Origin: a virus | Lineage: Duplodnaviria; Caudoviricetes | Virus record (IMG/VR): IMGVR_UViG_3300033049_000023 | Span: 1 to 60,285 of that record | Length of the DNA: 60,285 nt | Reading direction: 5' to 3' (one strand) | Shown: piece after piece, positions 1-60,285 of the stretch | How the letters are laid out: each line of letters starts with the position of its first letter | How positions within the stretch are numbered: position 1 is the first letter of the stretch | Notes under the pieces: generated by a model | What the model saw: the letters and a program-made list of their open reading frames with translations, nothing else | What the model was told of the DNA's origin: nothing | Databases searched by the model: none | Translations under genes and position numbers: made by a program

Positions 1-239
1 CCTCACGGGATGCTAATGGCCGCACAAATGGCGGCTCATATGTTCTGCACTCTCTATAGATCAACACACTCATGCGGCGATATACAGGTTTACATTCTCG
101 GGAAGGGCTGGACAGTATTGGGATTGCAAAACACATACTGCCGGGCGTACCTACACTCGGGCGGTGACCATGACACCGAAATGAACACCCTCACAAAATT
201 GATCTTGACCGATCTGGAAAGTATGCTCTAAATGAAATG
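1..239. repeat. Terminal direct repeat (copy 1); circular assembly overlap
   Basis: 1-239 identical to 60047-60285. Confidence 0.95.
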
Positions 240-573
240 CTTTGTATGCTTCAACGAGTTCCTAGACCTTGCATCGGCGGGCGGCGTGCCGCAAGCGTTT
301 ACCTGTTGCGATGAGTGCCGCCGGGTGATGAAAACATTCGTGGCGGTGATCCCGTGCGAGCCCGCCGACAAAGAACAAACCGCGATGACACTTGAAGAAA
401 TGTCCGAGCGTCGGATTGTTGATATGGGGTACGCGTGGGCAAGCGGTGCCGACATTGCAAAGGTGTTTGGTGGAGGTCCGATTGATGACCCGGTTTACGC
501 TGGCATCCTCAGGAACCGCGTGGCCCTTGTGGACAAATCGAGTTATATCAAACTTACCGGGGGTACAGACTAA
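232..573 (+). CDS. hypothetical protein, CxxC...CxxC Zn-binding N-terminus
   Basis: ORF starts right after the upstream stop; CFVC and CDEC motifs. Confidence 0.7.
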   Translation: MKCFVCFNEFLDLASAGGVPQAFTCCDECRRVMKTFVAVIPCEPADKEQTAMTLEEMSERRIVDMGYAWASGADIAKVFGGGPIDDPVYAGILRNRVALVDKSSYIKLTGGTD

Positions 574-1169
574 TGTGGTTCGAGCAGCACAAACCAGAAC
601 GGTTCGAGGCGGCGAGGGATCGACTGACCGAGGACCGCGCCCGCGTTGATACGCTCATCGAGCAACTTCATATGGAACAGGGCGAGGCCCTTCGGCTTGC
701 GTATGAAGAAATCTTCGCGGTGACCCAGCAATGCGCCGGGCCCGCGCTGGTGTTTCGGATGCGGGACAACTCCGCGTTCATTATGGGTCCCGTACTCGAC
801 ACCCAGATTGCCATTGATACCTTCGAGGTGGCGTTGGACCAGTTCGCACCTCACGCGTTGGCGTTGGGGCAATACTCGGCAACGGTCGGTATTCGCACCA
901 GTGATGAGTATGAAGGAAACGACCCTGAGGATATGGATTTCTTGGCGGAAAAGATGGGGCTCCCCTCGGACTTCCCGTTGTTCACCTCTCGCGTGTGGGT
1001 AAACCTTCGCGGTCAGGTGTGGATTACCCACTTGATCCGCCCGCTTTACGATCCGGGTTGCAAGTTCAAGAGCGTTCGGGTATACACGGAACAAACCGGA
1101 ATCCCTCACGGGATGGAATCTCCCGTAGTTGGTTTTCCTAGCGTCTCGGGCTTGACAATCCTCAAATAA
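573..1169 (+). CDS. hypothetical protein
   Basis: 198 aa ORF coupled to the upstream gene by TAATG. Confidence 0.75.
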   Translation: MWFEQHKPERFEAARDRLTEDRARVDTLIEQLHMEQGEALRLAYEEIFAVTQQCAGPALVFRMRDNSAFIMGPVLDTQIAIDTFEVALDQFAPHALALGQYSATVGIRTSDEYEGNDPEDMDFLAEKMGLPSDFPLFTSRVWVNLRGQVWITHLIRPLYDPGCKFKSVRVYTEQTGIPHGMESPVVGFPSVSGLTILK

Positions 1170-1222
1170 GATGGAATGATGTATCAATCGTGTTTTCGGT
1201 TCGGAGAACAGGAGAAAAATAA

Positions 1223-1510
1223 ATGGCTAAGACAAACAAAAAAACCGATAGCATTACCGTTTCCGTAGTGGAGAAGGTTTACAAAGTCCACGGCAAAACT
1301 CTTGCTGCGGCGGTCAAAGAAACCGGGCTCACTCAGGCCGAGGTTGCAGAGCAAGCCGGGTACCGTGGTGCCTCGCGTATCTGCCACCTTTGCCGCGCCG
1401 AGTCCACCGAGGTTGCTGGTAAAAGTCTCGGACCAATCCTTACCGTTCTTCACAACAACGGCGTGACCATCAACGGTTTCGATTGGGTGCTTGCTGGATT
1501 GGCGGAATAA
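1223..1510 (+). CDS. XRE/Cro-like helix-turn-helix protein (candidate repressor)
   Basis: AGGAG RBS; LAAAVKETGLTQAEVAEQAGY HTH pattern. Confidence 0.7.
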   Translation: MAKTNKKTDSITVSVVEKVYKVHGKTLAAAVKETGLTQAEVAEQAGYRGASRICHLCRAESTEVAGKSLGPILTVLHNNGVTINGFDWVLAGLAE

Positions 1511-1749
1511 TGTACCAAATCCTCCAGTGGCACCCAATCTCCGTCGCCGCCTTTTTGGTGGCGTGTCTTTCAACTGTGATGTTCCTCTCGGTCGTGTTTT
1601 ATTTCATGGTAATCGAGAGGACCATCAACGAACTTATCAAGTTGGAAAAGGCGAAGCGTATCAGTGGCTTCCCCTTCCCTCTCAACTCGATTGATTTGAC
1701 TGGACTCACCTGTAAAGGAAACTGCGACTCATGCCAGAACAAAGCGTAA
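1510..1749 (+). CDS. small membrane protein
   Basis: TAATG coupling; hydrophobic ISVAAFLVACLSTVMFLSVVFYFMVI segment. Confidence 0.55.
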   Translation: MYQILQWHPISVAAFLVACLSTVMFLSVVFYFMVIERTINELIKLEKAKRISGFPFPLNSIDLTGLTCKGNCDSCQNKA

Positions 1750-2471
1750 ATCCGTGGGAACTGACGGTTCGCATTGTCCCTATCTCCGACCTCAAAGAGA
1801 TGGAAAACAATGCCCGCACGCATAGCCCGAGATCGATTGAAGCGATCAAGGACTCACTGGAGCGGAACGAACTTCGCAAGCCCGTGGTGGTGGCTTCGGA
1901 TGGGGTGACTGTGATTGCGGGCAATGGCACACTTGTTGCCGCCCGCCAACTCGGGTGGACTCATCTTTCCGTTGCGGACTCGCCGTTTGAGGCCGGGTCG
2001 AAAGAGGCCCGCGCCTACGCGTTGCAGGATAACCGGACTCAGGAACTTTCGATGTTCGACCGGGACATCCTTGAGGATACTTTGCGGGATTTGGATGATG
2101 GGGCTCTCGGGCTCGGGTGGGACACGGACGAACTATCCGCGTTGCTCCCCCCGCCATCACCGAACGCGGGCGCGGCGGCTCACTTCGGGCAACTCTCAGA
2201 AACTACACACACCATCATTCCCGATGGGGGCTCGGAGGGCTCACCGAGTTCCCCCGGGGGTGTTGGTCTCACGACAAACCCGGTGGTGAATCCATCGGAG
2301 GGGTACGCGACTTTGATCTTGACCGGTACCCAAGAGGAGGTCGCCAAGATGCGTGCGAAACTCAACATCCTCAAATCTCAATGGGGACTCGCGCAACTGG
2401 GGGAGACCGCGTTGCGGTTGCTGAACGAATATGATGCAGGGCCCGGGGCTACCGGGTCGGCTAGTGCTTGA
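1731..2471 (+). CDS. ParB/Srx-like N-terminal domain protein
   Basis: NNARTH..IEAIKDSL..PVVV..VIAGNGTLVAARQLG..AYALQDNR pattern typical of ParB-N domains next to phage DNA-modification genes. Confidence 0.8.
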   Translation: MPEQSVNPWELTVRIVPISDLKEMENNARTHSPRSIEAIKDSLERNELRKPVVVASDGVTVIAGNGTLVAARQLGWTHLSVADSPFEAGSKEARAYALQDNRTQELSMFDRDILEDTLRDLDDGALGLGWDTDELSALLPPPSPNAGAAAHFGQLSETTHTIIPDGGSEGSPSSPGGVGLTTNPVVNPSEGYATLILTGTQEEVAKMRAKLNILKSQWGLAQLGETALRLLNEYDAGPGATGSASA

Positions 2472-3298
2472 TGATGGAGAATGCAATGGAAAACTCAACC
2501 GATCTTCTTACTTGGCCCGACGCGTACCACGGCAAACTTTACAGTGACCCGGACCCCCGCTTCCCCTCGGACCTATACGGGTTTGAGAATGTGACCGAGG
2601 AGAGCAACAACAACGGGGAACCTTGCTCCATCCCAACCTTCGAGGCGGACGGCGTAGGCGGTGGCGTGTTCGGCTATGTGCATAGCGGGCGTGCCGTGGT
2701 GAATGGGCGGGTCGTTGTTGAGGGTCAATGGTTCACCACCGATGACGGGGCCTTCATTGCTCTCAAAGACCCGAACACTCGGATGTTCGCGGTACAACGC
2801 CGAGGATGGAAAGGGTGGAACACGGTTGGCGGTCCTATCGAAAACAAAGGTCGGCTCCGCTATATCGATGGATGCACCGACTCACTTCTTGCTTCACCGA
2901 TCCGGAAGGGCGATGCGTGCCTCAACCATCTCCACTTCCCGGGCGAGATTGACCAGACCCAGCACACCCACCCATCATTGCGATGCGGCATTGTCACCCG
3001 GGGCTCGGGTGAGTGCCGGATTCCAAGCGCGGACGGCAACGGGTACACACCCAAAGCCCTTTCGCCGGGGATGATCTTTGTGATTCCAACGGACGGCGTT
3101 CACGCGTTCTCCACCCTCGGCACCGAGGGTATGGATGTGATTCCGTATCACCCCGATTCAGACTTTGGGCCTGAGGATGAGCATCATCCGATGGTGAACC
3201 GCACGCTTGTGGAAGGTGCCAAACTCGACAACACACAAGGCCGTCACGCGGTCGCTGATCTGGAGAACTCAAGCCTTGGAACTCAAACCGGAAACTAA
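2468..3298 (+). CDS. cupin-domain protein
   Basis: QTQHTHPSLRCGIVTRGSG and GMIFVIPTDGVHAF cupin metal-binding motifs. Confidence 0.8.
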   Translation: MMMENAMENSTDLLTWPDAYHGKLYSDPDPRFPSDLYGFENVTEESNNNGEPCSIPTFEADGVGGGVFGYVHSGRAVVNGRVVVEGQWFTTDDGAFIALKDPNTRMFAVQRRGWKGWNTVGGPIENKGRLRYIDGCTDSLLASPIRKGDACLNHLHFPGEIDQTQHTHPSLRCGIVTRGSGECRIPSADGNGYTPKALSPGMIFVIPTDGVHAFSTLGTEGMDVIPYHPDSDFGPEDEHHPMVNRTLVEGAKLDNTQGRHAVADLENSSLGTQTGN

Positions 3299-3698
3299 AT
3301 ACCTCGTTGAGATTACTTCCTCACTCGGCGCAAGCATCAATGTTTGTATGCCGGGGCGGGAAGTTACAGCCCTATTGGAAACAAGGTTGAACTCCCCCAA
3401 CTCGGGTGTCTACCAACTCAGCGGCGAAGCACTTGTAGCCGACCAAGAGGGCAACGCGGCGTTTGAGCCGAGGTACTTCTGTGTCACGGTAGACAAAATC
3501 TTTTCGGTTGCGGTCGCCGAACTTCCCGTTCAGGTGGCGACTACCCCGGCGATGGCTCAACCGGCGGCAACTGCGGACGCGACCGGGGCTCACTCGTTTG
3601 TGTGGAACGGGAAAGAGGATGTGTGCCGCAAGTGCGGCCTTACGCTCACGAAAGAGCAACGCACGGCGTGCGCTTTCAATACCGAATGCGAGGGATAA
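3276..3698 (+). CDS. hypothetical protein with C-terminal His/Cys Zn-finger-like motif
   Basis: TTG start with GGAGA RBS (my start choice); H..CRKC..C..C tail. Confidence 0.6.
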   Translation: MELKPETKYLVEITSSLGASINVCMPGREVTALLETRLNSPNSGVYQLSGEALVADQEGNAAFEPRYFCVTVDKIFSVAVAELPVQVATTPAMAQPAATADATGAHSFVWNGKEDVCRKCGLTLTKEQRTACAFNTECEG

Positions 3699-3699
3699 A

Positions 3700-5562
3700 A
3701 TGCGGACTGAAATCTTTGCGGACTCAAAGCGGATGGTGGAAACCATCACCAAATCATTCTTGCAGCGCACCCAACTCTCATTGGTGGGTCCCTCGGCTAT
3801 CTCGATCTATGAGGACGCGATGCGGCTTGCCCCGCCTACGAACTGGGGAGTGGCGGCGTTCTCCTCGGGATCAACCGGTAGACCAAAGCCGATCTTCCAT
3901 ACTTGGGACTGTATCGAAATCAACTCGGCGTGGGTCGGTGTGCAAATCGGGTTTACCAATCACAAGCACATTCACGCGACGATGCTTTCACCGATCCATT
4001 GCAACGCGGCGTTCCTCTCGGTCGTCGGTACCACGATGTTTGGTATCAAACTTCGGTTGCGGGGTAGGACACAATCGATTCAAGATTTTATGTGCATGAT
4101 CGGGGATGCAACATCGTTGTCCCTCTCGCCGATGAATCTCCGAGAAATGATCCGGCACCGGGTGGAACTTCCCGAGTCATTGAAAACCATCGTGTGCGCC
4201 TCGGCCCCGCTCACGCAAGAACTTTGCAAACGGGCGGCACTTCTCTGGGGTCACCGAGCATCGATCATCCGGCAGGGGTACGGGCTTACCGAGTTGGTCA
4301 ACTTCTCATTCCTCATGCCGGACCTCTCTGAAAAGCACTCTGAATGGTTCCGGCTCTACTGTGAGAATGAAACCCCGCCGGTGGGTAAAGCCCTCGGGGA
4401 TACTGAAATCAAGTTTGACACCGATGGAAGTATCTCACTCAAATCCCTCGCGTGTGGTGTCCCTGAGTGGCACAAGACGGGCGATGTGGGATGGGTGGAC
4501 GATGACGGCTATTTGGTATTGACGGGCCGCAAACAGGACACCATCAACCGTGGTGGGGTGAGTGTGTTCCCGGGGGCTCTGGAGAAGCACTTCCCAGACG
4601 CGACCGCGTTCGCCGTGCATTCTGATGTACTGGGCGAGGATTTCGGTGTGTACACCTCAGGCAATACCCCTACTTGTGATTCGCAGTTCTGCGCGGCCAT
4701 CACCGAGCCCCTTCCCACTACGGTAACCGGTAAGCCGATGCGGTCGCGGATGCGGGATTTGCTCCCCGCCGTTCCTGAGATTGATTACGACCGGATGCTT
4801 GCTTCGCTCCAGCATGAATCCAGCCGTGCGGCGGGGTTCGATCAAAACTTGATCCGAAACAAAACCCCGCGTGTGGCGTATGCCCTTACTCAGTTGACCC
4901 GCGTTCCGGTGTTGGCACCCAAATATGGATTCTCAGGTTATCACGCGGTACGCCGTGCGGCGGAATGGATCATGGACAACATCCACGACCTCCCCGCCCA
5001 GTACCCGAAAGATATTTGGGAAGCGTTGATGTGCGAAGAACCGATGGGAATCTATGGCGAGTTCATGGCCCGGTTCATCGCCACCCGACCATCGAACCGA
5101 ATCTTGGAGTTCGGTGCGGGGATGGGCAACACCACCCGCAAGGTTCTGGAGAACTTCGGCGGTGAGCATTACAGCGCAACCGACCTCCTCTCACGAAGTA
5201 ATCCGTGGGATATTTCAGTGGGCCCGTTCGGCTCGGGCGACTTCGATGTTTGCTTCGGCACCAATGTACTCCATGCGGTGCCCGAAACGAAACGGCTTGA
5301 CGCGGTAAAGAATCTCATTGCATCGGTGCGCCCCGGCGGCGTGGTTGCGATCTCTGAGGGTTCGCCGACCATCGACGGGGAGCCGTGGCCGATGAACGGG
5401 CTGTTCCCTATCGATGGATGGTGGGATGTTGGCGGGTTTGAGTCCCGGGATTACTGGGTCGCGTTGTTTGAGACGGCGGGGCTGAAACAGATTTGCACCA
5501 TGCGGCTCGGCTCACAACGACACGACCACGGCGGTCTTGTGTGGGGGTCGCGTGATGGGTGA
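3700..5562 (+). CDS. AMP-binding (ANL adenylate-forming) ligase fused to C-terminal SAM-dependent methyltransferase
   Basis: SSGSTGRPK, GYGLTE, TGDVG, GRKQDTINRGG and LPTTVTGK adenylation motifs; ILEFGAGMGNTT, FDVCFGTNVLH and RPGG methyltransferase motifs. Confidence 0.9.
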   Translation: MRTEIFADSKRMVETITKSFLQRTQLSLVGPSAISIYEDAMRLAPPTNWGVAAFSSGSTGRPKPIFHTWDCIEINSAWVGVQIGFTNHKHIHATMLSPIHCNAAFLSVVGTTMFGIKLRLRGRTQSIQDFMCMIGDATSLSLSPMNLREMIRHRVELPESLKTIVCASAPLTQELCKRAALLWGHRASIIRQGYGLTELVNFSFLMPDLSEKHSEWFRLYCENETPPVGKALGDTEIKFDTDGSISLKSLACGVPEWHKTGDVGWVDDDGYLVLTGRKQDTINRGGVSVFPGALEKHFPDATAFAVHSDVLGEDFGVYTSGNTPTCDSQFCAAITEPLPTTVTGKPMRSRMRDLLPAVPEIDYDRMLASLQHESSRAAGFDQNLIRNKTPRVAYALTQLTRVPVLAPKYGFSGYHAVRRAAEWIMDNIHDLPAQYPKDIWEALMCEEPMGIYGEFMARFIATRPSNRILEFGAGMGNTTRKVLENFGGEHYSATDLLSRSNPWDISVGPFGSGDFDVCFGTNVLHAVPETKRLDAVKNLIASVRPGGVVAISEGSPTIDGEPWPMNGLFPIDGWWDVGGFESRDYWVALFETAGLKQICTMRLGSQRHDHGGLVWGSRDG

Positions 5563-5908
5563 TCTATATCAAGCGAAGAAATCTTCCGAAATCCAAATCG
5601 ACGCGGATCAGGTTTATGATTTTCACTATGAGTATGACCCAAACCCGGAGCATACAACGGCGGCGAAGTTTCTCCCTTCTGATTCGGTCTCGGGCATTTA
5701 CCTTCTATCGCTCATCAACCGATGGCTTGTGGAGTCCGAGGAGTTCAAGTTCCGTTGCGGCACGAATCTAAATGTGAAGTTCCTCAGACCGATCTTGATC
5801 CACGAAAAGTTGTCCCTCACTGGATACCAACTCGGGGGTAAGATTGATGTAGTGGTGTACGGGCCCGATGGCGTGCAGCGGATGAAGTATCAACTGGAGA
5901 CGGTGTAA
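5555..5908 (+). CDS. MaoC-like hot-dog fold dehydratase
   Basis: F...DPNPEH (DxNPxH), SGIYLLSL, VKFLRPI motifs. Confidence 0.7.
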   Translation: MGDLYQAKKSSEIQIDADQVYDFHYEYDPNPEHTTAAKFLPSDSVSGIYLLSLINRWLVESEEFKFRCGTNLNVKFLRPILIHEKLSLTGYQLGGKIDVVVYGPDGVQRMKYQLETV

Positions 5909-7137
5909 TGGCGAAACGATCAATCTAGGGCGAGCGACAAAACCTTGAAACCTCGGTTTACGAGGAGGCGAAGCGGCGGATTGGGTATTGCATGGATTCG
6001 TCCGATACCATCGTCGTCGGATTTTCCGGCGGCAAGGATTCGACGGCTCTTCTCAATGTGACTCTTGATGTTGCCGAGGAGCGGAACTACGGCCCGGTGA
6101 AGGCAATCTTTTTCGATGAAGAATGTATGCACCCGGAAACGATTGAATATGTTCAGCGGGTTCGGGAGGACCCGCGCGTGGACCTCACTTGGTCATGTAT
6201 CCCGATCAAGAGCCGCAACGCATCGTCCCGGCTCCATCCGTACTATCTGACCTTTGATCCAGACCCCGCCATCGTGCCGCTCTGGGCCCGTCAACCGCCC
6301 GAGGGGGCGTTCACCTCCGAAACCCACCCGACTGTCCCCCAACTCACCCCAATGGACCAGATGGGGCACCTGTTCCCCGTGAGCGAATGCGGCTCGGTGT
6401 GTCATATGCTCGGGCGCAGGTGTCAGGAATCGGTCACCCGGTGGCGGATGATCTCCAACCGGGGCGGCAAGGACGCGTTCATCAGTAAATCACATATGTC
6501 CCGGTGGAAGCACATTCGCGTTGCCGATCCGATTTACGATTGGCGGACTCAGGATGTTTGGGTTGCCCCGCACCTCTACGGGTGGGACTACAACCGGACC
6601 TATGACATTTACGCCCGGATGGGTGTGCCGCTTCATGCTCAACGGGTGGCCCCGGCGTATGCCGAGGAGTCGAAGTTGCTTTGGGCTTACGCGATTGGCT
6701 GGCCCGATCTCTGGGACAAAATCCAAATGCGGGTTCCCGGCGCGGCGTGCTTTGCCCGGTACAACAAAACCAAACTCTACCGGGGCGGGCTGGCGGGAAG
6801 TTGCGAGCCGTCCGAGGGTGAGTCGTGGCAAGATTATGTCCAACGGCTCCTCATGCTCTGGGGACCGGACACCCGGAAACAGGTGGCGGCAAACATCGTG
6901 CAACTCATCAACCGGCACGACCGGCGGTGTATGCAAGAGCAAGGGTTCGTCGATGGGATTCCAGAAATGGAACGGCACATTCTCTCGGGGGTGTCGTGGA
7001 AGATTCTTGCAAAGGTCGCGTTCCAAGGGATGCTCAAAGGGCGGACACTGAGCCAACTTATGCAGTACCGAGGGAAGATTGAAAAAGTAGAAATCACCAC
7101 CAACGAAAGTGAGGGCTCCGATGCCAACGGCGAGTAA
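5908..7137 (+). CDS. ibrA: IbrA/YbdN-like PAPS-reductase family PP-loop protein (in-frame TAG at 5926-5928; uninterrupted ORF from 5992)
   Basis: FSGGKDS PP-loop, FFDEE, GRRCQESVTR, PIYDWRTQDVW, YNRTYD, QRVAP, WPDLWDKI..RVPG. Confidence 0.85.
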
Positions 7138-7678
7138 GTTTATGGGTACCGAGGCCCAACCAATCTCGATTGTAAAGTGGGTTGATCGCGGTGACCTCAT
7201 CGCAAACGATTACAACCCAAACCATATGGCACCGATGGAATCGAAACTCCTCAAAGTTTCGCTCCTCGAAAACGGTTGGACCCAACCGATTGTCGTGATG
7301 AATGATTGGCGGACGATCATCGACGGATTCCATCGGTGGAACTTGTCGGAGGATACTGAAATCTTTGCGATGACCGGCGGGCTTGTGCCCGTGGTGATGG
7401 CGGACATTTCCGAGGCGCAGCGAATCGCGGCAACGGTCCGGCACAACCGAGCGCGTGGGCAACACGCAATCGATCCGATGGGTGACATCACCCACAAACT
7501 TCGGGCGGTCGGCATGACCGACGACGAAATCAAAACGAATCTTGGGATGCAAGCGGAAGAAGTGATCCGCCTTGCCGAAGTTCGGGGCTCACCTCAGCGG
7601 GTCACCGACGACGAACAGCAGGAACTTGGGGCCGCTTGGAACCCCGGCGAGTACAATCCGCACGCGCCCGGCGAATAA
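7121..7678 (+). CDS. ibrB: IbrB/YbdM-like ParB/Srx domain protein
   Basis: ANDYNPN, LLKVSLLENGWTQPIV, IIDGFHR, ATVRHNRARG, LGMQAEEV.RL. Confidence 0.9.
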   Translation: MPTASKFMGTEAQPISIVKWVDRGDLIANDYNPNHMAPMESKLLKVSLLENGWTQPIVVMNDWRTIIDGFHRWNLSEDTEIFAMTGGLVPVVMADISEAQRIAATVRHNRARGQHAIDPMGDITHKLRAVGMTDDEIKTNLGMQAEEVIRLAEVRGSPQRVTDDEQQELGAAWNPGEYNPHAPGE

Positions 7679-7704
7679 ATCTCAATCTAAATACAGCCCT
7701 CACG

Positions 7705-7736
7705 ACCCGCAAGCATCGATCTTGCGGGTTTTTTTT
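7705..7736 (+). terminator. Rho-independent terminator closing the ibr/ligase operon
   Basis: ACCCGCAAG-loop-CTTGCGGGT followed by T-run. Confidence 0.85.
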
Positions 7737-7754
7737 GTAAATAGGTCCTGTTTA

Positions 7755-7815
7755 TTGATTGACACATCAATAAACACCCGATACACTTACAGTGCCGAGG
7801 GATTGTCCTCGGCAC
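7755..7815 (+). promoter_or_regulatory. sigma70-type promoter with operator and 5' hairpin (repeat copy A)
   Basis: TTGACA(7759)-17-TACACT(7782); ATTGACACATCAAT; hairpin GTGCCGAGG-GATTGT-CCTCGGCAC. Confidence 0.8.
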
Positions 7816-7831
7816 GCATGAGGATGCAGCC

Positions 7832-8746
7832 ATGACTATTACAGCAAACGATCTGACCTTCGGCATTGAAATCGAGACCCATGTTTCCCGTGAGAGCAAT
7901 CACCGGCCATCCGGTTACCGCCGCACGAACGACTACGCCACCCGCTTACCTAAGTTCGGGAACGGTTCATGGATGATGACCACCGATGTTACCATTGCGT
8001 GCCCATCGGGCCGGACCGATTGTGAGTTCGTATCACCGATCCTAAAGGGTGCCGATGGCTTGCGGAATGTGATGACCGCCGTGCAAAAGATGCGTGAGGA
8101 AACCCCGGACGGTTGCGGTGCCAAAGTAAACTACTCATGCGGCATCCATGTTCATGTTCAGTTCCCCACCAATGACCTCAAAGCCCTCCGCCGTCTGGTT
8201 CACCTAGTCGCCGCGTTTGAGGGTGGGTTGTACGCCGCGAGCGGAACCAAATCACGCGAGCAAAGTCGCTGGTGCCGGTCGATCAAAGAGACCCACAAAG
8301 GAATCAACGGGAATAAATCGAATCTCCGCGAGGTCATAAACGACAGCGGCGTAAGTCTCAATCATCGCTATGTTTCCTTGAACCTCGTCCCCTTCATCGC
8401 GGGCACTCGCCCCACGGTTGAGTTCCGGTGCTTCTCCGGTTCACTAAACGAAACCAAGATCGCCGGGTATGTCCAAATGTGCATCGGCATGGTTGAGATG
8501 GCGTTGTCGATGAAGTCGGTTGCCCATTGGGATTCCGGCCTTGCCGGTCCTACCTACGGGAAAGACGCTGGACCGGGTGAGCGTGAGTTCAACCGATTGA
8601 TGAAGCGTCTCGGGTGGTCCGGCCTGATGAATAAAAGATCAACAGCCGACCGGGGAATCTTGACCGACGAAACCGGGGACCTCCCCACCAAACGCCGGAT
8701 GCTAAACAAAATGCGTGCGATGGCTCGGAAGTACGATGCCGCATAA
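7832..8746 (+). CDS. putative amidoligase (COOH-NH2 ligase, glutamine-synthetase-like fold)
   Basis: TFGIEIE, D.TI, EFVSPIL, SCGIHVH, RYVSLN, TVEFR motifs. Confidence 0.85.
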   Translation: MTITANDLTFGIEIETHVSRESNHRPSGYRRTNDYATRLPKFGNGSWMMTTDVTIACPSGRTDCEFVSPILKGADGLRNVMTAVQKMREETPDGCGAKVNYSCGIHVHVQFPTNDLKALRRLVHLVAAFEGGLYAASGTKSREQSRWCRSIKETHKGINGNKSNLREVINDSGVSLNHRYVSLNLVPFIAGTRPTVEFRCFSGSLNETKIAGYVQMCIGMVEMALSMKSVAHWDSGLAGPTYGKDAGPGEREFNRLMKRLGWSGLMNKRSTADRGILTDETGDLPTKRRMLNKMRAMARKYDAA

Positions 8747-8826
8747 ATGAAATCCTCATGCCGGGGGCTCGGCGGGAACGCCGGGTTGCCCGATTCTGTT
8801 TCACTCACCTCAGTTGGAGAATAAAA

Positions 8827-9390
8827 ATGTCATACTCACTTGTATTTGTTTATGGAACTTTGATGTCCGGTCACCAAAACGCCCGCCTACTTCACGGCGC
8901 AATGCTTGTCGGTTCGGGCCGGACTGAGAGCAAACTATTCGTTATGCGGGACTCGGGTTTCCCCATCGTTTCCCATGCGACCGCCGAGGACCCCGAGGAT
9001 GCCCGAGGAGCCGTAATAGGCGAGGTGTACCGCGTACCGGATCAAGCTATGCTGGCACGCTTAGACAGTCTGGAGGGGCACCCCACTTGGTACCGCCGTG
9101 AGAATATCACGGTGGCCCTCGATACCGCCGAGGGTGAACCGTCGATTCTCGTTGCTGAAATGTACATCATGCCGAGGGAAATGGCGGACGGTCGGGAGTT
9201 CATCAAAGATTTGGATTATGCGACGCACGAATCAAAGCGTCGGAAGTACCACGCCGCCTATCAACCCATGACCGATGATGAGATTGAGGACGCGGATGAA
9301 GGGTACGCATATTTTTCTGATGCGGCTACTCAGGATGCGGAGGACGATTTGCGGTGGCGGAATGAGGTCGGATTGCCCGATGATGATTGA
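8827..9390 (+). CDS. gamma-glutamylcyclotransferase (AIG2-like)
   Basis: VFVYGTL, GEVYRV, LDSLEGHP.WYRR; GGAG RBS. Confidence 0.9.
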   Translation: MSYSLVFVYGTLMSGHQNARLLHGAMLVGSGRTESKLFVMRDSGFPIVSHATAEDPEDARGAVIGEVYRVPDQAMLARLDSLEGHPTWYRRENITVALDTAEGEPSILVAEMYIMPREMADGREFIKDLDYATHESKRRKYHAAYQPMTDDEIEDADEGYAYFSDAATQDAEDDLRWRNEVGLPDDD

Positions 9391-9396
9391 GCCGAC

Positions 9397-9425
9397 TTGA
9401 CATACCGATCAATATCTTGTATAAT
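9397..9425 (+). promoter_or_regulatory. consensus sigma70 promoter
   Basis: TTGACA-17-TATAAT. Confidence 0.85.
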
Positions 9426-9467
9426 GTGATAGATGTGTAAATAAACTACTCACTTAGGAGACTAAAA

Positions 9468-10394
9468 ATGTGCGGACTATTCGGAGCAATATGTAAAGGT
9501 CGTCGGTCGCTCACCGCTTCGACCATACGGAACTTAGCGGTGGCCCAAGAAAAAAGGGGCCCTCACGCGTTCGGGTTTGCGTGGATCGATTCATCAAACC
9601 GGATTCACTACTACAAACAACAGGGCCGCATTTCGCAGGCACTACACACCCTCGATATGATCGGGGACGCGTGGGCGGTGATCGGCCACACCCGTTGGCT
9701 TACCCACGGGAGCGCAGAGCGTATGGAAAACAATCACCCGCATTCGTGTGATGGCGGTTGGATTGCACACAACGGGCAAATACCGAACTACCTCGAACTT
9801 GCCGACGAACACGATTTGATTCTAAACTCAGAATGTGACTCGGAAGTTCTGGCGGCACTCATCGCCCAGACCGGCGGGGGCAAATCATTGATCCGCCGGA
9901 TTTCTACCTCGGTAAATCGATGCGACCGCAACCGACCCCTTGCGATGGCGGGCCTATGGAACCGACCCGGGCGGCTCGCCCTTGTGCGTAGGGGAAACCC
10001 GATCATGCTCGGGGAGGGCGCGGCGGGCAATGTGTACTTTGGTACCTCACGAATCAAATCGACCCGGATGGTTTGGACCGCGATGGATGACAATGAGGTT
10101 CGTGTATTCGATCTCACCTCGGGAGATGAATCGACCCGCTCGGTTTACCGGTCTCACCCGCCGAAGGTTGGCGAGAAGGTGTTGGGCTCGAACTTCTTTG
10201 GCGAAAGAAACTGCTTTGCGGACAATCCCGATCTTGATGGTGCCGACGATCGATCCTACAACTGGGACGCGTTGCCTCAGGCCAAGCGGGGCTCGAACGG
10301 TCACACCTCAGGCGGGCGCAGGAGCGTATTGGGATACAAGGGCCCGGGGATGGTCCAGCGGGCAACGCGTTTGATTACGGAGGGCTCACGATGA
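9468..10394 (+). CDS. class II (Ntn) glutamine amidotransferase
   Basis: N-terminal MCGLFG, RGPHAFG, IGHTRW.THG, NNHP, HNGQI.N, DSE. Confidence 0.9.
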   Translation: MCGLFGAICKGRRSLTASTIRNLAVAQEKRGPHAFGFAWIDSSNRIHYYKQQGRISQALHTLDMIGDAWAVIGHTRWLTHGSAERMENNHPHSCDGGWIAHNGQIPNYLELADEHDLILNSECDSEVLAALIAQTGGGKSLIRRISTSVNRCDRNRPLAMAGLWNRPGRLALVRRGNPIMLGEGAAGNVYFGTSRIKSTRMVWTAMDDNEVRVFDLTSGDESTRSVYRSHPPKVGEKVLGSNFFGERNCFADNPDLDGADDRSYNWDALPQAKRGSNGHTSGGRRSVLGYKGPGMVQRATRLITEGSR

Positions 10395-10636
10395 GTTGGA
10401 CACGAAGCGAAGTTGAGGCGGATAGTAAAGTTCCCGAGGGAATGATTGAGGTTTCAAGAGTTGAGTTCTTTGACTGGCTTATCCGGTACCAAAAGAGCGA
10501 TCCGATGCCGAACCATGTGGAGCCGTATTACACACTTTGGAAAACGAAACACCTCTCGGTGGTGGGATGGTCCTACCCCGGATGGATCAACCCCGGCGGA
10601 CAGAAACGGTACGCCGTCAAGGAGAACTTGCTATGA
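10391..10636 (+). CDS. hypothetical protein
   Basis: ATGA overlap with upstream gene. Confidence 0.6.
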   Translation: MSWTRSEVEADSKVPEGMIEVSRVEFFDWLIRYQKSDPMPNHVEPYYTLWKTKHLSVVGWSYPGWINPGGQKRYAVKENLL

Positions 10637-10887
10637 GAACTGGAGAAGCGCAATCATTGATTGGAGAATATGTGATAGCCCATCAAACCCGGGGGCGTGG
10701 TCACCGGGCGAGTCAGCCGTGCAAGTTGGTTTCGGTAAACGCACGCAAGGGGACCGTGGTGGTTCGACCTAAAAACAATCACGGTCAGGATGAGACCTTC
10801 CCGTTATCCCTCATCAAGCGATGGATCAAAGGGGACCACCAAGCCCGTGAACTCCGCCTTACGCGGAAGCGTGCGCAGAGTGGCTAG
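10633..10887 (+). CDS. hypothetical protein
   Basis: ATGA overlap; AGGAG RBS. Confidence 0.6.
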   Translation: MRTGEAQSLIGEYVIAHQTRGRGHRASQPCKLVSVNARKGTVVVRPKNNHGQDETFPLSLIKRWIKGDHQARELRLTRKRAQSG

Positions 10888-11242
10888 GGCTCGCCGGATC
10901 AATCTGGGCAAGGCGTGCCCCCGGCTACGCGACGACCTTGGACTCATCAAACGGTTGATGGCGAGGGTCGTTGTTGGCCCGGGCGGGTGTTGGATTTGGA
11001 CTGGGTACACCGACTCTCAGGGTTATGGGCAAATCAGCGTCCGGGGAAAACCAATGTGGGTCCATCGGGTGACCTATGCGATATTCAAACAGTCGCTTAG
11101 GGAGGGCGATGAGATCGACCACAAATGTTCCAACTCCTCATGTTGTAATCCGATGCACCTACGGCGCGTGCATCCTAAAGTAAACCGAGGCCAACGCTGG
11201 CCCACCAAAAAGAAATCAAGCGGCGAACTTCCGCCGTTCTAG
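10880..11242 (+). CDS. HNH endonuclease
   Basis: CWIWTG..GYG..HRVTY..IDHKCSNSSCCNPMHL. Confidence 0.85.
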   Translation: MARARRINLGKACPRLRDDLGLIKRLMARVVVGPGGCWIWTGYTDSQGYGQISVRGKPMWVHRVTYAIFKQSLREGDEIDHKCSNSSCCNPMHLRRVHPKVNRGQRWPTKKKSSGELPPF

Positions 11243-11250
11243 GAGTCACC

Positions 11251-11505
11251 ATGAAAGACAAACAAACCGCCGATCTCGATACGCTCACCCTGCAAACCAT
11301 CGCCGAGGATATTGCGGAGTTGGCGAAGCGGCTCGGCGTTCCGGTGTGGGCGGTGTACGCATCGGAGCCGTTGCCGACCTTCAAGGATCAGGCGGCGGAC
11401 GCGGAACGGAAGTTCACCTTGTCGATGACTAGGAGCCGGGGCAAAACGCCGGGCTCATTGAAACTTGTGCGGACCATCGAAGTAGATGATCCAGAGACGG
11501 ACTAA
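11251..11505 (+). CDS. hypothetical protein
   Basis: AGGAG RBS, 84 aa. Confidence 0.6.
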   Translation: MKDKQTADLDTLTLQTIAEDIAELAKRLGVPVWAVYASEPLPTFKDQAADAERKFTLSMTRSRGKTPGSLKLVRTIEVDDPETD

Positions 11506-11521
11506 AAACGAAAGGGCTCAA

Positions 11522-12181
11522 ATGTCGAACAGACTTACAAATGAAGTAAAGCAGAATATCACCCACGCACTCATCGAGCATAAGTTCGCACCGATCAGGA
11601 AAGAGATCGGCGAGGAGAGTTCCGTTATTGCGGACCTTGCGTACTCACTGATTGTTTCGGATGCGACCGCGAAACTCCTCACCAAACTTGCGCCGGGTTG
11701 GGTCCCGAAGTACGCCGGTCTCTATCTTTCATACGAAGGGAAAACGAACTTCTACAAGTTCTCAGTGGACCCGACGACCGCCCGAGAAGAACGGCGTAGG
11801 TTTATCCCGCATGACATTGAGGCGAATCAAAGTAGCCGTTGCTGTTCACACTTCCAAGACCATTTGAGATTCTCCGCAAGTAGCATCACCACCCGAGCAA
11901 CCGATCCTGTGTATGTCAAACGAAAGACGATTGCCAAAAAGATGAAATCGATGCTGGCGAAGTCTACGAAAATGGCGGACGATACCACCAACGCAAAGTC
12001 ATATATCAAAGCGGTCCTCGACTCGGTGACCACCCGAGCAAAGTTGATTGAGGTGTGGCCAGAGATTGAGAGCGTGGTGGATTCGGTGTGGCCGGTGGTG
12101 ACCGATGAGCCGGGAAACGCGCTGGCGGTCAGGATCGACGACCTCAACGCATCCCTTGACCTCCCACCGAAGAAAAAATAA
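11522..12181 (+). CDS. Nmad5-like (nucleotide-modification-associated domain 5) protein
   Basis: N-terminal RLT..K..I and C-terminal LDSVTTRAKLIEVWPE resemble Nmad5, from memory. Confidence 0.6.
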   Translation: MSNRLTNEVKQNITHALIEHKFAPIRKEIGEESSVIADLAYSLIVSDATAKLLTKLAPGWVPKYAGLYLSYEGKTNFYKFSVDPTTAREERRRFIPHDIEANQSSRCCSHFQDHLRFSASSITTRATDPVYVKRKTIAKKMKSMLAKSTKMADDTTNAKSYIKAVLDSVTTRAKLIEVWPEIESVVDSVWPVVTDEPGNALAVRIDDLNASLDLPPKKK

Positions 12182-12250
12182 CCCCACGGATCGGCCCTTG
12201 CTTGCCGTAAGGGCCGATCCCGAAAGAATCTTGCAAAGGGACCGGGATAG

Positions 12251-12313
12251 TTGATTGACGCGTGAATAAATATCCGATACACTTAGGGTGCCGGGGGATT
12301 GTCCTCGGCACCC
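12251..12313 (+). promoter_or_regulatory. promoter/operator/hairpin repeat copy B
   Basis: TTGACG(12255)-17-TACACT(12278); ATTGACGCGTGAAT; hairpin GGGTGCCGGGG-GATTGT-CCTCGGCACCC. Confidence 0.8.
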
Positions 12314-12327
12314 ATGAGGTATTTACG

Positions 12328-12735
12328 ATGACACTCTTAGCCAAATCCGCTTACCCGTTCCTGTTTGACATCATCCGCGATTGGATGAACGATGAGTTCC
12401 ACACTTCTGATTTCGAGTTCAACAGAAATATGGGCGTTGCCCCCCGCCACTTCATAGAGTGGAGTCAGTACCGGAATGGCTTTGCCCGTTTCGGTTCCGA
12501 GGAGTTTGCCGATACCGCTCTCAGTGATATGGGCCCCGATGCGGTCAAGTTGTGGATGCCGGACGAAATGGGCGGGGACGATTGCGTTCATGCCCGGGCG
12601 TACCTCGGGACGCAACTGATTTCGGCGTTGGCTGAGATTGGCGGCGAGGGAATCACTGAGAACCAGTGCGCCCAGCACCTCGAAGAACTGGCCGCCATCC
12701 TCCCGATTATCACCTACTGGATTACTCACGGGTGA
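12328..12735 (+). CDS. hypothetical early protein
   Basis: GAGGT RBS downstream of promoter B. Confidence 0.65.
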   Translation: MTLLAKSAYPFLFDIIRDWMNDEFHTSDFEFNRNMGVAPRHFIEWSQYRNGFARFGSEEFADTALSDMGPDAVKLWMPDEMGGDDCVHARAYLGTQLISALAEIGGEGITENQCAQHLEELAAILPIITYWITHG

Positions 12736-12823
12736 GCCCACCCACCCGCACCTTCCCCGGGGTCGAAAGATCACGGCGGCGGATTGCATCGGGATTGTCC
12801 GGTGCCGAATCGAGGACCATGAA

Positions 12824-13162
12824 ATGTTCGAGTCACTTCGTAATCTTTTCCGAAAAACTGAGGCCCCCTTGCTATATGAAAATCTGATTGATGAGGGGGG
12901 CAAGTTCTCAGAGTGGGCATCAAATAAAAGTGGAAATGTTTACACTTTACTGGAGGACTATTTGCGTGATAGGATTGGGGTTTTTGTTACGGTCGGGCCC
13001 GACTGGTTAGCCATTGAGGGAGTTCACCTACGGAGAAATAACGGGGTTTGGGCATCTTACGAGAAGCACCCGGTATGGTATAAAAAGTGGGTAAGGATTC
13101 ACGGGTCGGGGAAGTATGGGACCTCAAAGACTGGTGGAGAATCGAGGATTACGAAATGCTAA
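12824..13162 (+). CDS. hypothetical protein
   Basis: GAGGA RBS, preceded by GATTGT-loop hairpin. Confidence 0.55.
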   Translation: MFESLRNLFRKTEAPLLYENLIDEGGKFSEWASNKSGNVYTLLEDYLRDRIGVFVTVGPDWLAIEGVHLRRNNGVWASYEKHPVWYKKWVRIHGSGKYGTSKTGGESRITKC

Positions 13163-13920
13163 CAGAACTATCACTGGTAAGAGACGACGATGATAAACTC
13201 ACCTCCCAACTACGCATGTTCTCGCGTGAGGGAAACGCATTCTGTAAATCACTTTTACAGCGCATCGACCGAGGCGGTCGGCTTACGATGGGACAAACCG
13301 TTGCGGCTGAATACCTCGTTGAGCATTATGGCGAAGATATGATCCGAGCAAGCGGCCTGAAATGTTGTGCGGGCGCAGGCGGCGGGTTCGTGTTGTCGAT
13401 GATCCAACTTGTGGAGATCGGGAAGCGGGCGTACACACCCAAGCAACGCGCAGCGGTGGACCGCATCTTGTCGGCGGCACCCCCCGAGACCGAGCAATCC
13501 ACGATGACACTCCGCGAACTGTTCCCCACGATCCGCAAGGCCGTGGACGCGTCGTTGGAGTATCGCCAGCATGTTCGCATCGACCTTACCTCACTGACCC
13601 AACCGCTCTACTTCTCATGTTCACGCGAGGGGCGGAACGCCAAGCGCATCGCCGTGTCAACCGGGGCATACGCCGGGGAGAATACCGTGTTCCTCGGATG
13701 GATCGCCGAGGATGGCGGGTTCGATCAAGGGCGGAGTTGCACCCCGGCGCATCGGCTCTCGATTGCTCAGGTGGATCAGGACTTTGCCGGTCACGCTGGA
13801 GAGCATGGGCGGGCAACGGGCTCATGCTCATTCTGTGCCCGGAACCTCACCACAACCGCGTCCCTCGCCGTGGGCTATGGCCCCGTGTGTGCCGGGAGGC
13901 ACGGTTTGCCGTGGGGCTGA
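13156..13920 (+). CDS. DUF6011-like Zn-finger protein
   Basis: C-terminal CSFCARNLT..SLAVGYGPVC motif. Confidence 0.7.
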   Translation: MLTELSLVRDDDDKLTSQLRMFSREGNAFCKSLLQRIDRGGRLTMGQTVAAEYLVEHYGEDMIRASGLKCCAGAGGGFVLSMIQLVEIGKRAYTPKQRAAVDRILSAAPPETEQSTMTLRELFPTIRKAVDASLEYRQHVRIDLTSLTQPLYFSCSREGRNAKRIAVSTGAYAGENTVFLGWIAEDGGFDQGRSCTPAHRLSIAQVDQDFAGHAGEHGRATGSCSFCARNLTTTASLAVGYGPVCAGRHGLPWG

Positions 13921-14002
13921 GAGTCCAGTAGACTATCGGGGTGGGCATCCAGACCTCCCACACCCATTCCGCCTTAGGGCGGTTTCCCTTACCTCCTCAT
14001 GG

Positions 14003-14041
14003 CCCCCCGTCCGATTGACCCCGGCGGGGGGTTTTTCTTTT
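14003..14041 (+). terminator. Rho-independent terminator
   Basis: CCCCCG.../...CGGGGGG stem plus T-run. Confidence 0.65.
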
Positions 14042-14049
14042 GACCAGTT

Positions 14050-14079
14050 ATTGACGCGTGCATAAATCCGTGCTAAACT
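14050..14079 (+). promoter_or_regulatory. promoter with operator variant
   Basis: TTGACG(14051)-17-TAAACT; ATTGACGCGTGCATAAA. Confidence 0.65.
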
Positions 14080-14115
14080 CAGTTCCCGGGAATGATCCCG
14101 GTGCGAGGGCTCACG

Positions 14116-14772
14116 ATGACCGACCAACCGAAACCCGGGACATTGACCGCCGTATCAAAGTACGGTGTTCGGAACTTCATGTATTACGAGTGTGCCGATT
14201 GCGCCACGATGTACCCCCGGATCAACGGGGCGATTCGCTGCAACGGGTTTCAGATTTATTCGTGCCCGTACTGCCGACCGGAGGTTGCCCCGCACGGGTG
14301 CGCCGTCCCGGTCACCATCGCATCAACCGCAACGGACCCCGTGGAGATCAAACCCGGTCAGGCGTGGAACACCCGGTTCGTAGCGTTCGCACGGGCGATG
14401 GGCCGCACCCCCGAGGAGCAACACACCCATTGCAAATCGACCCCCGGTGTGATGACCGAGTTTGTGTTGTGGAACACCCAGCGGATTCGTGAGTTCGGGA
14501 AAGATCACCCAGAGGCAATGTGCTTCGGGTCGCTCATCGATCACCCGGTTTACGATGAGTGGTTGGGCCGGTGGGTGGATAACTATCTGTTCTTTGTGGA
14601 GGCGAACCGGAAAGCAAACCGGCCTCAGTATCAAGACGCGGCTCAGGCCGCGAACCAAGATTGGAGATCAAGCGATGAAGAAGATCAAGCATCAACGGCG
14701 GTTCCAGAAGTCGACACCGAGCCAAGTGGCCCAGATCAAACGGCGGCTTGCGGTGGGGAAGCAAACGCGTAA
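14116..14772 (+). CDS. hypothetical Zn-finger protein
   Basis: CADC...CPYC. Confidence 0.6.
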   Translation: MTDQPKPGTLTAVSKYGVRNFMYYECADCATMYPRINGAIRCNGFQIYSCPYCRPEVAPHGCAVPVTIASTATDPVEIKPGQAWNTRFVAFARAMGRTPEEQHTHCKSTPGVMTEFVLWNTQRIREFGKDHPEAMCFGSLIDHPVYDEWLGRWVDNYLFFVEANRKANRPQYQDAAQAANQDWRSSDEEDQASTAVPEVDTEPSGPDQTAACGGEANA

Positions 14773-14938
14773 AGAGATCGCGGAACTGTACGGATGTTCG
14801 GCATCAAACATCGACCATATCAAGGCGGGCCGGGTATGGCCTGAGGTGGTTGCGGCCACCAAGCCCGAGGATTGGGACGATGTTCAGCAGCCGAGGGTGG
14901 CCCCGGTTACAATGGGATGCACAAAGGCGGACTACTAA
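14675..14938 (+). CDS. small HTH DNA-binding protein
   Basis: GGAG RBS; QVAQIKRRL..TRKEIAELYGCSASNIDHIKAGRVW. Confidence 0.7.
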   Translation: MKKIKHQRRFQKSTPSQVAQIKRRLAVGKQTRKEIAELYGCSASNIDHIKAGRVWPEVVAATKPEDWDDVQQPRVAPVTMGCTKADY

Positions 14939-15220
14939 ATGGCAAACGGAGATTCAGTCATGGCGATGAGTAAAGCGGAACAAGTGCTTTGGGAAAAGAT
15001 CAGTCTTTCGACACGGCTCACGATTACAAAGTTTGCGGTCGGGATGCCGACCGCACGGCTCAGGGAAATCCTGAAAGACTTCGGGTTTGAGATGTTGGTG
15101 TGCATGGAGAACGGCGCACCGATGGTTGAAACCGAAGCGACGATGCAACCCGACGCGGAACGGCTCCGCGTTCGATCTTCACCAGACGGTCAAATCCTTG
15201 CCATCATTGGTTGGGGTTGA
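14939..15220 (+). CDS. hypothetical protein
   Basis: adjacent to upstream stop. Confidence 0.55.
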   Translation: MANGDSVMAMSKAEQVLWEKISLSTRLTITKFAVGMPTARLREILKDFGFEMLVCMENGAPMVETEATMQPDAERLRVRSSPDGQILAIIGWG

Positions 15221-15242
15221 TCGCATTATTCGAGGTTTTATT

Positions 15243-15527
15243 ATGATCGATATGTTCAAGGTAGGTGACAAAGTTATTGAGCGTTTGGCCCCGGGTGAAT
15301 CGGCGACAATTCGCATCACCCGAATCCGTGGGAAGGTCCTCAACAAAGACACCGGGGCGTTCCTCGCGTTCATCACCGAACACGACACCCGATACACCGA
15401 GTGCGGGATGCGGTACCCGGCCAACGAACCGGGGTACCGCTCGATTCGTTCGATGAGCGGCGGCAAGTCCACCGCCACCGCACGGCGAAGGGCCAAGAAA
15501 CTGTTCCCCGAGGTGGCAAACCGATGA
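15243..15527 (+). CDS. hypothetical protein
   Basis: GAGG RBS. Confidence 0.55.
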   Translation: MIDMFKVGDKVIERLAPGESATIRITRIRGKVLNKDTGAFLAFITEHDTRYTECGMRYPANEPGYRSIRSMSGGKSTATARRRAKKLFPEVANR

Positions 15528-15814
15528 GTTGCAGTATTTGCAAAGAGAACGAAGGCATGGTCTTGGTTATCCGAAACGCTCCGGTGCCCGAGGACTCGGA
15601 ACCGGTACAACTCTGGTACCCGTGCCCCGAGTGCCTTGCCGATGACATCACTCGGCACAAGGACACGATCAAGGTTCTCCGCTTGGGGCTCAAGTATTAC
15701 CGCGATGCCCTTGTGGAGATCAGGGACACCGAGGTGGAGAAGCGGGCCCAGCCGTGGCGAATCCGCAATCAGGTCAAGCAAATGCGGACTATTGCCCGGC
15801 GGGTGCTGAGTTGA
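15524..15814 (+). CDS. hypothetical Zn-binding protein
   Basis: CSIC...CPEC; ATGA overlap. Confidence 0.6.
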   Translation: MSCSICKENEGMVLVIRNAPVPEDSEPVQLWYPCPECLADDITRHKDTIKVLRLGLKYYRDALVEIRDTEVEKRAQPWRIRNQVKQMRTIARRVLS

Positions 15815-15839
15815 CATCGCCCGGCGGACGGTGTATGAT
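15811..15839 (+). promoter_or_regulatory. sigma70-type promoter
   Basis: TTGACA-17-TATGAT. Confidence 0.7.
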
Positions 15840-15866
15840 ACGCGTATACATAAACTGGAGGCAACC

Positions 15867-16106
15867 ATGACCCACGACATCAAACCAATCTCACCGCCAG
15901 AATCCATTGCGATGCGTTCGCTTTGCGATTCGCTCAACGCGACCGGAATCGCGGCTGGGAAGTTGTCGATGGCCCTGTCCTTCACCTCCCGTTACACCGA
16001 GGAGATGGCGGCGGCGTTGATGGGCCCCATAGAGCCCGGGGGCAAACAGGTATCCCGGGCGGCGAAGAAACCCCCCTACAAAGTCAGGCGCAGGAGATCA
16101 CGATGA
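15867..16106 (+). CDS. hypothetical protein
   Basis: GGAGG RBS. Confidence 0.55.
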   Translation: MTHDIKPISPPESIAMRSLCDSLNATGIAAGKLSMALSFTSRYTEEMAAALMGPIEPGGKQVSRAAKKPPYKVRRRRSR

Positions 16107-16372
16107 GACAAACAAACGCGATGAAGGCATGGGATGAGATCGAAGCGGAGGCGGCGAAATATCCGCACCGGCCCGGGATGCTCAACGGAAAACGGAAAGT
16201 TCGGTCCACGATGGAATCGATGGGCGTTTACCACGGGGTGAAGTGCCGAGAGTATTACCAGAACAAGGGCATCCCCACACCAAACGGCACGCCCACATTT
16301 GAGGCGATGAAAAAAGAGGACAAGTACCGAACCGACTTCGCCCGGCGCAAGCAAGTGGTGAGGGTGCGATGA
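16103..16372 (+). CDS. hypothetical protein
   Basis: AGGAG RBS, ATGA overlap. Confidence 0.6.
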   Translation: MRQTNAMKAWDEIEAEAAKYPHRPGMLNGKRKVRSTMESMGVYHGVKCREYYQNKGIPTPNGTPTFEAMKKEDKYRTDFARRKQVVRVR

Positions 16373-16698
16373 GCAAGAAGAAGCGGGTCAAGGTTTCCCG
16401 GGGTGCGATGCGTGCGGCGTGGCTGGCGTTCGAGTGGGCGGAGAACCCAAAGTGCGATTACTGCGGCGAGACGACCACGGTTCGTGAACAGACTCTTGGT
16501 TGCGGTTGTGCAAACCGATCGATCCCGCTCACTCAGGCGACCGTTGACCATATCAAACCAAAGTCGAAGGGTGGCCGGGACCACCCGAAAAACTTTGCGT
16601 TGGCGTGCTTCCGATGCAATCTCAAAAAAGCATACCACACAAAGTTCCCCCCGAAACGGCGGTCGAAGAATTGGCCGAAGGGAGCGAAGTTCAAATGA
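16369..16698 (+). CDS. HNH endonuclease
   Basis: CDYCG..TVDHIKPKSKGG..N..LACFRCN.KK. Confidence 0.85.
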   Translation: MSKKKRVKVSRGAMRAAWLAFEWAENPKCDYCGETTTVREQTLGCGCANRSIPLTQATVDHIKPKSKGGRDHPKNFALACFRCNLKKAYHTKFPPKRRSKNWPKGAKFK

Positions 16699-16889
16699 GC
16701 AATGAAAAGCAAACAGACAACCCGCGTAAGTGGGACATCCGCATTGGCGAGAACAACGGCGAAACCTCATGGATGAACGGGTGGTTCTTCTTGTGCGTGC
16801 TTGGGCTTTTGATCTGGAGCCATGACCACCTCGACCCACTTATTGCGGCGGCGATTACGATTGCAACGATCTTGAAAGGTGGTTCGTGA
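16695..16889 (+). CDS. small membrane protein
   Basis: ATGA overlap; hydrophobic C-terminal half. Confidence 0.5.
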   Translation: MSNEKQTDNPRKWDIRIGENNGETSWMNGWFFLCVLGLLIWSHDHLDPLIAAAITIATILKGGS

Positions 16890-17173
16890 TGCCTACTTGC
16901 CTGAGTCAAACCCAAGTGGTCGGCAGGAAACCCCACAAATGTTTTCTCTGCGGTGAGATGATTCCAAAGGGCGAACTTCACCGCGTGTTTGTCGGGGTGT
17001 TCGATGGCGAACTCCAGCGGAGTAGGTATCACGCGGAGTGCGACCGGGTGACCGTCATTGATGAGTGGCACCCCAACGACTGGGAAGATTGTGCGGACCA
17101 TATGGAGTTTGCTATGCGGCGGAACGAACTGAGGTCCGAAGGAAAACTACACGATTACGCGGGAGGTCACTAG
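16889..17173 (+). CDS. hypothetical Zn-finger protein
   Basis: RKPHKCFLCGEMIPKGE..HAEC. Confidence 0.65.
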   Translation: MPTCLSQTQVVGRKPHKCFLCGEMIPKGELHRVFVGVFDGELQRSRYHAECDRVTVIDEWHPNDWEDCADHMEFAMRRNELRSEGKLHDYAGGH

Positions 17174-17175
17174 CA

Positions 17176-17391
17176 ATGCGATGGATTGACTGGGCAATGA
17201 TTATCCTCATCATCGTTGGCGTTCCGATGGTGTACGCATCACTCAAACGATTATGGACTTGCCCTAAAGACGAGAACCCCGGGGCCGTATGTTTGTTTGG
17301 GATGCTCATCGGCGGCGGGTACTTGCTCGGTCCGCCGTTGACGGTCATCCTCTTTCACTACACCCCTTTACTCGAATGGATGGCGGCATGA
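17176..17391 (+). CDS. small two-TM membrane protein
   Basis: GGAGG RBS; two hydrophobic stretches. Confidence 0.55.
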   Translation: MRWIDWAMIILIIVGVPMVYASLKRLWTCPKDENPGAVCLFGMLIGGGYLLGPPLTVILFHYTPLLEWMAA

Positions 17392-17792
17392 AACCAACCC
17401 CCGGCTATCTGACTCGGAGCAGCGGTGGCGCGTTCGGCTATGGGCGTGCGGCACCTCGGGAGAAGTCACCCCTGGATCTTCGGCGGAACTCCTCTCGGTA
17501 CATGGCGTTCCTAAACCCCCGAGGACCAAAGGCGAACTTTCGTATGTGGCAGGCGCAGGCCGCGTTTATCCAAGACCCAAACCGATTCGTGTCGCTGACC
17601 GTGACCCAACGCGACGGCACCAAGCGCAGCGGGTTTGCTGAGGTTCAGGACGATGGGATGGTGTTGGTGTGTGACGATTTGTTTGGGGATCGACCGTCGA
17701 TCATTGATGCGGCGTACCGGGCCGGGCCGTTCCTCTCTCACGATGGCCCAAACATTTACGAAGAACTGGGGCTCACCCAGTGGAAGGATTGA
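17388..17792 (+). CDS. hypothetical protein
   Basis: ATGA overlap. Confidence 0.55.
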   Translation: MKPTPGYLTRSSGGAFGYGRAAPREKSPLDLRRNSSRYMAFLNPRGPKANFRMWQAQAAFIQDPNRFVSLTVTQRDGTKRSGFAEVQDDGMVLVCDDLFGDRPSIIDAAYRAGPFLSHDGPNIYEELGLTQWKD

Positions 17793-17799
17793 TAGGGAA

Positions 17800-18093
17800 A
17801 TGAATCTGTACAAAGTTGAAGATGGCGGAACGCATTGGGTATCGGCGGAGAGTATGGCCGATGCAATCGAGGTGGTGGCCGAACCGTTCGGCGGGCTCAC
17901 CGAGTATATGGATGAGTGCGACCATGAAGCCCCAAAGGTGGAGTTGTACTTGGAGCCCCAGTTGTACATTATGACTCAGGACGCGCCCGACCTCCTCAAA
18001 GATTTCCCGAGCGGGTGCGACATTGTGATTAGAGTCCCCCGAAGTGCTTACAAAAACCTCCCCCGTGGGTGTGTTTCAACTACGGAGTATTGA
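17800..18093 (+). CDS. hypothetical protein
   Basis: compact operon context. Confidence 0.6.
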   Translation: MNLYKVEDGGTHWVSAESMADAIEVVAEPFGGLTEYMDECDHEAPKVELYLEPQLYIMTQDAPDLLKDFPSGCDIVIRVPRSAYKNLPRGCVSTTEY

Positions 18094-18099
18094 TACGCG

Positions 18100-18471
18100 A
18101 TGAGATACCAGTACAAAGACATCGAATACAAAGACGCTCATGGGTATCACGGTTGGAAGCGGTGCGCCGATAGCAACTTTGTGTTCTGGGTCCTTGACGA
18201 CTTCCCACATACATTCGAGTTCCGAGACATCACCAGTGGGAAAGACATTGACAGAAACTTCTTCATGCGGCTCGTTGTAGATGCCGCACACGAAGCGAAC
18301 CAGATTAGGAGAACCAGGATGGCAAATACTGAATACCCAAATGGCAAAGAGTGCCCGGCGTGCGGCGTTCGGAACGATGACGGGGAGCAGGTGGTAAAGG
18401 AACTGTTCGACACGGACGGCGAGGGCGGTGAGTTTACTTGCCATGCGTGCGATCATATTTGGGAGGAGTAG
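18100..18471 (+). CDS. hypothetical protein with C-terminal Zn ribbon
   Basis: CPACG...CHAC; possible internal start at 18319. Confidence 0.6.
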   Translation: MRYQYKDIEYKDAHGYHGWKRCADSNFVFWVLDDFPHTFEFRDITSGKDIDRNFFMRLVVDAAHEANQIRRTRMANTEYPNGKECPACGVRNDDGEQVVKELFDTDGEGGEFTCHACDHIWEE

Positions 18472-18473
18472 AG

Positions 18474-18764
18474 ATGCCTAAGACCTTCAATCTCGAATAC
18501 AAATGCAGGCGATGCGGTGCGGTGGTTGTGGATAGTAGTGGGCCGTGCGGCGCACCCGCGTTCAACACAATCTTGGGGACGGTGGTGTGGGGCGGACAGA
18601 AACCCGCAACGCCGGGCCTTGATTTTCATATGACCGATATGCACACTTGCAACGATGGCGGGTGGGGCGTGACTGATTTTATTGGGACAGACCGAAACCC
18701 ATTGAACGGCGATAAAAACGAAAGGACTAAGCGATGGACTACGAAAGCAATGAGGAAAGAGTAA
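18474..18764 (+). CDS. hypothetical Zn-binding protein
   Basis: YKCRRCG...HTC; GGAGG RBS. Confidence 0.6.
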   Translation: MPKTFNLEYKCRRCGAVVVDSSGPCGAPAFNTILGTVVWGGQKPATPGLDFHMTDMHTCNDGGWGVTDFIGTDRNPLNGDKNERTKRWTTKAMRKE

Positions 18765-19945
18765 AGCGTGTGTGCGTACTCATCAAGTCAACCGGATTCA
18801 CAGTAGAGGAGTTCGCGGCGGGGTTGAGACAGATTCAGGGACGCACAACGGCGAACCAAGACGCAAAGCACGCCGTAGGTGATGAGCGGGCCCGGCAGTT
18901 CGACCGGGCGTTGACTCCCTCGGCGGAAACAAAGATGACCCACAGCGGGGAGTATAAGTTCGACGGGCCCGAGGGTGACCAAGGGGAATCGGAGTACGAG
19001 ATTACCGTGCCGTGGACCACCATCAAAGAAATCATGGCGGCGATCCGTGCCGATGCGCTGAGTGAAAAACCCGGCGGACAAAAAGCATTGGTGGACCGCT
19101 TTGCGTTGGCCCGCTTGCTTGACGCGGCTCGGGATATGCTCAGTGGGTGGCGGTATATTCGCAGCGTTCACGGGGAACTCTCGGGCGTGGGTTGGGCCCG
19201 GGCTGAGGATGGGGTGGTGACCGCACTCAACGAGTTTCAGGTAGACATCGCACCCGGGCCGGGGTTCACTCCTCGCACTGAGATTAGCATCGTGGGGGAG
19301 TTGGGGTCGGTCACTGTTCATGGCAAGGTTGGCGAGATGGTGACCCTGAACCCGGGAACGCACAACTGGCGTGCGGGGAAGTTTGAGATTACCGGGGTGG
19401 ACTCGGTGGGGGTCTATGTTCAGTTCTCTATTGGGTTGGGCGGCGTTACCGGTCGATCAAACCACGGTGATTACACGGTGATTCGGGAGACAAAGTTGTC
19501 GGTGCCAAATGATCCCGAGCCGACGACCGAGTTTGGGCGTGAAGCCCGGCACATTATCCAGACCATCGATCAGTACACCGCCGATCAACTCCAAGGGCTC
19601 TTTGACGATGCTCGGGAGATTCCGGGGCTCGATGGGGTGAGCGTGGTTCGGGTTACTAGAAGTGTGCGGGATAGAGGTGCGCCGGTGTTCACCTTCTCCA
19701 ACGGCATGACTCGGGACTTCTCAGGCGGTCGGCTTACCAGCCCGATCAATCCCAACCCCAGCGCGGGGGAGTTGGCGGCGTATGTCCGAGACATCCCACG
19801 GGATGCGCTTGCCGTGCTTATCAAGACCGGTGAGCCCATCGCCGGGTTGCCGATGAGGATCACGGTTTTGCGGTTGGAGAACGGCGGCAAGAACAACACC
19901 ATTGCCATCCTCTCGAACGGGGATCGGGTCGATCTGGATTACTAG
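18734..19945 (+). CDS. hypothetical protein (403 aa)
   Basis: long ORF with AAGGA RBS. Confidence 0.7.
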   Translation: MDYESNEERVKRVCVLIKSTGFTVEEFAAGLRQIQGRTTANQDAKHAVGDERARQFDRALTPSAETKMTHSGEYKFDGPEGDQGESEYEITVPWTTIKEIMAAIRADALSEKPGGQKALVDRFALARLLDAARDMLSGWRYIRSVHGELSGVGWARAEDGVVTALNEFQVDIAPGPGFTPRTEISIVGELGSVTVHGKVGEMVTLNPGTHNWRAGKFEITGVDSVGVYVQFSIGLGGVTGRSNHGDYTVIRETKLSVPNDPEPTTEFGREARHIIQTIDQYTADQLQGLFDDAREIPGLDGVSVVRVTRSVRDRGAPVFTFSNGMTRDFSGGRLTSPINPNPSAGELAAYVRDIPRDALAVLIKTGEPIAGLPMRITVLRLENGGKNNTIAILSNGDRVDLDY

Positions 19946-20087
19946 ATGAGGGGGCCGTGAACGCCGTCTAAGGGGTGGGGTTGCTCAACCGGTCAATCAT
20001 CCGCTACACTATGGGCGGCTCATTGTCGGCGATTCTCCGGGGCTTACCCGGGGGATAGGTGGCGTTCACACTCCAGAGATTTAGCGT

Positions 20088-20927
20088 ATGACCGATGACA
20101 CTGGGATCAGCAACACGAACAGCGATCAAGGCGACGACGAAGCCGAGGGGGATTTGGTGGGCTCAGGTGGTGATTCTTCTGGGGGAGGGCAAGGGAACAA
20201 ACCCCAAACACCCGAAAATGATGATTTCCCCGAGCCCGGTGCGATTGTTCGGCGGGTGGCGGGTGATGAAGCCGAGGAGAGTGAGCCGATGCCCACCCCG
20301 GGCACCGATGCCGATACAGGGAGACCCGACCCATACGCCCACCTCCGAAAGCACCAGTTCAGGCCGGGCCAGTCCGGCAACCCAGCGGGGAGACCGCCGA
20401 AAGATCGATCGATGCGCGAGCGGTTGCGCCAACTCATCCGAGCCGACGCGGGGAAGTTCGACTTTGCCCGGGACCTCATGGAGCGGTTGGTAAAGGGACA
20501 GGGCGAGGTGGACGATCAGGCAATCAGCAATATGGATATTGGCGATGTGCTTCTACTCGTTTCGGTGTTCAAGGCATCGCGTGGTGATGCGAAACATATG
20601 AGCATGATTCTGGAGCGCACCGATGGAAAGATCGTGGGCGCGTTCAACGATCAGAAACCCGAAGCGGTGGACACGACCGCCAAACTCGACATCGACATTG
20701 AACGCCGCACCTCGATCAACTTCTATCGGGCGATCCTTGATGACCCTGAGGTGACGACCCGGGAGAAGATGGATGCACGCCGGGAACTCAATATCCTCCT
20801 CGGGCTCACCAAGGACACCGATGTTCGTGAAGCGTCCGACCTCGCAGAAAAGACGATGGCCGCAATCTCTGCAATGATGCAATCGAGCAGCGATCCCGAA
20901 GCGGTCACCGCAGAGAGTGCAACCTAA
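20088..20927 (+). CDS. terS: terminase small subunit (DUF5681-like motif)
   Basis: QFRPGQSGNPAGRP motif; directly upstream of terL. Confidence 0.7.
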   Translation: MTDDTGISNTNSDQGDDEAEGDLVGSGGDSSGGGQGNKPQTPENDDFPEPGAIVRRVAGDEAEESEPMPTPGTDADTGRPDPYAHLRKHQFRPGQSGNPAGRPPKDRSMRERLRQLIRADAGKFDFARDLMERLVKGQGEVDDQAISNMDIGDVLLLVSVFKASRGDAKHMSMILERTDGKIVGAFNDQKPEAVDTTAKLDIDIERRTSINFYRAILDDPEVTTREKMDARRELNILLGLTKDTDVREASDLAEKTMAAISAMMQSSSDPEAVTAESAT

Positions 20928-20930
20928 AGC

Positions 20931-22256
20931 ATGGTCCAGATCGTTTCCACCACCGATAGCCCGCTACCCCGTTTCTGGAAACCGTTGCGGTACCATGAGG
21001 AGCAACAGAAGTTCCTCCACTCCAATTCTCGGTTCAATGTGGTACCGGCGGGGCGGCGTTCGGGAAAGACCGACATCGCTATTCGGCGGGTGGCAAAGAA
21101 GGCACTCATTGAAACCATCCCCTCGGCGTGGTACATTCTCGCGGCACCAACCGAAGGACAGGCCCGGCGTATCTTCTGGGAACCACTCATCAATCTATTC
21201 CCAAAGGAACTGGTGCAAAAGGTATCGCTTGGCAGCATGACCGTTCGGCTCGTCAACTCGGTTGAGATCAGTGTGGTGGGGCTCGATAAACCAGAGCGAG
21301 TTGAGGGCCGTCCGATCCGCCATATCACGCTCGATGAATACGGCAACATCAAGGCGAGCGCGTGGACCTCAAACATCCGCCCCGCGTTGTCGGACCAACT
21401 CGGCACGGCTGACTTCATCGGCGTGCCCGAAGGCCGCAATCACTATTACGAGTTGTGGATGAAAGCCCTCGCCGATACCTCGGGCGCATGGTCCGGGTTT
21501 ACTTGGACATCGGGTGAAATCCTCCCCGCTTCTGAGATTGAGCAGGCCCGAACCGATATGGATCAAATGACATTCGACCAAGAGTACAACGCGAAGTTCG
21601 TCAACTTCGCTGGCCGCGTCTACTACTCGTTTGCCCCCGCGTTCAACGGCAAGTCGAATCTCATTGAGCATTACAACCCAGACGCGGACCTCATCCTATG
21701 TTTCGACTTCAACCACACACCCGGGGTGGCCGTGATTTGCCAAGAGGTGAACGGATGCACGCTGGTACTCGGTGAGGTTTACATTGAGCAGGGATCGAAC
21801 ACCGAGGTAGTGGCGACCGAGGTATGGGAGAAGTGGAAGGGGCACCGGGGGCGGGTTCTGGTGTATGGCGACTCGGCGGGCGGGCAACGCACCTCCTCAA
21901 ACATCCGAGGCACCGACTGGGATTTGGTTCGCGGCGTACTCAAACCTCACTTCGGTTCACGGCTCATCTTCCGTGTGCCAAAGGCCAACCCCCGGGTGCG
22001 GTTGCGGGTCAACTCCCTCAACTCCAGACTGAGGGCGATTGATGGAACGGTCCGGCTTTACATTGATCCGATTGCGTGCCCGATGCTGACCCGAGACCTC
22101 GAAGGCGTGCGGTATAAGGGCAATCAGATTTACAAACCCACCAACCCAAACGACCCAGAATCCAAACTCACGCACATTTCAGACGCGTTCGGGTATTACA
22201 TTACCAGAGCGTTCCCAATGACCGGAGGGGCGAAACTGGTCAATATGGCGGCGTGA
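20931..22256 (+). CDS. terL: terminase large subunit
   Basis: AGRRSGKT Walker A, AAPT..QAR, TLDE Walker B, CFDFN and HISDAFGY nuclease motifs. Confidence 0.93.
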   Translation: MVQIVSTTDSPLPRFWKPLRYHEEQQKFLHSNSRFNVVPAGRRSGKTDIAIRRVAKKALIETIPSAWYILAAPTEGQARRIFWEPLINLFPKELVQKVSLGSMTVRLVNSVEISVVGLDKPERVEGRPIRHITLDEYGNIKASAWTSNIRPALSDQLGTADFIGVPEGRNHYYELWMKALADTSGAWSGFTWTSGEILPASEIEQARTDMDQMTFDQEYNAKFVNFAGRVYYSFAPAFNGKSNLIEHYNPDADLILCFDFNHTPGVAVICQEVNGCTLVLGEVYIEQGSNTEVVATEVWEKWKGHRGRVLVYGDSAGGQRTSSNIRGTDWDLVRGVLKPHFGSRLIFRVPKANPRVRLRVNSLNSRLRAIDGTVRLYIDPIACPMLTRDLEGVRYKGNQIYKPTNPNDPESKLTHISDAFGYYITRAFPMTGGAKLVNMAA

Positions 22257-24476
22257 TTGGCAAAGGTGCCCGGTCTCGGGTATCATTTTCGTATGCCACT
22301 CCAGCCATACGATGGGAAACAAAGCACCGGGACCGCCGATGATATTGCGGCGGGTATCGCCGAGCGTCAAGCGCAGTTGTTTCCAGACCACCTTGGGGTG
22401 AGTGCGATCAAGGGGATTGCCCCGGGCGCACTCAGCGTTCAATCAATGGATTTGAGCGGTCGGGTTTACCTGTCCGCGCCGGACGCATTGACAAACGGCG
22501 GGTACACCATCATCATGCCGCCGGATGCGGGCACGGCAAATCAGCGTATGAGCATCGTTTCGATTGCCAACCGTGAGTTGACGATGGAGTGGAGTCTTGT
22601 AGACCACACCGACCTCGATACAGATTTGCATGACACGATGGAGTTTTTCGTGGGTGCTACGCTTGACGACCCCGATGTAAATGTTTCGAGTGATGGGGCA
22701 ACGATCACGCTTTCATATCAGAAGGACGGCGGCGGTGATATGCGGGTGGTGTTCACCGACCATATCCATGTTCACGATTGCACGCCGCCCGCCACCCTCA
22801 CCCTTACGGCTGGCACAGACACGGCACCGGTACGAAACTATATTTACATTTTGCAGAGCGACAAACTTCTGACCGTCTCGACTTCGGGATGGCCTTCTAC
22901 GGAATACGCACCGGTTGCTGAGGTTCTTTGCCAGAGTGCAACGGCGGTGCAATCGCATGGGCCGCTCAAGTTCCAAATCTGGACAGACCACACCATCAAC
23001 GGGGCGCAAGGTCACCTCGCACATATCAATTCATGGATTCGGTCGCAGGCAACAACTTGGATGACAGGTCTCGAAGTAAATGTCTCAGTGGGCGTTGGTA
23101 CTTTTGATATTTCATTCGGTGCGGGCTCGGCGTTGCAGCTTCACCCGCACGATGTGGAGGCGTTCGATACCGCAGCGGGTGACGATGTGTTTATCGTCAA
23201 CGACAGCGTGACCGCGTTCAAGAAGGTTGGCGACCTCACGGGTGAACTCACCGATGCGGATGGCAACACTCTCAGCAACAAGTTTTACAACCTCGTCGTA
23301 TGGGAATCGGTGTGCGAGATTGCGGCGAACAGCAAGACCTATATCAATCTCCCAAGTGGTTCGTACAACACCGAGGCCGCAGCCGTTCTCGATGCAGACA
23401 AAACCGCCGTGTACACGATCCCCGAAGCGTTCCGAGGCGTTGGGTTTACCCTCGCCCGGTTGACGGTCAAGCACGGCACCGGCGGCGGCGGCACCTTCAC
23501 CCTCGCACAGAATGAGGACTTGCGTGTGACCATCGGCGGCGGGGGCGGTGCGGGCGGCGCAGGCGTTACCATGCTGCCCCAGTTGAGCGATGTGGATACG
23601 GCGGCACTGACTGGAAGTTTCATTATGATGACCCCGGTGGGTGGCGGCAACTATGCCGGTCGTTTGCTGGTGGAAGCGGACTTGCCGGACACCTATTACA
23701 AACAGGACGATGTAATCCTCGCCAACTCGGGCTCGGTGTCGTTCCCCGGATTGTCGTTTAGCGGCGATACGAATACAGGCATCCACAATCCCGAGGCGGA
23801 CAAACTCGGTTTCGTAGCCAACGGCACCGAGATGATGTATTTGATGCGGCTCAGTGGGTTCTTTGATGTGGCCGCGATCATCGTTGACATCTTTGAGATT
23901 GATGCTTCATCCTCATGGGTGTGCCAAACTCCCGAAACGACATTCGGCAACTCGATTGCAAACCCCACACTCCCCGCCGTAGTGGCATGGCGAGAGGCGG
24001 CGAACAACGGCACGAACAAAGTTCTGTTCACGATCCCCGCAAGCATCGCGTCCAATGTGACTTGGACTTGGCCGGTCGCCATCGTGTCTAGCGGCGTGTG
24101 GTTCTCCGATGGCAGCGGCGTACTGACTTGCGAGAAAATCTTGCGATCAAAGGGCGGGTTCATTAGGAGACCCGGAACCTCACTCGACCAAACGCTTTTC
24201 TTCACCACAAAGGCAATCACGGTCACGCAAATCACCGGTGTACTTCGGGGCGGAACTTCCGGCACGATCACAATCCGGCACAGCCCGGATCGGAGTGCAA
24301 CCGGAATCGAAGTGGTGACCGGCGGTAGTGCAATCACAAGTCTCACCACCGGCACGGTCATTACTTCATTCAACGATGCGACCATCCCCGCGAACTCATG
24401 GGTGTGGATGGAAATGCCAGCCAAAACCGGGATCCTTTTAGAACTCGGTTGGGGCATTGATTATACAGACGACTAA
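22257..24476 (+). CDS. putative fibre/virion structural protein
   Basis: Gly/Thr-rich; YTIIMPPDAGTANQ, LPQLSDVD and SFPGLSFSGDTNTGI segments resemble phage fibre motifs; start uncertain. Confidence 0.6.
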   Translation: MAKVPGLGYHFRMPLQPYDGKQSTGTADDIAAGIAERQAQLFPDHLGVSAIKGIAPGALSVQSMDLSGRVYLSAPDALTNGGYTIIMPPDAGTANQRMSIVSIANRELTMEWSLVDHTDLDTDLHDTMEFFVGATLDDPDVNVSSDGATITLSYQKDGGGDMRVVFTDHIHVHDCTPPATLTLTAGTDTAPVRNYIYILQSDKLLTVSTSGWPSTEYAPVAEVLCQSATAVQSHGPLKFQIWTDHTINGAQGHLAHINSWIRSQATTWMTGLEVNVSVGVGTFDISFGAGSALQLHPHDVEAFDTAAGDDVFIVNDSVTAFKKVGDLTGELTDADGNTLSNKFYNLVVWESVCEIAANSKTYINLPSGSYNTEAAAVLDADKTAVYTIPEAFRGVGFTLARLTVKHGTGGGGTFTLAQNEDLRVTIGGGGGAGGAGVTMLPQLSDVDTAALTGSFIMMTPVGGGNYAGRLLVEADLPDTYYKQDDVILANSGSVSFPGLSFSGDTNTGIHNPEADKLGFVANGTEMMYLMRLSGFFDVAAIIVDIFEIDASSSWVCQTPETTFGNSIANPTLPAVVAWREAANNGTNKVLFTIPASIASNVTWTWPVAIVSSGVWFSDGSGVLTCEKILRSKGGFIRRPGTSLDQTLFFTTKAITVTQITGVLRGGTSGTITIRHSPDRSATGIEVVTGGSAITSLTTGTVITSFNDATIPANSWVWMEMPAKTGILLELGWGIDYTDD

Positions 24477-24489
24477 AAGGAGAATCGAA

Positions 24490-24756
24490 ATGTCAGCAAA
24501 ACTATGGTATCAAAGTTGGGAAGATAGAACCTTGACGGTGGACCCCGGACCACCGACCGCCGAGGTTGTGGTGCCGAATCCGAAGCACCAACTTCCGGGG
24601 CAACCGCTCACCTTCAACCGTGTTCCGCAGGTACACGAAATCAAACTCGCCGAGGGCGTTGGTGGTGGCGTGATTGCGAAGGCAATCTCGGATGCCGTGG
24701 CGAATGTCAATGCAAATCTACACCGACCGATGCAAATCGAAATCACGATTGGATAA
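24490..24756 (+). CDS. hypothetical protein
   Basis: AAGGAG RBS. Confidence 0.65.
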   Translation: MSAKLWYQSWEDRTLTVDPGPPTAEVVVPNPKHQLPGQPLTFNRVPQVHEIKLAEGVGGGVIAKAISDAVANVNANLHRPMQIEITIG

Positions 24757-24760
24757 CCCC

Positions 24761-25780
24761 ATGAAACTCATCATCGCAATCGCAATGATCTTCTCCGCGC
24801 CCGCACTCGGTCAGTATGTCATTGAATCGACCGACCTCGACGAAGTAACGCTTATGCTCAATGAGGCATACGAAAGCGGTGAGCGTGAGTTTGCCATCGA
24901 TATGACCGAGCCGGTAATCCCGCCCAAGCCCGAGCGGCGCATCTTTATTTGTATGCCCGGCACCGAGGAGTGGAACCGCGATTATCTCGCCCGCATTGAG
25001 GCGGCGGGGTTCCCGATGGAGCGGGTCGAATATATGCTCCAGATCACGGCGCGGATCAACAGCGTGTTTCCCGATGAGGACATCAAGGCCAGTTTGCCCG
25101 ATGGGATGACCGTTAGACAGTACACCGCGGAGACTACCCGGATGCGGCTCGAACGGGCGTGGTCTCCGAAGCCGTTTACCGCGTGGTATTACGATTATGA
25201 GCCGAGGCACCGCGATGAGGACGGGAATGTAATCGGATCGTGGCTCTGGCCTCGGATCTCTGGTGAGGGTTTCAGCAAGGCCGATGTTCTGTTCCTCCGC
25301 GATGCCTATGCGGGGTGCGCCGATGTACTCCCCGATATTCCGGGTTCAATCTATGGGGTGCCACGGGTCATTGGGTACGGTGCGCCCAACCCGCTCCATG
25401 TACGAAATATGAAAAAGTTTCGCCGCATCACTCGGCACTATGGTTATGCCCAACTCAATCTCTACCCGATGGGCGGGCCAGCATCCAATCGGGAAATCAC
25501 CAAAGAGACCGCGGGGGATCATGTTGATCGGATTCTCCTCGGCTACAAGGCAATGGATGAGGATTTGACTGTTCCCGGTACACCAATCTGGGCGATGATG
25601 TGGCCGAGGTGGATTACCGATAATGAGGCGTGGTTCGCCCTTTACCTCAAAGTTTTCCGGTACACTGAGATCGATACCCTCATTATTTGGGTCAATCCCC
25701 ATTCCGAGTTGATGTCTAGGATCTATGCAAATGAGACAATCGAGGCGATCCCGCATATTGTAAAATGGCTCAACGAATAA
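24761..25780 (+). CDS. signal-peptide protein, possible TIM-barrel glycoside hydrolase
   Basis: MKLIIAIAMIFSAPALG signal; YYDYEP DxE motif, GSIYGVP, LNLYP. Confidence 0.45.
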   Translation: MKLIIAIAMIFSAPALGQYVIESTDLDEVTLMLNEAYESGEREFAIDMTEPVIPPKPERRIFICMPGTEEWNRDYLARIEAAGFPMERVEYMLQITARINSVFPDEDIKASLPDGMTVRQYTAETTRMRLERAWSPKPFTAWYYDYEPRHRDEDGNVIGSWLWPRISGEGFSKADVLFLRDAYAGCADVLPDIPGSIYGVPRVIGYGAPNPLHVRNMKKFRRITRHYGYAQLNLYPMGGPASNREITKETAGDHVDRILLGYKAMDEDLTVPGTPIWAMMWPRWITDNEAWFALYLKVFRYTEIDTLIIWVNPHSELMSRIYANETIEAIPHIVKWLNE

Positions 25781-25810
25781 CTCTGTACCCCATTATTTGG
25801 AGCCGATGCT

Positions 25811-26455
25811 ATGCCGAACGAAGTAGACACCCGCCATGAAGATCACGAATCACGCCTCAGTAAGATTGAGGCGTTGCTGGAATCCGTGGTGCTTGGGTTC
25901 CGAGATTTCCAATCCGAGACCAAAGCCGATATTTCTGCGATCCGAAGCGCGGTCAGTGGTATTGGTAAAACATCGTGGCCGCTCATCGTGACAATCATCA
26001 TCGGCGGGCTCACCGCGTTCCTCGGTTCGGTCACCCTCATCATCACCATCGGCGTGCTTGCCCTCTCTCCGATTGCCTCCAATCAAGTGGCCCTTTCGGC
26101 GGCACAAGAGTCGCACGAATCATCCTCGGGCCACTCTGATACTTTGCAGAAACAAGCGTCCATGACTCAGCGGATGGATCGGGCGTTCGACGCAATCGAG
26201 GCCGTAGAAAATGCGGTAATGAAACTCGACACCGATTTGCAACGGGAGATGAGAGACCTCGACGCTAAATCTGTGAATGAGTTTAACCGGTGGGCGACGA
26301 TGTTGGAGAATCGTATCGAGACCGGCGAGGAGTGGCGGGTGGATCACGATCAGCATGTTGCGCCACTCAACGCGGCTCAGTGGGCAGAGATCCGAGACAA
26401 CAAGGCGGAGATTGATCGGTTGAGAGAATCACCACCCCGTAGGGTACACCCGTAA
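25811..26455 (+). CDS. membrane-anchored coiled-coil protein (lysis-associated?)
   Basis: long TM segment followed by coiled-coil. Confidence 0.55.
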   Translation: MPNEVDTRHEDHESRLSKIEALLESVVLGFRDFQSETKADISAIRSAVSGIGKTSWPLIVTIIIGGLTAFLGSVTLIITIGVLALSPIASNQVALSAAQESHESSSGHSDTLQKQASMTQRMDRAFDAIEAVENAVMKLDTDLQREMRDLDAKSVNEFNRWATMLENRIETGEEWRVDHDQHVAPLNAAQWAEIRDNKAEIDRLRESPPRRVHP

Positions 26456-26459
26456 GGAT

Positions 26460-26888
26460 TTGGCTATGGCGAATATCGTAAACGGAACTCCGATAAACGG
26501 TGCAACTGAGGTCGATGCCACCTCTGGCACGATGGCCTATATTGCAATCTTCAATGTCTCTATGGAACCGGGCACCGGCTCATGGTTTTTGCACGATGCA
26601 GACACCGGGGCACAAGTGGCCGAGGGGGTCATTGGTGTGGATATTACGGTGGGGTCTTTCCCCAATCAGGACACCATCACTTGGTCTGGGGTTTCCCCGG
26701 TGGCTAACGGGAAACGGTATTATTTACTCTGCGATGTAGGTTCAGTAAAAACATTTTTGGACAGCAATGATTGGGAGGGAATCCAAAATCCAGCGGAGCG
26801 GCGGTTCTCTACCATCGGATATGTGTATAATGTGAAAGAGTCCCCGATCTCCTTGAACGGGATCGGGCTTGGTGTCGGGCACGATTGA
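26460..26888 (+). CDS. hypothetical beta-rich protein
   Basis: ORF in late operon. Confidence 0.6.
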   Translation: MAMANIVNGTPINGATEVDATSGTMAYIAIFNVSMEPGTGSWFLHDADTGAQVAEGVIGVDITVGSFPNQDTITWSGVSPVANGKRYYLLCDVGSVKTFLDSNDWEGIQNPAERRFSTIGYVYNVKESPISLNGIGLGVGHD

Positions 26889-26906
26889 ACAAACTAGGAG
26901 CATAAA

Positions 26907-27206
26907 ATGACAATCACACAAGGCGCAACGGGCGCGGCTCAGGTCGCAATCGCAGGCGAGTCCGTTGCTTTCGCCGCGGGCGAGGGTATCGACAAACTCA
27001 CAACTATCACGGTACGGAACCGGATCGCCGCAACGGGAAACCTCGTTGTGCGAATCCCCGAACTTCATGGTGCCTCAGGTGGCGCAACGCTCTTGCCGGG
27101 GGACAAAGAGCCGTTTCGGGTGAAGGATGGGGAGATTAGTCAGGTGCTTGTGAGCGGGATCAATACCATCGTGGATTGGTGGGGTACCGCGGTCACTCGG
27201 GGATGA
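26907..27206 (+). CDS. hypothetical (virion?) protein
   Basis: AGGAG RBS. Confidence 0.65.
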   Translation: MTITQGATGAAQVAIAGESVAFAAGEGIDKLTTITVRNRIAATGNLVVRIPELHGASGGATLLPGDKEPFRVKDGEISQVLVSGINTIVDWWGTAVTRG

Positions 27207-27247
27207 TTCCCCTTTGGCCTATACTCTAAAAAGGAAAGGTGGTTGCT

Positions 27248-27547
27248 ATGAGATTCGATAGATGGATTCAAGTCATTTCCCGTTATATCGGGATGGTACT
27301 TTCAGGCGGTTCGCTCTGGGTGTTCGAGCGACTAGGCCGGGACCTCCCACCGGAGGCCGAACTACTCATCGACAACACTTCCGTTGCCGTGGCCGGTCTC
27401 TTGGTCGGCCTTGCCGGGATTCTTGCCGACCCGATTATCCACTGGTTCAACAACGGCGGCTTTATGGCCGCTCCCGAATCAGGTGGACATATCTCGCCGC
27501 TCCGCTCGAAAGAGTTGAGGATTCAGAAGGGCGACAAACAGTCCTGA
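27248..27547 (+). CDS. holin-like membrane protein
   Basis: two hydrophobic segments, charged C-terminus. Confidence 0.45.
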   Translation: MRFDRWIQVISRYIGMVLSGGSLWVFERLGRDLPPEAELLIDNTSVAVAGLLVGLAGILADPIIHWFNNGGFMAAPESGGHISPLRSKELRIQKGDKQS

Positions 27548-27589
27548 GGCCGAAGCCCCGGGAGTCACCGCAGCAAAAGGAGAACATCG

Positions 27590-27943
27590 ATGCGGTTTAT
27601 TACTTTGCTCATTGGTGCCGTACTCATCTTGTCCAGCGTGGGCGGATGCGGCACCGCTTCACAGAAATATCAGAAGGGTATCCATTCGTATGCAGCGGCG
27701 GGGGCCCTTGTCATCATTGCAATCGATAACGATTTCGTATCACTGGAAACCGCCGAGGTCATTGGGACCATCGACAACGCGGCTCACGCCGAACTTGTCC
27801 ATATGCGTGCGGCCCTCGATAGCGGAAACGATGAGGTTGCGCTTTCGCATTACGCCCGGTTCCGCCGGGTGATTGCATCACTCCAGCAAATTGCAGCGGA
27901 CCCGGGGGTTCCCCCGCCCGCCGAACTTGAACCCAGCCCGTGA
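27590..27943 (+). CDS. lipoprotein (spanin-like?)
   Basis: MRFITLLIGAVLILSSVGG-C lipobox; AAGGAG RBS. Confidence 0.6.
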   Translation: MRFITLLIGAVLILSSVGGCGTASQKYQKGIHSYAAAGALVIIAIDNDFVSLETAEVIGTIDNAAHAELVHMRAALDSGNDEVALSHYARFRRVIASLQQIAADPGVPPPAELEPSP

Positions 27944-28017
27944 TGTACGGGCACCAACCGAACCTCAGACCGCCGGGAAACCAGCGGACCGAGGATTTAC
28001 CACTTTAGGAGAAACCC

Positions 28018-28230
28018 ATGTTCTTGCCAGCCACCGTAATGACTTTGCTCAACGCTCTCGATGCCGGTCTCATTGTTTCCGAGAAGTTCGCCGAACTCCT
28101 CGCAGTAATGGGCGGAGAAAACAGAGACCTCACGGATGAGGAACTCACCGACCTTGATCTTGTACGCGATGCGACCCACGACGATGTTCAAGCCGCCATC
28201 GCCCGCAAGCGCGCCCGCGATCAGGGCTAA
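28018..28230 (+). CDS. hypothetical protein
   Basis: AGGAG RBS. Confidence 0.65.
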   Translation: MFLPATVMTLLNALDAGLIVSEKFAELLAVMGGENRDLTDEELTDLDLVRDATHDDVQAAIARKRARDQG

Positions 28231-28249
28231 ACCCACACCAGAGTAAACC

Positions 28250-29830
28250 ATGCCATCACCAACCGGACTTCAAACCAACTCGGGCACCGCCGCATCCGTT
28301 GATTCCAAAGTGGATGAGCCGGTTGCCGCATACAAATCTATGAGAGAGCATTGGGACCTCCCCGATGATCTCCTCGGGGGCACCCCCGATATGCGCCGGG
28401 CGGGTGTCAAATGGTTGCCTAAGCACGAAGCGGAAGCGTCGAAGTCGTGGCTTATCCGCCGCGATATGTCGGTCCTGTTCCCGGCGTACAAAGACACGAT
28501 CAAGCGCATCGTGGACAAGCCGACCTCCCAGCCGGTGACCGTGGAGGGCTTGCCCGAGTCGATGGAATACCTCGTCGATGATGTGGACGGGTTCGGCACT
28601 TCGCTCCATGACTTTGTGCATCAACTCCTCAAGTTCGGAATCCACTACGGGCACTCCGGGGTGTTCACTGACTTCCCCACCGCGCCCGAGAACCGCACCA
28701 AACAGGATGAGAAGGAACTGAACCTCCGCCCGGTGTTCATCCTCTACCCCGCCTCCCAAATCATCGGGTGGCGGTTCCTACCCGGCACCGACGAACTGGA
28801 GCAAGTCCGGTTTATCGAACGCAAAGATGAGCCCAAGGGCGATTGGGGTACTGAGGTTGTTGAGTATGTCCGCGTGATTACGCCGGACGGGTTCAAGTTG
28901 TACCGGAAGGCCCCGAGTGAGTCCGAGTATTCTTTGCATGATGAGGGGTTCCACACATTCGGTTCCATCCCCCTAGAAATCTTCTACACTGAATCCGATT
29001 CGCCGATGATCTCCGAGCCCCCGTTGGAGGACCTTGCTTGGCTCAACCTCTCTCACTGGCAATCCCAGTCAGACCACCGGAACATTCTGCGATACGCCCG
29101 GGTCGGCATCCTGTTTGGTAGTGGGCTCACGGACGATCAGGTGGAGAATGGTTTGGTCATTGGCCCAACCCAGTTCATCGGTACCACCGACACGGACGCG
29201 GACTTGAAGTTTGTCGAACACTCCGGCGCGTCAATCGGTGCCGGTCGTCAAGACCTCAGGGACCTAGAAGAAAAAATGGAAGTCCTCGGGATGAAGCCGT
29301 TCGCCCAGCGTCGGAACGGAAAGACTCTTGGGGACCGGGTGATTGATGAGGACAGTGGGGACACGGCAATCCACTCATGGGTTCGCAATGCCGAGCGGAC
29401 AATCGAGCAAGCGTTCCACAATGCGGCGGCATGGATGGAAGTAGGACTTCCCGAGGACTTCGCCGTAAATATCTTCTCAGAGTTTTCCATCGGCTCCAAC
29501 GCCGAGAGCGATAGCAAGACGCTTCGAGAGTTGCAGCAAGACGGCATCATTACCAAGACCACGCGGCTCAAAGAGATTCAGCGTCGTGGTATCTTGCCGG
29601 ACGATATGGATGCCGAGGCAGAAGTGGAGGAGGCATCCGAGGAGTTTGACGCGTCGATGCCTACGCCGTTCGATGACATCACCGACCGCACCGAGGAACC
29701 ACCCAAGAAGCCCGAGGAAAAGCCCAAGGCAAAGGACGGTCCCAAAGACCCACCCGAGAAACCAAAGGTGGTTGACAAGAAAACCGTGCGGAAGGCCGAG
29801 CGGAAGGCCGCGAAAGACGGCGATGAATAA
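28250..29830 (+). CDS. portal protein (DUF4055-like)
   Basis: DLLGGT..MR.AG..WLPK..E, PPLEDLAWLNLSHWQSQSD motifs. Confidence 0.85.
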   Translation: MPSPTGLQTNSGTAASVDSKVDEPVAAYKSMREHWDLPDDLLGGTPDMRRAGVKWLPKHEAEASKSWLIRRDMSVLFPAYKDTIKRIVDKPTSQPVTVEGLPESMEYLVDDVDGFGTSLHDFVHQLLKFGIHYGHSGVFTDFPTAPENRTKQDEKELNLRPVFILYPASQIIGWRFLPGTDELEQVRFIERKDEPKGDWGTEVVEYVRVITPDGFKLYRKAPSESEYSLHDEGFHTFGSIPLEIFYTESDSPMISEPPLEDLAWLNLSHWQSQSDHRNILRYARVGILFGSGLTDDQVENGLVIGPTQFIGTTDTDADLKFVEHSGASIGAGRQDLRDLEEKMEVLGMKPFAQRRNGKTLGDRVIDEDSGDTAIHSWVRNAERTIEQAFHNAAAWMEVGLPEDFAVNIFSEFSIGSNAESDSKTLRELQQDGIITKTTRLKEIQRRGILPDDMDAEAEVEEASEEFDASMPTPFDDITDRTEEPPKKPEEKPKAKDGPKDPPEKPKVVDKKTVRKAERKAAKDGDE

Positions 29831-30885
29831 TGCCTCTCACGGTCAACGAACAAATCTTGAGTGACACGATCCGCCGTGCGATTATGGTGGAGCGTTTCAA
29901 GGTCTCCGAGATTCATCGGTTGCTATCGATGTTGGACGACGATGTGTACTCAAACCTCATGGCCCAACTGGCAAAGGACCTCCCCCGCATCCACACGGCT
30001 AACCGGATGGTTTCCCCCCGCTCGGCGCAGCGTTACCGTGATATGGTCCGAGACCTCAGGGCCATTTCACGCGACGGCTTTCGTACAACCCGGACCGCAT
30101 CGAAAGCCCAACTCCTCGACTTCGGTAGGATGGAGGGGATTTGGCAGGGCGCATCAGTCACCGCAGCAATGCCCGTGTCCATTTCATTCGGGTTGCCTAC
30201 GGCGGGGATGCTCCAACAGATTGTCAATCGGGAGGTGATTCAGGGTGCGCCCTTGACTCAGTGGTGGGCTGGGCTCGCCCGGGACACCTCTCGGCAAGTT
30301 GAGCAGGCAATCAACTCGGGGATTGCGAACGGCGAATCGGTCGATCAGATCGTGCGACGAATCCGAGGAACCAGATCGTTCCCCGGCGCGTTCGGTTCGT
30401 CTCGCCGCAATGTGCAATCCGTTGTCCGTACTTCGATCACTCATGTATCGGCACGGGCTCGGGAGGAATCGTTTGCGGCGAACTCCGACATCATCAAGGG
30501 GTACCAGTATGTTGCCACGCTTGACGCGAGGACAACCGATATTTGTGCATCGATCGATGGGCAAGTTTTCCCGGTCGGACAGGGCCCGCGCCCGCCGCTT
30601 CATATCAATTGCCGTTCGACCGTGATTCCCATTATGAAATCGTGGAAAGAAATGGGCTTGCCGTTCAAGGATATGACCGACACTACTCGCGCATCAATGA
30701 ACGGTCAGGTCCCGGCGCGGCTGTTCTATCCAGAGTGGTTGCGGGGTCAGTCCGTTGCGATCCAAAACGAGGCACTCGGCGTAGGCCGGGCGAAGTTGTT
30801 TCGGCAGGGGATGCCGATCTCCCGATTCGTCACACCTCAGGGACGGCCTCTCACGCTGGCACAATTGGAAGCGATCTGGAACTAA
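29830..30885 (+). CDS. head morphogenesis protein (Mu gpF / SPP1 gp7)
   Basis: ATLDARTTDICASIDG..PPLHINCRS. Confidence 0.9.
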   Translation: MPLTVNEQILSDTIRRAIMVERFKVSEIHRLLSMLDDDVYSNLMAQLAKDLPRIHTANRMVSPRSAQRYRDMVRDLRAISRDGFRTTRTASKAQLLDFGRMEGIWQGASVTAAMPVSISFGLPTAGMLQQIVNREVIQGAPLTQWWAGLARDTSRQVEQAINSGIANGESVDQIVRRIRGTRSFPGAFGSSRRNVQSVVRTSITHVSARAREESFAANSDIIKGYQYVATLDARTTDICASIDGQVFPVGQGPRPPLHINCRSTVIPIMKSWKEMGLPFKDMTDTTRASMNGQVPARLFYPEWLRGQSVAIQNEALGVGRAKLFRQGMPISRFVTPQGRPLTLAQLEAIWN

Positions 30886-30933
30886 TCTCCCCACTCGGCG
30901 AAACGCATCTCCCCACTTCGCACCCGGCGGCAC

Positions 30934-30994
30934 CGTACTAGCACCGTAAGACAACCGTAAGACAACCGTAAGGCCAGCGTAAGTCCCGCGTAAG
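30934..30994 (+). repeat. 11-bp-period tandem CGTAAG repeats
   Basis: CGTAAG at 30945, 30956, 30967, 30978, 30989 (CGTACT at 30934). Confidence 0.85.
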
Positions 30995-31125
30995 CGTTTG
31001 TTCGTTCACAGACCTCCCATCTACGGATGCCAATCTAGACCGGCTTAGATAGGCCCTGAGGGGGTCGGTTTCTAGGGGTCGCGACGATGTTTGGTGTTTG
31101 TTGGCCTCACCGGGCCCAGCCCGAT

Positions 31126-31165
31126 CCTTCACGATCCTTTCACGACCCTTTCACCCACCTTTCGC
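31126..31165 (+). repeat. 10-11-bp-period CCTTTCAC repeats
   Basis: copies or variants at 31126, 31136, 31147, 31158. Confidence 0.7.
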
Positions 31166-31265
31166 TCGGGTGCCGAAAGTTTCTCCCGATGGGAAACCGG
31201 CCTTGCTTCACCCAACCGAGGATCGGGCGCACTATCTGACATTTTTTGCTAAATATCTCCCATAG

Positions 31266-31320
31266 TTGATTGACGCGTCAATAAATAACCGATACACTTA
31301 GGTACCGGGATAGTCCGGTT
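31266..31320 (+). promoter_or_regulatory. promoter/operator/hairpin repeat copy C
   Basis: TTGACG(31270)-17-TACACT(31293); perfect palindrome ATTGACGCGTCAAT; hairpin ACCGG-GATAGT-CCGGT. Confidence 0.8.
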
Positions 31321-31331
31321 CGGAGATTACT

Positions 31332-31589
31332 ATGTCACTCACCGCCACGAAACTCATCGCCGTCCTCTCCGCCTACCGCTCGAACACCATGCCCGCCATA
31401 CTGAGCGGGTACGCTGATTCCACGCTGGACGATATGACCACATACCTAAAGGGGTGGGCGAGCGTAGGAGAGCAGGGCCGCAAACTGGTTCTCCGATCCA
31501 ACGGAGTCCGCACCATATTTGAGCCCGCAGAACTGACCACCATAGTAAAAGCCATTCAGGACGAAGAAACCGCCCGGTGCTGGGCGTAA
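31332..31589 (+). CDS. hypothetical early-type protein
   Basis: GGAG RBS after promoter C. Confidence 0.65.
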   Translation: MSLTATKLIAVLSAYRSNTMPAILSGYADSTLDDMTTYLKGWASVGEQGRKLVLRSNGVRTIFEPAELTTIVKAIQDEETARCWA

Positions 31590-31631
31590 ACCATATATCC
31601 ATCAATACCTAAACCACGAAAGACCAACACC

Positions 31632-32066
31632 ATGACACTCACAAAAACATTCCACGCCTCAGACCTCGCACATTGCTCATGCTCGGACCACTACACAAAG
31701 ATGCCATTCTTACGGGATGCCGTGTACACCTCGGGAGTTCTCGCATTGGCTGAGGGTGCCGGGGCGTTCTGGCTCATCGATCTCATTGCCTCACACCTAC
31801 CACACGGAAAGAGGTTGGGCCAGTACCTACCGGTTGGCGACACGAGGACCATCAAGCTCATCAAGTGCGGACCCCGGGCCAAGAATCAGGCGAAGGTGGT
31901 TTACACGATCACGAACAAACTCACCGGCGAGGAACGCCCGGCCAAAGTTATTCAGCGGCTCGGCTATTGCGACTTCCCGTTCGATGCGGGCTTTGACGGC
32001 GAAGTGACTTTGTGGTTGCATCGTGACTCCGAGCGTTTCACCCTCCTACTTCCATCGGAGCATTGA
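31632..32066 (+). CDS. DUF6876-like protein
   Basis: YTSGV..LAE.AGAFWLIDLIAS, DFP, LLLPSE motifs. Confidence 0.7.
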   Translation: MTLTKTFHASDLAHCSCSDHYTKMPFLRDAVYTSGVLALAEGAGAFWLIDLIASHLPHGKRLGQYLPVGDTRTIKLIKCGPRAKNQAKVVYTITNKLTGEERPAKVIQRLGYCDFPFDAGFDGEVTLWLHRDSERFTLLLPSEH

Positions 32067-32208
32067 TAGACCTCATGCAAGTTGGCGATTGGGAAACCAT
32101 CGCCAGCATACGGGCGGGCGAGCGGGAAACACTCGCCAGTCCTTTCACCCTCGGATGATTCCGAGGTTCACCCAGATCGGCGGAGCCGAGAACTTTTTAG
32201 GAGTTGTT

Positions 32209-32385
32209 ATGAAGTTTTCTAAATCCGTTTCCCTGTCCTCCGCCCCTACCCGATTCGCCCTTTATGGGTTGATGATGGGGGGCTCCATTGCTCTCTTGCT
32301 CTCCCTCGGTGGGTGCAGGGCAATGGAGGGCTTGGGTAAAGACATCTCGGGGGCATCCCGGGGAATGCGTCAATCGGACGATTGA
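32209..32385 (+). CDS. entericidin EcnA/B-like lipoprotein
   Basis: lipobox LGG-C followed by RAMEGLGKDI (CxTxxGxGxDI family pattern); AGGAG RBS. Confidence 0.7.
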   Translation: MKFSKSVSLSSAPTRFALYGLMMGGSIALLLSLGGCRAMEGLGKDISGASRGMRQSDD

Positions 32386-32411
32386 TGTAAACTAGACGCT
32401 CTCTCTCAAGT

Positions 32412-32456
32412 TGCCGCCCCTCGGGTTTCTCTCCCCGGGGGGCGGTTTGCGTTTTG
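32412..32456 (+). terminator. Rho-independent terminator
   Basis: GCCGCCCC/GGGGCGGT stem plus T-rich tail. Confidence 0.6.
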
Positions 32457-32524
32457 GCCCCGGCGGGGTATACTATGGAGGCATCCTTTACGCGTAAATA
32501 ACTAAACAAGACGGAGAACGGCTC

Positions 32525-33337
32525 ATGGCACTGAAACCAAAGATCACCACCGCAGAACTCGAAGCACTCCCCGAGGGAGTCCGAGAACATTACACACCCG
32601 TTACCGGGGCGGAAGATTCCCATATGCTCGATGTGACCCCGCAAGGTGGGTACGCGTTGGAGAATGTGGCACCGATCAAATCCGCACTGGAGGCCGAACG
32701 CCGCCGGGGCAACGCCGCAGAATCTCGCTTGAAGATTTACGAGATTCCGGGCGAGGATGGCGCAGACCCAAGCTATATTGACGCGGACGATGCCCGCAAC
32801 GCAATGGAGACCGTAGCAAAAGGGACCGGCGATGTGGATGAACGGATTCGCACCAGCGTAGAGGCCGAGCGCAGCCGACTTGGCAAGGCGCACAAGTTGG
32901 AGTTGGAGACCGCTACCGGGTCACTTACCGCAGCCGAAGCGGACATTTCACGCATGATGCTCCAGACCGCAGGGCTTTCCAACAACAACCGAGTGAAGGG
33001 TAATGCGAAGTTCGTCATTCCACTCTGGGAACAGGTGTCCCGAGTGGTCAAGGACGCGGACGGGAAACGCGTTATCGAAATCCTCGACGAGAACGGGGAA
33101 GTTCGACCGGGCTCGGGCGCGGGTGGGCGGCTCACCTCAGAAGAATACTTCGACGAACTCAGCAACGACCCAGACCTTGCCGTAGCGTTTGCCGGGGGTA
33201 GTTCCTCGGGGACCGGCGGCGGTCGGAACGACAAGCCGAGGGGCGGCGGAAGGACCGGGTTTGTCTCCGCCGGTGACTCCGATGGTCTGTCCGGCAGTCT
33301 TGAAGATATTGCCTCGGGCAAGGTCACCGTCAACTAA
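32525..33337 (+). CDS. capsid scaffolding protein
   Basis: LPEGVREHY..LDV, KSALEAER coiled-coil, Gly-rich C-terminus; upstream of capsid gene. Confidence 0.75.
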   Translation: MALKPKITTAELEALPEGVREHYTPVTGAEDSHMLDVTPQGGYALENVAPIKSALEAERRRGNAAESRLKIYEIPGEDGADPSYIDADDARNAMETVAKGTGDVDERIRTSVEAERSRLGKAHKLELETATGSLTAAEADISRMMLQTAGLSNNNRVKGNAKFVIPLWEQVSRVVKDADGKRVIEILDENGEVRPGSGAGGRLTSEEYFDELSNDPDLAVAFAGGSSSGTGGGRNDKPRGGGRTGFVSAGDSDGLSGSLEDIASGKVTVN

Positions 33338-33359
33338 ACGGCGGCGAAAGCACACACAA

Positions 33360-33403
33360 ACCGGCCTGTTCCCACCTTGTCCCCGGGAATAGGTCGGTTT
33401 TTT
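33360..33403 (+). terminator. Rho-independent terminator
   Basis: ACCGGCCTGTTCCC/GGGAATAGGTCGGT stem plus T-run. Confidence 0.7.
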
Positions 33404-33412
33404 GCTACCGAC

Positions 33413-33603
33413 TTGCTTTTAGGTCTGGGGCATGTTAGAGTTTTGTATCGATCACCAGCGGCGGGATGCCAATGGGCCGATTGATACCCCCCGGGTTGCG
33501 GGATGCTCCTCGGGTTGTTGGACGCTAGGCGGGATGCCGATGCGAAAGACTCCACTGTAAATCTAAGCCCGGTCAACCGACCATCACCACAAGGAGATTC
33601 GCT
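33413..33603 (+). promoter_or_regulatory. capsid-gene promoter and long leader with three GCGGGATGC hairpins
   Basis: TTGCTT-17-TAGAGT with TGn extension; GCGGGATGC at 33461, 33498, 33529; RBS ACAAGGAG. Confidence 0.65.
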
Positions 33604-34758
33604 ATGGCGAACGATCTCACAAATGTAATGCACAAGATTCTTGCGCGGGGTCTCATGTCGCTCCGCGAAACCGTCCTTCTCACCCAGTTGGTAAACACCG
33701 ATTACTCCAGCGAGGCAGCCAAGAAGGGTGATGTTATCAATGTCCCCGTTCCAACTTCCATCGGCGTGATTGATGTTGTCCCCGGTGTGACCGACCCGAC
33801 CCCCGTGGATAAGACCCCCGGCACCGTGGCTATCCCGCTTGACAACTGGAAGCAGAACGAACCGTTCCACCTCACCGACAAGCAACAGGCGGAAGTCAGC
33901 AAGAACGAACATTTCCTCCCTATGTATGTCACCGAGTCGCTTCGTGCGCTGGCCGGTTCCATCAACCAGACCGTGCTTGCCCAATACACGGGTGTGTATG
34001 GTTATGTGGGTACCGCAGGCACCACACCGTTCGGTTCCACCGTCGCCGATGCCGTCCAAGCCCGCAAGGTCCTCAACGCTCAGTTGTGCCCTCGCCGGGA
34101 CCGCCGGATGGTCTTGGACCACGAGGGCGAAGCGAACGCGCTTGCCCTCTCCGCATTCTCGGACTTCGAGAAAACCGGTGAGCAAAACGCGAAGATCCAC
34201 GGCGTGCTTGGAACCAAGTACGGCTTTGATTTCTTCGCCGATGACGACATCCCGACGCACACCGTCGGCACCGCATTCGCTAAGACCGTCACCCTCATCT
34301 CCAACTCCGCAGTTGGCGATGCAACCGTGACGCTCGGTGTTGATATCGGTACCGCCACCGTTGTTGAGGGTGACATCATCACCATCGCGGGCGACCTCCA
34401 GACTTATGTTGTGACCGCAGACGCGACCCTGAATACCTCAGGTGTTGCCGTTGCGATCTCGCCTACTCTGGCAATCGCGGTGAACGGTTCGGGCACTCCC
34501 GTTGCCGTCACCCTGAAGGATTCACATACCGTGAACCTTGCGTTCCACCGTGACGCGTTCGCCCTTGCACTCCGCCCGTTGGAAAACTCCTCGGTCGCCT
34601 CAGCAAGTGCGAACATCGCCGTTATGTCCGACCCATTGACCGGCCTTTCACTTCGCCTCGAAGTTCGCCGCCAGCACAAGCAGGATGCTTGGGAGTTCGA
34701 TGCCCTCTGGGGGACCAAACTCGTTCGCCCTGAACTTGCTTGCCGCGTCGTCGGTTGA
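33604..34758 (+). CDS. major capsid protein (P22 coat-like)
   Basis: LVNTDY..KKGDVINVPVP, NLAFHRDAFALA.RPL, FDALWG.K.VRPELA. Confidence 0.9.
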   Translation: MANDLTNVMHKILARGLMSLRETVLLTQLVNTDYSSEAAKKGDVINVPVPTSIGVIDVVPGVTDPTPVDKTPGTVAIPLDNWKQNEPFHLTDKQQAEVSKNEHFLPMYVTESLRALAGSINQTVLAQYTGVYGYVGTAGTTPFGSTVADAVQARKVLNAQLCPRRDRRMVLDHEGEANALALSAFSDFEKTGEQNAKIHGVLGTKYGFDFFADDDIPTHTVGTAFAKTVTLISNSAVGDATVTLGVDIGTATVVEGDIITIAGDLQTYVVTADATLNTSGVAVAISPTLAIAVNGSGTPVAVTLKDSHTVNLAFHRDAFALALRPLENSSVASASANIAVMSDPLTGLSLRLEVRRQHKQDAWEFDALWGTKLVRPELACRVVG

Positions 34759-34773
34759 TACAAAATCCTTTTG

Positions 34774-34805
34774 AGCCCGGCGGTCAAACGCCCGCCGGGT
34801 TTTTT
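34774..34805 (+). terminator. Rho-independent terminator
   Basis: GCCCGGCGG/CCGCCGGGT stem plus T-run. Confidence 0.8.
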
Positions 34806-34845
34806 CAGAGTCCATATTCACCTAACACCCTAAAGGGGAACGCTC

Positions 34846-35337
34846 ATGTCCAGCAAAAAGAATCCAGTACCGTCGCCACCCAAAGCCCAGACCGCACCGA
34901 CTTGTGAGGTTGAACGCGAGGGGACCGGTCGGCTCAAAATCAACACCGCCGATCTTGCCCGCTATCAGGGAAAGGGGTTCAAGTTGATCGACGAGGCGCA
35001 GGTGGCAAAGGATGCGGCCAGTGCCGAGGCGACCCGAGTAGCAAATGAGAATGCCGCCGCCGCCGCACAAAAAGCAGCCGAGGATGCCGCCACTCTGGAA
35101 CGCGAAGCCAAACTCGATGCCGCAAAAGCCGAGGCCGCAGAAGCCCAGAAGGTTGCCGATACTCAACTCGAAGCCGCCCGGGCCGAAGCCGCAGAAATCA
35201 ATGCAGCCAACGCCGCAGCCCGAGAAGCACAAGCCGCAGCCGCAGCCGCAGCCGCAAACACCGCACCGGCGGACAGTCAGGGCAACGCCTCGATTGGCCC
35301 GTCCAATGCAGGCGGTGGAATCGGTAGCGGCGGGTAA
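34846..35337 (+). CDS. Ala-rich helical protein
   Basis: low-complexity A/E/K helix after capsid gene. Confidence 0.65.
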   Translation: MSSKKNPVPSPPKAQTAPTCEVEREGTGRLKINTADLARYQGKGFKLIDEAQVAKDAASAEATRVANENAAAAAQKAAEDAATLEREAKLDAAKAEAAEAQKVADTQLEAARAEAAEINAANAAAREAQAAAAAAAANTAPADSQGNASIGPSNAGGGIGSGG

Positions 35338-35378
35338 TCAGTATTGATCGAAGTGACGAAAGAAACTAGGAGTCCTCA

Positions 35379-35894
35379 ATGGCAATCATCATCGAAGATG
35401 GAACTGGGAAGGCAGACGCGGAAGCGTTTATCTCAGTGGCCGACGCGGACTCCTACTTTGCTTTGATCGGTGAAACGACCGCGTGGGGTGCGGCGAGTGA
35501 GGCGGATAAAGAAAAAGCACTCCGCCGTGGTGCAATGTATATGGCACAGAAGTTTGATGCCCGTTGGCTCGGGACCCGGACCGACTCGCTCCAGTCTCTT
35601 TCATGGCCGCGTTATGATGTTGTTGACCTTGACGGCTATGTTGTAAACTCTGACATCGTGCCGGTTGAAGTTGGTCGGGCGAACGCGGAACTTGCATCAC
35701 GACATATCGGCGGAACCGAACTCCTCCCCGACCTTGACGAAACCGGAACCATCCGTGAGACGATGGTGAAGGTTGGGCCGATCACGGACCAGACTATTTA
35801 CCAAAGCCCCAAATCTCCCGTCCCGGTATTCTCCTCGGTAAACGCGATGCTCTCCCGGTATATGAACCGATCCGGTTCGCTTCGGAGGGCATGA
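35379..35894 (+). CDS. head-tail adaptor (DnaT-like phage family)
   Basis: IIEDGTG..AEAFISVADADSYF, QSLSWPR, VKVGPI. Confidence 0.8.
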   Translation: MAIIIEDGTGKADAEAFISVADADSYFALIGETTAWGAASEADKEKALRRGAMYMAQKFDARWLGTRTDSLQSLSWPRYDVVDLDGYVVNSDIVPVEVGRANAELASRHIGGTELLPDLDETGTIRETMVKVGPITDQTIYQSPKSPVPVFSSVNAMLSRYMNRSGSLRRA

Positions 35895-36268
35895 TGCCAA
35901 CGGTACTCGATACTAAAATCCCAGCCAAAGTCCTCGCCATCATTGAGAAGTATGGGGCCACCGGTTCGATCTTCACCAAGCGTGGGGCGGGCTCGGTTTC
36001 ATTCACCACCGGCGGGGTCACCAACCCCGAAACCGAGATTACCCCCAAGATCACGCCGCCCGAGCCGTATTCCGTTGCGTATATCAACGGGACCACGATT
36101 CAGGCCGGGGATGTAAAGGTGATGGTGGCGGCGCAGGGTCTTAGCCCATTGCCCGCGCCCAGTGACCGCGTGGTGTTGTTCGATGGGAATGAGTTTACTA
36201 TCGAGGGCATTGAAACCATTATGAGCGGCGAGAGTGTGGCCGCTTATATCTTGCAGTTGCGGAGGTGA
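35894..36268 (+). CDS. head closure/head-tail joining protein
   Basis: INGTTIQAGDVK, YILQLRR; position. Confidence 0.7.
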   Translation: MPTVLDTKIPAKVLAIIEKYGATGSIFTKRGAGSVSFTTGGVTNPETEITPKITPPEPYSVAYINGTTIQAGDVKVMVAAQGLSPLPAPSDRVVLFDGNEFTIEGIETIMSGESVAAYILQLRR

Positions 36269-36271
36269 CCG

Positions 36272-36688
36272 ATGGCTACCAACCGAGACTCCGCAGGAAA
36301 GTTCGTCAAGAACTCATTCAAGATCAAACAGGACATCCCGCACAAACTGGTGTCGCCATTTCTCCGCAAGATCGTGTTTCAGGTTTTGCGTGGCGTGGTC
36401 CTAAAGACCCCCGTGGATGAGGGCGTTGCCCGTGGTGGGTGGGCCGTCGGTGGTGGGGCCCAGCCCGGTCCTACGGGCCGCGTCGATCAGAGTGGCACAG
36501 CGACCATCAACGCGGGGATGGCCGTGATTGCCCGTCTCCAGCCCTTCACAAAGACTTGGGTGACAAACCATGTTCACTATATCGGTTTCCTAGACCAAGG
36601 CAGACCCGGACCCGGATCGAATCAGGCACCGCAGGGAATGGCCCGGCTCACCCTTGAAGAAGTTACCGCACAGTTTGGGGGTGCATGA
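36272..36688 (+). CDS. HK97 gp10-like neck protein
   Basis: TPVDEG.ARGGW, SNQAPQGM. Confidence 0.75.
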   Translation: MATNRDSAGKFVKNSFKIKQDIPHKLVSPFLRKIVFQVLRGVVLKTPVDEGVARGGWAVGGGAQPGPTGRVDQSGTATINAGMAVIARLQPFTKTWVTNHVHYIGFLDQGRPGPGSNQAPQGMARLTLEEVTAQFGGA

Positions 36689-37122
36689 TGCCCACGATCA
36701 CCGAGCGTGAGTTGGAAATGTTCGAGCGGTTTCGTACCGTGGTGCATTCGGTACACAACTATCCAGCAAAGTACGGGAACTTCCCTTATAGTCTGAATGA
36801 CAATGCGAAGTTGAACCGCGTACCAAAGCCCTCGGATGGTGCGTTCTTCAAGATCACGATCAACCCCGGACAAGCCGTAAAACGCGAACTCGGCGGCGCA
36901 GGAACAAAGACGACATATCCCGGGCTCCTCACGGTACAAATCAATGTGCCCGTGGATTCCGGCGAGTTACTATTGAATCTTCTGGTGCAAGCGGTTGATG
37001 CCGCATTCAAACAGAAGAACATTGCGGGATTGTGGTATAGATCACCACACCCCGAGCAGAAGTTGCAAGCGGACGGATGGGTGCAAAGGACGGTCCAATG
37101 CCCCTATCGGTTCTTTACATAA
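36688..37122 (+). CDS. tail terminator-like protein
   Basis: G.LTVQINVPVDSG; position before tube gene. Confidence 0.6.
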   Translation: MPTITERELEMFERFRTVVHSVHNYPAKYGNFPYSLNDNAKLNRVPKPSDGAFFKITINPGQAVKRELGGAGTKTTYPGLLTVQINVPVDSGELLLNLLVQAVDAAFKQKNIAGLWYRSPHPEQKLQADGWVQRTVQCPYRFFT

Positions 37123-37137
37123 AAAGGAGTCATAGTT

Positions 37138-38316
37138 ATGACCGAAGCATCAGGAGACCGGCTCCTTCTCTCGTATGTAGTTGAAGCCACCTACGGGCTT
37201 TTCCCAGCAGGGCCCTCACCCGTCTTGCAGGACATTCGTTTTACGAGCGAAGGATTGGCACAAACACACAACTCAGTACAGAGTACACAAATCGACGCGG
37301 ACCGAATGGTGTCCGACTTGAAACGCGTTGGCCTCGGTGTGGAGGGCTCTATCGGGTACGAACTTTCGTTCGGCTCGCATGAGGACTTCATGGCGGCGGC
37401 AATCGGTTCGAGTGGTTTTTCTACACCCGCATCGGCACCGTCTGGAACCTTCTCCACTACGGCATCGACCAGCGTGGTCACCGGCACCGGTGTAGGAACT
37501 GGGTTGATTGTTGGCGACTGGGTAAACCTCACGGGTTTCTCGGCACTCATCGATGCGACTCCCCGCAAGGTCACCGTTCAGGCGGCGAATGAAATCACTG
37601 TCCAGCCGGGACTTGAGGAGGACATCACCGGAGATGCCGATGAGGTGGTTACCCCAATGGCGCAGATCGTCAACGGTACTGCGCTCACAACCTTCTCGTT
37701 TGAGAAAGAGTTTCAGGACCTCGGCTTGTTCACCCAATACACCGGGTGTGGAATCGATTCGTGGTCACTCAGCGCAGAACTTGAAGCGATCATCACCGGC
37801 GAGTTCGGTATCATGGGCAAGGACGAAACCACCTCGGGCGCAACCGGGAACTCGGGGACCAACCTCGGCGTTACCACTTCGGATGTAATGGCATCGGTCG
37901 ATGAGATCACCGCCGTTGTGTTTGGCCCTCGGAACTCGGCGACCTTTGACGGTATGGATGCGGTTGGGTTCTCGTTTGAGACCAGCAACAACCTCCGCGC
38001 CCGCTTGGTTCTCGGAACGCTCGGGCCGAAGTCCCTCGGTCTCGGTAAGTTCAACGCGACCGGTACTCTTGTGGCCTACTTCGAGTCGAATGAGTTGGTG
38101 GATAACTTCTTGAACTTTGTCGATGGCAACGAGGTTGCCTTCATCGTCCGAGATTCAAGCGGCAACACCTATGTATTCGACTTCCCCCGCATCAAGTTCT
38201 CCGCCTCGCCCCGCAATGTCGGTGGTGAGAATCAGGATGTTATGGTGGAGATGGCTTGGACCGCAGTTCGTGACCAGACCGAAGGCATCGCAATGCGTAT
38301 GTCCAAGTCCGCATAA
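37138..38316 (+). CDS. major tail tube protein
   Basis: YVVEATYG, SFEKEFQD..YTGC, GTLVAYF, YVFDFPRIKF. Confidence 0.8.
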   Translation: MTEASGDRLLLSYVVEATYGLFPAGPSPVLQDIRFTSEGLAQTHNSVQSTQIDADRMVSDLKRVGLGVEGSIGYELSFGSHEDFMAAAIGSSGFSTPASAPSGTFSTTASTSVVTGTGVGTGLIVGDWVNLTGFSALIDATPRKVTVQAANEITVQPGLEEDITGDADEVVTPMAQIVNGTALTTFSFEKEFQDLGLFTQYTGCGIDSWSLSAELEAIITGEFGIMGKDETTSGATGNSGTNLGVTTSDVMASVDEITAVVFGPRNSATFDGMDAVGFSFETSNNLRARLVLGTLGPKSLGLGKFNATGTLVAYFESNELVDNFLNFVDGNEVAFIVRDSSGNTYVFDFPRIKFSASPRNVGGENQDVMVEMAWTAVRDQTEGIAMRMSKSA

Positions 38317-38450
38317 AACTGTCCCCTCTCTTTCCCGATTGAGCCCCGGGAAAGTCCGCACCTCGCTTGGGCGTAAAGCCCAAGCGGGATTTTCAGAAAC
38401 ACCGAGCCCGGGCGGATTGTCCCGAGCATTACACCAAATGGAGATTCCCA

Positions 38451-38858
38451 ATGGGGCTCAAAGTATCCAATTTCTTTTCCGTCGATAAAGACAAAGCACT
38501 CAATGGCGTTCGCATCGATATGGGTAGCGGCGCAGCAATGTGGATTGCTCAGATGAAGAACGCAAATATGATTGCGTTCATCCAGAAGGGTCTCGCACCG
38601 TACCAAAGCCAACTCAAAATCGGAACGCTTGACCCGAAGATTTTGGAGGAGGTCACCTTTGGCGCAGTTGCCACACACATCATCAAGAACTGGGAAAACT
38701 TCGAGGACCGTGAGGGTACGCCAATCCCGTACTCACCAGAAGCGGCGGAACAAATGCTCCGCGAACTCCCGAAGTTCGCCGAGTTTGTTGAGGAGCAAGC
38801 GAATATGCAATCCCACTACCGGGAAGTGGTTGTGGAGGATGCGGTGGGAAACTCCTAA
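38451..38858 (+). CDS. tail assembly chaperone (gpG-like)
   Basis: between tube and tape measure; ends in slippery G GGA AAC. Confidence 0.8.
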   Translation: MGLKVSNFFSVDKDKALNGVRIDMGSGAAMWIAQMKNANMIAFIQKGLAPYQSQLKIGTLDPKILEEVTFGAVATHIIKNWENFEDREGTPIPYSPEAAEQMLRELPKFAEFVEEQANMQSHYREVVVEDAVGNS

Positions 38859-39202
38859 GCGTCCTTCAATGGCTATTCGATTGGGGTGATAAGAGAGCCC
38901 AATCGGTACTCAAAAGAAGGGCGCGTAAAGGCAAGTCCGTTCCCGCTCTGGATAACAAACCATTCGTGACTCTGGGAGATCAAGGATACTGGAACGCGTA
39001 CCAAGATTTGCATCGGGCTCGGTCGGTTGGATTCTCCTCACTGAACCCCATCGGCATTGGCGAGATTACCCAGTGGCTTGATCTCCGCAGGATCACAGAT
39101 GCAGAGACCAGAGAAATGTATTACGATGTTCTAAGCCAACTCGATTACCAGTATCGGGATTGGCTCAGAGAACAAGAGAAAAAGAAGGGCCGAAAGAAAT
39201 GA
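38846..39202 (+). CDS. -1 frameshift extension of tail chaperone (gpGT-like)
   Basis: GGGAAAC at 38846-38852; the -1 frame is open from there to TGA at 39202. Confidence 0.8.
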   Translation, partial: GKLLSVLQWLFDWGDKRAQSVLKRRARKGKSVPALDNKPFVTLGDQGYWNAYQDLHRARSVGFSSLNPIGIGEITQWLDLRRITDAETREMYYDVLSQLDYQYRDWLREQEKKKGRKK

Positions 39203-41940
39203 GTCTCACCCTCGACATCATCGTAAATCCGACCCGGGCAATGGTTGGACTCAAGAAGTTCGATCGAGGTCTAGACTCATCGGGCCGCAGGGTCAAACGC
39301 TTTGCCTCTACCGCAGACCGTTCGATGACCTCACTGGGTTCGACGATGAAGCGGGTCGGTGCGATTGCTACGGCGGCTCTTGCCTTTGGTGGGATTGCGG
39401 CGGGCATCCGGGGTGTGGTTTCCACCATCGCGTCTTTCGAGTCCACTATGGCACTCACCGGGGCGGTCGCTGGCGTGGATCGTCTCAGCGACCAGTACAA
39501 GGCCCTCTCAGACCGCGCCCGCGAACTGGGAGCAACCACCCGTTTCTCGGCTACGCAGGCGGGAGAGGGGCTTCTGTTCCTCGCACGGGCGGGCTTCACG
39601 GCTGAGGAGGCGATGGGCGCAGTAGGCGGTGCGCTCAACCTCGCAGCGGCGGGGGCCATCTCCCTCGGAGACGCGGCGGACATTGCCTCCAATATCGGGT
39701 CCACCTTTGCCGATCAGTTCGGCGGCAAGGTCGAAGCAACGGCGGCATCAATCGATGTACTGGTGGCCGCATCGAACCGGGCCAATACGAATGTGGCTCA
39801 GTTGGCCGAAGCGTTGAAGTTTGCCGGTCCCACGGCATCGGCGTTTGGTATCAGCATGGAGGACGCGGCGGCGAGTCTGGCCCAGTTGGGCAACTTCGGT
39901 ATTCAGGCATCTATGGCGGGCACCAATCTCCGTGCGATCCTTGCGGCACTGGTTGGTGGGTCGGACAAGGCCGAGGCGGCACTGAAACGGCTCGGGCTCA
40001 CTCAGGCAGATTTGAGCCCTGAGACAAACACACTCGCAGAAATCTTCGCCAAGTTGGAGGGGGCTAGTCTCGGTGCGGCGGACGCGCTTGCGATCTTTGG
40101 CCGTCGTAATGCTGGCGCGGCTCTCATCCTTGCGAAATCCTCTGCGGAAACCGCATTGCTCGCCGAGGAGTTGAGAAACGCCGAGGGTGAAGCGCAGCGA
40201 ATCGCGGACGCGATGAACGACACACTTATCGGTGCGTTCCTTGCGATGAAGTCCGCTTTCCAAGAGGCGGCTTTGCAGATCGGCGAGCGTGGGTTTGGTG
40301 GGGCACTCCGCAAGACCGTTGACTTTATCACCGGTGTAGTCCGAGTCTTTATTGGTATGACCGAGGAGGGCAAAGAAGCATCGAAGGCCGTTCTTCGTGT
40401 AGCCGAGGCGTTGAAGGTCGCAGGTGTTGCAGCGGCCACGATGGTAACTATCAAACTCGCAGGGTTTTTCATCGCAGCAACGCGAGCCGTGATTGGCTTC
40501 ACCGTGGCGATGGCAGCGAATCCGTTTGGTCTTGCGGCTATCGCTGTGACCGCATTGGTCTCCGGTTTGTTTGCTCTCCGAAATAAAGTTATCAACCTCG
40601 GTGGTGAGCCGATGAAGATTCTGGACATTATGATTGCGACTTGGGAGCATATGGGAGAAGTCGTAAAGGTGGTGTTCCGAACCATCGGCGAGGTCGTCCC
40701 CGTGATTATGAACAAGGTCGGTGAGATTTTCAGCGGCGTATTCCGCATCATGGGTGAGGTCGCCTTTGGTTTCCTTGATGAACTGTTCCCCGGATTCAAG
40801 TCGGTGTTCGATGCCATTGGTACCAATGTAATCGGGGGATTCGCTAGAGCCACGATTGCGGTAATCAATGGGCTCATTGGCGTACTCGGTGCGGCGTTCC
40901 GGTCGGTCACCAACTTTGTGAATGCGTTCGGCACACTCGACTTTACCAATATCAAAACTCTCGGTATTTCACTGGCCCAATTCAGCGGTCAAATCGCGGT
41001 CGCGTTCAACGGTCTTGGCATCGACGCATCCACGGCATTTGCGGACGGCGTGCTAAAGGGTGCATCCGGCAAAGACCTCATCGAGTCCTTGCTTGGGCTC
41101 GAAGGCGACTTCAATACCGCGTTCGTCGAAACCCTCGGGAAGTTCGGCGCAACAATCACCGAGGAGGAGTTTGCATCGCTATTCCTCCCGAGCAATGTCA
41201 CCGCGTCGATTCTCACCCGCGCCCGCGAACTGTTCGAGGAACGAAACCGACTTATCGAGGAGGGTGAGGATAAAAACATCGAAACCATCCGGCAAAAAGA
41301 GGAGGAGTTGCGGATTGAGTTGGAGAAACTCAACAACCTCCCAGACCCCGCCGAGGGTGCCAACGCGGATTCCGGCTTTGGGTTCTCATCCTTCTCGGCT
41401 ACCGTGGTTTCCGGTCTCGGTGACATCATCAAGCAAACCACTTCGGCAGCGGAGGGGTTCAAGAATATGGGCCGGGCGATCCTCGACCTTGCTATCCAAA
41501 AACTTGTGCTGGATCAACTCGCCGAATCGATGGATAACTTTTTCGGTGGTGGCGGCTCGGCTGGCGGATCAACCGGCGGCATCGCTGGGGGTATCGGTGG
41601 AATCCTCGGCTCACTATTCTCAGCGAAAGGCAACGCGTTCGGTTCCGGCGGTAGTGTCTCGGCGTTCGCCAAGGGCGGCGTTCTCACTGACACCGCGATC
41701 TTCCCCATGCGGAACGGCGGAATCGGTGTAGCCGGTGAGGCGGGGGACGAACCAGTGATGGGCCTTGCCCGGGATAGCCAAGGCAATCTCGGCGTGCGGA
41801 GTATTGGCGGCGGTGGGACTACGATCAATATGGGCGGCATCGTCATTCAGGCAAACAACCCCGGCGAGTTCCATGCGGGTTTGCGTCAAACAGCATCGGA
41901 TGCCGTCGAAGTTATGCGGCGGGCAACGAGCGGAGGTTGA
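39199..41940 (+). CDS. tail tape measure protein
   Basis: ARELGATTRFSA.QA..G..FLARAG (TP901-like core); FAKGGV..AGEAG.E C-terminus. Confidence 0.92.
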   Translation: MSLTLDIIVNPTRAMVGLKKFDRGLDSSGRRVKRFASTADRSMTSLGSTMKRVGAIATAALAFGGIAAGIRGVVSTIASFESTMALTGAVAGVDRLSDQYKALSDRARELGATTRFSATQAGEGLLFLARAGFTAEEAMGAVGGALNLAAAGAISLGDAADIASNIGSTFADQFGGKVEATAASIDVLVAASNRANTNVAQLAEALKFAGPTASAFGISMEDAAASLAQLGNFGIQASMAGTNLRAILAALVGGSDKAEAALKRLGLTQADLSPETNTLAEIFAKLEGASLGAADALAIFGRRNAGAALILAKSSAETALLAEELRNAEGEAQRIADAMNDTLIGAFLAMKSAFQEAALQIGERGFGGALRKTVDFITGVVRVFIGMTEEGKEASKAVLRVAEALKVAGVAAATMVTIKLAGFFIAATRAVIGFTVAMAANPFGLAAIAVTALVSGLFALRNKVINLGGEPMKILDIMIATWEHMGEVVKVVFRTIGEVVPVIMNKVGEIFSGVFRIMGEVAFGFLDELFPGFKSVFDAIGTNVIGGFARATIAVINGLIGVLGAAFRSVTNFVNAFGTLDFTNIKTLGISLAQFSGQIAVAFNGLGIDASTAFADGVLKGASGKDLIESLLGLEGDFNTAFVETLGKFGATITEEEFASLFLPSNVTASILTRARELFEERNRLIEEGEDKNIETIRQKEEELRIELEKLNNLPDPAEGANADSGFGFSSFSATVVSGLGDIIKQTTSAAEGFKNMGRAILDLAIQKLVLDQLAESMDNFFGGGGSAGGSTGGIAGGIGGILGSLFSAKGNAFGSGGSVSAFAKGGVLTDTAIFPMRNGGIGVAGEAGDEPVMGLARDSQGNLGVRSIGGGGTTINMGGIVIQANNPGEFHAGLRQTASDAVEVMRRATSGG

Positions 41941-41943
41941 GTA

Positions 41944-42909
41944 ATGTCATTCCATGAAGTCACATATTCCGATGAGTTGTCATACGGCGCATCATCGGGC
42001 CCGCAGTTCAAGACAATGATTACCGAGTTGCGGTCCGGTGCCGAGCAACGGGTTTCCCGTTGGAGTGCGCCGCGTAGGTTGTTCAACTTGGCCTATGGCG
42101 ATAAGACCCATGTTGAGGTCGCCTTGCAACTTGAGTTTGCAATCATGCGGAACGGATCGGAGTTCGGGTTCCGACTCAAAGATTGGATGGATTTCAACTC
42201 CTCATCCTTGCATATCTCGGCGATCCTCGGCGGGGCGGATGCGGATGATGAGGATCAAGTTATCGGGACCGGGGACGGCACCGAAACTCAGTTCCAACTC
42301 ATCAAGACCTACGCCGATGGCATTGCCTCGGCGAAGGTACGGAACATCAAAAAGCCCCGGGCGGGTTCAGTCCTGATTGCTATCGACGGCGCGGCCCAAA
42401 CCGAGGGCGTTGATTTCTCGGTGGACACCACCACCGGGATCATTGACTTTGCCGTTGCCCCATTGCTTGCCGAGATCATCACCGCCGGATACCAGTTCGA
42501 TGTACCAGTCCGGTTCACCCAGTCCGCAGAGAAGTGGGTCCAAGGAACCATCGCATCCTACAACAACGCATCCGCAAATCTGGAGGCCATCGAAATCCTC
42601 GACAATGAGTTGGTCCCCGGGGAGTTTTGGATGGGTGGGTCGAACACCTTCTCGTTTGCTAAAGACACCCCTATCTCCCTCCTCGCCGGGCGAAACAAAG
42701 TGGCGACCGCAACGGTCACAAGTCTTTCACTTTTGATGCCGCCGAGTAGCGGATTGCCGAGCGGGGGCCCGTTCTTCTATATCATCGGCGGTGTAGGTAC
42801 CGAGGACTTCGAGTTGCGGTCCGCAGAAGGTACACTTTTCGCCACGATCACCGCCGGGGACATCGCCGAAATCCTTTTGCTCGATGATGGAAGTTGGCTC
42901 GCTCGATGA
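41944..42909 (+). CDS. distal tail protein, DUF2460 (GTA-like)
   Basis: SFHEV, GP.FKT, SGAEQR, GFRLKDW.D, GDG..TQFQL.KTY, FDVPVRF. Confidence 0.88.
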   Translation: MSFHEVTYSDELSYGASSGPQFKTMITELRSGAEQRVSRWSAPRRLFNLAYGDKTHVEVALQLEFAIMRNGSEFGFRLKDWMDFNSSSLHISAILGGADADDEDQVIGTGDGTETQFQLIKTYADGIASAKVRNIKKPRAGSVLIAIDGAAQTEGVDFSVDTTTGIIDFAVAPLLAEIITAGYQFDVPVRFTQSAEKWVQGTIASYNNASANLEAIEILDNELVPGEFWMGGSNTFSFAKDTPISLLAGRNKVATATVTSLSLLMPPSSGLPSGGPFFYIIGGVGTEDFELRSAEGTLFATITAGDIAEILLLDDGSWLAR

Positions 42910-43328
42910 CACTCTCCCGTGCAAACTTTTACGGCGGTGCTATTGCAGCGTCTATCAGTGCGGACTACCGGATCAACCCCGGCGTTGCCCGGATGTACAC
43001 CATCTCCAGCACGGCGGGTCCGGCGGTTGTGCTGCCGAACGCTTTGCGTATGCGTGGCACGGGCGGTCCGTACTTCTGGATTTACAACAACGGGGCAAAC
43101 GATTTCGATGTGGAGACGATGAACGGAATCTTTGTCCGAACTATCCCGGCGGGATTCGCCTCGGTGGTGCTTCTCTCCGATGACAGTACCGAGGACGGTA
43201 TTTGGCACATTGATCCGAGGTTGCCAAACATCTCAGTATCTTCGTCGCCGGGATCGCCGTGGGCTTCTGGTACCGATCTCCAATCGTCGGCGGGGTGGAG
43301 CGGTACCCTTTCCGGGCCACCAGCGTAA
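42906..43328 (+). CDS. hypothetical tail-associated protein
   Basis: ATGA overlap; GGPYFWIYN resembles GGPFFYII in the C-terminal extension of the upstream protein. Confidence 0.6.
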   Translation: MTLSRANFYGGAIAASISADYRINPGVARMYTISSTAGPAVVLPNALRMRGTGGPYFWIYNNGANDFDVETMNGIFVRTIPAGFASVVLLSDDSTEDGIWHIDPRLPNISVSSSPGSPWASGTDLQSSAGWSGTLSGPPA

Positions 43329-43337
43329 AGGTATCCA

Positions 43338-44213
43338 ATGACTGAGACCGATAAAATCTTCAACTCCCCATACGCGAACCGATTTGTGTTGTACACCTCG
43401 GCGGGCGAGTCTATGGATTTGCAGAATCACTATTTCGGTGAAGCGTTGTTCATCACACTCGGCGGGCCGTCACTCGTAAAAGAGGACCTTGCCGCCCTCC
43501 GCGCCTCGGGTGTAATGACAATGGGTGTGAACAATACTTGGTCGATCTATCGCCCGGACCTTTGGGTGAGCATCGACCCAGCAAGTACCTTCTTGCCTAA
43601 TGGGTGGGCGGACCCCCGCATCCTCAAACTTGTACCGTGTAGCCAGCGGCGCACGCATCTCCGAAGGCGTGAGCCCAACGGGGAGTTCGTCAAGCTCGGG
43701 CGCACACCGGGCAAGAGTCCAAACACATTCTTTTTCAACCCGCACGCCGGGTTCGAGCCCGCGAACTTCTTGGACCACCCCCGCATTGAGATCGGTTCGC
43801 CGGGGACTTCCCGGGATGGGCTCGGCTTCAAGGGGCAACGCTCGGTATTCCTTGCAGCGATCCGGTTCGCCGTCTACTTCGGGTTCAAGCGGGTGTATTT
43901 GCTGGGCGCGGACTTCCATATGGCTGACCCCGGGGAACCGCAGTACGCGACCGGCGAGGAGAAGGGCGTGGGGGGTGTGGTCCACAATAATCGAACCTAC
44001 CGGGCACTCAACGCCAGAATGGAGGCATTGGGCCCGTACCTGACCGCTCAGGGTGTTTCAGTGGTAAACCTGACTACCGACTCGGGGTTGACTTGCCTCC
44101 CCGTAGAGGGGCTTCACGGGGCTCTGGAGAGAGAGGCCCTTTCGGGCCCTGAGGGTGTAGACTCAGTGGGGTACTACGCAAAGCATGAGCCCGAGAAGGA
44201 CCCCGAACCATGA
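43338..44213 (+). CDS. Maf/DUF115-like (glycosyltransferase-like) protein
   Basis: FITLGGPSL, TMGVN, AVYFGFKRVYLLGADF, VVNLT..S.L motifs. Confidence 0.65.
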   Translation: MTETDKIFNSPYANRFVLYTSAGESMDLQNHYFGEALFITLGGPSLVKEDLAALRASGVMTMGVNNTWSIYRPDLWVSIDPASTFLPNGWADPRILKLVPCSQRRTHLRRREPNGEFVKLGRTPGKSPNTFFFNPHAGFEPANFLDHPRIEIGSPGTSRDGLGFKGQRSVFLAAIRFAVYFGFKRVYLLGADFHMADPGEPQYATGEEKGVGGVVHNNRTYRALNARMEALGPYLTAQGVSVVNLTTDSGLTCLPVEGLHGALEREALSGPEGVDSVGYYAKHEPEKDPEP

Positions 44214-45094
44214 CCCTCCCCGCATCCCTCCAATCTTTGATCGATTCCAACGCGTTTCGATTCTGCCGACTCTGGCAGGTCACCCGGGTTGATGATGTAT
44301 CGTTCTACTTCACCGACCACAATATGCCGGTGGAGTTTTTTGGGACCACATATATTCCGGCGCACTTCGACGCGTCCTCTCGGGAGGAGAAGGCGGGATT
44401 CTCATCGGACTCGGTGGAGTTGAAAGGTTTCCTTGCTGCCGATGCGATCACGAAAGAGGAGTTGCGGGCCCGGATGTTTGCCGATGCGGATGTGACTGTC
44501 CGCGTAGTGGATTGGCGGTACCCGTTCGCGGGCGCATACCGGACCGATGTGATGAAGATTGAGTCGGTGAAGTACACCGGCGAGATTTGGGAAGCGTCGG
44601 TCCTCGGGCTCTCCGGTATTCTCAAACGAAAAGTGGGCAAGGTCCTCAATCGGGATTGCAATGTACTCCGAGTTGGCGACCTTCGTTGCTTGGTTGACAT
44701 CGAAGCGCACCGAGTCACCGGGGAGATCACCGCGATTGATGAAACGAACCGGGTGTTCCAAACCGACCTCACCGATGCCGATGGTCTTTACCATATGGGG
44801 ATGCTTCTCTGGACCACAACGGGCGGCGGGCTCGGACTCAACGACACATTCGAGACCGAGGTAAAGCAATACCTCAACGCCAACGGGCAAATCACGCTCC
44901 AGATCAGAACGCCGTACTTGGCTCAGGTTGGCGACACCTTCTCGATCATCCCCGGGTGTAGCCGCTCGCGTGAAGATTGCCGTGGGGTGGCGGGCACCGG
45001 CGGCAAACCGTGGGTCGATAATATCCTCAACTTCCGTGGCTCACCAAATATGCCGGGCGCACGGCTTCTCCTCAAATCCCCGGACTCACGATGA
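44210..45094 (+). CDS. baseplate hub protein, DUF2163 (GTA-like)
   Basis: W.VTR.D...FTDH, C...GD.RC.VD, PGC.R...C, N..NFRG.P.MPG. Confidence 0.88.
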   Translation: MTLPASLQSLIDSNAFRFCRLWQVTRVDDVSFYFTDHNMPVEFFGTTYIPAHFDASSREEKAGFSSDSVELKGFLAADAITKEELRARMFADADVTVRVVDWRYPFAGAYRTDVMKIESVKYTGEIWEASVLGLSGILKRKVGKVLNRDCNVLRVGDLRCLVDIEAHRVTGEITAIDETNRVFQTDLTDADGLYHMGMLLWTTTGGGLGLNDTFETEVKQYLNANGQITLQIRTPYLAQVGDTFSIIPGCSRSREDCRGVAGTGGKPWVDNILNFRGSPNMPGARLLLKSPDSR

Positions 45095-45546
45095 AACGAA
45101 CCGAACTCATCTCGGCGGCTCGCGTTCACCTCGGGGTGGGGTGGTCGCATATGGGACGCGACAAAATCAACGGTCTCGATTGCGGGGGGTTCCTGTTTGA
45201 GATTGCAAAGACCTTTGATATTCCGTATGTGGATCACAAGGGTTGGTACTCAATGCTCCCAGACGGCAAGACCCTTGTTGAAATGCTCAGAACAAATCTG
45301 GTTGAGGTCGAACGCGATTCTTACCAAGTGGGCTCAATCATTGTGTGCGGCATGGTTCGCGGGGCCCCAACGGGTCACGCGCAGGACTTCCCGCAGCATG
45401 TTATGATGGTGACTCAGTTGGACCCGGTAAAGATCATCCATTCATGCAACAAGCCAAGCATGATGGCAGTTGTGGAGCATATCATTCCCCCGAAGTGGTT
45501 GCGGGACACCTCGAACACTTTCGAGTTCCCCGGCGTTGAGGATTAG
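45091..45546 (+). CDS. NlpC/P60 family tail peptidase
   Basis: AAR.HLGV.WSHMGR..GLDCGG, PQH, IIHS. Confidence 0.85.
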   Translation: MKRTELISAARVHLGVGWSHMGRDKINGLDCGGFLFEIAKTFDIPYVDHKGWYSMLPDGKTLVEMLRTNLVEVERDSYQVGSIIVCGMVRGAPTGHAQDFPQHVMMVTQLDPVKIIHSCNKPSMMAVVEHIIPPKWLRDTSNTFEFPGVED

Positions 45547-45548
45547 TT

Positions 45549-48104
45549 ATGGCAGTAATCGCAGTAGCAGCAATCGGGCCCTCCATCGGCATCGCCGCAG
45601 GGACCGCCGGTGCGCTTGCTCTTGGGGCGGTTGCCGCACTCGCCGATTCACAGTTCATCTTCCCATTACTCCAGCGTGGCGCACCAGACATTGAGGGCCC
45701 GCGCCTTGACGATCTTTCGGTACAGGGTGCGGCGGAGGGTTCCCCCCAGCGGTGGGCCATCGGTCCCGAGATTCGTTCGGCGGGCTCTATCATTTGGTCA
45801 ACCGATCTCCAAGAGACTAGAACGACAAGCGGCGGCGGAGGGGGCAAGGGCGGTGGCGGTGGCGGCGGTACCACAAACTATTCCTACGCTCTTTCGTTTG
45901 CTGTCCATGTATGTGACACCGAGGGATTGCCGGGCGGGGCGATTGAGCGTATTGATAAGATTTGGCTGAACACCAAACCCGTTTACGATTTCAACGCGGG
46001 CTCCCCCACAACTGATTCCCGCATTGGGGAAGAAATCCGAGTCTATAACGGCGATCAAACGGCGGTTGATTTCCTCCTCGAACTCTCGGACCCCGGGAAA
46101 ACCCCGGCGTACAAAGACGGGGCTTACTATGTCATCGAGGAACTTCAACTAGCCGACTTTAGCAACCGTCTCCCAAACGCCGAGATGCTTTATCACGCAA
46201 CGGCGGACGGGCAAACCATCGCCGATGCCATCGACCGCATTTGTACCCGTGGCGGGTTGGCGGCGGCACGCTATGACACCTCGGCGGTGACCGGAACCTT
46301 GCGGGGAATCTTGACCGTAGGCGAGCAAGAAATGGGCCGGGTACTCGAATATCTTTTGCTTGCCTTCAACATCGCGGTAGTGGAATCCAACGGCAAACTT
46401 GTATTCTCAGACCGGGATCAAACTTCGCCGATTATCATTGATAACTCATTCTTCGGTGCGACCGAGTACGGGTCCTCACCGGACTCTATCGCCGTCCCGT
46501 TCTCCCGTTCTATGGTGTACGATGATCGTCTCCCCCGGAAAGCATCGGTTCGATTCATCGACCCGGATTGCGATTACGAACAGTCATCAAGAATCGCGAC
46601 AAAGACCAACGCGACCACCAACGAGTTCAAGCGTGTTGATTTGCCCCTCACGCTTGACCCAGACGATGCCAGTGAGATTGCGTTCCGCACGCTCTGGACC
46701 GAGTGGGGTATCCGTGAGGAGGTGGAGGGGACCTTGCCCCCTTCATTCATCGACCTCAACGCGGGCCAACTCATCTCAGTAGTTGACGACGGGGTGACCG
46801 AACTTATCCGGCTCGCGTCGGTAAACCGTGGCGAGAACTTCCAAATCAAGTTCGTAGGAATGATTGAGGAGCCGGGAATCTTCGATCAGTTTGGTGTCAC
46901 CGAGGACCGTGCGTGCGTACCCGCAAACGATCCGGTGCTTGCTTCTGCGGCGGCGTACTTGTTCATCACTGACCATATGGTTACGGATCGGGTGTCCCAA
47001 TGGAATACGCCGGTGAGTGGTTTCTACTTCGCGGCATCCAACAACGGTACACCGGACATTCAAACGGGAACCTTTGTGCCGTGGGTGACTAAAACTTCTG
47101 GGTCCGGGTACAAAAGGGTCAGAACCTTTGGCTCAGAAGGTCCTCACAACACGGTAAACAAAATGAATATGGGGTTCCTCCTCACGGCGATCCCCGCAGC
47201 CGGTGCCGAGAACGGCGGTCTTTACTGGGACAATGAAACCACATTCGACTTCGAGAGTTTGAGTAGTGCTTGGGTGCCCACCACACTCTCGGATGAGGAT
47301 GTGTTGGAGGGTCGGAATCACATTTGTCTCAACGCGGCACCCGGCGGTGGGTGTGAAGTTATTGGGTTCGCTACCGTGGAATCAATCGGTGTGAATCAAT
47401 ACCGATGCAGCCGACTTTTGCGAGGGCGTAGGGCAACCGACATTTACGCAAACTCATGGTCCACCAGCACAATCCTTGTTGATATGTCAGAGTTGGATAG
47501 GGTCACTTCACCGACAGAAGAAAACGCGTTCTTCGATTGGTCACAAACAGACTTTGCCCCGTACCGAAACGATCCGCTCGCCCTCTATTGGAAGGGCGTT
47601 CCGACGACCACGAATGAAGGCAACATCCCAGAGACCGAGTTTGGCACTTCATTCGGCGTGGAGAAACCATTCCCGGCGGCGACTCCCCGTGCGTATTACC
47701 TCAGCAACGGGGACACCGAGTTTGGCTTCCATCGCCGTACCCGAGCGTACCACAATCTGTTCACCACAAGCAACGGGTTCGGCGGTGTTGCAAGACCCCA
47801 CCATCCATTGCTTGCCTTCAACGAAATCTCGACTTTCGAGGTGGATGTTTACGAGCAAACGAACACCACCGTCGCAAGGACATTCACGATTACAAAAACT
47901 GGATTTTGGGGGGATGATGCGATCCTCCAAACGGTCATCGATCAGGATGTGCTTGATGCCGTGGGGATGTACCACTTCACCTACACCGAATCTATGCGCT
48001 CGGATGATGGCTATGCTACGGGTGAAGCTGTTCATATGAGGATTTACCAGCGCAGCCAAACCCCACATATTTACCGAGGTCACCCCCTCGTAGTATCGAT
48101 CTAA
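45549..48104 (+). CDS. central tail/megatron-like protein
   Basis: EGPRLDDL, GGGKGGG, PAYK..AY.V.E.L.LADFSNRLP, EVIGF, SRLLRGRRAT. Confidence 0.85.
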   Translation: MAVIAVAAIGPSIGIAAGTAGALALGAVAALADSQFIFPLLQRGAPDIEGPRLDDLSVQGAAEGSPQRWAIGPEIRSAGSIIWSTDLQETRTTSGGGGGKGGGGGGGTTNYSYALSFAVHVCDTEGLPGGAIERIDKIWLNTKPVYDFNAGSPTTDSRIGEEIRVYNGDQTAVDFLLELSDPGKTPAYKDGAYYVIEELQLADFSNRLPNAEMLYHATADGQTIADAIDRICTRGGLAAARYDTSAVTGTLRGILTVGEQEMGRVLEYLLLAFNIAVVESNGKLVFSDRDQTSPIIIDNSFFGATEYGSSPDSIAVPFSRSMVYDDRLPRKASVRFIDPDCDYEQSSRIATKTNATTNEFKRVDLPLTLDPDDASEIAFRTLWTEWGIREEVEGTLPPSFIDLNAGQLISVVDDGVTELIRLASVNRGENFQIKFVGMIEEPGIFDQFGVTEDRACVPANDPVLASAAAYLFITDHMVTDRVSQWNTPVSGFYFAASNNGTPDIQTGTFVPWVTKTSGSGYKRVRTFGSEGPHNTVNKMNMGFLLTAIPAAGAENGGLYWDNETTFDFESLSSAWVPTTLSDEDVLEGRNHICLNAAPGGGCEVIGFATVESIGVNQYRCSRLLRGRRATDIYANSWSTSTILVDMSELDRVTSPTEENAFFDWSQTDFAPYRNDPLALYWKGVPTTTNEGNIPETEFGTSFGVEKPFPAATPRAYYLSNGDTEFGFHRRTRAYHNLFTTSNGFGGVARPHHPLLAFNEISTFEVDVYEQTNTTVARTFTITKTGFWGDDAILQTVIDQDVLDAVGMYHFTYTESMRSDDGYATGEAVHMRIYQRSQTPHIYRGHPLVVSI

Positions 48105-48115
48105 GGAGAACACAA

Positions 48116-48601
48116 ATGGCAAGCTCAACTCGACTCACTATCCCGTTTGTCACTACCGGCCAGAACGGCGGGGAGACCACACACAATGAGGCGATGAACT
48201 ACTTTGATGCACTTCTTGGATTGAACATCGTTGAGTTCGGGTTGAACGCCACCCCCGCCGGTGTCGATGGCAATGCGTATATCGTGGGGGCGAGCCCAAC
48301 GGGTACTTGGAATACCGCAGGCGCGGCGAACAAACTCGCGTTCTTCTACTCCGGTTGGCACTATGTCGTGGTGCCGGACGGCGTGATGCTTTACGACGAC
48401 GACACCGACAAGGTAATGGTGAAGCACTCTGGCGGGTGGAGAACTTACGGCCAGCAAACGACCACGATTGCGGCGATTGGTTCCCTTACTGCGGTCTCGG
48501 GTACCGGGGACGATGCCCAAGTGAACTCAAACATCAACGCACTCCAAGCGAAAGTTGATGCAGTGATTGCGGCGATGAAAGTCGCAAACCAAATGGCCTA
48601 G
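48116..48601 (+). CDS. DUF2793 tail-fibre-associated protein
   Basis: RL.IPF...Q...E.THNEA...D, YIVGASPTG.W. Confidence 0.8.
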   Translation: MASSTRLTIPFVTTGQNGGETTHNEAMNYFDALLGLNIVEFGLNATPAGVDGNAYIVGASPTGTWNTAGAANKLAFFYSGWHYVVVPDGVMLYDDDTDKVMVKHSGGWRTYGQQTTTIAAIGSLTAVSGTGDDAQVNSNINALQAKVDAVIAAMKVANQMA

Positions 48602-49014
48602 CGTTTGATAATCATCTCAGGGATTGCATCCCTGAGTGTGGTCACTTCATCCCACTCAATCGTGTTGCCTTCAAGCCGGTATCGAAACACCCGAGGGCGG
48701 CGGACGCGTTTACCGTCCACCTTCAAGTATCGCCACGCGAGCATCACAAGAATCCCCCCGGCCTCCATCCATTCACGCGCCCGCTTCTCGGATGCAATCT
48801 TGCGGTTGTGTTCGGCAACTGTGGTGGTGGTGGATTGGACCCCCACGATGAGCCCGGGCCGGATGGCGATCAAATCGAGGACCCCAAAGAGGTCCCGGCG
48901 GATGCCCCCGGCGGGATGGTCCGGCACCTTCACCCATTTCTCGCAGGACTCGATACGGAAGTGTGCGGCCTCGAATGCCTCTATCGTGCGTGCCGTAGCG
49001 GATTTACCACCCAT
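48598..49014 (-). CDS. PD-(D/E)xK nuclease / Holliday-junction resolvase-like
   Basis: RDLFGVLDLIAI..VGVQST motif; GGAGA RBS; only convincing minus-strand gene. Confidence 0.65.
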   Translation of the reverse strand: MGGKSATARTIEAFEAAHFRIESCEKWVKVPDHPAGGIRRDLFGVLDLIAIRPGLIVGVQSTTTTVAEHNRKIASEKRAREWMEAGGILVMLAWRYLKVDGKRVRRPRVFRYRLEGNTIEWDEVTTLRDAIPEMIIKR

Positions 49015-49035
49015 TGAAGAAATCTCCCATATGTT

Positions 49036-49083
49036 ATTGACTCGTGAATAAATCGGGTCTATGATGTTTATTGACGCGATAAC
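49036..49083 (+). promoter_or_regulatory. replication-module promoter with two operator-like boxes
   Basis: TTGACT(49037)-17-TATGAT; ATTGACTCGTGAAT and ATTGACGCGATAAC. Confidence 0.7.
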
Positions 49084-49109
49084 CATAGGCACCCACTTAG
49101 GAGATTACT

Positions 49110-49868
49110 ATGACCGATGAGAGCAATGGCACAGCACCCGCACCGATAACCCAACCATGCGACCGGGAGAAAACTTGCGAGCCCTTCCATCCATCCCCCG
49201 AGTTCTCTAAAGCGGGCGAGGATAACCCCGGTGACATCCCGCAGAATGTAATCGATGCGACCTTTGCCGCCCACAACGGATCGGCGGACATCCAAACAGA
49301 CTTCAACCCCGTCCCCGCGCCCGATACCAAAGACGACATCGAGCGAATCCATCGGGACGATAACGCCCATGTTCCGGTTCGGGACATCCTCGCCACTTGC
49401 TCGATTCCGTGGGCCGCGAAAGCCGCCAAGTGTGCGCTTCTCGCATCGAGCCCCTACGGGTCGAACTTCAATATGGGATCGGTGCCCTCCGAACTCTCCG
49501 CCGGTGAAATGGCCGAACACCTCCGCGTGACCATCGACGCTATTCGAGATTCCGAGCAGGGTATCAAAGCCCTCAAAAAAGTAAAGTCCGCACTGGAGGG
49601 TGAGATTGTTATTCATCTCAACTCGCAAGGGCTCACCAAACTCAACGGCACCCGGCTCAACATCACCTTGAAGGTCAAGACCTTTGCGAAGTATGTCCCC
49701 GAGAAGTTTGCGGACATCGTGACCGGGCTCGTAAATAGCGGAAACGCTCACACCCTTTACCGGTGTTTCTCAGCGAAGAAACTCCAAGAAATGTTCGACG
49801 CTGGCGGGCGGTTCCCCGAGGGGCTTTCGCTGGCAGAAAAAGAGGAACTTGGCACCCGCCGGATTTGA
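49110..49868 (+). CDS. hypothetical replication-module protein
   Basis: AGGAG RBS, 252 aa. Confidence 0.7.
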   Translation: MTDESNGTAPAPITQPCDREKTCEPFHPSPEFSKAGEDNPGDIPQNVIDATFAAHNGSADIQTDFNPVPAPDTKDDIERIHRDDNAHVPVRDILATCSIPWAAKAAKCALLASSPYGSNFNMGSVPSELSAGEMAEHLRVTIDAIRDSEQGIKALKKVKSALEGEIVIHLNSQGLTKLNGTRLNITLKVKTFAKYVPEKFADIVTGLVNSGNAHTLYRCFSAKKLQEMFDAGGRFPEGLSLAEKEELGTRRI

Positions 49869-49893
49869 CCGCCGGACCTCGCCTTGATATACT
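49865..49893 (+). promoter_or_regulatory. sigma70-type promoter
   Basis: TTGACC-17-TATACT. Confidence 0.6.
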
Positions 49894-49920
49894 GACCCGT
49901 CAATAATAGGAGAAACGAAA

Positions 49921-50223
49921 ATGACGACTGAAACATCGACCGAACCGAAAACCCGCGCACCCCGTAAAGAACTGGACCCGATCATCATCGAGAAGTGGGT
50001 GGACCCGGCTATCGAAACCGTCCCTGAATACTGGGAGAAACTTGGCGACTCTGACTCCCTCGAATGCGACAACACCGCTACCGCGATGCGGAAGGTACTC
50101 GCCGAGAAGTTGGAGAACGCGGAATGGTCCTCGGGCACCTACCGAATCCTCCGCGTAGTCCGTGAGTTTGTCGTGGAAGCGACTGAGGAAACCCAGACCG
50201 TTCGCACGGTCACCATTGCATAA
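49921..50223 (+). CDS. hypothetical protein
   Basis: AGGAG RBS; followed by terminator at about 50231-50255. Confidence 0.7.
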   Translation: MTTETSTEPKTRAPRKELDPIIIEKWVDPAIETVPEYWEKLGDSDSLECDNTATAMRKVLAEKLENAEWSSGTYRILRVVREFVVEATEETQTVRTVTIA

Positions 50224-50314
50224 CAGATAGAAGCGGGTGAGACCCCCGCTTTTTTCATTGCCCCGCCGGATGTTCCGGGGAGGCGAATATAGAAAAAGTT
50301 TTAGGAGAATATCA

Positions 50315-51172
50315 ATGGCGAAGAAACCAGAAAATGACATCGCGGCAATCCCAGAAGAAACGAATCTGAGCATGACCGTGGGGGCCGAAAGTCTCCCCGC
50401 GTTCATGGTGGAAAAAGAGGTTATCGGTCGGGATGAAGTCGGCCAGTATCAGAACATTACCCGGCTCTCGATTGCTCAACCTCAGAGTGGCCCCGCCCTC
50501 CAAGACATCGGCGGCATCGGTGCGGTCATCATTCAGCCGGACGGAATCTTGGTGGTCCCCGCCGGTACCGAGTTTGTCATCAACCCCGTTGCGTTCTACC
50601 CATCATGGGAGATTCATTCGGACATCAAGGACTCAGCATCCAACTTCGTTCTTAGCTCTACCCTTGATCCCACCGACCCAATCGCGGTCCGCTCACGAAA
50701 CCCGGAATCCCGCTCCGAGTTGTACGGCGACAACGGCGAGGGCGGTCAGTTCAAAAAGAAGTTTGTCGAGTGCTTGAACTTCTTTGTTCGTATCGACTCG
50801 GGCGATGCGAAGGGTGAAATGGCGTTGCTCACCTTCTCCGGTGGTGAGCATTATGTAGGTAAAAAGTTGTGCGGCATCATCAAACGCCGCCCATGCTCGA
50901 TCTTCGCTAATCGTTTCGCTCTCACCACCGCACGCCGTACCAAGGACGCGTTCAACTGGTTCGGCTATGACATCAATAATCCAGCCGATGAGGGCGGGTC
51001 CGTTGTTCAGACTCAGGAGGAGTACGACGAATTGGAAGCGGCGCACCACTCAGTGATGGCCGCGATCAAGGTCGGTGCGATTTCTGTAAACCCTGATGCC
51101 GAGGGCGGCGCAGGTTCCGCACCGGAAGAGGGCTCCGAGGGATTTGTAAACCCAGACCTCCCCGGAATGTAA
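50315..51172 (+). CDS. putative ssDNA-binding/annealing protein
   Basis: RLSIAQPQS, acidic C-terminal tail, replication context. Confidence 0.5.
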   Translation: MAKKPENDIAAIPEETNLSMTVGAESLPAFMVEKEVIGRDEVGQYQNITRLSIAQPQSGPALQDIGGIGAVIIQPDGILVVPAGTEFVINPVAFYPSWEIHSDIKDSASNFVLSSTLDPTDPIAVRSRNPESRSELYGDNGEGGQFKKKFVECLNFFVRIDSGDAKGEMALLTFSGGEHYVGKKLCGIIKRRPCSIFANRFALTTARRTKDAFNWFGYDINNPADEGGSVVQTQEEYDELEAAHHSVMAAIKVGAISVNPDAEGGAGSAPEEGSEGFVNPDLPGM

Positions 51173-51211
51173 ACCGAACCGAGAATCCCCGCTCGTTTAA
51201 TACGGGGAACT

Positions 51212-51244
51212 TCCAGCCGGGGGAAACCTCCCGGCTGGGTTTTT
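51212..51244 (+). terminator. terminator-like hairpin upstream of csrA
   Basis: CCAGCCGGG/CCCGGCTGG stem plus T-run. Confidence 0.7.
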
Positions 51245-51269
51245 CATTGCTCAAACATAGGAGGCATGG

Positions 51270-51470
51270 ATGCTTGTACTCACTCGAAGAATCGGCGAGC
51301 GTATTTTGATCAAAGGGCCGGATGGATCAAGTGGTTCTATTGAACTCACTCAGATCAAAGGCGACCGCGTAAAACTGGCGTTCAACTTTCCTCCCGAGGT
51401 CCACATTTATCGTGAGGAGATTTTGTTTGGTAAACTCCCCATTCTTGTTGGACCCGAGGAGGAATCGTGA
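51270..51470 (+). CDS. csrA: carbon storage regulator CsrA/RsmA homolog
   Basis: MLVLTRRIGERI.I...I....IKGDRVKLAF..P.EV.IYREEI. Confidence 0.9.
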   Translation: MLVLTRRIGERILIKGPDGSSGSIELTQIKGDRVKLAFNFPPEVHIYREEILFGKLPILVGPEEES

Positions 51471-52888
51471 TGCCGGAAACAATCTCACTCTACCCGCACC
51501 AGATCAAGGCCGTTGAGATTGCACGCACGCGGCCACGGTTCGGATTCTTTTGGGACCCGGGCACCTGTAAGACCATCGGCATCCTTGCGATCCAAGCGGA
51601 CCGCCCACGGCGCACGCTAGTCCTCGCCCAGAAATCTATTCTCAACTCGGCGTGGAAAGAGGATGGCGAAGCGATGGGCGCGGATGTGGTCATTGGTCAC
51701 CATAAGAATCGAGCGAAGCGGCTCGCACTCATTCAGACCCCGGGTGAGATTATCATCGCCACCAACTACGAAACTTTCCGAAACCACGAACTCGATTTCA
51801 TGGAGGGCGGGTTCACTCGGTTGGTGGTGGATGAGTCCAGTAAATGTAAAAACCGGGATGCCAAGACCACCCGAGCAATCACCCGGTTTGCCGACTCGAT
51901 GCAAGAGGTCTATATCCTATCGGGCGGTCCCGCGCCGAACTGTCATACCGAATACTGGTCACAACTCCGCATCCTCTCGCCCACGGCGGCGGGCCGGGAC
52001 TTCTACCGGTGGGCGTATCACTGGTTGATCCCAGAAATCCAAATGGTGTGGAAGGGCGGGCGACAGAAACGCACAATCTCGGGCTGGACATTGAAGGCCG
52101 GGAAAGAACAGGCGTTCGCTAAATCTATTGCCGATTGGGCGTGGTCACTGACCGAAGCGGAATGCCTCGAACTCCCGCCGATGATTAACAAGCGGTACGA
52201 TTTGGAACTCTCACCATCGGAACGCAAGGCATACAAATCCATTGAGGAGGATTTCTGTTTGGAGGTCAACGCCTCGGCTATCGACATCGACGGCACCGAG
52301 ATTGATTCGGTTCCTATGGAGGTCTCGGTGGCAGCGGGCGCAACCTTTATCAAACTCCGACAGGTCACCGGCGGAACGGTCCGCATTGCGGGTCAGGTGG
52401 TGGGCGTAGGAAATACGAAACTCAACGCCGCCAAAGAAATCCTCGAAGAAATCGGTAAGGAACCGTTGCTTATCTGGGCCGAGTTTACGGCTGAAATCGA
52501 TTCGCTCACCGGCGTACTCAGGGGCGAGGGGCACCGCGTTGGTATTTTGGACGGGCGAACAAACGACGCGATGGCAGTTATCCGGGCATTTCTTTCCGGC
52601 GAAATCAATGTCATCATTGCCCACCCTAAATCGGCGGGGCACGGGACCGATGGGCTCCAGCGGGTTTGCCGCCATTCCCTGTTCTTTTCCTACTCATTTT
52701 CAGCGGATGAGCATTGGCAGGCAAAAAAGCGGCTCCATCGGAATCGCCAAACCCGGTCCCCGGTTTACCACTATCTGTGCATGATGAACACCGTTGATGA
52801 GACGGCACTTAAAGTTCTCAATGGAAAGGTAAAGCAGCAGTACGCTATGCTTGCAGAGATTCGACGGATTCACGGTAAACTGGCCTAG
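51470..52888 (+). CDS. SNF2-family helicase
   Basis: LYPHQ, GTCKT, VVDESS, KLRQVTGG, HPKSAGHG, QA..R.HR. Confidence 0.88.
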   Translation: MPETISLYPHQIKAVEIARTRPRFGFFWDPGTCKTIGILAIQADRPRRTLVLAQKSILNSAWKEDGEAMGADVVIGHHKNRAKRLALIQTPGEIIIATNYETFRNHELDFMEGGFTRLVVDESSKCKNRDAKTTRAITRFADSMQEVYILSGGPAPNCHTEYWSQLRILSPTAAGRDFYRWAYHWLIPEIQMVWKGGRQKRTISGWTLKAGKEQAFAKSIADWAWSLTEAECLELPPMINKRYDLELSPSERKAYKSIEEDFCLEVNASAIDIDGTEIDSVPMEVSVAAGATFIKLRQVTGGTVRIAGQVVGVGNTKLNAAKEILEEIGKEPLLIWAEFTAEIDSLTGVLRGEGHRVGILDGRTNDAMAVIRAFLSGEINVIIAHPKSAGHGTDGLQRVCRHSLFFSYSFSADEHWQAKKRLHRNRQTRSPVYHYLCMMNTVDETALKVLNGKVKQQYAMLAEIRRIHGKLA

Positions 52889-52939
52889 CGCACGGATGCG
52901 GAAACATTGTATGATTGAGCATTATCGAAAGGACTTGGT

Positions 52940-55576
52940 ATGACGAATGAGAGTTTGCAGCGGTATGAGGTTGACGAAACAGAAATCAGAAAAGCGATTG
53001 CGACACTGTTTGAGCCCGAGGACTGGGTGGAACTTCGGAGTCTAAGGACGGACCGGCACTCGGGCTCCCGAGCGAAGTTCATTACCGCAGAGTCCGCGAT
53101 TGACGACGCGGTTCTTGGGTGGCTCACCAATCGGAACGCCCCGGGCTTTGCTCTCTACTTTGGGCCCAACCCCCGGCATGGGAACTTCGGTCAGGGCAAG
53201 GGCGGGATGGGCACCGATGCCGACACGAAACTAGCACGCTGTTTGTTTGTGGACTTCGATGATGCGGACCCCAAAGAGGCGTTGCGCCGGATCGATGCCG
53301 CCGGTATCCCCGAGCCGACATTGCTCATTGCCTCGGGCCGGGACACCGGGGCGCACGCGTATTGGCGATTGAAAGAACCGATCACCGACCTCGCCTTCTG
53401 GAAGCGGTTGCAGATTGGTTTGATCCGTGCGGTTCAGTCCGATCCCACTATCAAAAACCCCGCCCGCATTATGCGGCTCCCCGGGTCGCAACACCACAAG
53501 CACGGGCGGATGTGTTTCATCGTCAAGCGTGAGAACTCCCCGAGGTATGATTCGTGGGATGTACTCGGCATCGAGCCCGCCGAGGAGTTTCAGACTTACG
53601 AGAATGGCGACGACTCCGCGATGAAGCGGCGGTCCTACTCGATGCTCAACCCCACTACGCGGAACTTCCTAGAAAACCCGTGCGAGCAGGGCACAAGGAA
53701 TCAAACACTGTTTGCCTCGGCGTGTGAGTTCAAGGCAAACGGCTTCACCTATGAGGAGGCCATTGTCCAACTCGCCGATGAGCGTGCGATTGCCCGCGAT
53801 GGGCTTGGTCGGAGTGAGGCGTACAAAGCCGTTGGTAGTGCCTACTCCAGAAATGTTGACGCGAGTATCCAGACTCAGTATGTGGATAATCCTGAGGAAC
53901 TTCTTTCGTCGGTGAATCGGGTGTTGCCCTTTCAATCCCACGGGAAAGATTCTCCCGTAGTCGATCCCCGCGAAGTTGGTCCCGAGGATGCGGAGCCCGC
54001 CCCGTTTGATGTTCACCGCTTGGTGGAACCCGCCGAGGGCGAACCCGCAGACCTCGAACCTCAACCGCGTGCGCCGATCCAAAATGATCGACCCACCTTT
54101 GGCAATGTGGCGATCCGCATTGCGATGAACGGGAACAAGCAAAGCGTGGTCACCATCCAAAAGCCGATTGATGTTATCCATGAAGAAATCAAGGACATCG
54201 GTTGGCCGTGTGCGGCTCAGTCTATCGGATTGTTCTACACCACATACGATGCAAAGGGGAATGAAAAAGTTCACCCGATCAATAAGGTGTCGGAAGTGTT
54301 TGCCATGCTCCATGAGCGGACCCAACTCGCGTGGGTGCGTGGGCTCATCGAGTCCGAAGCGGGTCGGCAACTTACCGCCGTCACCAAAGAGGAGTTCGTG
54401 GATTACCTCAAAGTCAATCCCGTTCATCAATACGAATCCGTTGCCGAGTACCCGCATTACCCATCCCTCTCCGATCACTACTATCTCAAACGGAACTTGC
54501 CAAAGTCGAACGGTGATGCCCTGCGGAAGTTCGTCGATGCGTTCAACCCAGAGACCGAGGAGGATCGTGCGCTGATGCTTGCCGCGTTGATGACCCCGGG
54601 TTGGGGCGGTCCCCCCGGCACCCGACCGCTCTTTGTATTCTCATCGGACTACGGACAGGGCTCGGGTAAAACCGAGACGGCGAAAGCCATCGCAAATGTG
54701 TGGGGTGGTGCGCCGATGTTCCCGGTCAATCAGCCGTGGGAGCAAACGATGAAAGCGTTGTTCTCCTCGCCGGACTGGAACACCCGGGTTGGTATCTTCG
54801 ATAATGTCAAGGGCCGCTTCGGCGGTTCCGATATTGAAGGGGCGATCACGGCGCAGAAAATCAGCGGTTGGAAAACCTATGTGGGGCAAGTCTCGCGTAG
54901 GAATGACATCACCTTTTTCTTGACCTACAACCTCCCCGAAATGAGCCGGGACCTTTCCGAGCGGTCGGTAATCATCCGGGTTGGAAAGCCCAAGCCCGGT
55001 CGGTTTGTGTCGTGGGCGGCGGAGTATGTGGCCGAACATCGGTGGGCGATTATCTCGGACATCCTTGCGTTGCTCAGTTCGCCCCCCTCCGAACGGATGC
55101 CCACGGGTGGCGACCGGTGGGGCGCGTGGCGGGATGGGGTGTTGAGCCGGGTCTATGGGGTCTCCCCGGTGAAGCTCGCCGAGACCATCGTGGATCGTCG
55201 CCAAGCGGCTGACGGGGACGATGAGGAGGCGTTGGACATCATCGGGGCACTGAGGACCTATCTCAGAGAGAAACGCCCTGAGGGGATTCAGGGAGACACC
55301 GGGACCATCACCGCCAAAGAGATTGAACTGACCATGCACGCCGGGGGGCTGTTCGAGGTGGATTCCCAGAAATCCGCTTCGGTCAACCGGCAGAAATGTA
55401 TGCGGTTGGTCCGGGGGAAACTCCTCGGGCGTGGGGTGCTGACCCCCATTACCACGCCGGGCTCCTCGAAGCAAATGAAGGTGCGCATCAACGACCTCGG
55501 GAGGCCCCTTGGCACCCGGTCCCCGGGTGGGGTGGAGGCCAAGATTTCGGCCCTGTTTGCTCTCACGATGACCTAA
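52940..55576 (+). CDS. primase-helicase (AEP/RepB-type primase, PriCT, P-loop)
   Basis: FVDFD, GAHAYW, NPARIMRLPG, GTRNQTLF, GQGSGKT, IFDNV. Confidence 0.85.
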   Translation: MTNESLQRYEVDETEIRKAIATLFEPEDWVELRSLRTDRHSGSRAKFITAESAIDDAVLGWLTNRNAPGFALYFGPNPRHGNFGQGKGGMGTDADTKLARCLFVDFDDADPKEALRRIDAAGIPEPTLLIASGRDTGAHAYWRLKEPITDLAFWKRLQIGLIRAVQSDPTIKNPARIMRLPGSQHHKHGRMCFIVKRENSPRYDSWDVLGIEPAEEFQTYENGDDSAMKRRSYSMLNPTTRNFLENPCEQGTRNQTLFASACEFKANGFTYEEAIVQLADERAIARDGLGRSEAYKAVGSAYSRNVDASIQTQYVDNPEELLSSVNRVLPFQSHGKDSPVVDPREVGPEDAEPAPFDVHRLVEPAEGEPADLEPQPRAPIQNDRPTFGNVAIRIAMNGNKQSVVTIQKPIDVIHEEIKDIGWPCAAQSIGLFYTTYDAKGNEKVHPINKVSEVFAMLHERTQLAWVRGLIESEAGRQLTAVTKEEFVDYLKVNPVHQYESVAEYPHYPSLSDHYYLKRNLPKSNGDALRKFVDAFNPETEEDRALMLAALMTPGWGGPPGTRPLFVFSSDYGQGSGKTETAKAIANVWGGAPMFPVNQPWEQTMKALFSSPDWNTRVGIFDNVKGRFGGSDIEGAITAQKISGWKTYVGQVSRRNDITFFLTYNLPEMSRDLSERSVIIRVGKPKPGRFVSWAAEYVAEHRWAIISDILALLSSPPSERMPTGGDRWGAWRDGVLSRVYGVSPVKLAETIVDRRQAADGDDEEALDIIGALRTYLREKRPEGIQGDTGTITAKEIELTMHAGGLFEVDSQKSASVNRQKCMRLVRGKLLGRGVLTPITTPGSSKQMKVRINDLGRPLGTRSPGGVEAKISALFALTMT

Positions 55577-55611
55577 CAATAACCTATTGATAGACTGGCA
55601 GTATAAATCGA

Positions 55612-55632
55612 GCCCCCGCAAGGGGGTTTTTT
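55612..55632 (+). terminator. Rho-independent terminator
   Basis: GCCCCC-GCAA-GGGGGT plus T-run. Confidence 0.75.
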
Positions 55633-55966
55633 GTGCGACCCACTGTGCGACCCGCGTGCGACCCGCGTGCGACCCACTTGGGCAAGCCCCCGAAACCGAT
55701 GTAAGTTCTTTCGCGGCCACGACCTGAGAGGCGTTGGTGTATAGTTGTGCGACCCGTGCGACCCACTTTTAGTAAACACTGAGAGTTAGAAGTAGAATAT
55801 ACGGTGGCCGTAAGGGCCCCCCAGCCACACCCCGAACAAACATAGGTGAGACCTGAGGGTTTGCGAGATGAGCGAAGTGGGTCGCACGGATTTGGGAAAA
55901 CGGTCGTAAGTTGGGCCGAAGGGTGGGGTTTACGGCGATTCCAAGTGGGTCGCACAAGGGTCGCAC
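55633..55966. repeat. GTGCGACCC iteron array, candidate replication origin
   Basis: six forward copies (55633, 55645, 55656, 55667, 55747, 55756) and three inverted copies (55879, 55947, 55958). Confidence 0.8.
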
Positions 55967-56000
55967 GGGTCTACGGATTCTGTTTGGTCTACTATTTGGC

Positions 56001-56402
56001 ATGACCGATGATGAAATCTATGCGATCAATGCCGCCCTCCTCTCCGCGCTGGACCCGGACAACGAAGGGTGGGCGGACTCCGCCGTGGAGGCGTTCGGGG
56101 CGATGCGGACCCTCGGGCTCGGGCTCCGCGCCCTTCACCCGTTGGAGCGTGGTGAGGGCCCTTCTACGGACGGGAACCCGCCGGGGTATCGTGACGCTCA
56201 CCAAGGCCCGGACCGTCCCGGGGATGCCGATACCACACCGCAGGGGGTGGTAATGACATTCGGCAAGCACTCGGGCCGGACCCTCGGTGAGATTCAGGAT
56301 TTGGACCCGCAATATCTGGTGTGGCTCCTCCACAAGCATCGAGAGGGGGGCACCCGCCCCGCCGAGATCGGTCAGGCGGTCCAAGAAATCTTGGGCAGTT
56401 GA
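56001..56402 (+). CDS. protein with DUF3820/ExoX C-terminal-like motif
   Basis: MTFGKHSGRTLGEI...DPQYLVWL. Confidence 0.65.
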   Translation: MTDDEIYAINAALLSALDPDNEGWADSAVEAFGAMRTLGLGLRALHPLERGEGPSTDGNPPGYRDAHQGPDRPGDADTTPQGVVMTFGKHSGRTLGEIQDLDPQYLVWLLHKHREGGTRPAEIGQAVQEILGS

Positions 56403-56473
56403 CCATTATGCCTTGACTCAGGTTGAGGGAATGGTATACTTATGCGTGTATAAATAACCTAAGGGAGTACCGC

Positions 56474-57652
56474 ATGAGCATCGAAACGAATCAGCATCCA
56501 ACCCCGTCCCTCGGGGGAATCACACCATCCGAGGACCAAGCCGATGCGATAGCCCAAATCGTTGAACGCTACTTGGCAGGCCGAGCCCAAACCACCCTCG
56601 GTGGATTGGCGGGCACCGGTAAGACTACGATTCTGGAACTCCTCAAAGCCGCACTCGGATTTGAGCCGCAATATCTGGCACCGACCGGGAAGGCAGCGGA
56701 GGTGATGCGACAAAAGGGATTGGCCAACGCGGAAACGATCCACTCATTCATCTACAACTTCCAAGGTCTCTCGCGTGATGAGAACGACGAAAACCCCAAG
56801 CCGATCTTTGAGGACAAAGGCGATCTTGAACTGGACACCTCATTGATCGTCGTCGATGAAGCGTCGATGGTGAACACCAGTCTTTACACCGATCTCATGG
56901 AGAAGGGGTACCCGGTTCTGTTCGTCGGTGACCACGGCCAACTTGCGCCCGTAGGTGGTGACCCGGGACTTATGGCGAACCCAGATATTTGCCTCGAACG
57001 CATCCACCGCCAAGCCGAGGGGAACCCGATCATCCAACTTGCTCACTCCATCCGAAACGGCGGGCACCCCGCAAACTTCAAGTGCGAGGGGGATGAGGTT
57101 CAGATTATTCGGCGGGGCGGCACGAACAAGATTGTTTCTTACGCGATGAATAACAACATCGATCAAATCATCGTCGGCTTCAACAAACTCCGGTGCAATA
57201 TCAATGCCGCCTACCGGGCCTCACTCGGTCGGTCCGATGAGCAAATCGTGGTGGGTGAAAAACTGATTTGCCTGAAAAATAATCGGGACCGTGGAATCTT
57301 CAACGGGATGATGTTCGAGGTCATGGAGATCGACGGCGGAACAGCGACCACCCTTGACTTGAAGTTGAAAAATCTCAGCACCGGATATATCGCGGACGAA
57401 CCGCACACCATCGCACGCGGTGCGCTTCTCCAAGAGAAATCCTACGATCTCGATCTTGCCAAGCAACGCGGACAGGTCTCAAAGAAAACCAGTAGTTTCG
57501 ATTACTCCTATGCGATCACCGGGCACAAGTCTCAGGGCTCGCAATGGGATTCGGTTCTTGTGATGTGGGATGTGTGCAAGTTTTGGTCGATGGAACTGTG
57601 GGGCTATACGGCGGTCACGCGAGCGGCGGAAAGAGTGGTGGTGGCGGTATGA
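56474..57652 (+). CDS. RecD/Dda-like SF1B helicase
   Basis: GLAGTGKTT, APTGKAA, VDEASM, GDHGQL, HRQA, YAITGHKSQGSQW. Confidence 0.92.
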   Translation: MSIETNQHPTPSLGGITPSEDQADAIAQIVERYLAGRAQTTLGGLAGTGKTTILELLKAALGFEPQYLAPTGKAAEVMRQKGLANAETIHSFIYNFQGLSRDENDENPKPIFEDKGDLELDTSLIVVDEASMVNTSLYTDLMEKGYPVLFVGDHGQLAPVGGDPGLMANPDICLERIHRQAEGNPIIQLAHSIRNGGHPANFKCEGDEVQIIRRGGTNKIVSYAMNNNIDQIIVGFNKLRCNINAAYRASLGRSDEQIVVGEKLICLKNNRDRGIFNGMMFEVMEIDGGTATTLDLKLKNLSTGYIADEPHTIARGALLQEKSYDLDLAKQRGQVSKKTSSFDYSYAITGHKSQGSQWDSVLVMWDVCKFWSMELWGYTAVTRAAERVVVAV

Positions 57653-57972
57653 TCCTCGCAAGAATCAAATCCAAAATCTCGGGCAAATCCATTGTCCGAT
57701 TCTACACACCCACAAAGCACCCGCCGCCCAATGTGCGGACGGTGGTGATGTACTGCGCATGGACCTCGTATTGTCTTGACGACGATAAACATATCATGGC
57801 TCCCCGCATCGGGTTTAGCGGTGTATCGGAAAAGCAAACCCGGATGATTGCCCGGTCATTCTGCCGAGCAAACGGATTCATCTTTGTACAGACCAAACAG
57901 ACAAAGCCGGGTGAGCCAAACATTGGGCGTATCGTCCCGTTCCGAGGCGCAAGAACAATGGGGCAAAGATGA
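57649..57972 (+). CDS. hypothetical protein
   Basis: ATGA overlaps on both sides. Confidence 0.55.
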   Translation: MILARIKSKISGKSIVRFYTPTKHPPPNVRTVVMYCAWTSYCLDDDKHIMAPRIGFSGVSEKQTRMIARSFCRANGFIFVQTKQTKPGEPNIGRIVPFRGARTMGQR

Positions 57973-59873
57973 TTCACGGCAACTATGTAATCTGCGATAC
58001 ACCCGATAAACTTCCAAATCTTTCGGGAGCAATCAAGATTTATTCCGATGTTGAGACTACCGCATTTCGTAGAGATATTTTTGGTAATAAAGCGTACTCA
58101 GGCCATAGGGCTTGCGGGGTAGGTATTACCGTGGATGATTCAACTATCGGTTGGTACCTTCCATTGAGGCATGTAGTTCCTCTGGGTAAGCAAATGGGAA
58201 TGTATAACCCGGTTCCCAAAAATATTGATCTTGAAGTGGCGCGGCGATTCTTCCAAGATTTATTCGGCGATCCGAATCGGAGGTGGATAAATCATAACCT
58301 AAAGTTCGATGCCAGAATGATCGGCGTTGAGGGCGTTGATATTCGGTGCAAGTTCCGGTGTACCCTATCGCTGGCAAAGGTGGTGGATCTCCAAAAGAAA
58401 CTCTCCGGCTATGGGCAAAAGCAACTGATTCGAGAGTGGTGTGGGTGGGACACCGATAAACAGGATGAGGTAAAGGCGGAGTTGAGGCGGCTTGAAACCA
58501 AAGACTACGCGGAGTTGCCGGTTGACCTCTGCGGGGAGTATTGCGTGGAGGACACCTTCCAAGCCCGGGAACTTCATTGTGAGATTCACCGCCGCAAATA
58601 TGAGGGTGCGGATCGGATCTTCCGAATGGAGGATGATCTAGCCGAGGAACTTTACCACTCGGAGAAGGTGGGCGTACTGGTTGATAGGGACGCTATGGAC
58701 GCGGCGGATGAGGCAAAGTCCGAGGAGGCCGAACGGCTGGGGGATGAGATTCGGGCGGCGGGTGTGACCATTGACATCGGCTCACCAAAAGAGGTGGCGA
58801 AGTTGCTTTACGACGACTGGAATCTTCCCGTTGTCAAGCGGACCGATAGCAAAGCACCATCGACCGATGCGGACGCGTTGAAAATGCTCTCGGAACTCCC
58901 AGCGGTTCAGGGCACCGAGCGTGAGCCGTTGTTCAAGAAAATCAGAGCGTGCCGCGAGGCGCACCAGTTTATGTCCTTCTACACAAAGGGGTGGCTGGAA
59001 CATATCGGGCACGATGGGAGATTGCACCCAGAGTTCAATCAGGTGGTGCGCACCGGGCGGATGAGTTGCCGTAATCCAAACGCCCAGCAGTTGAACAAAG
59101 AGGCCAAGCGGCTCATCGTCCCCGAACCCGGCTACGCATTTCTCAGCCGGGACTATTCCCAGATTGAGTATCGTCTGATTGTTTCGCGTGCGAACATCAC
59201 CTCGGCAATCGACCAATACAACTCAGACCCCCGCACCGACTTCCACCAGTTCGTTGCCGACCTTTGCCAAATCAATCGATCACCCGAGGCAAAGGGTGTG
59301 AACTTCGGAATCTCATTCGGCATGGGCGAGGAGGGTTTGCTGAAACAACTCGCCCGCTCGATGCGTGGCGAGGATGCCGCCGAGCGTGCGAAGATGGTTT
59401 ACGACACCTACCAAAGAATGTTCCCCGAGATCAAAAAATGCTCAGACTACGCCAAGAAACTCGCCCGCACCCGGGCGGGGTATGTTGATGGTGAGTATGG
59501 GTATATTGATACCATGTTCGGGCGGCGGCGTGCGCTCCGCTACTGGAAATATCGGGAAGGTCACCAAGGAGATGCCTTCCACGACGAAACCCGCAAGGCG
59601 TTCAACTCCACCATTCAGGGCACGGCGGCGGACATCATCAAGGACCGCTTCATTGCGTGCTGCCGTGATCCGTTCTTGCGGTCGGTGAGTGTGCGCCCGT
59701 TGCTGTTGGTCCACGATGAACTCCTCTTTACGGGCCCTCGGGAAGCGATCCTCTCTCTGGAGGTGGAACGGGCCATTGATAGCATTATGTGCCGTATCGA
59801 GGACTTCACTCTCCCAGTGCCCCTTCTGGTCTCAGGCGGTGCATCGGATGTAAACTGGGCCCTCGCCGGATAG
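57969..59873 (+). CDS. polA: DNA polymerase family A with 3'-5' exonuclease
   Basis: DVETT, HNLKFD, YCVED exo motifs; TGRMS, DYSQIEYR, AKGVNFG, IQGTAAD, VHDEL. Confidence 0.95.
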   Translation: MIHGNYVICDTPDKLPNLSGAIKIYSDVETTAFRRDIFGNKAYSGHRACGVGITVDDSTIGWYLPLRHVVPLGKQMGMYNPVPKNIDLEVARRFFQDLFGDPNRRWINHNLKFDARMIGVEGVDIRCKFRCTLSLAKVVDLQKKLSGYGQKQLIREWCGWDTDKQDEVKAELRRLETKDYAELPVDLCGEYCVEDTFQARELHCEIHRRKYEGADRIFRMEDDLAEELYHSEKVGVLVDRDAMDAADEAKSEEAERLGDEIRAAGVTIDIGSPKEVAKLLYDDWNLPVVKRTDSKAPSTDADALKMLSELPAVQGTEREPLFKKIRACREAHQFMSFYTKGWLEHIGHDGRLHPEFNQVVRTGRMSCRNPNAQQLNKEAKRLIVPEPGYAFLSRDYSQIEYRLIVSRANITSAIDQYNSDPRTDFHQFVADLCQINRSPEAKGVNFGISFGMGEEGLLKQLARSMRGEDAAERAKMVYDTYQRMFPEIKKCSDYAKKLARTRAGYVDGEYGYIDTMFGRRRALRYWKYREGHQGDAFHDETRKAFNSTIQGTAADIIKDRFIACCRDPFLRSVSVRPLLLVHDELLFTGPREAILSLEVERAIDSIMCRIEDFTLPVPLLVSGGASDVNWALAG

Positions 59874-59876
59874 GGG

Positions 59877-59905
59877 TTGACACGGGGCGGTCTATGGGGT
59901 ATGAT
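59877..59905 (+). promoter_or_regulatory. sigma70-type promoter
   Basis: TTGACA-17-TATGAT. Confidence 0.7.
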
Positions 59906-59911
59906 ATATGT

Positions 59912-60277
59912 ATGAGTAAATATACACACAACCTAGCCAATCTCCGCTTCGTGTTCCCTCAGAGTGTCATGGAGGGATACGAGGATGTTTCGGCTGACTT
60001 GCCAAGCGATCCGTACCCGTCCGTAGAATGGACTTACCCAACCACACCTCACGGGATGCTAATGGCCGCACAAATGGCGGCTCATATGTTCTGCACTCTC
60101 TATAGATCAACACACTCATGCGGCGATATACAGGTTTACATTCTCGGGAAGGGCTGGACAGTATTGGGATTGCAAAACACATACTGCCGGGCGTACCTAC
60201 ACTCGGGCGGTGACCATGACACCGAAATGAACACCCTCACAAAATTGATCTTGACCGATCTGGAAAGTATGCTCTAA
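59912..60277 (+). CDS. hypothetical protein (3' part duplicated at 1-231); possibly near-leaderless
   Basis: ATG about 7 nt after the -10 box. Confidence 0.6.
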   Translation: MSKYTHNLANLRFVFPQSVMEGYEDVSADLPSDPYPSVEWTYPTTPHGMLMAAQMAAHMFCTLYRSTHSCGDIQVYILGKGWTVLGLQNTYCRAYLHSGGDHDTEMNTLTKLILTDLESML

Positions 60278-60285
60278 ATGAAATG
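60047..60285. repeat. Terminal direct repeat (copy 2)
   Basis: identical to 1-239. Confidence 0.95.

What the first reader, a model, noticed from the sequence alone, without database searches (positions are those of the whole stretch)
1731..7678. IbrAB-anchored operon with a mini PKS/NRPS-like toolkit: candidate novel phage DNA hypermodification system
Seen: seven overlapping or abutting genes closed by one terminator - ParB-like, cupin, Zn-finger protein, ANL ligase-methyltransferase fusion, MaoC dehydratase, IbrA, IbrB. Known: IbrA belongs to the PAPS-reductase/PP-loop family, like DndC/SspD of phosphorothioation systems, which use ATP-dependent activation. ParB/Srx domains recur in phage DNA-modification loci, and the biochemistry of IbrAB is unresolved. 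Inference: the ligase activates a carboxylic acid, the methyltransferase, dehydratase and cupin tailor it, and IbrA/IbrB attach it to phage DNA (base or backbone) as anti-restriction armour. An alternative is a small-molecule product. I do not know of a described system with this combination.
Basis: partly seen in the sequence, partly recalled or inferred. Interest (0 to 1): 0.92.

Follow-up and report, generated by a model that had tools for sequence, protein, structure and literature searches.

The report
Polyketide-type enzymes inserted in phage IbrAB cassette
A complete uncultured phage carries a common but never characterised four-gene set (two ParB-like proteins, a bicupin and the ATP-using enzyme IbrA) that has been split by three extra genes for activating, methylating and hydrating a small acid, which gives a new handle on what this mystery set does.

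Summary
The seven genes and the terminator are real. The locus is a mosaic. Its frame is a ParB-like / bicupin / IbrA / IbrB cassette. IMG/VR holds 423 stretches that encode a relative of the bicupin. Of the best 80 loci, 76 have IbrA and 73 have IbrB beside it, and 58 have a large terminase gene within three ORFs. This scan noted the cassette before in at least 24 other genomes.

New here is a cargo inserted between the bicupin and ibrA: a Cys-rich ORFan, an adenylate-forming ligase fused to a PKS-type C-methyltransferase, and a MaoC-like hydratase. Relatives of the ligase-methyltransferase lie in bacterial biosynthetic-looking loci, with hotdog and cupin genes beside them.

None of 80 cassette loci and none of 50 cassette-bearing virus records has the cargo. 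One otherwise unrelated complete 85-kb phage carries both the cargo and the cassette. That suggests a functional link.

The chemistry and the target (DNA or a small molecule) are untested. ibrA has an in-frame TAG at codon 7 of its ancestral frame.

The parts
1731..2471 (+). ParB-like protein (246 aa), first gene of the cassette
   Evidence: phrog_620 E 3.2e-27. A ParB-cluster ORF lies directly upstream of the bicupin in 57 of 80 related viral loci. G001 has a 247-aa ParB_N protein in the same position.
2468..3298 (+). Bicupin with conserved HxH...H site, core cassette gene
   Evidence: Cupin_2 E 4.3e-6. AlphaFold model pLDDT 81, pTM 0.82. Foldseek matches bicupins 1sef, 3rns, 1rc6, OxdC and YxaG. 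3446 relatives at E <= 0.001. 423 IMG/VR stretches encode a relative.
3348..3698 (+). Small Cys-rich ORFan (116 aa from ATG 3348; longest frame from TTG 3207); first gene of the inserted cargo
   Evidence: CxxC-x11-C-x5-C in the translation. Gene-like codon-position GC 0.61/0.50/0.67. No match in Pfam, PHROGs, NCBIfam, PDB or the ESM Atlas. It does not stand in for the missing ligase N-terminus (hhalign probability 0.13%).
3700..5562 (+). Adenylate-forming (ANL) ligase fused to a PKS-type C-methyltransferase (620 aa)
   Evidence: AMP-binding 1.7e-15 and Methyltransf_12 2.2e-6. 20 full-length homologues at 29-33% identity. It lacks about 90 N-terminal residues and an internal stretch that they have, but keeps all invariant motif residues. 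Nearest solved structures: oxalate-CoA ligase, FadD13 and malonyl-CoA synthetase for the ligase; CurJ, PksCT, DisA and LovB C-MT for the methyltransferase.
5555..5908 (+). MaoC-like (R)-hydratase hotdog protein (117 aa)
   Evidence: Homologues lie next to ligase-methyltransferase genes in L052/G001, L056 and L058. The G001 homologue hits MaoC_dehydratas at 1.7e-5. Asp28 and His33 of D-x-N-P-x-H are invariant. The model matches PhaJ1 5cpg and 1iq6 first.
5908..5991 (+). Ancestral 5' end of ibrA: ATG 5908 overlaps the hotdog stop, with an in-frame TAG at 5926-5928
   Evidence: Sequence. The translation aligns with the conserved N-terminal helix of IbrA relatives. TAG ends 7 of 71 + strand ORFs, so it is not reassigned genome-wide. 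The same letters stand in contigs of two runs.
5992..7137 (+). IbrA: PP-loop / PAPS-reductase-like domain plus DUF3440 (381 aa from Met 5992)
   Evidence: PAPS_reduct 2.3e-9, DUF3440 3.2e-6 (27.5 bits, cut-off 25), phrog_2302 4e-64. SGGKDS motif. Relatives found in 76 of 80 bicupin loci.
7109..7678 (+). IbrB: ParB/Srx-like protein (189 aa)
   Evidence: phrog_2159 2.9e-59. Relatives found in 73 of 80 bicupin loci. 46% identical to the G001 protein.
7704..7740 (+). Intrinsic terminator closing the operon
   Evidence: 10-pair stem with 6 G-C pairs, followed by a T-run. It is the top-ranked site of the scan.
7832..10394 (+). Amidoligase, gamma-glutamyl cyclotransferase and class II glutamine amidotransferase (a possible accessory set, under its own promoter-like sites)
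   Evidence: phrog_2443 2.1e-30, phrog_2520 4.5e-27, phrog_14519 8.1e-17. Amidoligase and GGCT are also shared with G001. By tblastn, GATase relatives occur in 7, amidoligase in 3 and GGCT in 2 of 80 cassette loci.

Best explanation
The locus is a widespread phage cassette, ParB-like / bicupin / IbrA / IbrB, split by a three-gene cargo. The cargo was taken from bacterial secondary metabolism: a Cys-rich ORFan, a ligase fused to a C-methyltransferase, and a MaoC-like hydratase.

Inferred from homology:
- The ligase activates a short carboxylic acid as acyl-AMP, and probably as a CoA thioester.
- The fused PKS-type C-methyltransferase methylates the activated alpha-carbon.
- The hydratase adds or removes water at the beta-carbon.

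Inferred from co-occurrence: the product feeds the cassette or is tailored for it.

Inferred from family chemistry and from the cassette's usual place before the terminase genes:
- IbrA, a PP-loop enzyme, adenylates its substrate.
- The two ParB-like proteins bring the enzymes to a nucleic acid, most likely phage DNA about to be packaged.

Shown here: the anatomy, the spread of the cassette, the rarity and origin of the cargo, and the recurrence of both in a second phage. Not shown: any substrate, product or target.
For: Cassette:
- 423 IMG/VR stretches encode a bicupin relative. Of the best 80 loci, tblastn finds IbrA in 76 and IbrB in 73.
- By my own ORF calls, 57 of 80 have a ParB-like ORF directly upstream of the bicupin. 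64 of 80 have a TerL-cluster ORF, and 58 have it within three ORFs after the cassette.
- Three different TerL families follow it: phrog_2, phrog_9 and phrog_15.
- Many of the 80 loci are close relatives: the IbrA tree has 72 rows, of which 60 are different sequences.

The cassette takes variable enzyme inserts:
- a second PP-loop protein in 18 loci;
- a class II amidotransferase in 8;
- a PD-(D/E)XK nuclease in 13;
- a short-chain dehydrogenase in L163.

Origin of the cargo:
- The ligase-methyltransferase has 20 full-length homologues.
- L056 reads hotdog / cupin / ligase-MT / B12 radical SAM / ANL / GT2 / MFS, with PCP-C and two HisRS-like genes upstream.
- L058 reads hotdog / ligase-MT. L057 reads ligase-MT / 4HBT thioesterase. 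P0013 is a ligase-MT-4HBT fusion.
- A Pseudonocardia plasmid has ANL / cupin / type I PKS / LuxC.

Link between cargo and cassette:
- G001 is a complete 85,027-bp virus with terminal repeats. It shares eight genes with the window: bicupin 38%, ligase-MT 29%, hotdog 30%, IbrA 37%, IbrB 46%, amidoligase 28%, GGCT 42% and DNA polymerase 25% (the bicupin by tblastn, the others also by blastp).
- The layout differs: in G001 the cargo lies about 14 kb from the cassette.
- The two IbrA proteins are not sisters. The window's sister is L097 (SH-aLRT 98), whose record lacks the cargo.
- The two ligase-MTs are not sisters either. G001's groups with L058 (SH-aLRT 96).

Enzyme readings.
Against: - The cargo is absent from 80 of 80 cassette loci and from 50 of 50 cassette-bearing records, 12 of them at least 90% complete. 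The cassette therefore needs no such cargo, and the link rests on two genomes.
- In this phage the cassette is not next to the terminase: TerL is at 20931-22256.
- ibrA has an in-frame TAG at codon 7 of its ancestral frame. From Met 5992 it lacks the conserved N-terminal helix.
- The ligase lacks about 90 N-terminal residues and sits on a very long branch of 2.4 changes per site. Decay is possible, and the tree placement is unsure.
- No carrier protein, CoA-related gene or DNA-transferase was found in the operon.
- The bacterial contexts point to a free small molecule.
Confidence: 0.4

Rival explanations
1. The cargo is an independent moron. The ligase-methyltransferase and hydratase make or alter a free small molecule, for example a methyl-branched short acyl-CoA for host takeover or competition. 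They landed at a permissive junction inside the cassette and have no biochemical link to IbrA/IbrB.
For: All non-phage relatives of the ligase-MT lie in small-molecule-type loci with rSAM, NRPS C-PCP, GT2, MFS, PKS or thioesterase genes. The cassette normally lacks the cargo. In G001 the cargo lies about 14 kb from the cassette and on the other strand from ibrA. The cassette junctions accept many unrelated inserts.
Against: Both complete phages that carry this ligase-MT subfamily also carry the bicupin-IbrA-IbrB cassette, although they share only eight genes and their IbrA proteins are not sisters. In the window the cargo is translationally coupled on both sides: the hotdog stop overlaps the ancestral ibrA ATG, and the ORFan stop abuts the ligase start.
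Confidence: 0.3
2. The cassette is regulatory or packaging-linked rather than a modification system. [quoted passage not shown] The cargo would supply or remove a ligand.
For: Published annotations call IbrA/IbrB co-activators or prophage transcriptional regulators (passages). The original E. coli work is recalled, not read. The cassette sits directly before TerS/TerL in 58 of 80 loci. ParB-family proteins bind DNA (established knowledge).
Against: IbrA keeps the PP-loop SGGKDS motif of ATP pyrophosphatases. The bicupin keeps a His-rich metal site: H165, H167 and H211 are invariant in 20 sequences. Extra enzymes join the cassette in other phages: a second PP-loop protein, an amidotransferase and a dehydrogenase. 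This is the pattern of a catalytic pathway.
Confidence: 0.15
3. The operon is decaying in this phage: ibrA is knocked out by a nonsense codon and the ligase is truncated, so the combination has no present function.
For: In-frame TAG at 5926-5928, with no ATG, GTG or TTG before Met 5992. The ligase lacks about 90 N-terminal residues and an internal segment. Its branch is very long.
Against: All residues invariant across the 21 ligase-MT sequences are kept in the window protein, including the P-loop, the A10 lysine, the SAM motif and the N-x-x-H and E residues. The ibrA frame is open for 381 codons after the TAG, with family motifs intact. Codon-position GC is gene-like throughout. The sequence is identical in contigs of two studies.
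Confidence: 0.1

Closest known systems
IbrA/IbrB gene pair (E. coli ECOR-9 island; K-12 YbdN/YbdM; phage families phrog_2302 and phrog_2159)
   Same: PAPS_reduct plus DUF3440 protein followed by an overlapping ParB/Srx-like gene. 145 cultured-phage records hold an IbrA relative.
   Different: Here the pair belongs to a larger cassette with a bicupin and a second ParB-like gene. No cultured-phage record matched the bicupin at E <= 0.001. A three-gene cargo separates the bicupin from ibrA, and ibrA has an in-frame TAG. The names ECOR-9 and YbdN/YbdM are recalled; only lists papers that hold ybdN/ybdM.
ParB-bicupin-IbrA-IbrB cassette before terminase
   Same: Same four families in the same order. 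The window proteins are 37-57% identical to those of 80 IMG/VR loci.
   Different: The cassette is interrupted by the ORFan, the ligase-MT and the hydratase. It lies about 13 kb upstream of TerL instead of next to it.
DndB/DndC and SspD of DNA phosphorothioation
   Same: A PAPS-reductase-family ATP pyrophosphatase paired with a ParB-like protein. Weak local match to the DndC model: E 3.4e-7 over residues 130-191.
   Different: 29.5 bits against a cut-off of 290.4 for DndC. No cysteine desulfurase, DndD or DndE turned up among the window ORFs scanned. The bicupin and DUF3440 are not Dnd parts.
Bacterial ligase / C-methyltransferase didomain family (e.g. Stigmatella erecta WP_093525416; Pectobacterium WP_052012112)
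   Same: Same two domains in the same order, 29-33% identity over 91-99% of the phage protein. Hotdog and cupin genes are neighbours.
   Different: The phage protein is about 90 residues shorter at the N-terminus and sits inside a phage DNA-associated cassette instead of a biosynthetic-looking cluster. I found no paper on this family, but I ran no search aimed at it.
Phage thymidine hypermodification cassettes (M6, SN1: hydroxymethylase, Nmad5, aGPT-Pplase, kinase, rSAM, PLP enzyme)
   Same: An enzyme toolkit in a phage that builds a side group on DNA. The window also has an Nmad5 gene at 11486-12181: PF18757, E 3.6e-16. The M6/SN1 gene list was seen in passages of PMC9476957.
   Different: No hydroxymethylase, kinase or aGPT-Pplase among the 27 window ORFs scanned against Pfam. 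The chemistry here (PP-loop, bicupin, ANL, C-MT) has no counterpart in those pathways.

Membership tests
IbrA (PAPS_reduct + DUF3440) | PP-loop SGGKDS motif and PAPS_reduct domain | tested here: met
   GFSGGKDS in the translation. PF01507 E 2.3e-9, 37.9 bits, cut-off 22.5.
IbrA (PAPS_reduct + DUF3440) | C-terminal DUF3440 domain | tested here: met
   PF11922 E 3.2e-6, 27.5 bits, cut-off 25. Also found by the genome search.
IbrA (PAPS_reduct + DUF3440) | Intact N-terminal helix before the PP-loop strand | tested here: not met
   The helix is encoded, but it lies behind an in-frame TAG at 5926-5928. The first usable start is Met 5992.
IbrB (ParB/Srx-like partner) | ParB-like gene directly after and overlapping ibrA | tested here: met
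   phrog_2159 E 2.9e-59; 29-nt overlap with ibrA.
ParB-bicupin-IbrA-IbrB phage cassette | Bicupin directly upstream of ibrA, ParB-like gene upstream of the bicupin | tested here: inconclusive
   All four genes are present in the canonical order. However, 2.7 kb of cargo separates the bicupin from ibrA, a state seen in 0 of 80 related loci.
ParB-bicupin-IbrA-IbrB phage cassette | Position directly before TerS/TerL | tested here: not met
   TerL is at 20931-22256, about 13 kb downstream. It lies within three ORFs in 58 of 80 related loci.
Dnd/Ssp phosphorothioation | DndC/SspD equivalog score | tested here: not met
   TIGR03183 29.5 bits against a cut-off of 290.4.
Dnd/Ssp phosphorothioation | Cysteine desulfurase, DndD, DndE or SspB/C partners | tested here: not met
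   None among the operon's seven proteins or the other window ORFs scanned. Not every small ORF was scanned.
ANL adenylate-forming enzymes | AMP-binding domain with P-loop, A5, A7, A8 motifs and the A10 lysine | tested here: met
   PF00501 57.2 bits, cut-off 29.9. S56-K63, Q192-E198, D262, R277, G285-G286 and K345 are invariant with 20 homologues. The motif names are recalled.
ANL adenylate-forming enzymes | Complete N-terminal subdomain | tested here: not met
   About 90 residues present in all 20 homologues are missing. The upstream ORF does not supply them.
PKS-type C-methyltransferase | Closest solved relatives are C-MT domains; SAM motif and His/Glu pair kept | tested here: met
   Profile hits: CurJ 3.2e-20, PksCT 2e-15, DisA 1.8e-14, LovB 8.2e-14. 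Beyond the family itself, megasynthases of 3,000-7,500 aa follow. E470, G472, G474, G476, N522, H525 and E553 are invariant. The catalytic role of His/Glu is recalled.
MaoC / (R)-specific enoyl-CoA hydratase hotdog | Pfam MaoC_dehydratas above threshold | tested here: not met
   No hit for the window protein at E 0.01. The G001 homologue scores 24.8 bits against a cut-off of 27.
MaoC / (R)-specific enoyl-CoA hydratase hotdog | Hotdog fold nearest to hydratases, and the D-x-N-P-x-H motif | tested here: met
   Foldseek top hits are PhaJ1 5cpg, PhaJ 1iq6 and MaoC-like 3exz, TM 0.55-0.60, on a model of pLDDT 77. Asp28 and His33 are invariant in four homologues. The motif definition is recalled.
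Thymidine hypermodification pathway | Hydroxymethylase, 5-hmdU kinase, aGPT-Pplase | tested here: not met
   Only Nmad5 was found. None of the others appeared among the ORFs scanned.

The most novel reading that the evidence does not exclude
The bicupin-IbrA-IbrB cassette is a modular DNA-hypermodification machine. Different phages plug different donor-building cargos into it: ammonia from an amidotransferase, a dehydrogenase product, amino-inositol in the earlier scan notes. In this phage and in G001 the plug-in is a carrier-free, polyketide-like kit. It builds a methyl-branched, beta-processed short acyl group that ends up covalently on phage DNA. That would be a class of DNA modification not described so far.
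Probability: 0.15. Interest if true: 0.9.

Novelty: new variant of a known kind. Interest (0 to 1): 0.62.

Why it matters
IbrA/IbrB-type genes occur in many phages. IbrA relatives are in 145 cultured-phage records. The bicupin form is in 423 IMG/VR stretches. Yet I found no biochemical account in the papers searched.

Cargo variants are natural experiments: each hints at what the cassette handles. A cargo made of an acid-activating ligase, a C-methyltransferase and a hydratase, recurring in two unrelated complete phages, narrows the search to a short acyl or carboxy compound. It also gives a compact 6-kb construct to express and assay.

If the target is DNA, this would add an acyl-type branch to the known phage hypermodifications. 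If not, it is a rare case of a phage carrying a carrier-free, polyketide-like tailoring pair.

Tried and rejected
Closed or wasted routes:
- The one genome-contig scan, run with the full-length alignment A1, picked generic ANL motifs. It returned 48 ordinary ANL loci and no family member.
- A 401-genome sample of the phylum of G005 gave 0 hits, and the genome sizes show it was the wrong phylum. That result says nothing.
- The word-indexed search with the hotdog alignment returned only its four query sequences.

Scans for close relatives:
- Single-protein scans of IMG/VR with the ligase-MT, the cupin and IbrA found no close relatives.
- blastn of the operon against cultured phages found nothing.
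- tblastn of the ligase-MT against cultured phages gave only 6 weak generic ANL hits.

Ideas tested and dropped:
- The small Cys-rich ORF is the detached N-terminus of the ligase: rejected, hhalign probability 0.13%.
- The window hotdog is related to the 4HBT domain fused in P0013: no similarity, E 6.1.
- The window bicupin is related to the Pseudonocardia plasmid cupin: not significant, E 0.14.
- TAG is reassigned genome-wide: rejected, since TAG ends 7 of 71 + strand ORFs.

Left undone or without result:
- No RNA holder was listed among the 8 runs that hold the stretch.
Supplements of PMC12839542 and of the thymidine-hypermodification work may list ParB/PAPS-reductase neighbourhoods that I could not see.

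Full report
What the window is. The window is a whole IMG/VR virus record of 60,285 bp with direct terminal repeats. All sizeable genes are on the + strand. PHROG matches name a large terminase, portal, head morphogenesis protein, major head protein, tape measure, helicases and a DNA polymerase. No tRNA gene was found. It is a tailed phage with no close relative among 50,697 cultured-phage records or in IMG/VR by single-protein scans. Contigs of about 60 kb that carry 1700-7800 letter for letter occur in runs of two studies, a subsurface and a seawater metagenome. Either may be the source of the record.

The observation. The seven ORFs are there.
- ParB-like, 1731-2471: phrog_620, 3.2e-27.
- Cupin, 2468-3298: Cupin_2, 4.3e-6, just under the cut-off.
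- A Cys-rich ORF, 3348-3698: CxxC-x11-C-x5-C and gene-like codon-position GC. It has no match anywhere.
- Ligase-methyltransferase, 3700-5562: AMP-binding 1.7e-15, Methyltransf_12 2.2e-6.
- Small hotdog-type ORF, 5555-5908.
- IbrA, 5992-7137: PAPS_reduct, DUF3440, phrog_2302 4e-64.
- IbrB, 7109-7678: phrog_2159 2.9e-59.
The best terminator-like site of the first 12 kb follows at 7704-7730. Most junctions overlap or abut. The exception is 83 nt before ibrA. There, ATG 5908 overlaps the hotdog stop and opens the ibrA frame, but codon 7 is TAG. The residues encoded after the TAG align with the conserved N-terminal helix of IbrA relatives. TAG is an ordinary stop elsewhere in this genome, ending 7 of 71 + strand ORFs. 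It holds, and it is a caveat for any claim that IbrA is active here.

The frame of the operon is a common cassette.
- A profile of three bicupins found 3446 proteins at E <= 0.001.
- A 20-sequence alignment found 423 IMG/VR stretches that encode a relative. The best 80 loci were fetched.
- In these 80, tblastn with the window and G001 proteins finds IbrA in 76 and IbrB in 73.
- With my own crude ORF calls and BLAST clustering, 57 of 80 loci have a ParB-like ORF directly upstream of the bicupin, and 57 have two or more ParB-like ORFs. 64 have an ORF of one of three TerL clusters, and 58 have it within three ORFs after the cassette. The strict run bicupin-IbrA-ParB is unbroken in 29.
- The neighbours were named by PHROGs as TerL of three families (phrog_2, phrog_9, phrog_15), TerS and portal.
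- The loci are not all independent: 72 IbrA rows gave 60 different sequences.
- The bicupin reading rests on a model (pLDDT 81, pTM 0.82) whose best Foldseek matches are two-barrel cupins: 1sef, 3rns, 1rc6, oxalate decarboxylase and YxaG. H165, H167 and H211 are invariant.
- No cultured-phage record matched the bicupin, although 145 hold an IbrA relative.
- Earlier notes of this scan describe the same cassette in at least 24 other genomes. I treated these as leads and re-derived the cassette from my own searches.

The cassette accepts inserts. Other loci carry extra genes inside or beside it:
- a second, shorter PAPS-reductase-like protein in 18 loci;
- a class II glutamine amidotransferase in 8;
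- a PD-(D/E)XK nuclease between ibrA and ibrB in 13;
- in L163, a short-chain dehydrogenase between the ParB-like gene and the bicupin.
Earlier scan notes report an amino-inositol cargo (e1-6224250, e1-6201681; not checked here).

The cargo of this phage. Between the bicupin and ibrA lie the ORFan, the ligase-methyltransferase and the hotdog gene.
- The ligase-methyltransferase has 20 full-length homologues at 29-33% identity. Named sources are Stigmatella erecta, an Anaerolineae MAG, and a cluster over 90% identical across Photorhabdus, Pectobacterium, Klebsiella aerogenes, Pantoea and Musicola, with a near relative in Pasteurella.
- The methyltransferase profile finds 130 representatives at E <= 1e-30 among 1.84 billion. 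These are fusions of about 650-750 aa and stand-alone forms of about 290 aa, followed by megasynthases.
- Its nearest solved relatives are PKS C-methyltransferase domains: CurJ 3.2e-20, PksCT, DisA and LovB.
- Those of the ligase are oxalate-CoA ligases, FadD13, feruloyl-CoA and malonyl-CoA synthetases.
- The phage copy lacks about 90 N-terminal residues and an internal stretch, but keeps every residue invariant in the family. It sits on a long branch.
- The hotdog protein has homologues next to ligase-methyltransferase genes in G001, L056 and L058. It keeps Asp28 and His33 of a D-x-N-P-x-H motif. Its model is closest to PhaJ (R)-hydratases. Pfam itself does not call it.

Where the cargo comes from.
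- L056, a metagenome contig, reads hotdog / cupin / ligase-MT / B12 radical SAM / second ANL / GT2 / MFS, with a PCP-condensation protein and two HisRS-like genes upstream.
- L057 has a 4HBT thioesterase after the ligase-MT, and P0013 is a fusion with one.
- A Pseudonocardia plasmid has a related ANL followed by a cupin, a type I PKS and a LuxC-type reductase.
These are small-molecule contexts.

Is the cargo linked to the cassette? Against a link: 0 of 80 cassette loci and 0 of 50 whole cassette-bearing records, 12 of them at least 90% complete, hold a ligase-MT. The other 30 of the 80 records were not searched.

For a link: the only other complete virus with this ligase-MT is G001 (85,027 bp, terminal repeats). 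It also has a ParB-like gene, the bicupin, a second PP-loop gene and ibrA in a row, with ibrB convergent to them. Proteome-wide the two phages share only the ligase-MT, hotdog, IbrA, IbrB, amidoligase, GGCT and a DNA polymerase by blastp, plus the bicupin by tblastn. In G001 the cargo lies about 14 kb from the cassette. The window's IbrA is sister to L097 (SH-aLRT 98), not to G001. G001's ligase-MT groups with L058, not with the window's. Long branches make both placements unsure. Two lineages keeping both gene sets in different layouts is what functional coupling predicts, but it is still only two genomes.

Mechanism. The following is inferred, not shown.
- The ligase makes an acyl-adenylate, and probably a CoA thioester, of a short acid.
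- The C-methyltransferase needs such an activated alpha-carbon.
- The hydratase works on the beta-carbon.
- IbrA, as a PP-loop enzyme, adenylates a carbonyl, carboxyl or phosphate for displacement by a nucleophile (family knowledge).
- Two ParB-like proteins and the usual position before the terminase genes point to DNA.
- The window also has an Nmad5 gene at 11486-12181 (PF18757, 3.6e-16). That family sits in the thymidine hypermodification cassettes of M6-like phages (passages of PMC9476957) and is linked to Tmn sensing in Dhillonvirus (passages of PMC11846954). No hydroxymethylase, kinase or aGPT-Pplase was found.

I put about 0.9 on the mosaic anatomy, about 0.55 on functional coupling, about 0.35 on DNA as the target, and 0.4 on the explanation as a whole.

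Comparison and novelty. The pair is IbrA/IbrB by family. It is not Dnd: 29.5 bits against a cut-off of 290.4. [quoted passage not shown] Searches for DUF3440, for PAPS reductase with ParB, and for ybdN/ybdM gave no biochemical study. The cassette is therefore known but uncharacterised, and this scan has met it before. The polyketide-type cargo inside it is new, so I class the finding as a new variant of a known kind.

Noticed in passing
window 5908-5991: The ancestral ibrA start (ATG 5908, overlapping the hotdog stop) is followed by an in-frame TAG at 5926-5928. The conserved N-terminal helix is encoded after it. The same letters stand in contigs of two studies.
   Followed up: partly
window 10790-12181: An HNH-type endonuclease gene (HNH_3, E 4.8e-5) and an Nmad5 gene (PF18757, E 3.6e-16) lie 3-4 kb downstream of ibrB. 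No other thymidine-hypermodification gene was found.
   Followed up: partly
window 22257-25780: Two large genes (739 and 368 aa) between the large terminase and the portal have no PHROG match.
   Followed up: no
L090 3375-7802 (G001 69374-73801): In G001 an SMC/SbcC-like ATPase (540 aa) directly precedes ibrB. ibrB is convergent with ibrA, and a second PAPS-reductase-like gene lies between the bicupin and ibrA.
   Followed up: partly
proteins P0004, P0060-P0066, P0006: One ligase-methyltransferase cluster is over 90% identical across Photorhabdus, Pectobacterium, Klebsiella aerogenes, Pantoea and Musicola, with a near relative in Pasteurella multocida. This suggests a mobile element. Its context could not be read.
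   Followed up: no
L056 2469-17319: A metagenome cluster with two HisRS-like paralogues, a PCP-condensation protein, hotdog, cupin, ligase-MT, B12 radical SAM, a second ANL, GT2 and MFS. It looks like an undescribed biosynthetic cluster.
   Followed up: no
L163 9270-9977: A short-chain dehydrogenase (adh_short, E 1.5e-23) is inserted between the ParB-like gene and the bicupin of another phage's cassette.
   Followed up: no
phage collection as a whole: 145 cultured-phage records have an IbrA relative, but none matched the bicupin at E <= 0.001. IMG/VR has 423 stretches with the bicupin.
   Followed up: partly
L050 9899-20328 (Pseudonocardia plasmid pLS2-1): A related stand-alone ANL is followed by a cupin, a type I PKS (KS-AT-DH-KR-ACP), an unknown protein and a LuxC-type acyl-CoA reductase.
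   Followed up: partly

What the first reader, a model, noticed from the sequence alone, without database searches (positions are those of the whole stretch)
3700..5908. Phage-encoded adenylation domain fused to a PKS-type C-methyltransferase, with no evident carrier protein
Seen: a full set of ANL core motifs followed by ILEFGAGMGNTT / TNVLH / PGG / GWW, which resemble methyltransferases embedded in PKS/NRPS (His in the NVLH motif). The next gene is a hot-dog dehydratase. I found no phosphopantetheine (DSL-type) carrier or PPTase in the genome. Inference: it works on CoA or borrows host ACP, doing acyl activation, methylation and dehydration. Such chemistry is rare in phages.
Basis: partly seen in the sequence, partly recalled or inferred. 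Interest (0 to 1): 0.72.

Follow-up and report, generated by a model that had tools for sequence, protein, structure and literature searches.

The report
Phage ligase fused to C-methyltransferase
A phage carries a rare two-part enzyme that should activate a carboxylic acid and methylate it; it sits with a dehydratase-like protein inside a common phage operon (cupin, IbrA, IbrB) of unknown function, which suggests a small-molecule step that some phages add to that operon.

Summary
Gene 3700-5562 (620 aa) is an ANL adenylate-forming domain followed by a class I methyltransferase. The methyltransferase's nearest solved relatives are PKS C-methyltransferases, and the His/Glu dyad is kept. Gene 5555-5908 is a MaoC-like hot-dog protein. 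The complete 60-kb phage genome has no carrier protein or PPTase match.

One correction: the ANL motif set is not full. About 95 N-terminal residues and a 15-residue stretch in the A6 region are missing compared with all homologues. Two other family members share the short N-terminus, so this looks like a subtype, not decay.

The protein belongs to a rare, uncharacterised ANL-MT family: 37 end-to-end representatives among the 150 best rows from 1.84 billion. Members occur in bacteria and a few viral contigs. Recurring partners are a 3-His cupin upstream and a hot-dog protein downstream.

New here: this cupin sits directly upstream of IbrA, with IbrB nearby, in 33 of 49 viral IbrA loci. In the window, ANL-MT and the hot-dog gene lie between cupin and IbrA. 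A distant 37%-GC contig has the order ANL-MT, hot-dog, PAPS-reductase-like gene, IbrA, IbrB.

The likeliest mechanism is CoA-thioester activation, alpha-C-methylation, then hydration or dehydration. Substrate and end product are unknown.

The parts
2468..3298 (+). 3-His cupin (276 aa), first gene of the module
   Evidence: Cupin_2 scores 26.8 bits, just under the 27.2 cut-off. The family has 2805 clusters, all unnamed or 'cupin'. H165, H167, H211, H227 and H239 are invariant in 18 sequences. It is 59% identical to the cupin beside the ANL-MT gene in genome G066. A 35-56% identical cupin lies upstream of IbrA in 33 of 49 viral loci.
3276..3698 (+). ORFan (about 140 aa; ORF opens at TTG 3207), Cys-rich C-terminus, function unknown
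   Evidence: No Pfam, NCBIfam or PHROG hit. hhalign against the ANL-MT family gives probability 0.14. tblastn finds no homologue in 24 related loci.
3700..5562 (+). ANL-MT fusion gene (620 aa plus stop)
3700..4767 (+). Shortened ANL adenylate-forming domain (residues 1-356): P-loop at 55-63, A5 at 192-198, A7 at 260-262, A8 at 276-286, A10 lysine K345
   Evidence: AMP-binding at 56.1 bits. The family profile's best solved relatives are FadD13, oxalate-CoA ligase, feruloyl-CoA synthetase, 4CL, MenE and MatB. Truncation is shown and no remnant is found.
4768..5103 (+). Linker and probable helical lid of the methyltransferase (residues 357-468; W440, P448 invariant, Y452 nearly invariant)
   Evidence: Family alignment. 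The lid role is inferred from PKS C-MT structures as described in passages of PMC9821293.
5104..5559 (+). Class I SAM methyltransferase core of PKS C-MT type (residues 469-620): ExGxGxG 470-476, D495, N522/H525, E553/G554, GWW 573-575
   Evidence: Methyltransf_12 at 29.0 bits. CurJ C-MT 5thy at E 1.9e-19, with the His and Glu aligned. In 201 genomes, every hit other than the one family member lies in an open frame of 740-14,476 aa, mostly giant and PKS-sized.
5555..5908 (+). MaoC-like hot-dog hydratase/dehydratase (117 aa); its start overlaps the ANL-MT stop by 8 nt
5992..7137 (+). IbrA-like PP-loop ATPase (PAPS_reduct plus DUF3440)
   Evidence: Pfam. Weak DndC-like NCBIfam match, below cut-off. 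38% identical to the L156 IbrA. Phage records annotate relatives as IbrA or PAPS reductase.
7109..7678 (+). IbrB-like protein (start may be ATG 7142)
   Evidence: No Pfam hit. It is 40% identical (E 5e-41) to the annotated IbrB of Streptococcus phage CHPC1148 and 36% identical to that of Flavobacterium phage 23T. An IbrB homologue is adjacent to IbrA in 47 of 49 viral loci.
7704..7730 (+). Terminator-like hairpin (10-bp stem plus T run) closing the cupin-to-IbrB unit
   Evidence: This is a consensus scan only.
7755..7823 (+). Promoter-like 69-nt element with a hairpin that opens the next unit (amidoligase); a second copy lies at 12251-12319
   Evidence: 87% identical copies.

Best explanation
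Gene 3700-5562 encodes a real and probably active bifunctional enzyme. It is an N-terminally shortened ANL-superfamily ligase, closest to acyl-CoA synthetases, fused to a SAM-dependent C-methyltransferase of the kind normally embedded in polyketide synthases. It belongs to a rare, uncharacterised ANL-MT family. That family's recurring partners are a 3-His cupin (upstream) and a hot-dog protein (downstream).

Proposed mechanism (inferred):
1. The ANL domain adenylates a small carboxylic acid, perhaps related to the cupin's substrate or product.
2. It passes the acyl group to the thiol of host CoA.
3. The tethered MT domain uses His525/Glu553 to deprotonate the activated alpha-carbon and methylate it from SAM.
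4. The MaoC-like protein hydrates or dehydrates the acyl thioester.

In this phage the pair has been placed inside a widespread phage operon, cupin-IbrA-IbrB. The product therefore most likely modifies or feeds whatever that operon does. That function is unknown; IbrA is a PP-loop ATPase with weak DndC-like similarity.

Shown: domain identities, conserved catalytic residues, family rarity, the conserved partners, the operon layout, and the absence of a carrier or PPTase. Inferred: CoA as acceptor, the order of steps, the substrate, and the functional tie to IbrA/IbrB.
For: Domains:
- Pfam finds both domains.
- The MT profile's best solved relatives are PKS C-MTs: CurJ 1.9e-19, DisA 3.7e-14, LovB 1.3e-13, PksCT 5.6e-13, PsoF 1.4e-12. 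The NVLH histidine and the following glutamate align to CurJ.
- Passages of PMC9821293 describe a His-Glu dyad plus a Tyr acting on beta-ketoacyl-carrier substrates in these C-MTs.
- The ANL half is closest to acyl-CoA synthetases, for example FadD13 at 6.5e-47 and oxalate-CoA ligase at 1.3e-46.

Conserved residues: all 60 columns invariant in the 24-sequence family alignment, which by construction includes the window protein.

Short N-terminus is a subtype: P0217 (648 aa, the L156 type) and P0222 (611 aa) also place the P-loop near residues 55-58.

Family size: 20 full-length relatives at 29-33% identity. 37 of the 150 best rows from 1.84 billion representatives match end to end.

Partners, counted over 10 distinct loci where the flank can be seen:
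- A window-type cupin lies within two genes upstream in 6 (window, L082, L086, L153, L149, L222). Another Cupin_2 lies upstream in L150.
- A hot-dog gene lies downstream in 5 loci (window, L081, L149, L156 of one type; L147 a 4HBT). It is fused in P0013.
- Hot-dog enzymes act on thioesters (established knowledge), which favours a thioester intermediate.

ibr linkage:
- L156 carries ANL-MT, hot-dog, a PAPS-reductase-like gene, IbrA and IbrB in that order. Identities to the window are 27/32/38/45% and its GC is 36.7% against 56.3%.
- The cupin lies upstream of IbrA in 33 of 49 viral loci.

Operon layout: starts and stops overlap or abut from 2468 to 7678, a terminator-like hairpin lies at 7704-7730, and a promoter-like element lies at 7759-7787.

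Assembly is sound: contigs from further samples bridge the gene junctions at 2756-3962, 3367-4040, 5265-5685 and 5498-6122.
Against: - No member of the family has been characterised, and no structure could be predicted.
- The ANL domain lacks its first roughly 150 residues compared with FadD13.
- The window protein has one of the longest tree branches, 2.43 against a median of 0.7. This could mean relaxed constraint.
- Methyltransf_12 is 1 bit under Pfam's cut-off. AMP-binding_C is not detected.
- PKS C-MTs are known on carrier-bound beta-ketoacyl substrates (passages), not on CoA esters.
- A C-MT product (alpha-methyl-beta-keto) is not a dehydratase substrate without a ketoreductase, and none is seen in the operon.
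- In some relatives the hot-dog is a 4HBT thioesterase rather than MaoC-like. The role of the hot-dog partner may therefore be product release.
- ANL-MT occurs with the cupin but without IbrA in G066. 0 of 49 viral IbrA loci carry ANL-MT. The tie to IbrA/IbrB rests on two loci.
Confidence: 0.55

Rival explanations
1. Carrier-dependent route. The ANL domain loads the acyl group onto a host acyl or peptidyl carrier protein. The C-MT and MaoC-like enzymes then act on the carrier-bound intermediate, as in PKS and FAS systems.
For: All solved relatives of the MT domain act on ACP- or T-domain-bound substrates (passages). In L149 the same cassette (cupin, ANL, hot-dog, ANL-MT) follows an NRPS with PCP, C, A and TE domains. 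A related stand-alone ANL sits beside a cupin and a KS-AT-DH-KR-ACP PKS on a Pseudonocardia plasmid.
Against: The complete phage genome has no PP-binding or PPTase match. None is seen in the G066, L150 or L156 neighbourhoods examined. The ANL half is closest to CoA ligases. The search for longer fused forms found none, which is weak evidence.
Confidence: 0.2
2. No thioester at all. The acyl-adenylate is attacked directly by an amine or hydroxyl, so the enzyme is an amide or ester bond synthetase. It attaches a methylated acyl group to a target made or bound by neighbouring proteins (IbrA/IbrB, or the amidoligase unit).
For: No carrier is found. The C-terminal ANL subdomain is compact, with no AMP-binding_C hit. 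Bacterial relatives sit next to an ATP-grasp L-amino-acid ligase (L150) or a CysRS-like ligase (L154). The phage neighbours are Amidoligase_2, GGACT and GATase.
Against: Hot-dog partners recur with the family, in 5 of 10 loci plus one fusion. Such enzymes work on thioesters. A terminator-like site separates the amidoligase unit from this operon. Amidoligase, GGACT and GATase are found in 0 of 49 viral IbrA loci.
Confidence: 0.15
3. Decaying passenger. The gene is a truncated, inactive remnant of a bacterial ANL-MT picked up by the phage, with no role in the operon.
For: It lacks about 95 N-terminal residues and a 15-residue stretch in the A6 region. Its tree branch is very long. Pfam scores are low.
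Against: The frame is intact at 620 aa. Every family-invariant catalytic residue is kept. Two other members independently have the same short N-terminus, one of them also ibr-linked. The gene is translationally coupled to its neighbours. The sequence is near-identical in runs from 2 studies.
Confidence: 0.07

Closest known systems
PKS C-methyltransferase domains (CurJ C-MT 5thy, DisA 6cca, LovB CMeT 7cpx, PksCT CMeT 5mpt, PsoF 6kjg)
   Same: Class I SAM fold. The His in an NxxH motif and a Glu 26-28 residues later align with CurJ. The G-W-W region is shared with CurJ's GLLEGWW. These are the best sequence matches among solved structures. The dyad mechanism is described in passages of PMC9821293.
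   Different: The domain is not embedded in a PKS. There is no KS or ACP in the protein or the genome. It follows an ANL domain. The substrate is unknown. Pfam Methyltransf_12 is 1 bit under its cut-off.
Acyl-CoA synthetases of the ANL superfamily (FadD13 3r44, oxalate-CoA ligase 5ie0, feruloyl-CoA synthetase, 4CL, MenE, MatB)
   Same: Motifs A3, A5, A7, A8 and the A10 lysine are present. These are the best solved relatives of the family profile.
   Different: The whole family starts about 45 residues later than FadD13, and the window protein about 95 later still. AMP-binding_C is not detected. An MT domain is fused after A10. Short ANLs such as the 362-position MenE model NF005877 exist. That such enzymes are active is recalled, not tested.
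Interrupted NRPS adenylation domains with embedded methyltransferases (recalled from the literature, not examined here)
   Same: Adenylation and methylation occur in one polypeptide.
   Different: As recalled, those MTs are inserted within the A domain, are N-, O- or S-methyltransferases, and work with a T domain. Here a C-MT-type domain follows the complete C-terminal ANL subdomain, and there is no carrier.
MaoC / (R)-specific enoyl-CoA hydratase hot-dog proteins
   Same: Hot-dog fold at TM 0.75-0.77 to MaoC-like models and a feature score of 0.94. The D-x-N-x-x-H pattern is kept in all 4 homologues. That this is the hydratase-2 motif is recalled.
   Different: The window protein has no Pfam or NCBIfam hit. 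In other family loci the partner is a 4HBT thioesterase.
[quoted passage not shown]
   Same: IbrA has the PAPS_reduct PP-loop plus DUF3440. IbrB is 40% identical to an annotated phage IbrB. The pair is adjacent, as in 47 of 49 viral loci.
   Different: Papers seen only repeat the 'co-activator' label (passages). No biochemical function is known. The cupin partner and the ANL-MT/hot-dog insertion were not found in print by the searches run.

Membership tests
ANL superfamily (class I adenylate-forming enzymes) | Pfam AMP-binding match above the gathering score | tested here: met
   56.1 bits against a cut-off of 29.9, residues 51-238.
ANL superfamily (class I adenylate-forming enzymes) | Core motifs A3 (P-loop), A5, A7 Asp, A8 hinge and A10 Lys | tested here: met
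   S56 G57 T59 P62 K63; Q192-E198; T260 D262; G276 R277 G286; K345. All are invariant in 24 sequences.
ANL superfamily (class I adenylate-forming enzymes) | Complete N-terminal domain (A1/A2 region) and a full-length A6 region | tested here: not met
   The match starts at profile position 166 of 384. About 95 residues and a 15-residue stretch are missing compared with homologues. No remnant is found in the window.
ANL superfamily (class I adenylate-forming enzymes) | C-terminal subdomain recognised as AMP-binding_C | tested here: not met
   No PF13193 hit at E<=0.01. A8 and A10 are nevertheless present.
PKS-type C-methyltransferase (Methyltransf_12-like) | SAM-binding ExGxGxG and the acidic residue after strand 2 | tested here: met
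   E470, G472, G474, G476 and D495 are invariant.
PKS-type C-methyltransferase (Methyltransf_12-like) | His-Glu catalytic dyad | tested here: met
   H525 and E553 are invariant. They align with the His of NVLH and the Glu of LVLYE in CurJ. The dyad is described in passages of PMC9821293.
PKS-type C-methyltransferase (Methyltransf_12-like) | Pfam Methyltransf_12 above the gathering score | tested here: inconclusive
   29.0 bits against a cut-off of 30 for the window protein. The precomputed Pfam column lists PF08242 for all 20 full-length homologues.
PKS-type C-methyltransferase (Methyltransf_12-like) | Acts on a carrier-bound beta-ketoacyl substrate within a PKS | tested here: not met
   No PP-binding match in the genome. 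The protein stands alone. The substrate itself cannot be tested here.
MaoC-like dehydratase (hot-dog) | Hot-dog fold | tested here: met
   The Atlas's own model (pTM 0.65) aligns at TM 0.75-0.77 with MaoC-like and FAS1-DH models.
MaoC-like dehydratase (hot-dog) | Catalytic Asp and His of the hydratase-2 motif (the motif is recalled) | tested here: met
   D28, N30 and H33 are invariant in 4 homologues.
MaoC-like dehydratase (hot-dog) | Pfam MaoC_dehydratas above the gathering score | tested here: not met
   No hit for the window protein. The L081 homologue scores 24.8 bits against a cut-off of 27.
NRPS/PKS assembly line | Carrier protein and phosphopantetheinyl transferase | tested here: not met
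   PF00550 and PF01648 give 0 matches at E<=10 in the complete genome, with controls positive.
NRPS/PKS assembly line | KS or condensation domain in the genome | not tested
   No dedicated search was run. None appeared among the 28 window proteins scanned with Pfam or PHROGs.
IbrA/IbrB module | PP-loop PAPS-reductase-like protein with DUF3440, next to an IbrB homologue | tested here: met

The most novel reading that the evidence does not exclude
The operon cupin, ANL/C-MT, MaoC, IbrA, IbrB is a phage pathway. It would build a methyl-branched acyl group on CoA. It would then install that group on a macromolecule, most attractively a nucleic-acid base, through the DndC-like PP-loop ATPase IbrA and the ParB-like IbrB. 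On this reading the common cupin-IbrA-IbrB module is a basic modification system, and ANL-MT plus hot-dog is an optional elaboration of the group transferred.
Probability: 0.12. Interest if true: 0.85.

Novelty: new variant of a known kind. Interest (0 to 1): 0.56.

Why it matters
C-methyltransferases of the PKS type are known as parts of assembly lines working on carrier-bound chains. A free-standing version welded to a CoA-ligase-like domain, in a phage with no carrier, would be a compact two-step device for making alpha-methylated acyl thioesters. That would interest enzymologists and pathway engineers.

It also gives a handle on IbrA/IbrB. This gene pair is widespread in phages, and the papers seen give it only a regulatory label. 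The finding that a conserved 3-His cupin is its usual partner, and that some phages insert acyl-activating and tailoring enzymes between them, points to small-molecule or modification chemistry. Co-expression of the operon with and without the inserted genes can test this directly.

Tried and rejected
Tried and rejected or uninformative:

1. ORF 3276-3698 as a cryptic carrier or the missing ANL N-terminus. It has no Pfam, NCBIfam or PHROG hit. hhalign against the family gives probability 0.14. No homologue is found in 24 related loci. No support found.
2. A frameshifted remnant of the missing N-terminus. tblastn with 23 N-terminal pieces and a six-frame HMM search found nothing significant; the best was E 0.41, far from the gene.
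3. The window hot-dog as the same family as the 4HBT domain fused in P0013. BLASTP shows no similarity.
4. The Pseudonocardia plasmid cupin beside a related ANL as the same family as the phage cupin. BLASTP shows no similarity, E 0.14.
5. The genome-contig scan with the full-length alignment.
6. Context of the Photorhabdus/Pectobacterium-type member. No full-length match in plasmids. 0 of 401 genomes in the order of G002 matched.
7. Longer fused forms of the MT half. None were found, which is weak evidence.
8. P0222 in viral contigs: none. The cupin in 50,697 phage records: no match.
9. The C4 protein (216-224 aa) downstream of ANL-MT in L082, L084 and L153. Its only Atlas neighbours are viral hypothetical proteins. 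Unresolved.
10. Expression: no RNA holder listed.
14. Literature. Searches found no paper on an ANL/C-MT didomain family, on cupin-IbrA-IbrB, or on the listed accessions. For PMC4490671, PMC5874904, PMC12839542 and PMC9821293 I saw only the passages returned by 'find'. All other papers were seen as search listings only. Supplements were not consulted and could hold gene tables that bear on IbrA/IbrB contexts.
15. Tree. This is a quick tree only, because the careful search did not finish. It has 57 rows. I left out fragment rows (P0209, P0221, P0223, P0248, P0253, P0259), two-stretch rows other than P0222, P0003, the duplicates L083 and L085, and L145, L147, L222. The window joins P0222 at support 96, but both are long branches, so that join is unsure. 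The four rows labelled viral (window, L081, L082, L084) fall in three groups, and P0217 (the L156 type) falls elsewhere.
16. The 49 IbrA loci were not de-replicated (for example, L223-L227 give the same values). Some are cut by contig ends, so 33 of 49 is a raw count.


Full report
WHAT IS THERE

The window is a complete phage genome: an IMG/VR record with direct terminal repeats, estimated 100% complete. It encodes a large terminase, a portal, a tape-measure protein and a tail protein. It also encodes family A DNA polymerase, SNF2-like and RecD/PIF1-like helicases, and a primase-helicase. GC content is even along the genome at 0.54-0.59.

On the + strand, the region of interest reads as follows:
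- 1731-2471: ORF with no family hit.
- 2468-3298: cupin.
- 3276-3698: ORFan.
- 3700-5562: the ANL-MT gene.
- 5555-5908: hot-dog protein.
- 5992-7137: IbrA-like (PAPS_reduct plus DUF3440).
- 7109-7678: IbrB-like.
- 7832-8746: Amidoligase_2.
- 8827-9390: GGACT.
- 9468-10394: class II GATase.

Starts and stops overlap or abut from 2468 to 7678. A terminator-like hairpin lies at 7704-7730 and a promoter-like element at 7759-7787, so they separate this block from the amidoligase unit. The promoter-like 69-nt element recurs at 12251-12319 with 87% identity.

THE TARGET PROTEIN

Pfam finds AMP-binding at 56.1 bits (cut-off 29.9) on residues 51-238. It finds Methyltransf_12 at 29.0 bits (cut-off 30) on residues 469-549.

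About 20 proteins of 692-887 aa cover at least 91% of it at 29-33% identity and carry both domains. In a 24-sequence alignment, 60 columns are invariant. They include:
- the P-loop (S56 G57 T59 P62 K63), A5 (Q192-E198), A7 (T260 D262), A8 (G276 R277 G286) and the A10 lysine K345;
- the SAM motif E470xGxGxG476 and D495;
- N522/H525, E553/G554 and G573-W574.

A profile of the MT half finds PKS C-methyltransferases as the best solved relatives. CurJ scores 1.9e-19, followed by DisA, LovB, PksCT and PsoF. The family His and Glu align to CurJ's NVLH histidine and LVLYE glutamate. Passages of PMC9821293 describe that His-Glu dyad, plus a Tyr, acting on beta-ketoacyl-carrier substrates.

In 201 genomes of one bacterial family, the MT profile found one true family member at E 2.4e-89. 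Every other hit lay in an open frame of 740-14,476 aa, mostly giant and PKS-sized.

The family profile's ANL half is closest to acyl-CoA synthetases: FadD13, oxalate-CoA ligase, feruloyl-CoA synthetase, 4CL, MenE and MatB.

THE CORRECTION: A SHORT ANL DOMAIN

The window protein lacks about 95 N-terminal residues and a 15-residue stretch in the A6 region compared with all homologues. The missing piece is not encoded upstream or elsewhere in the window.

Two other members also have only about 55 residues before the P-loop. They are P0217 (648 aa, the full form of the L156 protein) and P0222 (611 aa). The short form is therefore a recurring subtype and not an accident of this genome. The window protein nevertheless sits on a very long branch, 2.43 against a median of 0.7.

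THE NEXT GENE

The 117-aa product of 5555-5908 has no Pfam or NCBIfam hit. Other evidence places it as MaoC-like:
- ESM Atlas gives a feature score of 0.94 to MaoC-like clusters and TM 0.75-0.77 to MaoC-like models.
- Homologues follow ANL-MT genes in L081, L149 and L156.
- The L081 homologue hits MaoC_dehydratas at E 1.7e-5.
- D28, N30 and H33 are invariant. This matches the recalled hydratase-2 pattern.
- A 4-sequence profile's best solved match is FabZ, weakly, at E 0.0014.

NO CARRIER

Six-frame searches of the whole genome for PP-binding and ACPS gave no match at E<=10. Controls were positive.

HOW RARE, AND WHERE

- No phage record among 50,697 holds a full-length relative.
- IMG/VR gives five loci on about three kinds of contig.
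- Twelve metagenome loci match the MT domain well.
- Among 1.84 billion representatives, 37 of the 150 best rows match end to end.
- One cluster at over 90% identity spans Photorhabdus, Pectobacterium, Klebsiella aerogenes, Musicola and Pantoea. This suggests horizontal spread.
- In a quick tree the four rows labelled viral fall in three groups and the ibr-linked P0217 falls elsewhere. Long branches limit this result.

CONSERVED PARTNERS

I clustered the neighbours by BLASTP and annotated them with Pfam.

Over the 10 distinct loci whose flanks can be seen:
- A cupin of the window's type lies within two genes upstream in six: window, L082, L086, L153, L149 and L222. The L222 cupin is 59% identical to the window's.
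- A different Cupin_2 lies upstream in L150.
- A hot-dog gene follows in five. One type is found in the window, L081, L149 and L156. L147 has a 4HBT thioesterase.
- P0013 has a fused 4HBT.

The wider contexts differ:
- L149: an NRPS with PCP, C, A and TE domains.
- L150: Rieske protein, MFS transporter and an ATP-grasp amino-acid ligase.
- G066: a Liv-type ABC importer.
- L154: a CysRS-like ligase.
- L151: a large cluster with a stand-alone MT, the cupin, NDK-like proteins, a nucleotidyltransferase and a PLD.
- A related stand-alone ANL lies next to an unrelated cupin and a KS-AT-DH-KR-ACP PKS on a Pseudonocardia plasmid.

THE IBR LINK

L156 is a 4.3-kb contig at 36.7% GC. It carries ANL-MT, hot-dog, a PAPS-reductase-like gene, IbrA and IbrB in that order. 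Identities to the window proteins are 27%, 32%, 38% and 45%.

I then collected 49 viral IbrA loci and searched them with the window's proteins:
- IbrB is adjacent in 47.
- The window-type cupin (35-56% identical) lies just upstream of IbrA in 33.
- An extra PAPS-reductase-like gene is present in 9.
- ANL-MT, hot-dog, amidoligase, GGACT and GATase are present in none.

The loci are not de-replicated and some are cut by contig ends.

So cupin-IbrA-IbrB is a common phage module, and the window has three extra genes between cupin and IbrA. Conversely, G066 has the cupin and ANL-MT but no IbrA match. The cupin is therefore the shared element.

The cupin family is large, at 2805 clusters, and unnamed. 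H165, H167, H211, H227 and H239 are invariant, which looks like a 3-His metal site.

The window's IbrB is 40% identical to an annotated IbrB of a Streptococcus phage. IbrA has only weak DndC-like matches, below cut-off. [quoted passage not shown]

ASSEMBLY CHECK

The stretch 2468-7678 is held by 8 runs of 2 studies. Whole-length contigs in X1 and X2 may be the source of the record. Fragment contigs of X4 and X5 bridge the cupin/ORFan/ANL-MT, ANL-MT/hot-dog and hot-dog/IbrA junctions with 0-1 differences. The gene order is therefore not an assembly artefact.

MECHANISM

The best-supported reading runs as follows.
1. The ANL domain adenylates a small carboxylate.
2. It forms a thioester with host CoA.
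3. The MT domain C-methylates the activated alpha-carbon through His525/Glu553.
4. The MaoC-like protein hydrates or dehydrates the acyl thioester, or possibly releases it.

The thioester step is inferred from two observations: the recurring hot-dog partners and the CoA-ligase affinities of the ANL half. The acceptor, the order of steps and the substrate are not shown. A weak point is that a C-MT product needs a ketoreductase before a dehydratase could act on it, and none is seen in the operon.

The rivals are loading onto a host carrier (0.2), direct amide or ester formation (0.15) and an inactive remnant (0.07).

The placement inside cupin-IbrA-IbrB suggests that the product serves that module. 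This rests on two loci.

COMPARISON AND NOVELTY

Both domains are of known kinds. Three things are new:
- the free-standing ANL-then-C-MT didomain family, which is uncharacterised as far as my searches show;
- its shortened form in a carrier-less phage;
- its insertion into a cupin-IbrA-IbrB operon.

I rate it a new variant of a known kind, with moderate interest. It would rank higher if the IbrA/IbrB module proves to be a modification system that uses the product.

LIMITS

- No structure could be predicted.
- Supplements were not read.

Noticed in passing
window 2468-3298 with 5992-7678; loci L223-L259: A conserved phage module: the 3-His cupin lies directly upstream of IbrA in 33 of 49 viral IbrA loci, IbrB is adjacent in 47 of 49, and an extra PAPS-reductase-like gene is present in 9 of 49. 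The cupin has no match in 50,697 phage records. Its family has 2805 unnamed clusters.
   Followed up: partly
window 7755-7823 and 12251-12319: A 69-nt direct repeat (87% identical) that holds a TTGACA-17-TACACT promoter-like site and a GC-rich hairpin just before a start codon. It looks like a repeated phage promoter/leader element.
   Followed up: partly
window 9397-9425: A perfect 12-of-12 sigma-70 consensus (TTGACA, 17 nt, TATAAT) upstream of the GATase gene at 9468.
   Followed up: no
window 7832-10394: An Amidoligase_2, GGACT (gamma-glutamyl cyclotransferase-like) and class II glutamine amidotransferase trio forms its own unit after the terminator-like site. None of the three is seen in the 49 viral IbrA loci.
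   Followed up: partly
proteins P0215, P0239-P0332: The ANL subfamily closest to this protein is repeated 5-10 times in giant proteins of 3,462-7,864 aa. Their nature was not examined.
   Followed up: no
L151 5774-20087: A bacterial cluster holds a stand-alone MT of this family and the window-type cupin. It also holds a condensation domain, SIS and DAO proteins, an NTP_transf_5 nucleotidyltransferase, three NDK-like proteins, another methyltransferase, a PLD-like protein and an ABC ATPase-like protein.
   Followed up: no
cluster of P0004: ANL-MT proteins over 90% identical are named from Photorhabdus laumondii, Pectobacterium species, Klebsiella aerogenes, Musicola keenii and Pantoea. A near relative is named from Pasteurella multocida. 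This suggests a mobile element, but its context could not be retrieved.
   Followed up: partly
L082 9797-10447, L084 9829-10503, L153 5090-5752: A 216-224 aa protein (58-62% identical among these loci) follows ANL-MT where other loci have a hot-dog gene. It has no Pfam hit, and its Atlas neighbours are viral hypothetical proteins, one cluster with 17% Asp_Arg_Hydrox.
   Followed up: partly
window 10790-11242: An HNH / His-Me finger endonuclease-like ORF lies just after the GATase unit.
   Followed up: no

Follow-up and report, generated by a model that had tools for sequence, protein, structure and literature searches.

A G-N-G-A-U pentaloop hairpin in phage head-gene leaders appears to be a widespread RNA element that is independent of CsrA

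We describe a short hairpin motif that is found singly or in two to four neighbouring copies 5′ of the scaffold and major-capsid genes, within their leaders, in many phages, including phages of alpha-, beta- and gammaproteobacteria. As read from sequence, the motif is a predicted hairpin of 3–8 bp with a free but complementary stem and the pentaloop G-N-G-A-U, usually seated on a C-G pair. We give a probability of about 0.85 to its being a true, functional RNA element that works independently of CsrA. The window, by which we mean the whole 60,285-nt stretch of DNA analysed, is a virus record that is complete and bears direct terminal repeats; its long open reading frames lie nearly all on the + strand, and it carries three copies of the motif in front of its major capsid gene. 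A literature search for a pentaloop or hairpin motif in phage capsid leaders found no relevant description, and this widespread head-gene leader motif appears to be hitherto undescribed.

Tailed phages need scaffold and major capsid in greater amounts than any other protein, and at a fixed ratio; to our knowledge, how these amounts are set after transcription has been worked out in only a handful of phages. A short, recognisable RNA motif in the head-gene leaders gives a concrete handle on head-protein dosage, and the present one spans cultured Pseudomonas, Bordetella, Janthinobacterium, Variovorax and Bradyrhizobium phages together with many uncultured ones.

Results

The capsid leader of the window holds three GGGAU hairpins

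The features of the capsid locus are as follows.

32525–33337, + strand: head scaffolding protein gene, upstream neighbour of the capsid gene (phrog_206, E 5.4e-16)
33358–33403, + strand: intrinsic terminator 3′ of the scaffold gene, 16-bp stem followed by U6
33413–33441, + strand: possible promoter, seen by eye only (TTGCTT at 33413–33418, 17 nt, TGnTAGAGT at 33433–33441)
33445–33487, + strand: hairpin 1, outer 9-bp stem, CCA/UGG, then GGC-GGGAU-GCC (33460–33470)
33490–33514, + strand: hairpin 2, CCCGGG / 2x2 internal loop / GC-GGGAU-GC / CUCGGG, with GCGGGATGC at 33498
33523–33543, + strand: hairpin 3, GCU..GGC-GGGAU-GCC...GCG, core 33528–33538, short outer stem
33591–33596, + strand: Shine-Dalgarno AAGGAG of the capsid gene, from sequence, 7 nt 5′ of the ATG at 33604
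33604–34758, + strand: major capsid protein gene, P22-coat-like (PF11651, E 5.5e-16; phrog_283, E 1e-77)
34775–34806, + strand: intrinsic terminator 3′ of the capsid gene, 9-bp GC stem and U6

The PF11651 match spans capsid residues 1–384, a full-length match that places the protein in the P22-coat-like family, and a head-tail adaptor gene comes after the capsid gene. The gap between scaffold and capsid genes is 266 nt long and opens with the scaffold-gene terminator. An initial annotation of this DNA had assigned the capsid gene a terminator and a promoter of its own. Both flanking terminators are strong, the upstream one at −30.3 kcal/mol with a z of −5.3 and the downstream one with a z of −3.6, and 0 of 200 shuffles were as stable in either case. 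The promoter stands on visual inspection, and a consensus promoter scan of the window returned 0 promoter-like sites and did not recover the candidate at 33413–33441. Directly 3′ of a possible TATACT −10 box in the scaffold-gene leader, positions 32480–32486 read GGCATCC. This is reverse-complementary to GGATGCC, which the capsid leader contains in its loops and 3′ arms; the two leaders might pair, or the match might be chance, and kissing between loops is a further possibility.

The three copies of GCGGGATGC that the initial annotation had reported in the capsid leader are all present (33461–33469, 33498–33506 and 33529–33537, all on the + strand and exact, within 77 nt), lying 52–140 nt 5′ of the capsid ribosome-binding site. 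Its further description of two GGC-GGGAT-GCC mini-hairpins and one copy in a longer stem also holds, as both the minimum-energy fold of the leader and the local folds put GGGAU in a hairpin loop in 3/3 copies. Four exact occurrences of GCGGGATGC were found in the 60,285-nt window against 1.14 expected, a number reached by 1 of 100 shuffles; the fourth, at 15403, is coding, within the frame ...TECGMRYP..., and was set aside. When one mismatch was allowed there was no genome-wide excess (29 found, 26 expected), and the signal therefore lies in three exact copies clustered within 77 nt.

The hairpins of the window are themselves weak, having inner stems of 3, 2 and 3 bp. The local fold of hairpin 1 has −18.5 kcal/mol and a z of −2.1, and in hairpin 2 a 2x2 internal loop separates the 6-bp outer stem from the 2-bp inner stem, an architecture matched by the second hairpins of two relatives, L008 and L160. 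Taken as a whole, the leader gains no stability over its shuffles (z +0.89), 162 of the 200 folding as well, and because this folding energy is unremarkable the case rests on the repetition of the hairpin and on comparison across phages. The Rfam 15 covariance models gave nothing at gathering score in the window and nothing except one tRNA in nine related loci; with E values up to 10 admitted, the sole match in 33300–33660 was a miRNA falling by chance on the terminator. No DNA similarity to the leader was found among GenBank phages. Upstream open reading frames beginning with the AUG that the loop makes with its closing pair were rejected, as they come without a Shine-Dalgarno and the copies closed by G-C have no AUG.

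Relatives picked by their capsid protein carry the hairpins with other stems

Thirty-one distinct loci, the window included, were picked by capsid homology alone from viral, metagenome and genome collections. The capsid homologues are at most 53% identical to the capsid of the window, so that the leader as a whole cannot be aligned. GGGAU hairpins were found in the capsid leaders of 5 of the 31 loci, namely the window and the following four, and their stems differ.

L005: GGC-GGGAU-GCC and CAGUC-GGGAU-GACUG
L008: CGGC-GGGAU-GCCG and a composite hairpin built like hairpin 2 of the window
L021: CGGGU-GGGAU-GCCCG and an 8-bp hairpin
L160: a 7-bp hairpin and a composite one

Words reading GGGAT formed hairpins in 8 of 13 cases within the 250-nt capsid leaders versus 9 of 192 elsewhere (Fisher 3.8e-7). 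The other 26 of the 31 loci are without the motif, and since most relatives do without it, the motif is dispensable or replaceable. The capsid leaders of L001, L007, L013, L017, L010 and L014 contain no GNGAU hairpins and have other G-loop hairpins, for example GUCCCGGGGGGAC, GCUCCGGGGGAGC and GGUUUCGGGGAAACC; these may represent another kind of leader element in the corresponding position. In two prophage copies on one contig of an Acidobacteriota MAG (L145 and L146), the capsid leader, ~350 nt 5′ of the capsid start at 6001, is built from three ~115-nt units in tandem, all of which end in GCCCCGGTGGGGAC.

Hairpin arrays precede head genes of uncultured viruses

Viral contigs were scanned for two copies of GCGGGATGC 8–38 nt apart, and at least 119 stretches matched; this pattern fixes GC..GC, so that most metagenomic examples are pre-selected for those pairs. 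Most of the matches listed are coding coincidences and were set aside on inspection, being tandem repeats of Ala/Arg/Asp/Trp, Gly-Gly-Met-Pro repeats or the LRDAG box of the HK97 protease. Long protein repeats of the Ala-Ala-Arg-Asp-Ala-Ala-Trp-Asp type, the DNA of which mimics the motif, were seen in L025, L037, L043, L088, L091, L095 and others. The matches listed also include a non-coding class made of arrays of 2–4 hairpins, with stems of up to 10 bp, that lie directly 5′ of genes and are without exception sense-oriented with respect to the gene that follows.

Before scaffold genes, among the matches listed: L027, L032, L041, L042, L049, L052, L071, L075, L106, L120
Before capsid genes, among the matches listed: L053, L065, L099, L116
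Before a small-terminase gene, among the matches listed: L076 (phrog_51), one case

L128 and L138 are identical to L027 over the array region. The scaffold families 3′ of the arrays are phrog_206 (6 of the 10 queried), 2303, 1793 and 4708, with two left without assignment, and the major-head families 3′ of the motif are phrog_283, 247, 212 and 10.

Hairpin pairs 0–5 nt apart are common in these leaders. In L032, L075, L106 and L052 the start codon lies within the last hairpin (GGG-AUG-CC), with the Shine-Dalgarno just 5′ of the stem, and in L021, L041, L071 and the cultured phages BDU-MI-1, PaMx11, YuA and CN2 a hairpin adjoins or overlaps the Shine-Dalgarno. Because some copies hold the start codon and others adjoin or overlap the Shine-Dalgarno, the motif looks like a translational operator. 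The hairpins of capsid leaders lie 40–140 nt from the ribosome-binding site. On the reverse strand of L041, at ~3358 in the oriented sequence, the intrinsic terminator just 5′ of the two GGGAU hairpins has itself a GUGAU loop, seated on an inner stem of GGC/GCC.

Cultured phages carry the motif with other loops

The cultured set was made of GenBank phages with homologues of the L071 scaffold protein; ten were inspected, and eight of the ten have the motif in the scaffold leader, the capsid leader or both. No motif was found in eiAU, QDWS359, MW202657 or P22, the last of which has a gap of only 13 nt upstream of its gene 8.

Bradyrhizobium phage BDU-MI-1, scaffold leader: GCC-GGGAU-GGC; GGGGC-GGGAU-GCCCC; UCC-GGGAU-GGA one base 5′ of the start codon
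YuA and PAE1, scaffold leader: UGGCGG-GUGAU-CCGCCG
YuA and PAE1, capsid leader: GGA-GUGAU-UCC; CCGG-GUGAU-CCGG
Bordetella phage CN2: like YuA, with a GGUGG/CCACC stem
PaMx11: GCCCGUG-GAGAU-CACGGGU; GUGG-GUGAU-CCAC
Ab18: CCCAUG-GAGAU-CAUGGG; GUGG-GUGAU-CCAC
Janthinobacterium and Variovorax phages: GGGC-GCGAU-GCCC

When GNGAU hairpins of at least 4 bp were counted on both strands of five complete cultured genomes, the scaffold and capsid leaders, 1,083 nt in total, held 8 of 50 (binomial 6e-14), which makes the motif specific to head-gene leaders; the leader windows of this count, like those of the hairpin catalogue below, were set after the hairpins had been seen, though they follow annotated gene ends. 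In YuA (L179), the scaffold-leader GUGAU hairpin lies inside a fragment annotated as a sigma54-type promoter at 2323–2501, and the GG-N10-GC of that fragment is the hairpin stem.

For YuA, an ONT-cappable-seq study (Putzeys et al. 2024, PMC10914365) describes a short RNA at 39396–39519 (+) that has its own transcription start and constitutes the 5′UTR of the major head gene; it is abundant, was proposed as a non-coding RNA candidate and is conserved in M6 and LKO4. Both GUGAU hairpins of the YuA capsid leader fall inside this mapped RNA. Since the motif is always on the sense strand and the YuA leader is a mapped short RNA, the motif acts as RNA.

Stems covary and loop variants are interchangeable

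The catalogue of leader windows contains 86 GNGAU words, 62 of which have a stem of at least 3 bp, and among these 62 hairpins the loops other than GGGAU are GUGAU (9), GAGAU (5) and GCGAU (2); N can thus be G, A, U or C. In an ungapped alignment of 61 hairpins the loop bases G1, G3, A4 and U5 never change, in contrast to the stems. The inner three pairs are imposed by the way in which the hairpins were selected, and the unbiased evidence comes from pairs 4 and beyond and from the loci selected by protein. The fourth pair is formed in 48 of the 61 hairpins, by five types of pair. Over a stem of seven pairs, 77.5% of the cells pair, versus 49% in shuffles and 29–46% when the partners are slid, and the covariation score is 0.62, versus 0.15 in shuffles, none of 500 reaching it, and 0.11–0.18 with a slid partner. 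The stems covary.

Loop types are mixed within single phages and even within single arrays: L021 has two GAGAU loops before the scaffold gene and two GGGAU loops before the capsid gene, L099 mixes GGGAU with GAGAU, L041 has one GUGAU and two GGGAU, and both PaMx11 and Ab18 combine GAGAU with GUGAU. The variants are interchangeable, and it follows from this mixing that the conserved unit is G-N-G-A-U and that GGA is not the conserved element. GUGAUC is complementary to the 3′ tail of 16S rRNA; pairing of the loops with that tail was rejected as a general rule, because GGGAU, GAGAU and GCGAU are not complementary to it.

The phage csrA gene is not tied to the hairpins

51270–51470, + strand: csrA homologue (PF02599, E 3.4e-13; phrog_9500)

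The clear csrA gene named by the initial annotation was confirmed. It scores 49.8 bits with PF02599 against a curated cut-off of 27, which places the product in the CsrA family, and in alignment with E. coli CsrA 1y00 (and 7yr6) the product keeps both MLxLTRRxGE (here MLvLTRRiGE) and the REEI box. The GGA words noted near its start are there as well, ATAGGAGG and CATGGATG lying 5′ of or overlapping the start codon. The Atlas clusters nearest to the phage protein are viral CsrA families, which likewise show phage csrA to be common, as does published work (PMC8450108). A terminator-like hairpin lies 5′ of csrA at 51213–51245 (z −3.4), and at 51467–51472 the stop codon of csrA and the GTG/ATG start of an SNF2 helicase gene overlap; for these two reasons csrA is probably expressed with the replication genes and not with the late genes.

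From csrA and the loops the initial annotation had drawn a post-transcriptional circuit, in which phage or host CsrA binds the three loop GGAs together with the GGA of the Shine-Dalgarno and times or limits capsid translation, or in which the leader titrates CsrA. What survives from this proposal is a real, repeated hairpin element whose most likely action is post-transcriptional, on the capsid mRNA; CsrA as its partner is not supported, and we regard the circuit as quite unlikely. CsrA/RsmA sites of the CsrB, RsmZ and glgC-leader type do resemble the motif in being repeated short hairpins with a G-rich loop and with one site at the ribosome-binding site. CsrB repeats read CAGGAUG, the SELEX consensus of CsrA is known, and a CsrA dimer binds two sites; the C-GGGAU-G loops of the window are one base off CAGGAUG and within that consensus, the loop spacings of 37 and 31 nt, with 60 nt to AAGGAG, fit dual-site binding by a dimer, and the phage CsrA has kept its RNA-binding boxes. 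The GGA of the capsid Shine-Dalgarno is one that any strong Shine-Dalgarno holds. Knock-down of csrA in another phage led to smaller plaques (PMC11879866), which also speaks for a role of CsrA. What argues against the circuit is that the homologous motif keeps G-N-G-A-U instead of GGA. A GGA conserved across homologous hairpin loops, as is expected of CsrA sites, was not found: the loops of the window are GGGAU, and those of Pseudomonas, Bordetella, Janthinobacterium and Variovorax phages are GUGAU, GAGAU or GCGAU, so that GGA is not the selected feature. Pseudomonas hosts possess Rsm proteins, and their phages use GUGAU and GAGAU; we know of no way in which loops without GGA could be CsrA sites as these are currently understood.

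The company that the motif keeps points in the same direction. The initial annotation had looked to covariation of the motif with csrA in related phages; a PF02599 search, which recovers the csrA of the window itself, found the domain in 0 of 13 motif-bearing records (L005, L008, L021, BDU-MI-1, L065, L071, L041, L032, YuA, PaMx11, CN2, Donnerlittchen and V45iii), eight of which are complete or terminally repeated, the rest being fragments in which absence proves little. It had also held that the motif in relatives where phage and host both lack CsrA would tell against the circuit, and such relatives exist. BDU-MI-1, with three GGGAU hairpins and no PF02599, has Bradyrhizobium diazoefficiens as its host, and rhizobial genomes have no recognisable CsrA homologue according to a sentence in a review (PMC7143759), from which the absence of CsrA from Bradyrhizobium is taken. 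Seen from the side of csrA, hairpin arrays were absent from all of 18 viral loci that encode a protein related to the CsrA of the window, and in five other complete csrA-positive phage genomes the pattern matched at the level of a reversed-pattern control, with arrays in 0 of the 5; the single candidate inspected there was not a hairpin array. The motif occurs independently of CsrA, and since it is found also where no CsrA is available, CsrA is probably not the reader of the hairpins, while the presence of csrA and GGA-loop hairpins together in this genome looks like coincidence. A secondary interaction with CsrA in this one phage is conceivable because the loops of the window contain GGA, and we consider it improbable. 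As far as sequence comparison goes, csrA at 51270–51470 is not tied to the capsid-leader hairpins, and an array of GGA-loop hairpins beside a phage csrA is insufficient to infer a Csr circuit.

Discussion

We favour, at about even odds, the reading that the hairpins are a CsrA-independent RNA operator of head-gene mRNAs that is read by a putative trans-acting partner. The partner would recognise the G-N-G-A-U loop in the head-gene leader, and its binding would set the amount of head protein through translation initiation and possibly through mRNA survival too; in this phage, the three copies would act on a capsid transcript bounded by its own terminators. Such a partner could be a component that widely differing hosts (alpha-, beta- and gammaproteobacteria) have in common, or else one of the head-module proteins. 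Action at the level of translation and the existence of a protein partner are what we infer here. Against the operator speak the weak inner stems and unremarkable leader fold of the window, the absence of the motif from most relatives, the array of L143, which precedes no head gene, and the 40–140 nt in capsid leaders, too far for direct occlusion of the ribosome-binding site.

A protein of the head module is a candidate because the P22 scaffolding protein has been implicated in translational autoregulation, according to a preprint (bioRxiv 10.1101/2022.12.13.520362). Unassembled head protein, scaffold or coat, might thus feed back on scaffold and capsid translation via the GNGAU arrays, with CsrA perhaps layered on in this phage. 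We think this unlikely, but if it were true, feedback would tie the making of head protein to its assembly in many proteobacterial phages, and the GNGAU arrays would supply the RNA operator that is missing from the P22 scaffold autoregulation model. P22 differs from the phages described here in that the gap before its gene 8 leaves no room for a leader, and the motif accompanies several unrelated scaffold families.

The hairpins could also be a cis element that needs no protein, protecting the 5′ end, insulating the ribosome-binding site or modifying RNA polymerase for read-through past the capsid terminator in the manner of the HK022 put RNAs, which modify RNA polymerase. The occurrence of the motif with four scaffold and five capsid PHROG families in alpha-, beta- and gammaproteobacterial hosts is easiest to understand without a phage-specific factor, closely spaced hairpin pairs (0–5 nt) are common, terminators flank the head genes in both the window and YuA, and the YuA leader accumulates as a short RNA (PMC10914365). 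End protection or insulation would have no need of four loop bases that are invariant over 61 hairpins, and the copies that overlap the start codon or Shine-Dalgarno point to translation, so that we hold a cis element to be rather unlikely. It is highly improbable that the copies work as DNA, as promoters or operators that serve a sigma factor or phage regulator. This idea draws on NC_010116, which annotates a −24/−12 sigma54-type promoter of high activity over the YuA scaffold leader, where GG-N10-GC can be read in TGGCGGGTGATCCGCC. The GG-N10-GC is confined to the scaffold leaders of YuA and PAE1 and is lost in CN2 and PaMx11, and the GGC-GGGAT-GCC of the window gives GG-N6-GC, which departs from sigma54 spacing. 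Moreover, the stems covary for complementarity with free sequence, which recognition of duplex DNA does not require, some copies have the start codon inside, and the capsid-leader copies of YuA lie downstream of the mapped transcription start (PMC10914365).

An operator in the head-gene leader has partial likenesses among known phage elements. The boxB of lambdoid nut sites is a hairpin bound by N protein with a free stem of 4–7 bp and a purine-rich pentaloop; by its letters the G-N-G-A of our motif fits GNRA with one extra base, a resemblance of predicted fold, whereas unlike boxB it precedes late head genes, often in several copies, and occurs at the start codon. The start codon within the hairpin in L032, L075, L106 and L052 recalls the replicase operator of MS2 and Qbeta. 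The closest conceptual precedent is the SAS of Cluster K mycobacteriophages, GGGATAGGAGCCC, a phage-specific, repeated, start-associated element that lies 3–7 bp before start codons in one orientation and is conserved across gene families; it differs from our motif as a fixed 13-mer that includes the Shine-Dalgarno and serves non-structural genes of actinobacterial phages, with no covarying stems (PMC3203893). The YuA candidate RNA at 39396–39519 occupies the homologous place and contains two GUGAU hairpins of the motif, and its report, in the portion accessible, describes only the RNA and its conservation across Yuavirus, with no pentaloop motif, other phage groups or scaffold copies (PMC10914365). 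The motif could aid the annotation of head modules and could find use as a compact element for expression.

Copies were also seen away from head-gene leaders. The array of L143 precedes a ParB-methyltransferase gene, that is, no head gene. GCGAU hairpins outside the head leaders occur at Donnerlittchen 57374 and V45iii 52156, which are identical and belong to related genomes, and similar GCGAU hairpins lie at matching positions in YuA (5091) and CN2 (5071); these may be further functional copies or conserved coding sequence. On the reverse strand of L126 (2789–2833 in the oriented sequence), a direct repeat of 38 nt occurs twice, each unit with UUGC-GGGAU-GCGG, ~22 nt 3′ of the end of a tRNA-like sequence, and this place may be an attachment-site region.
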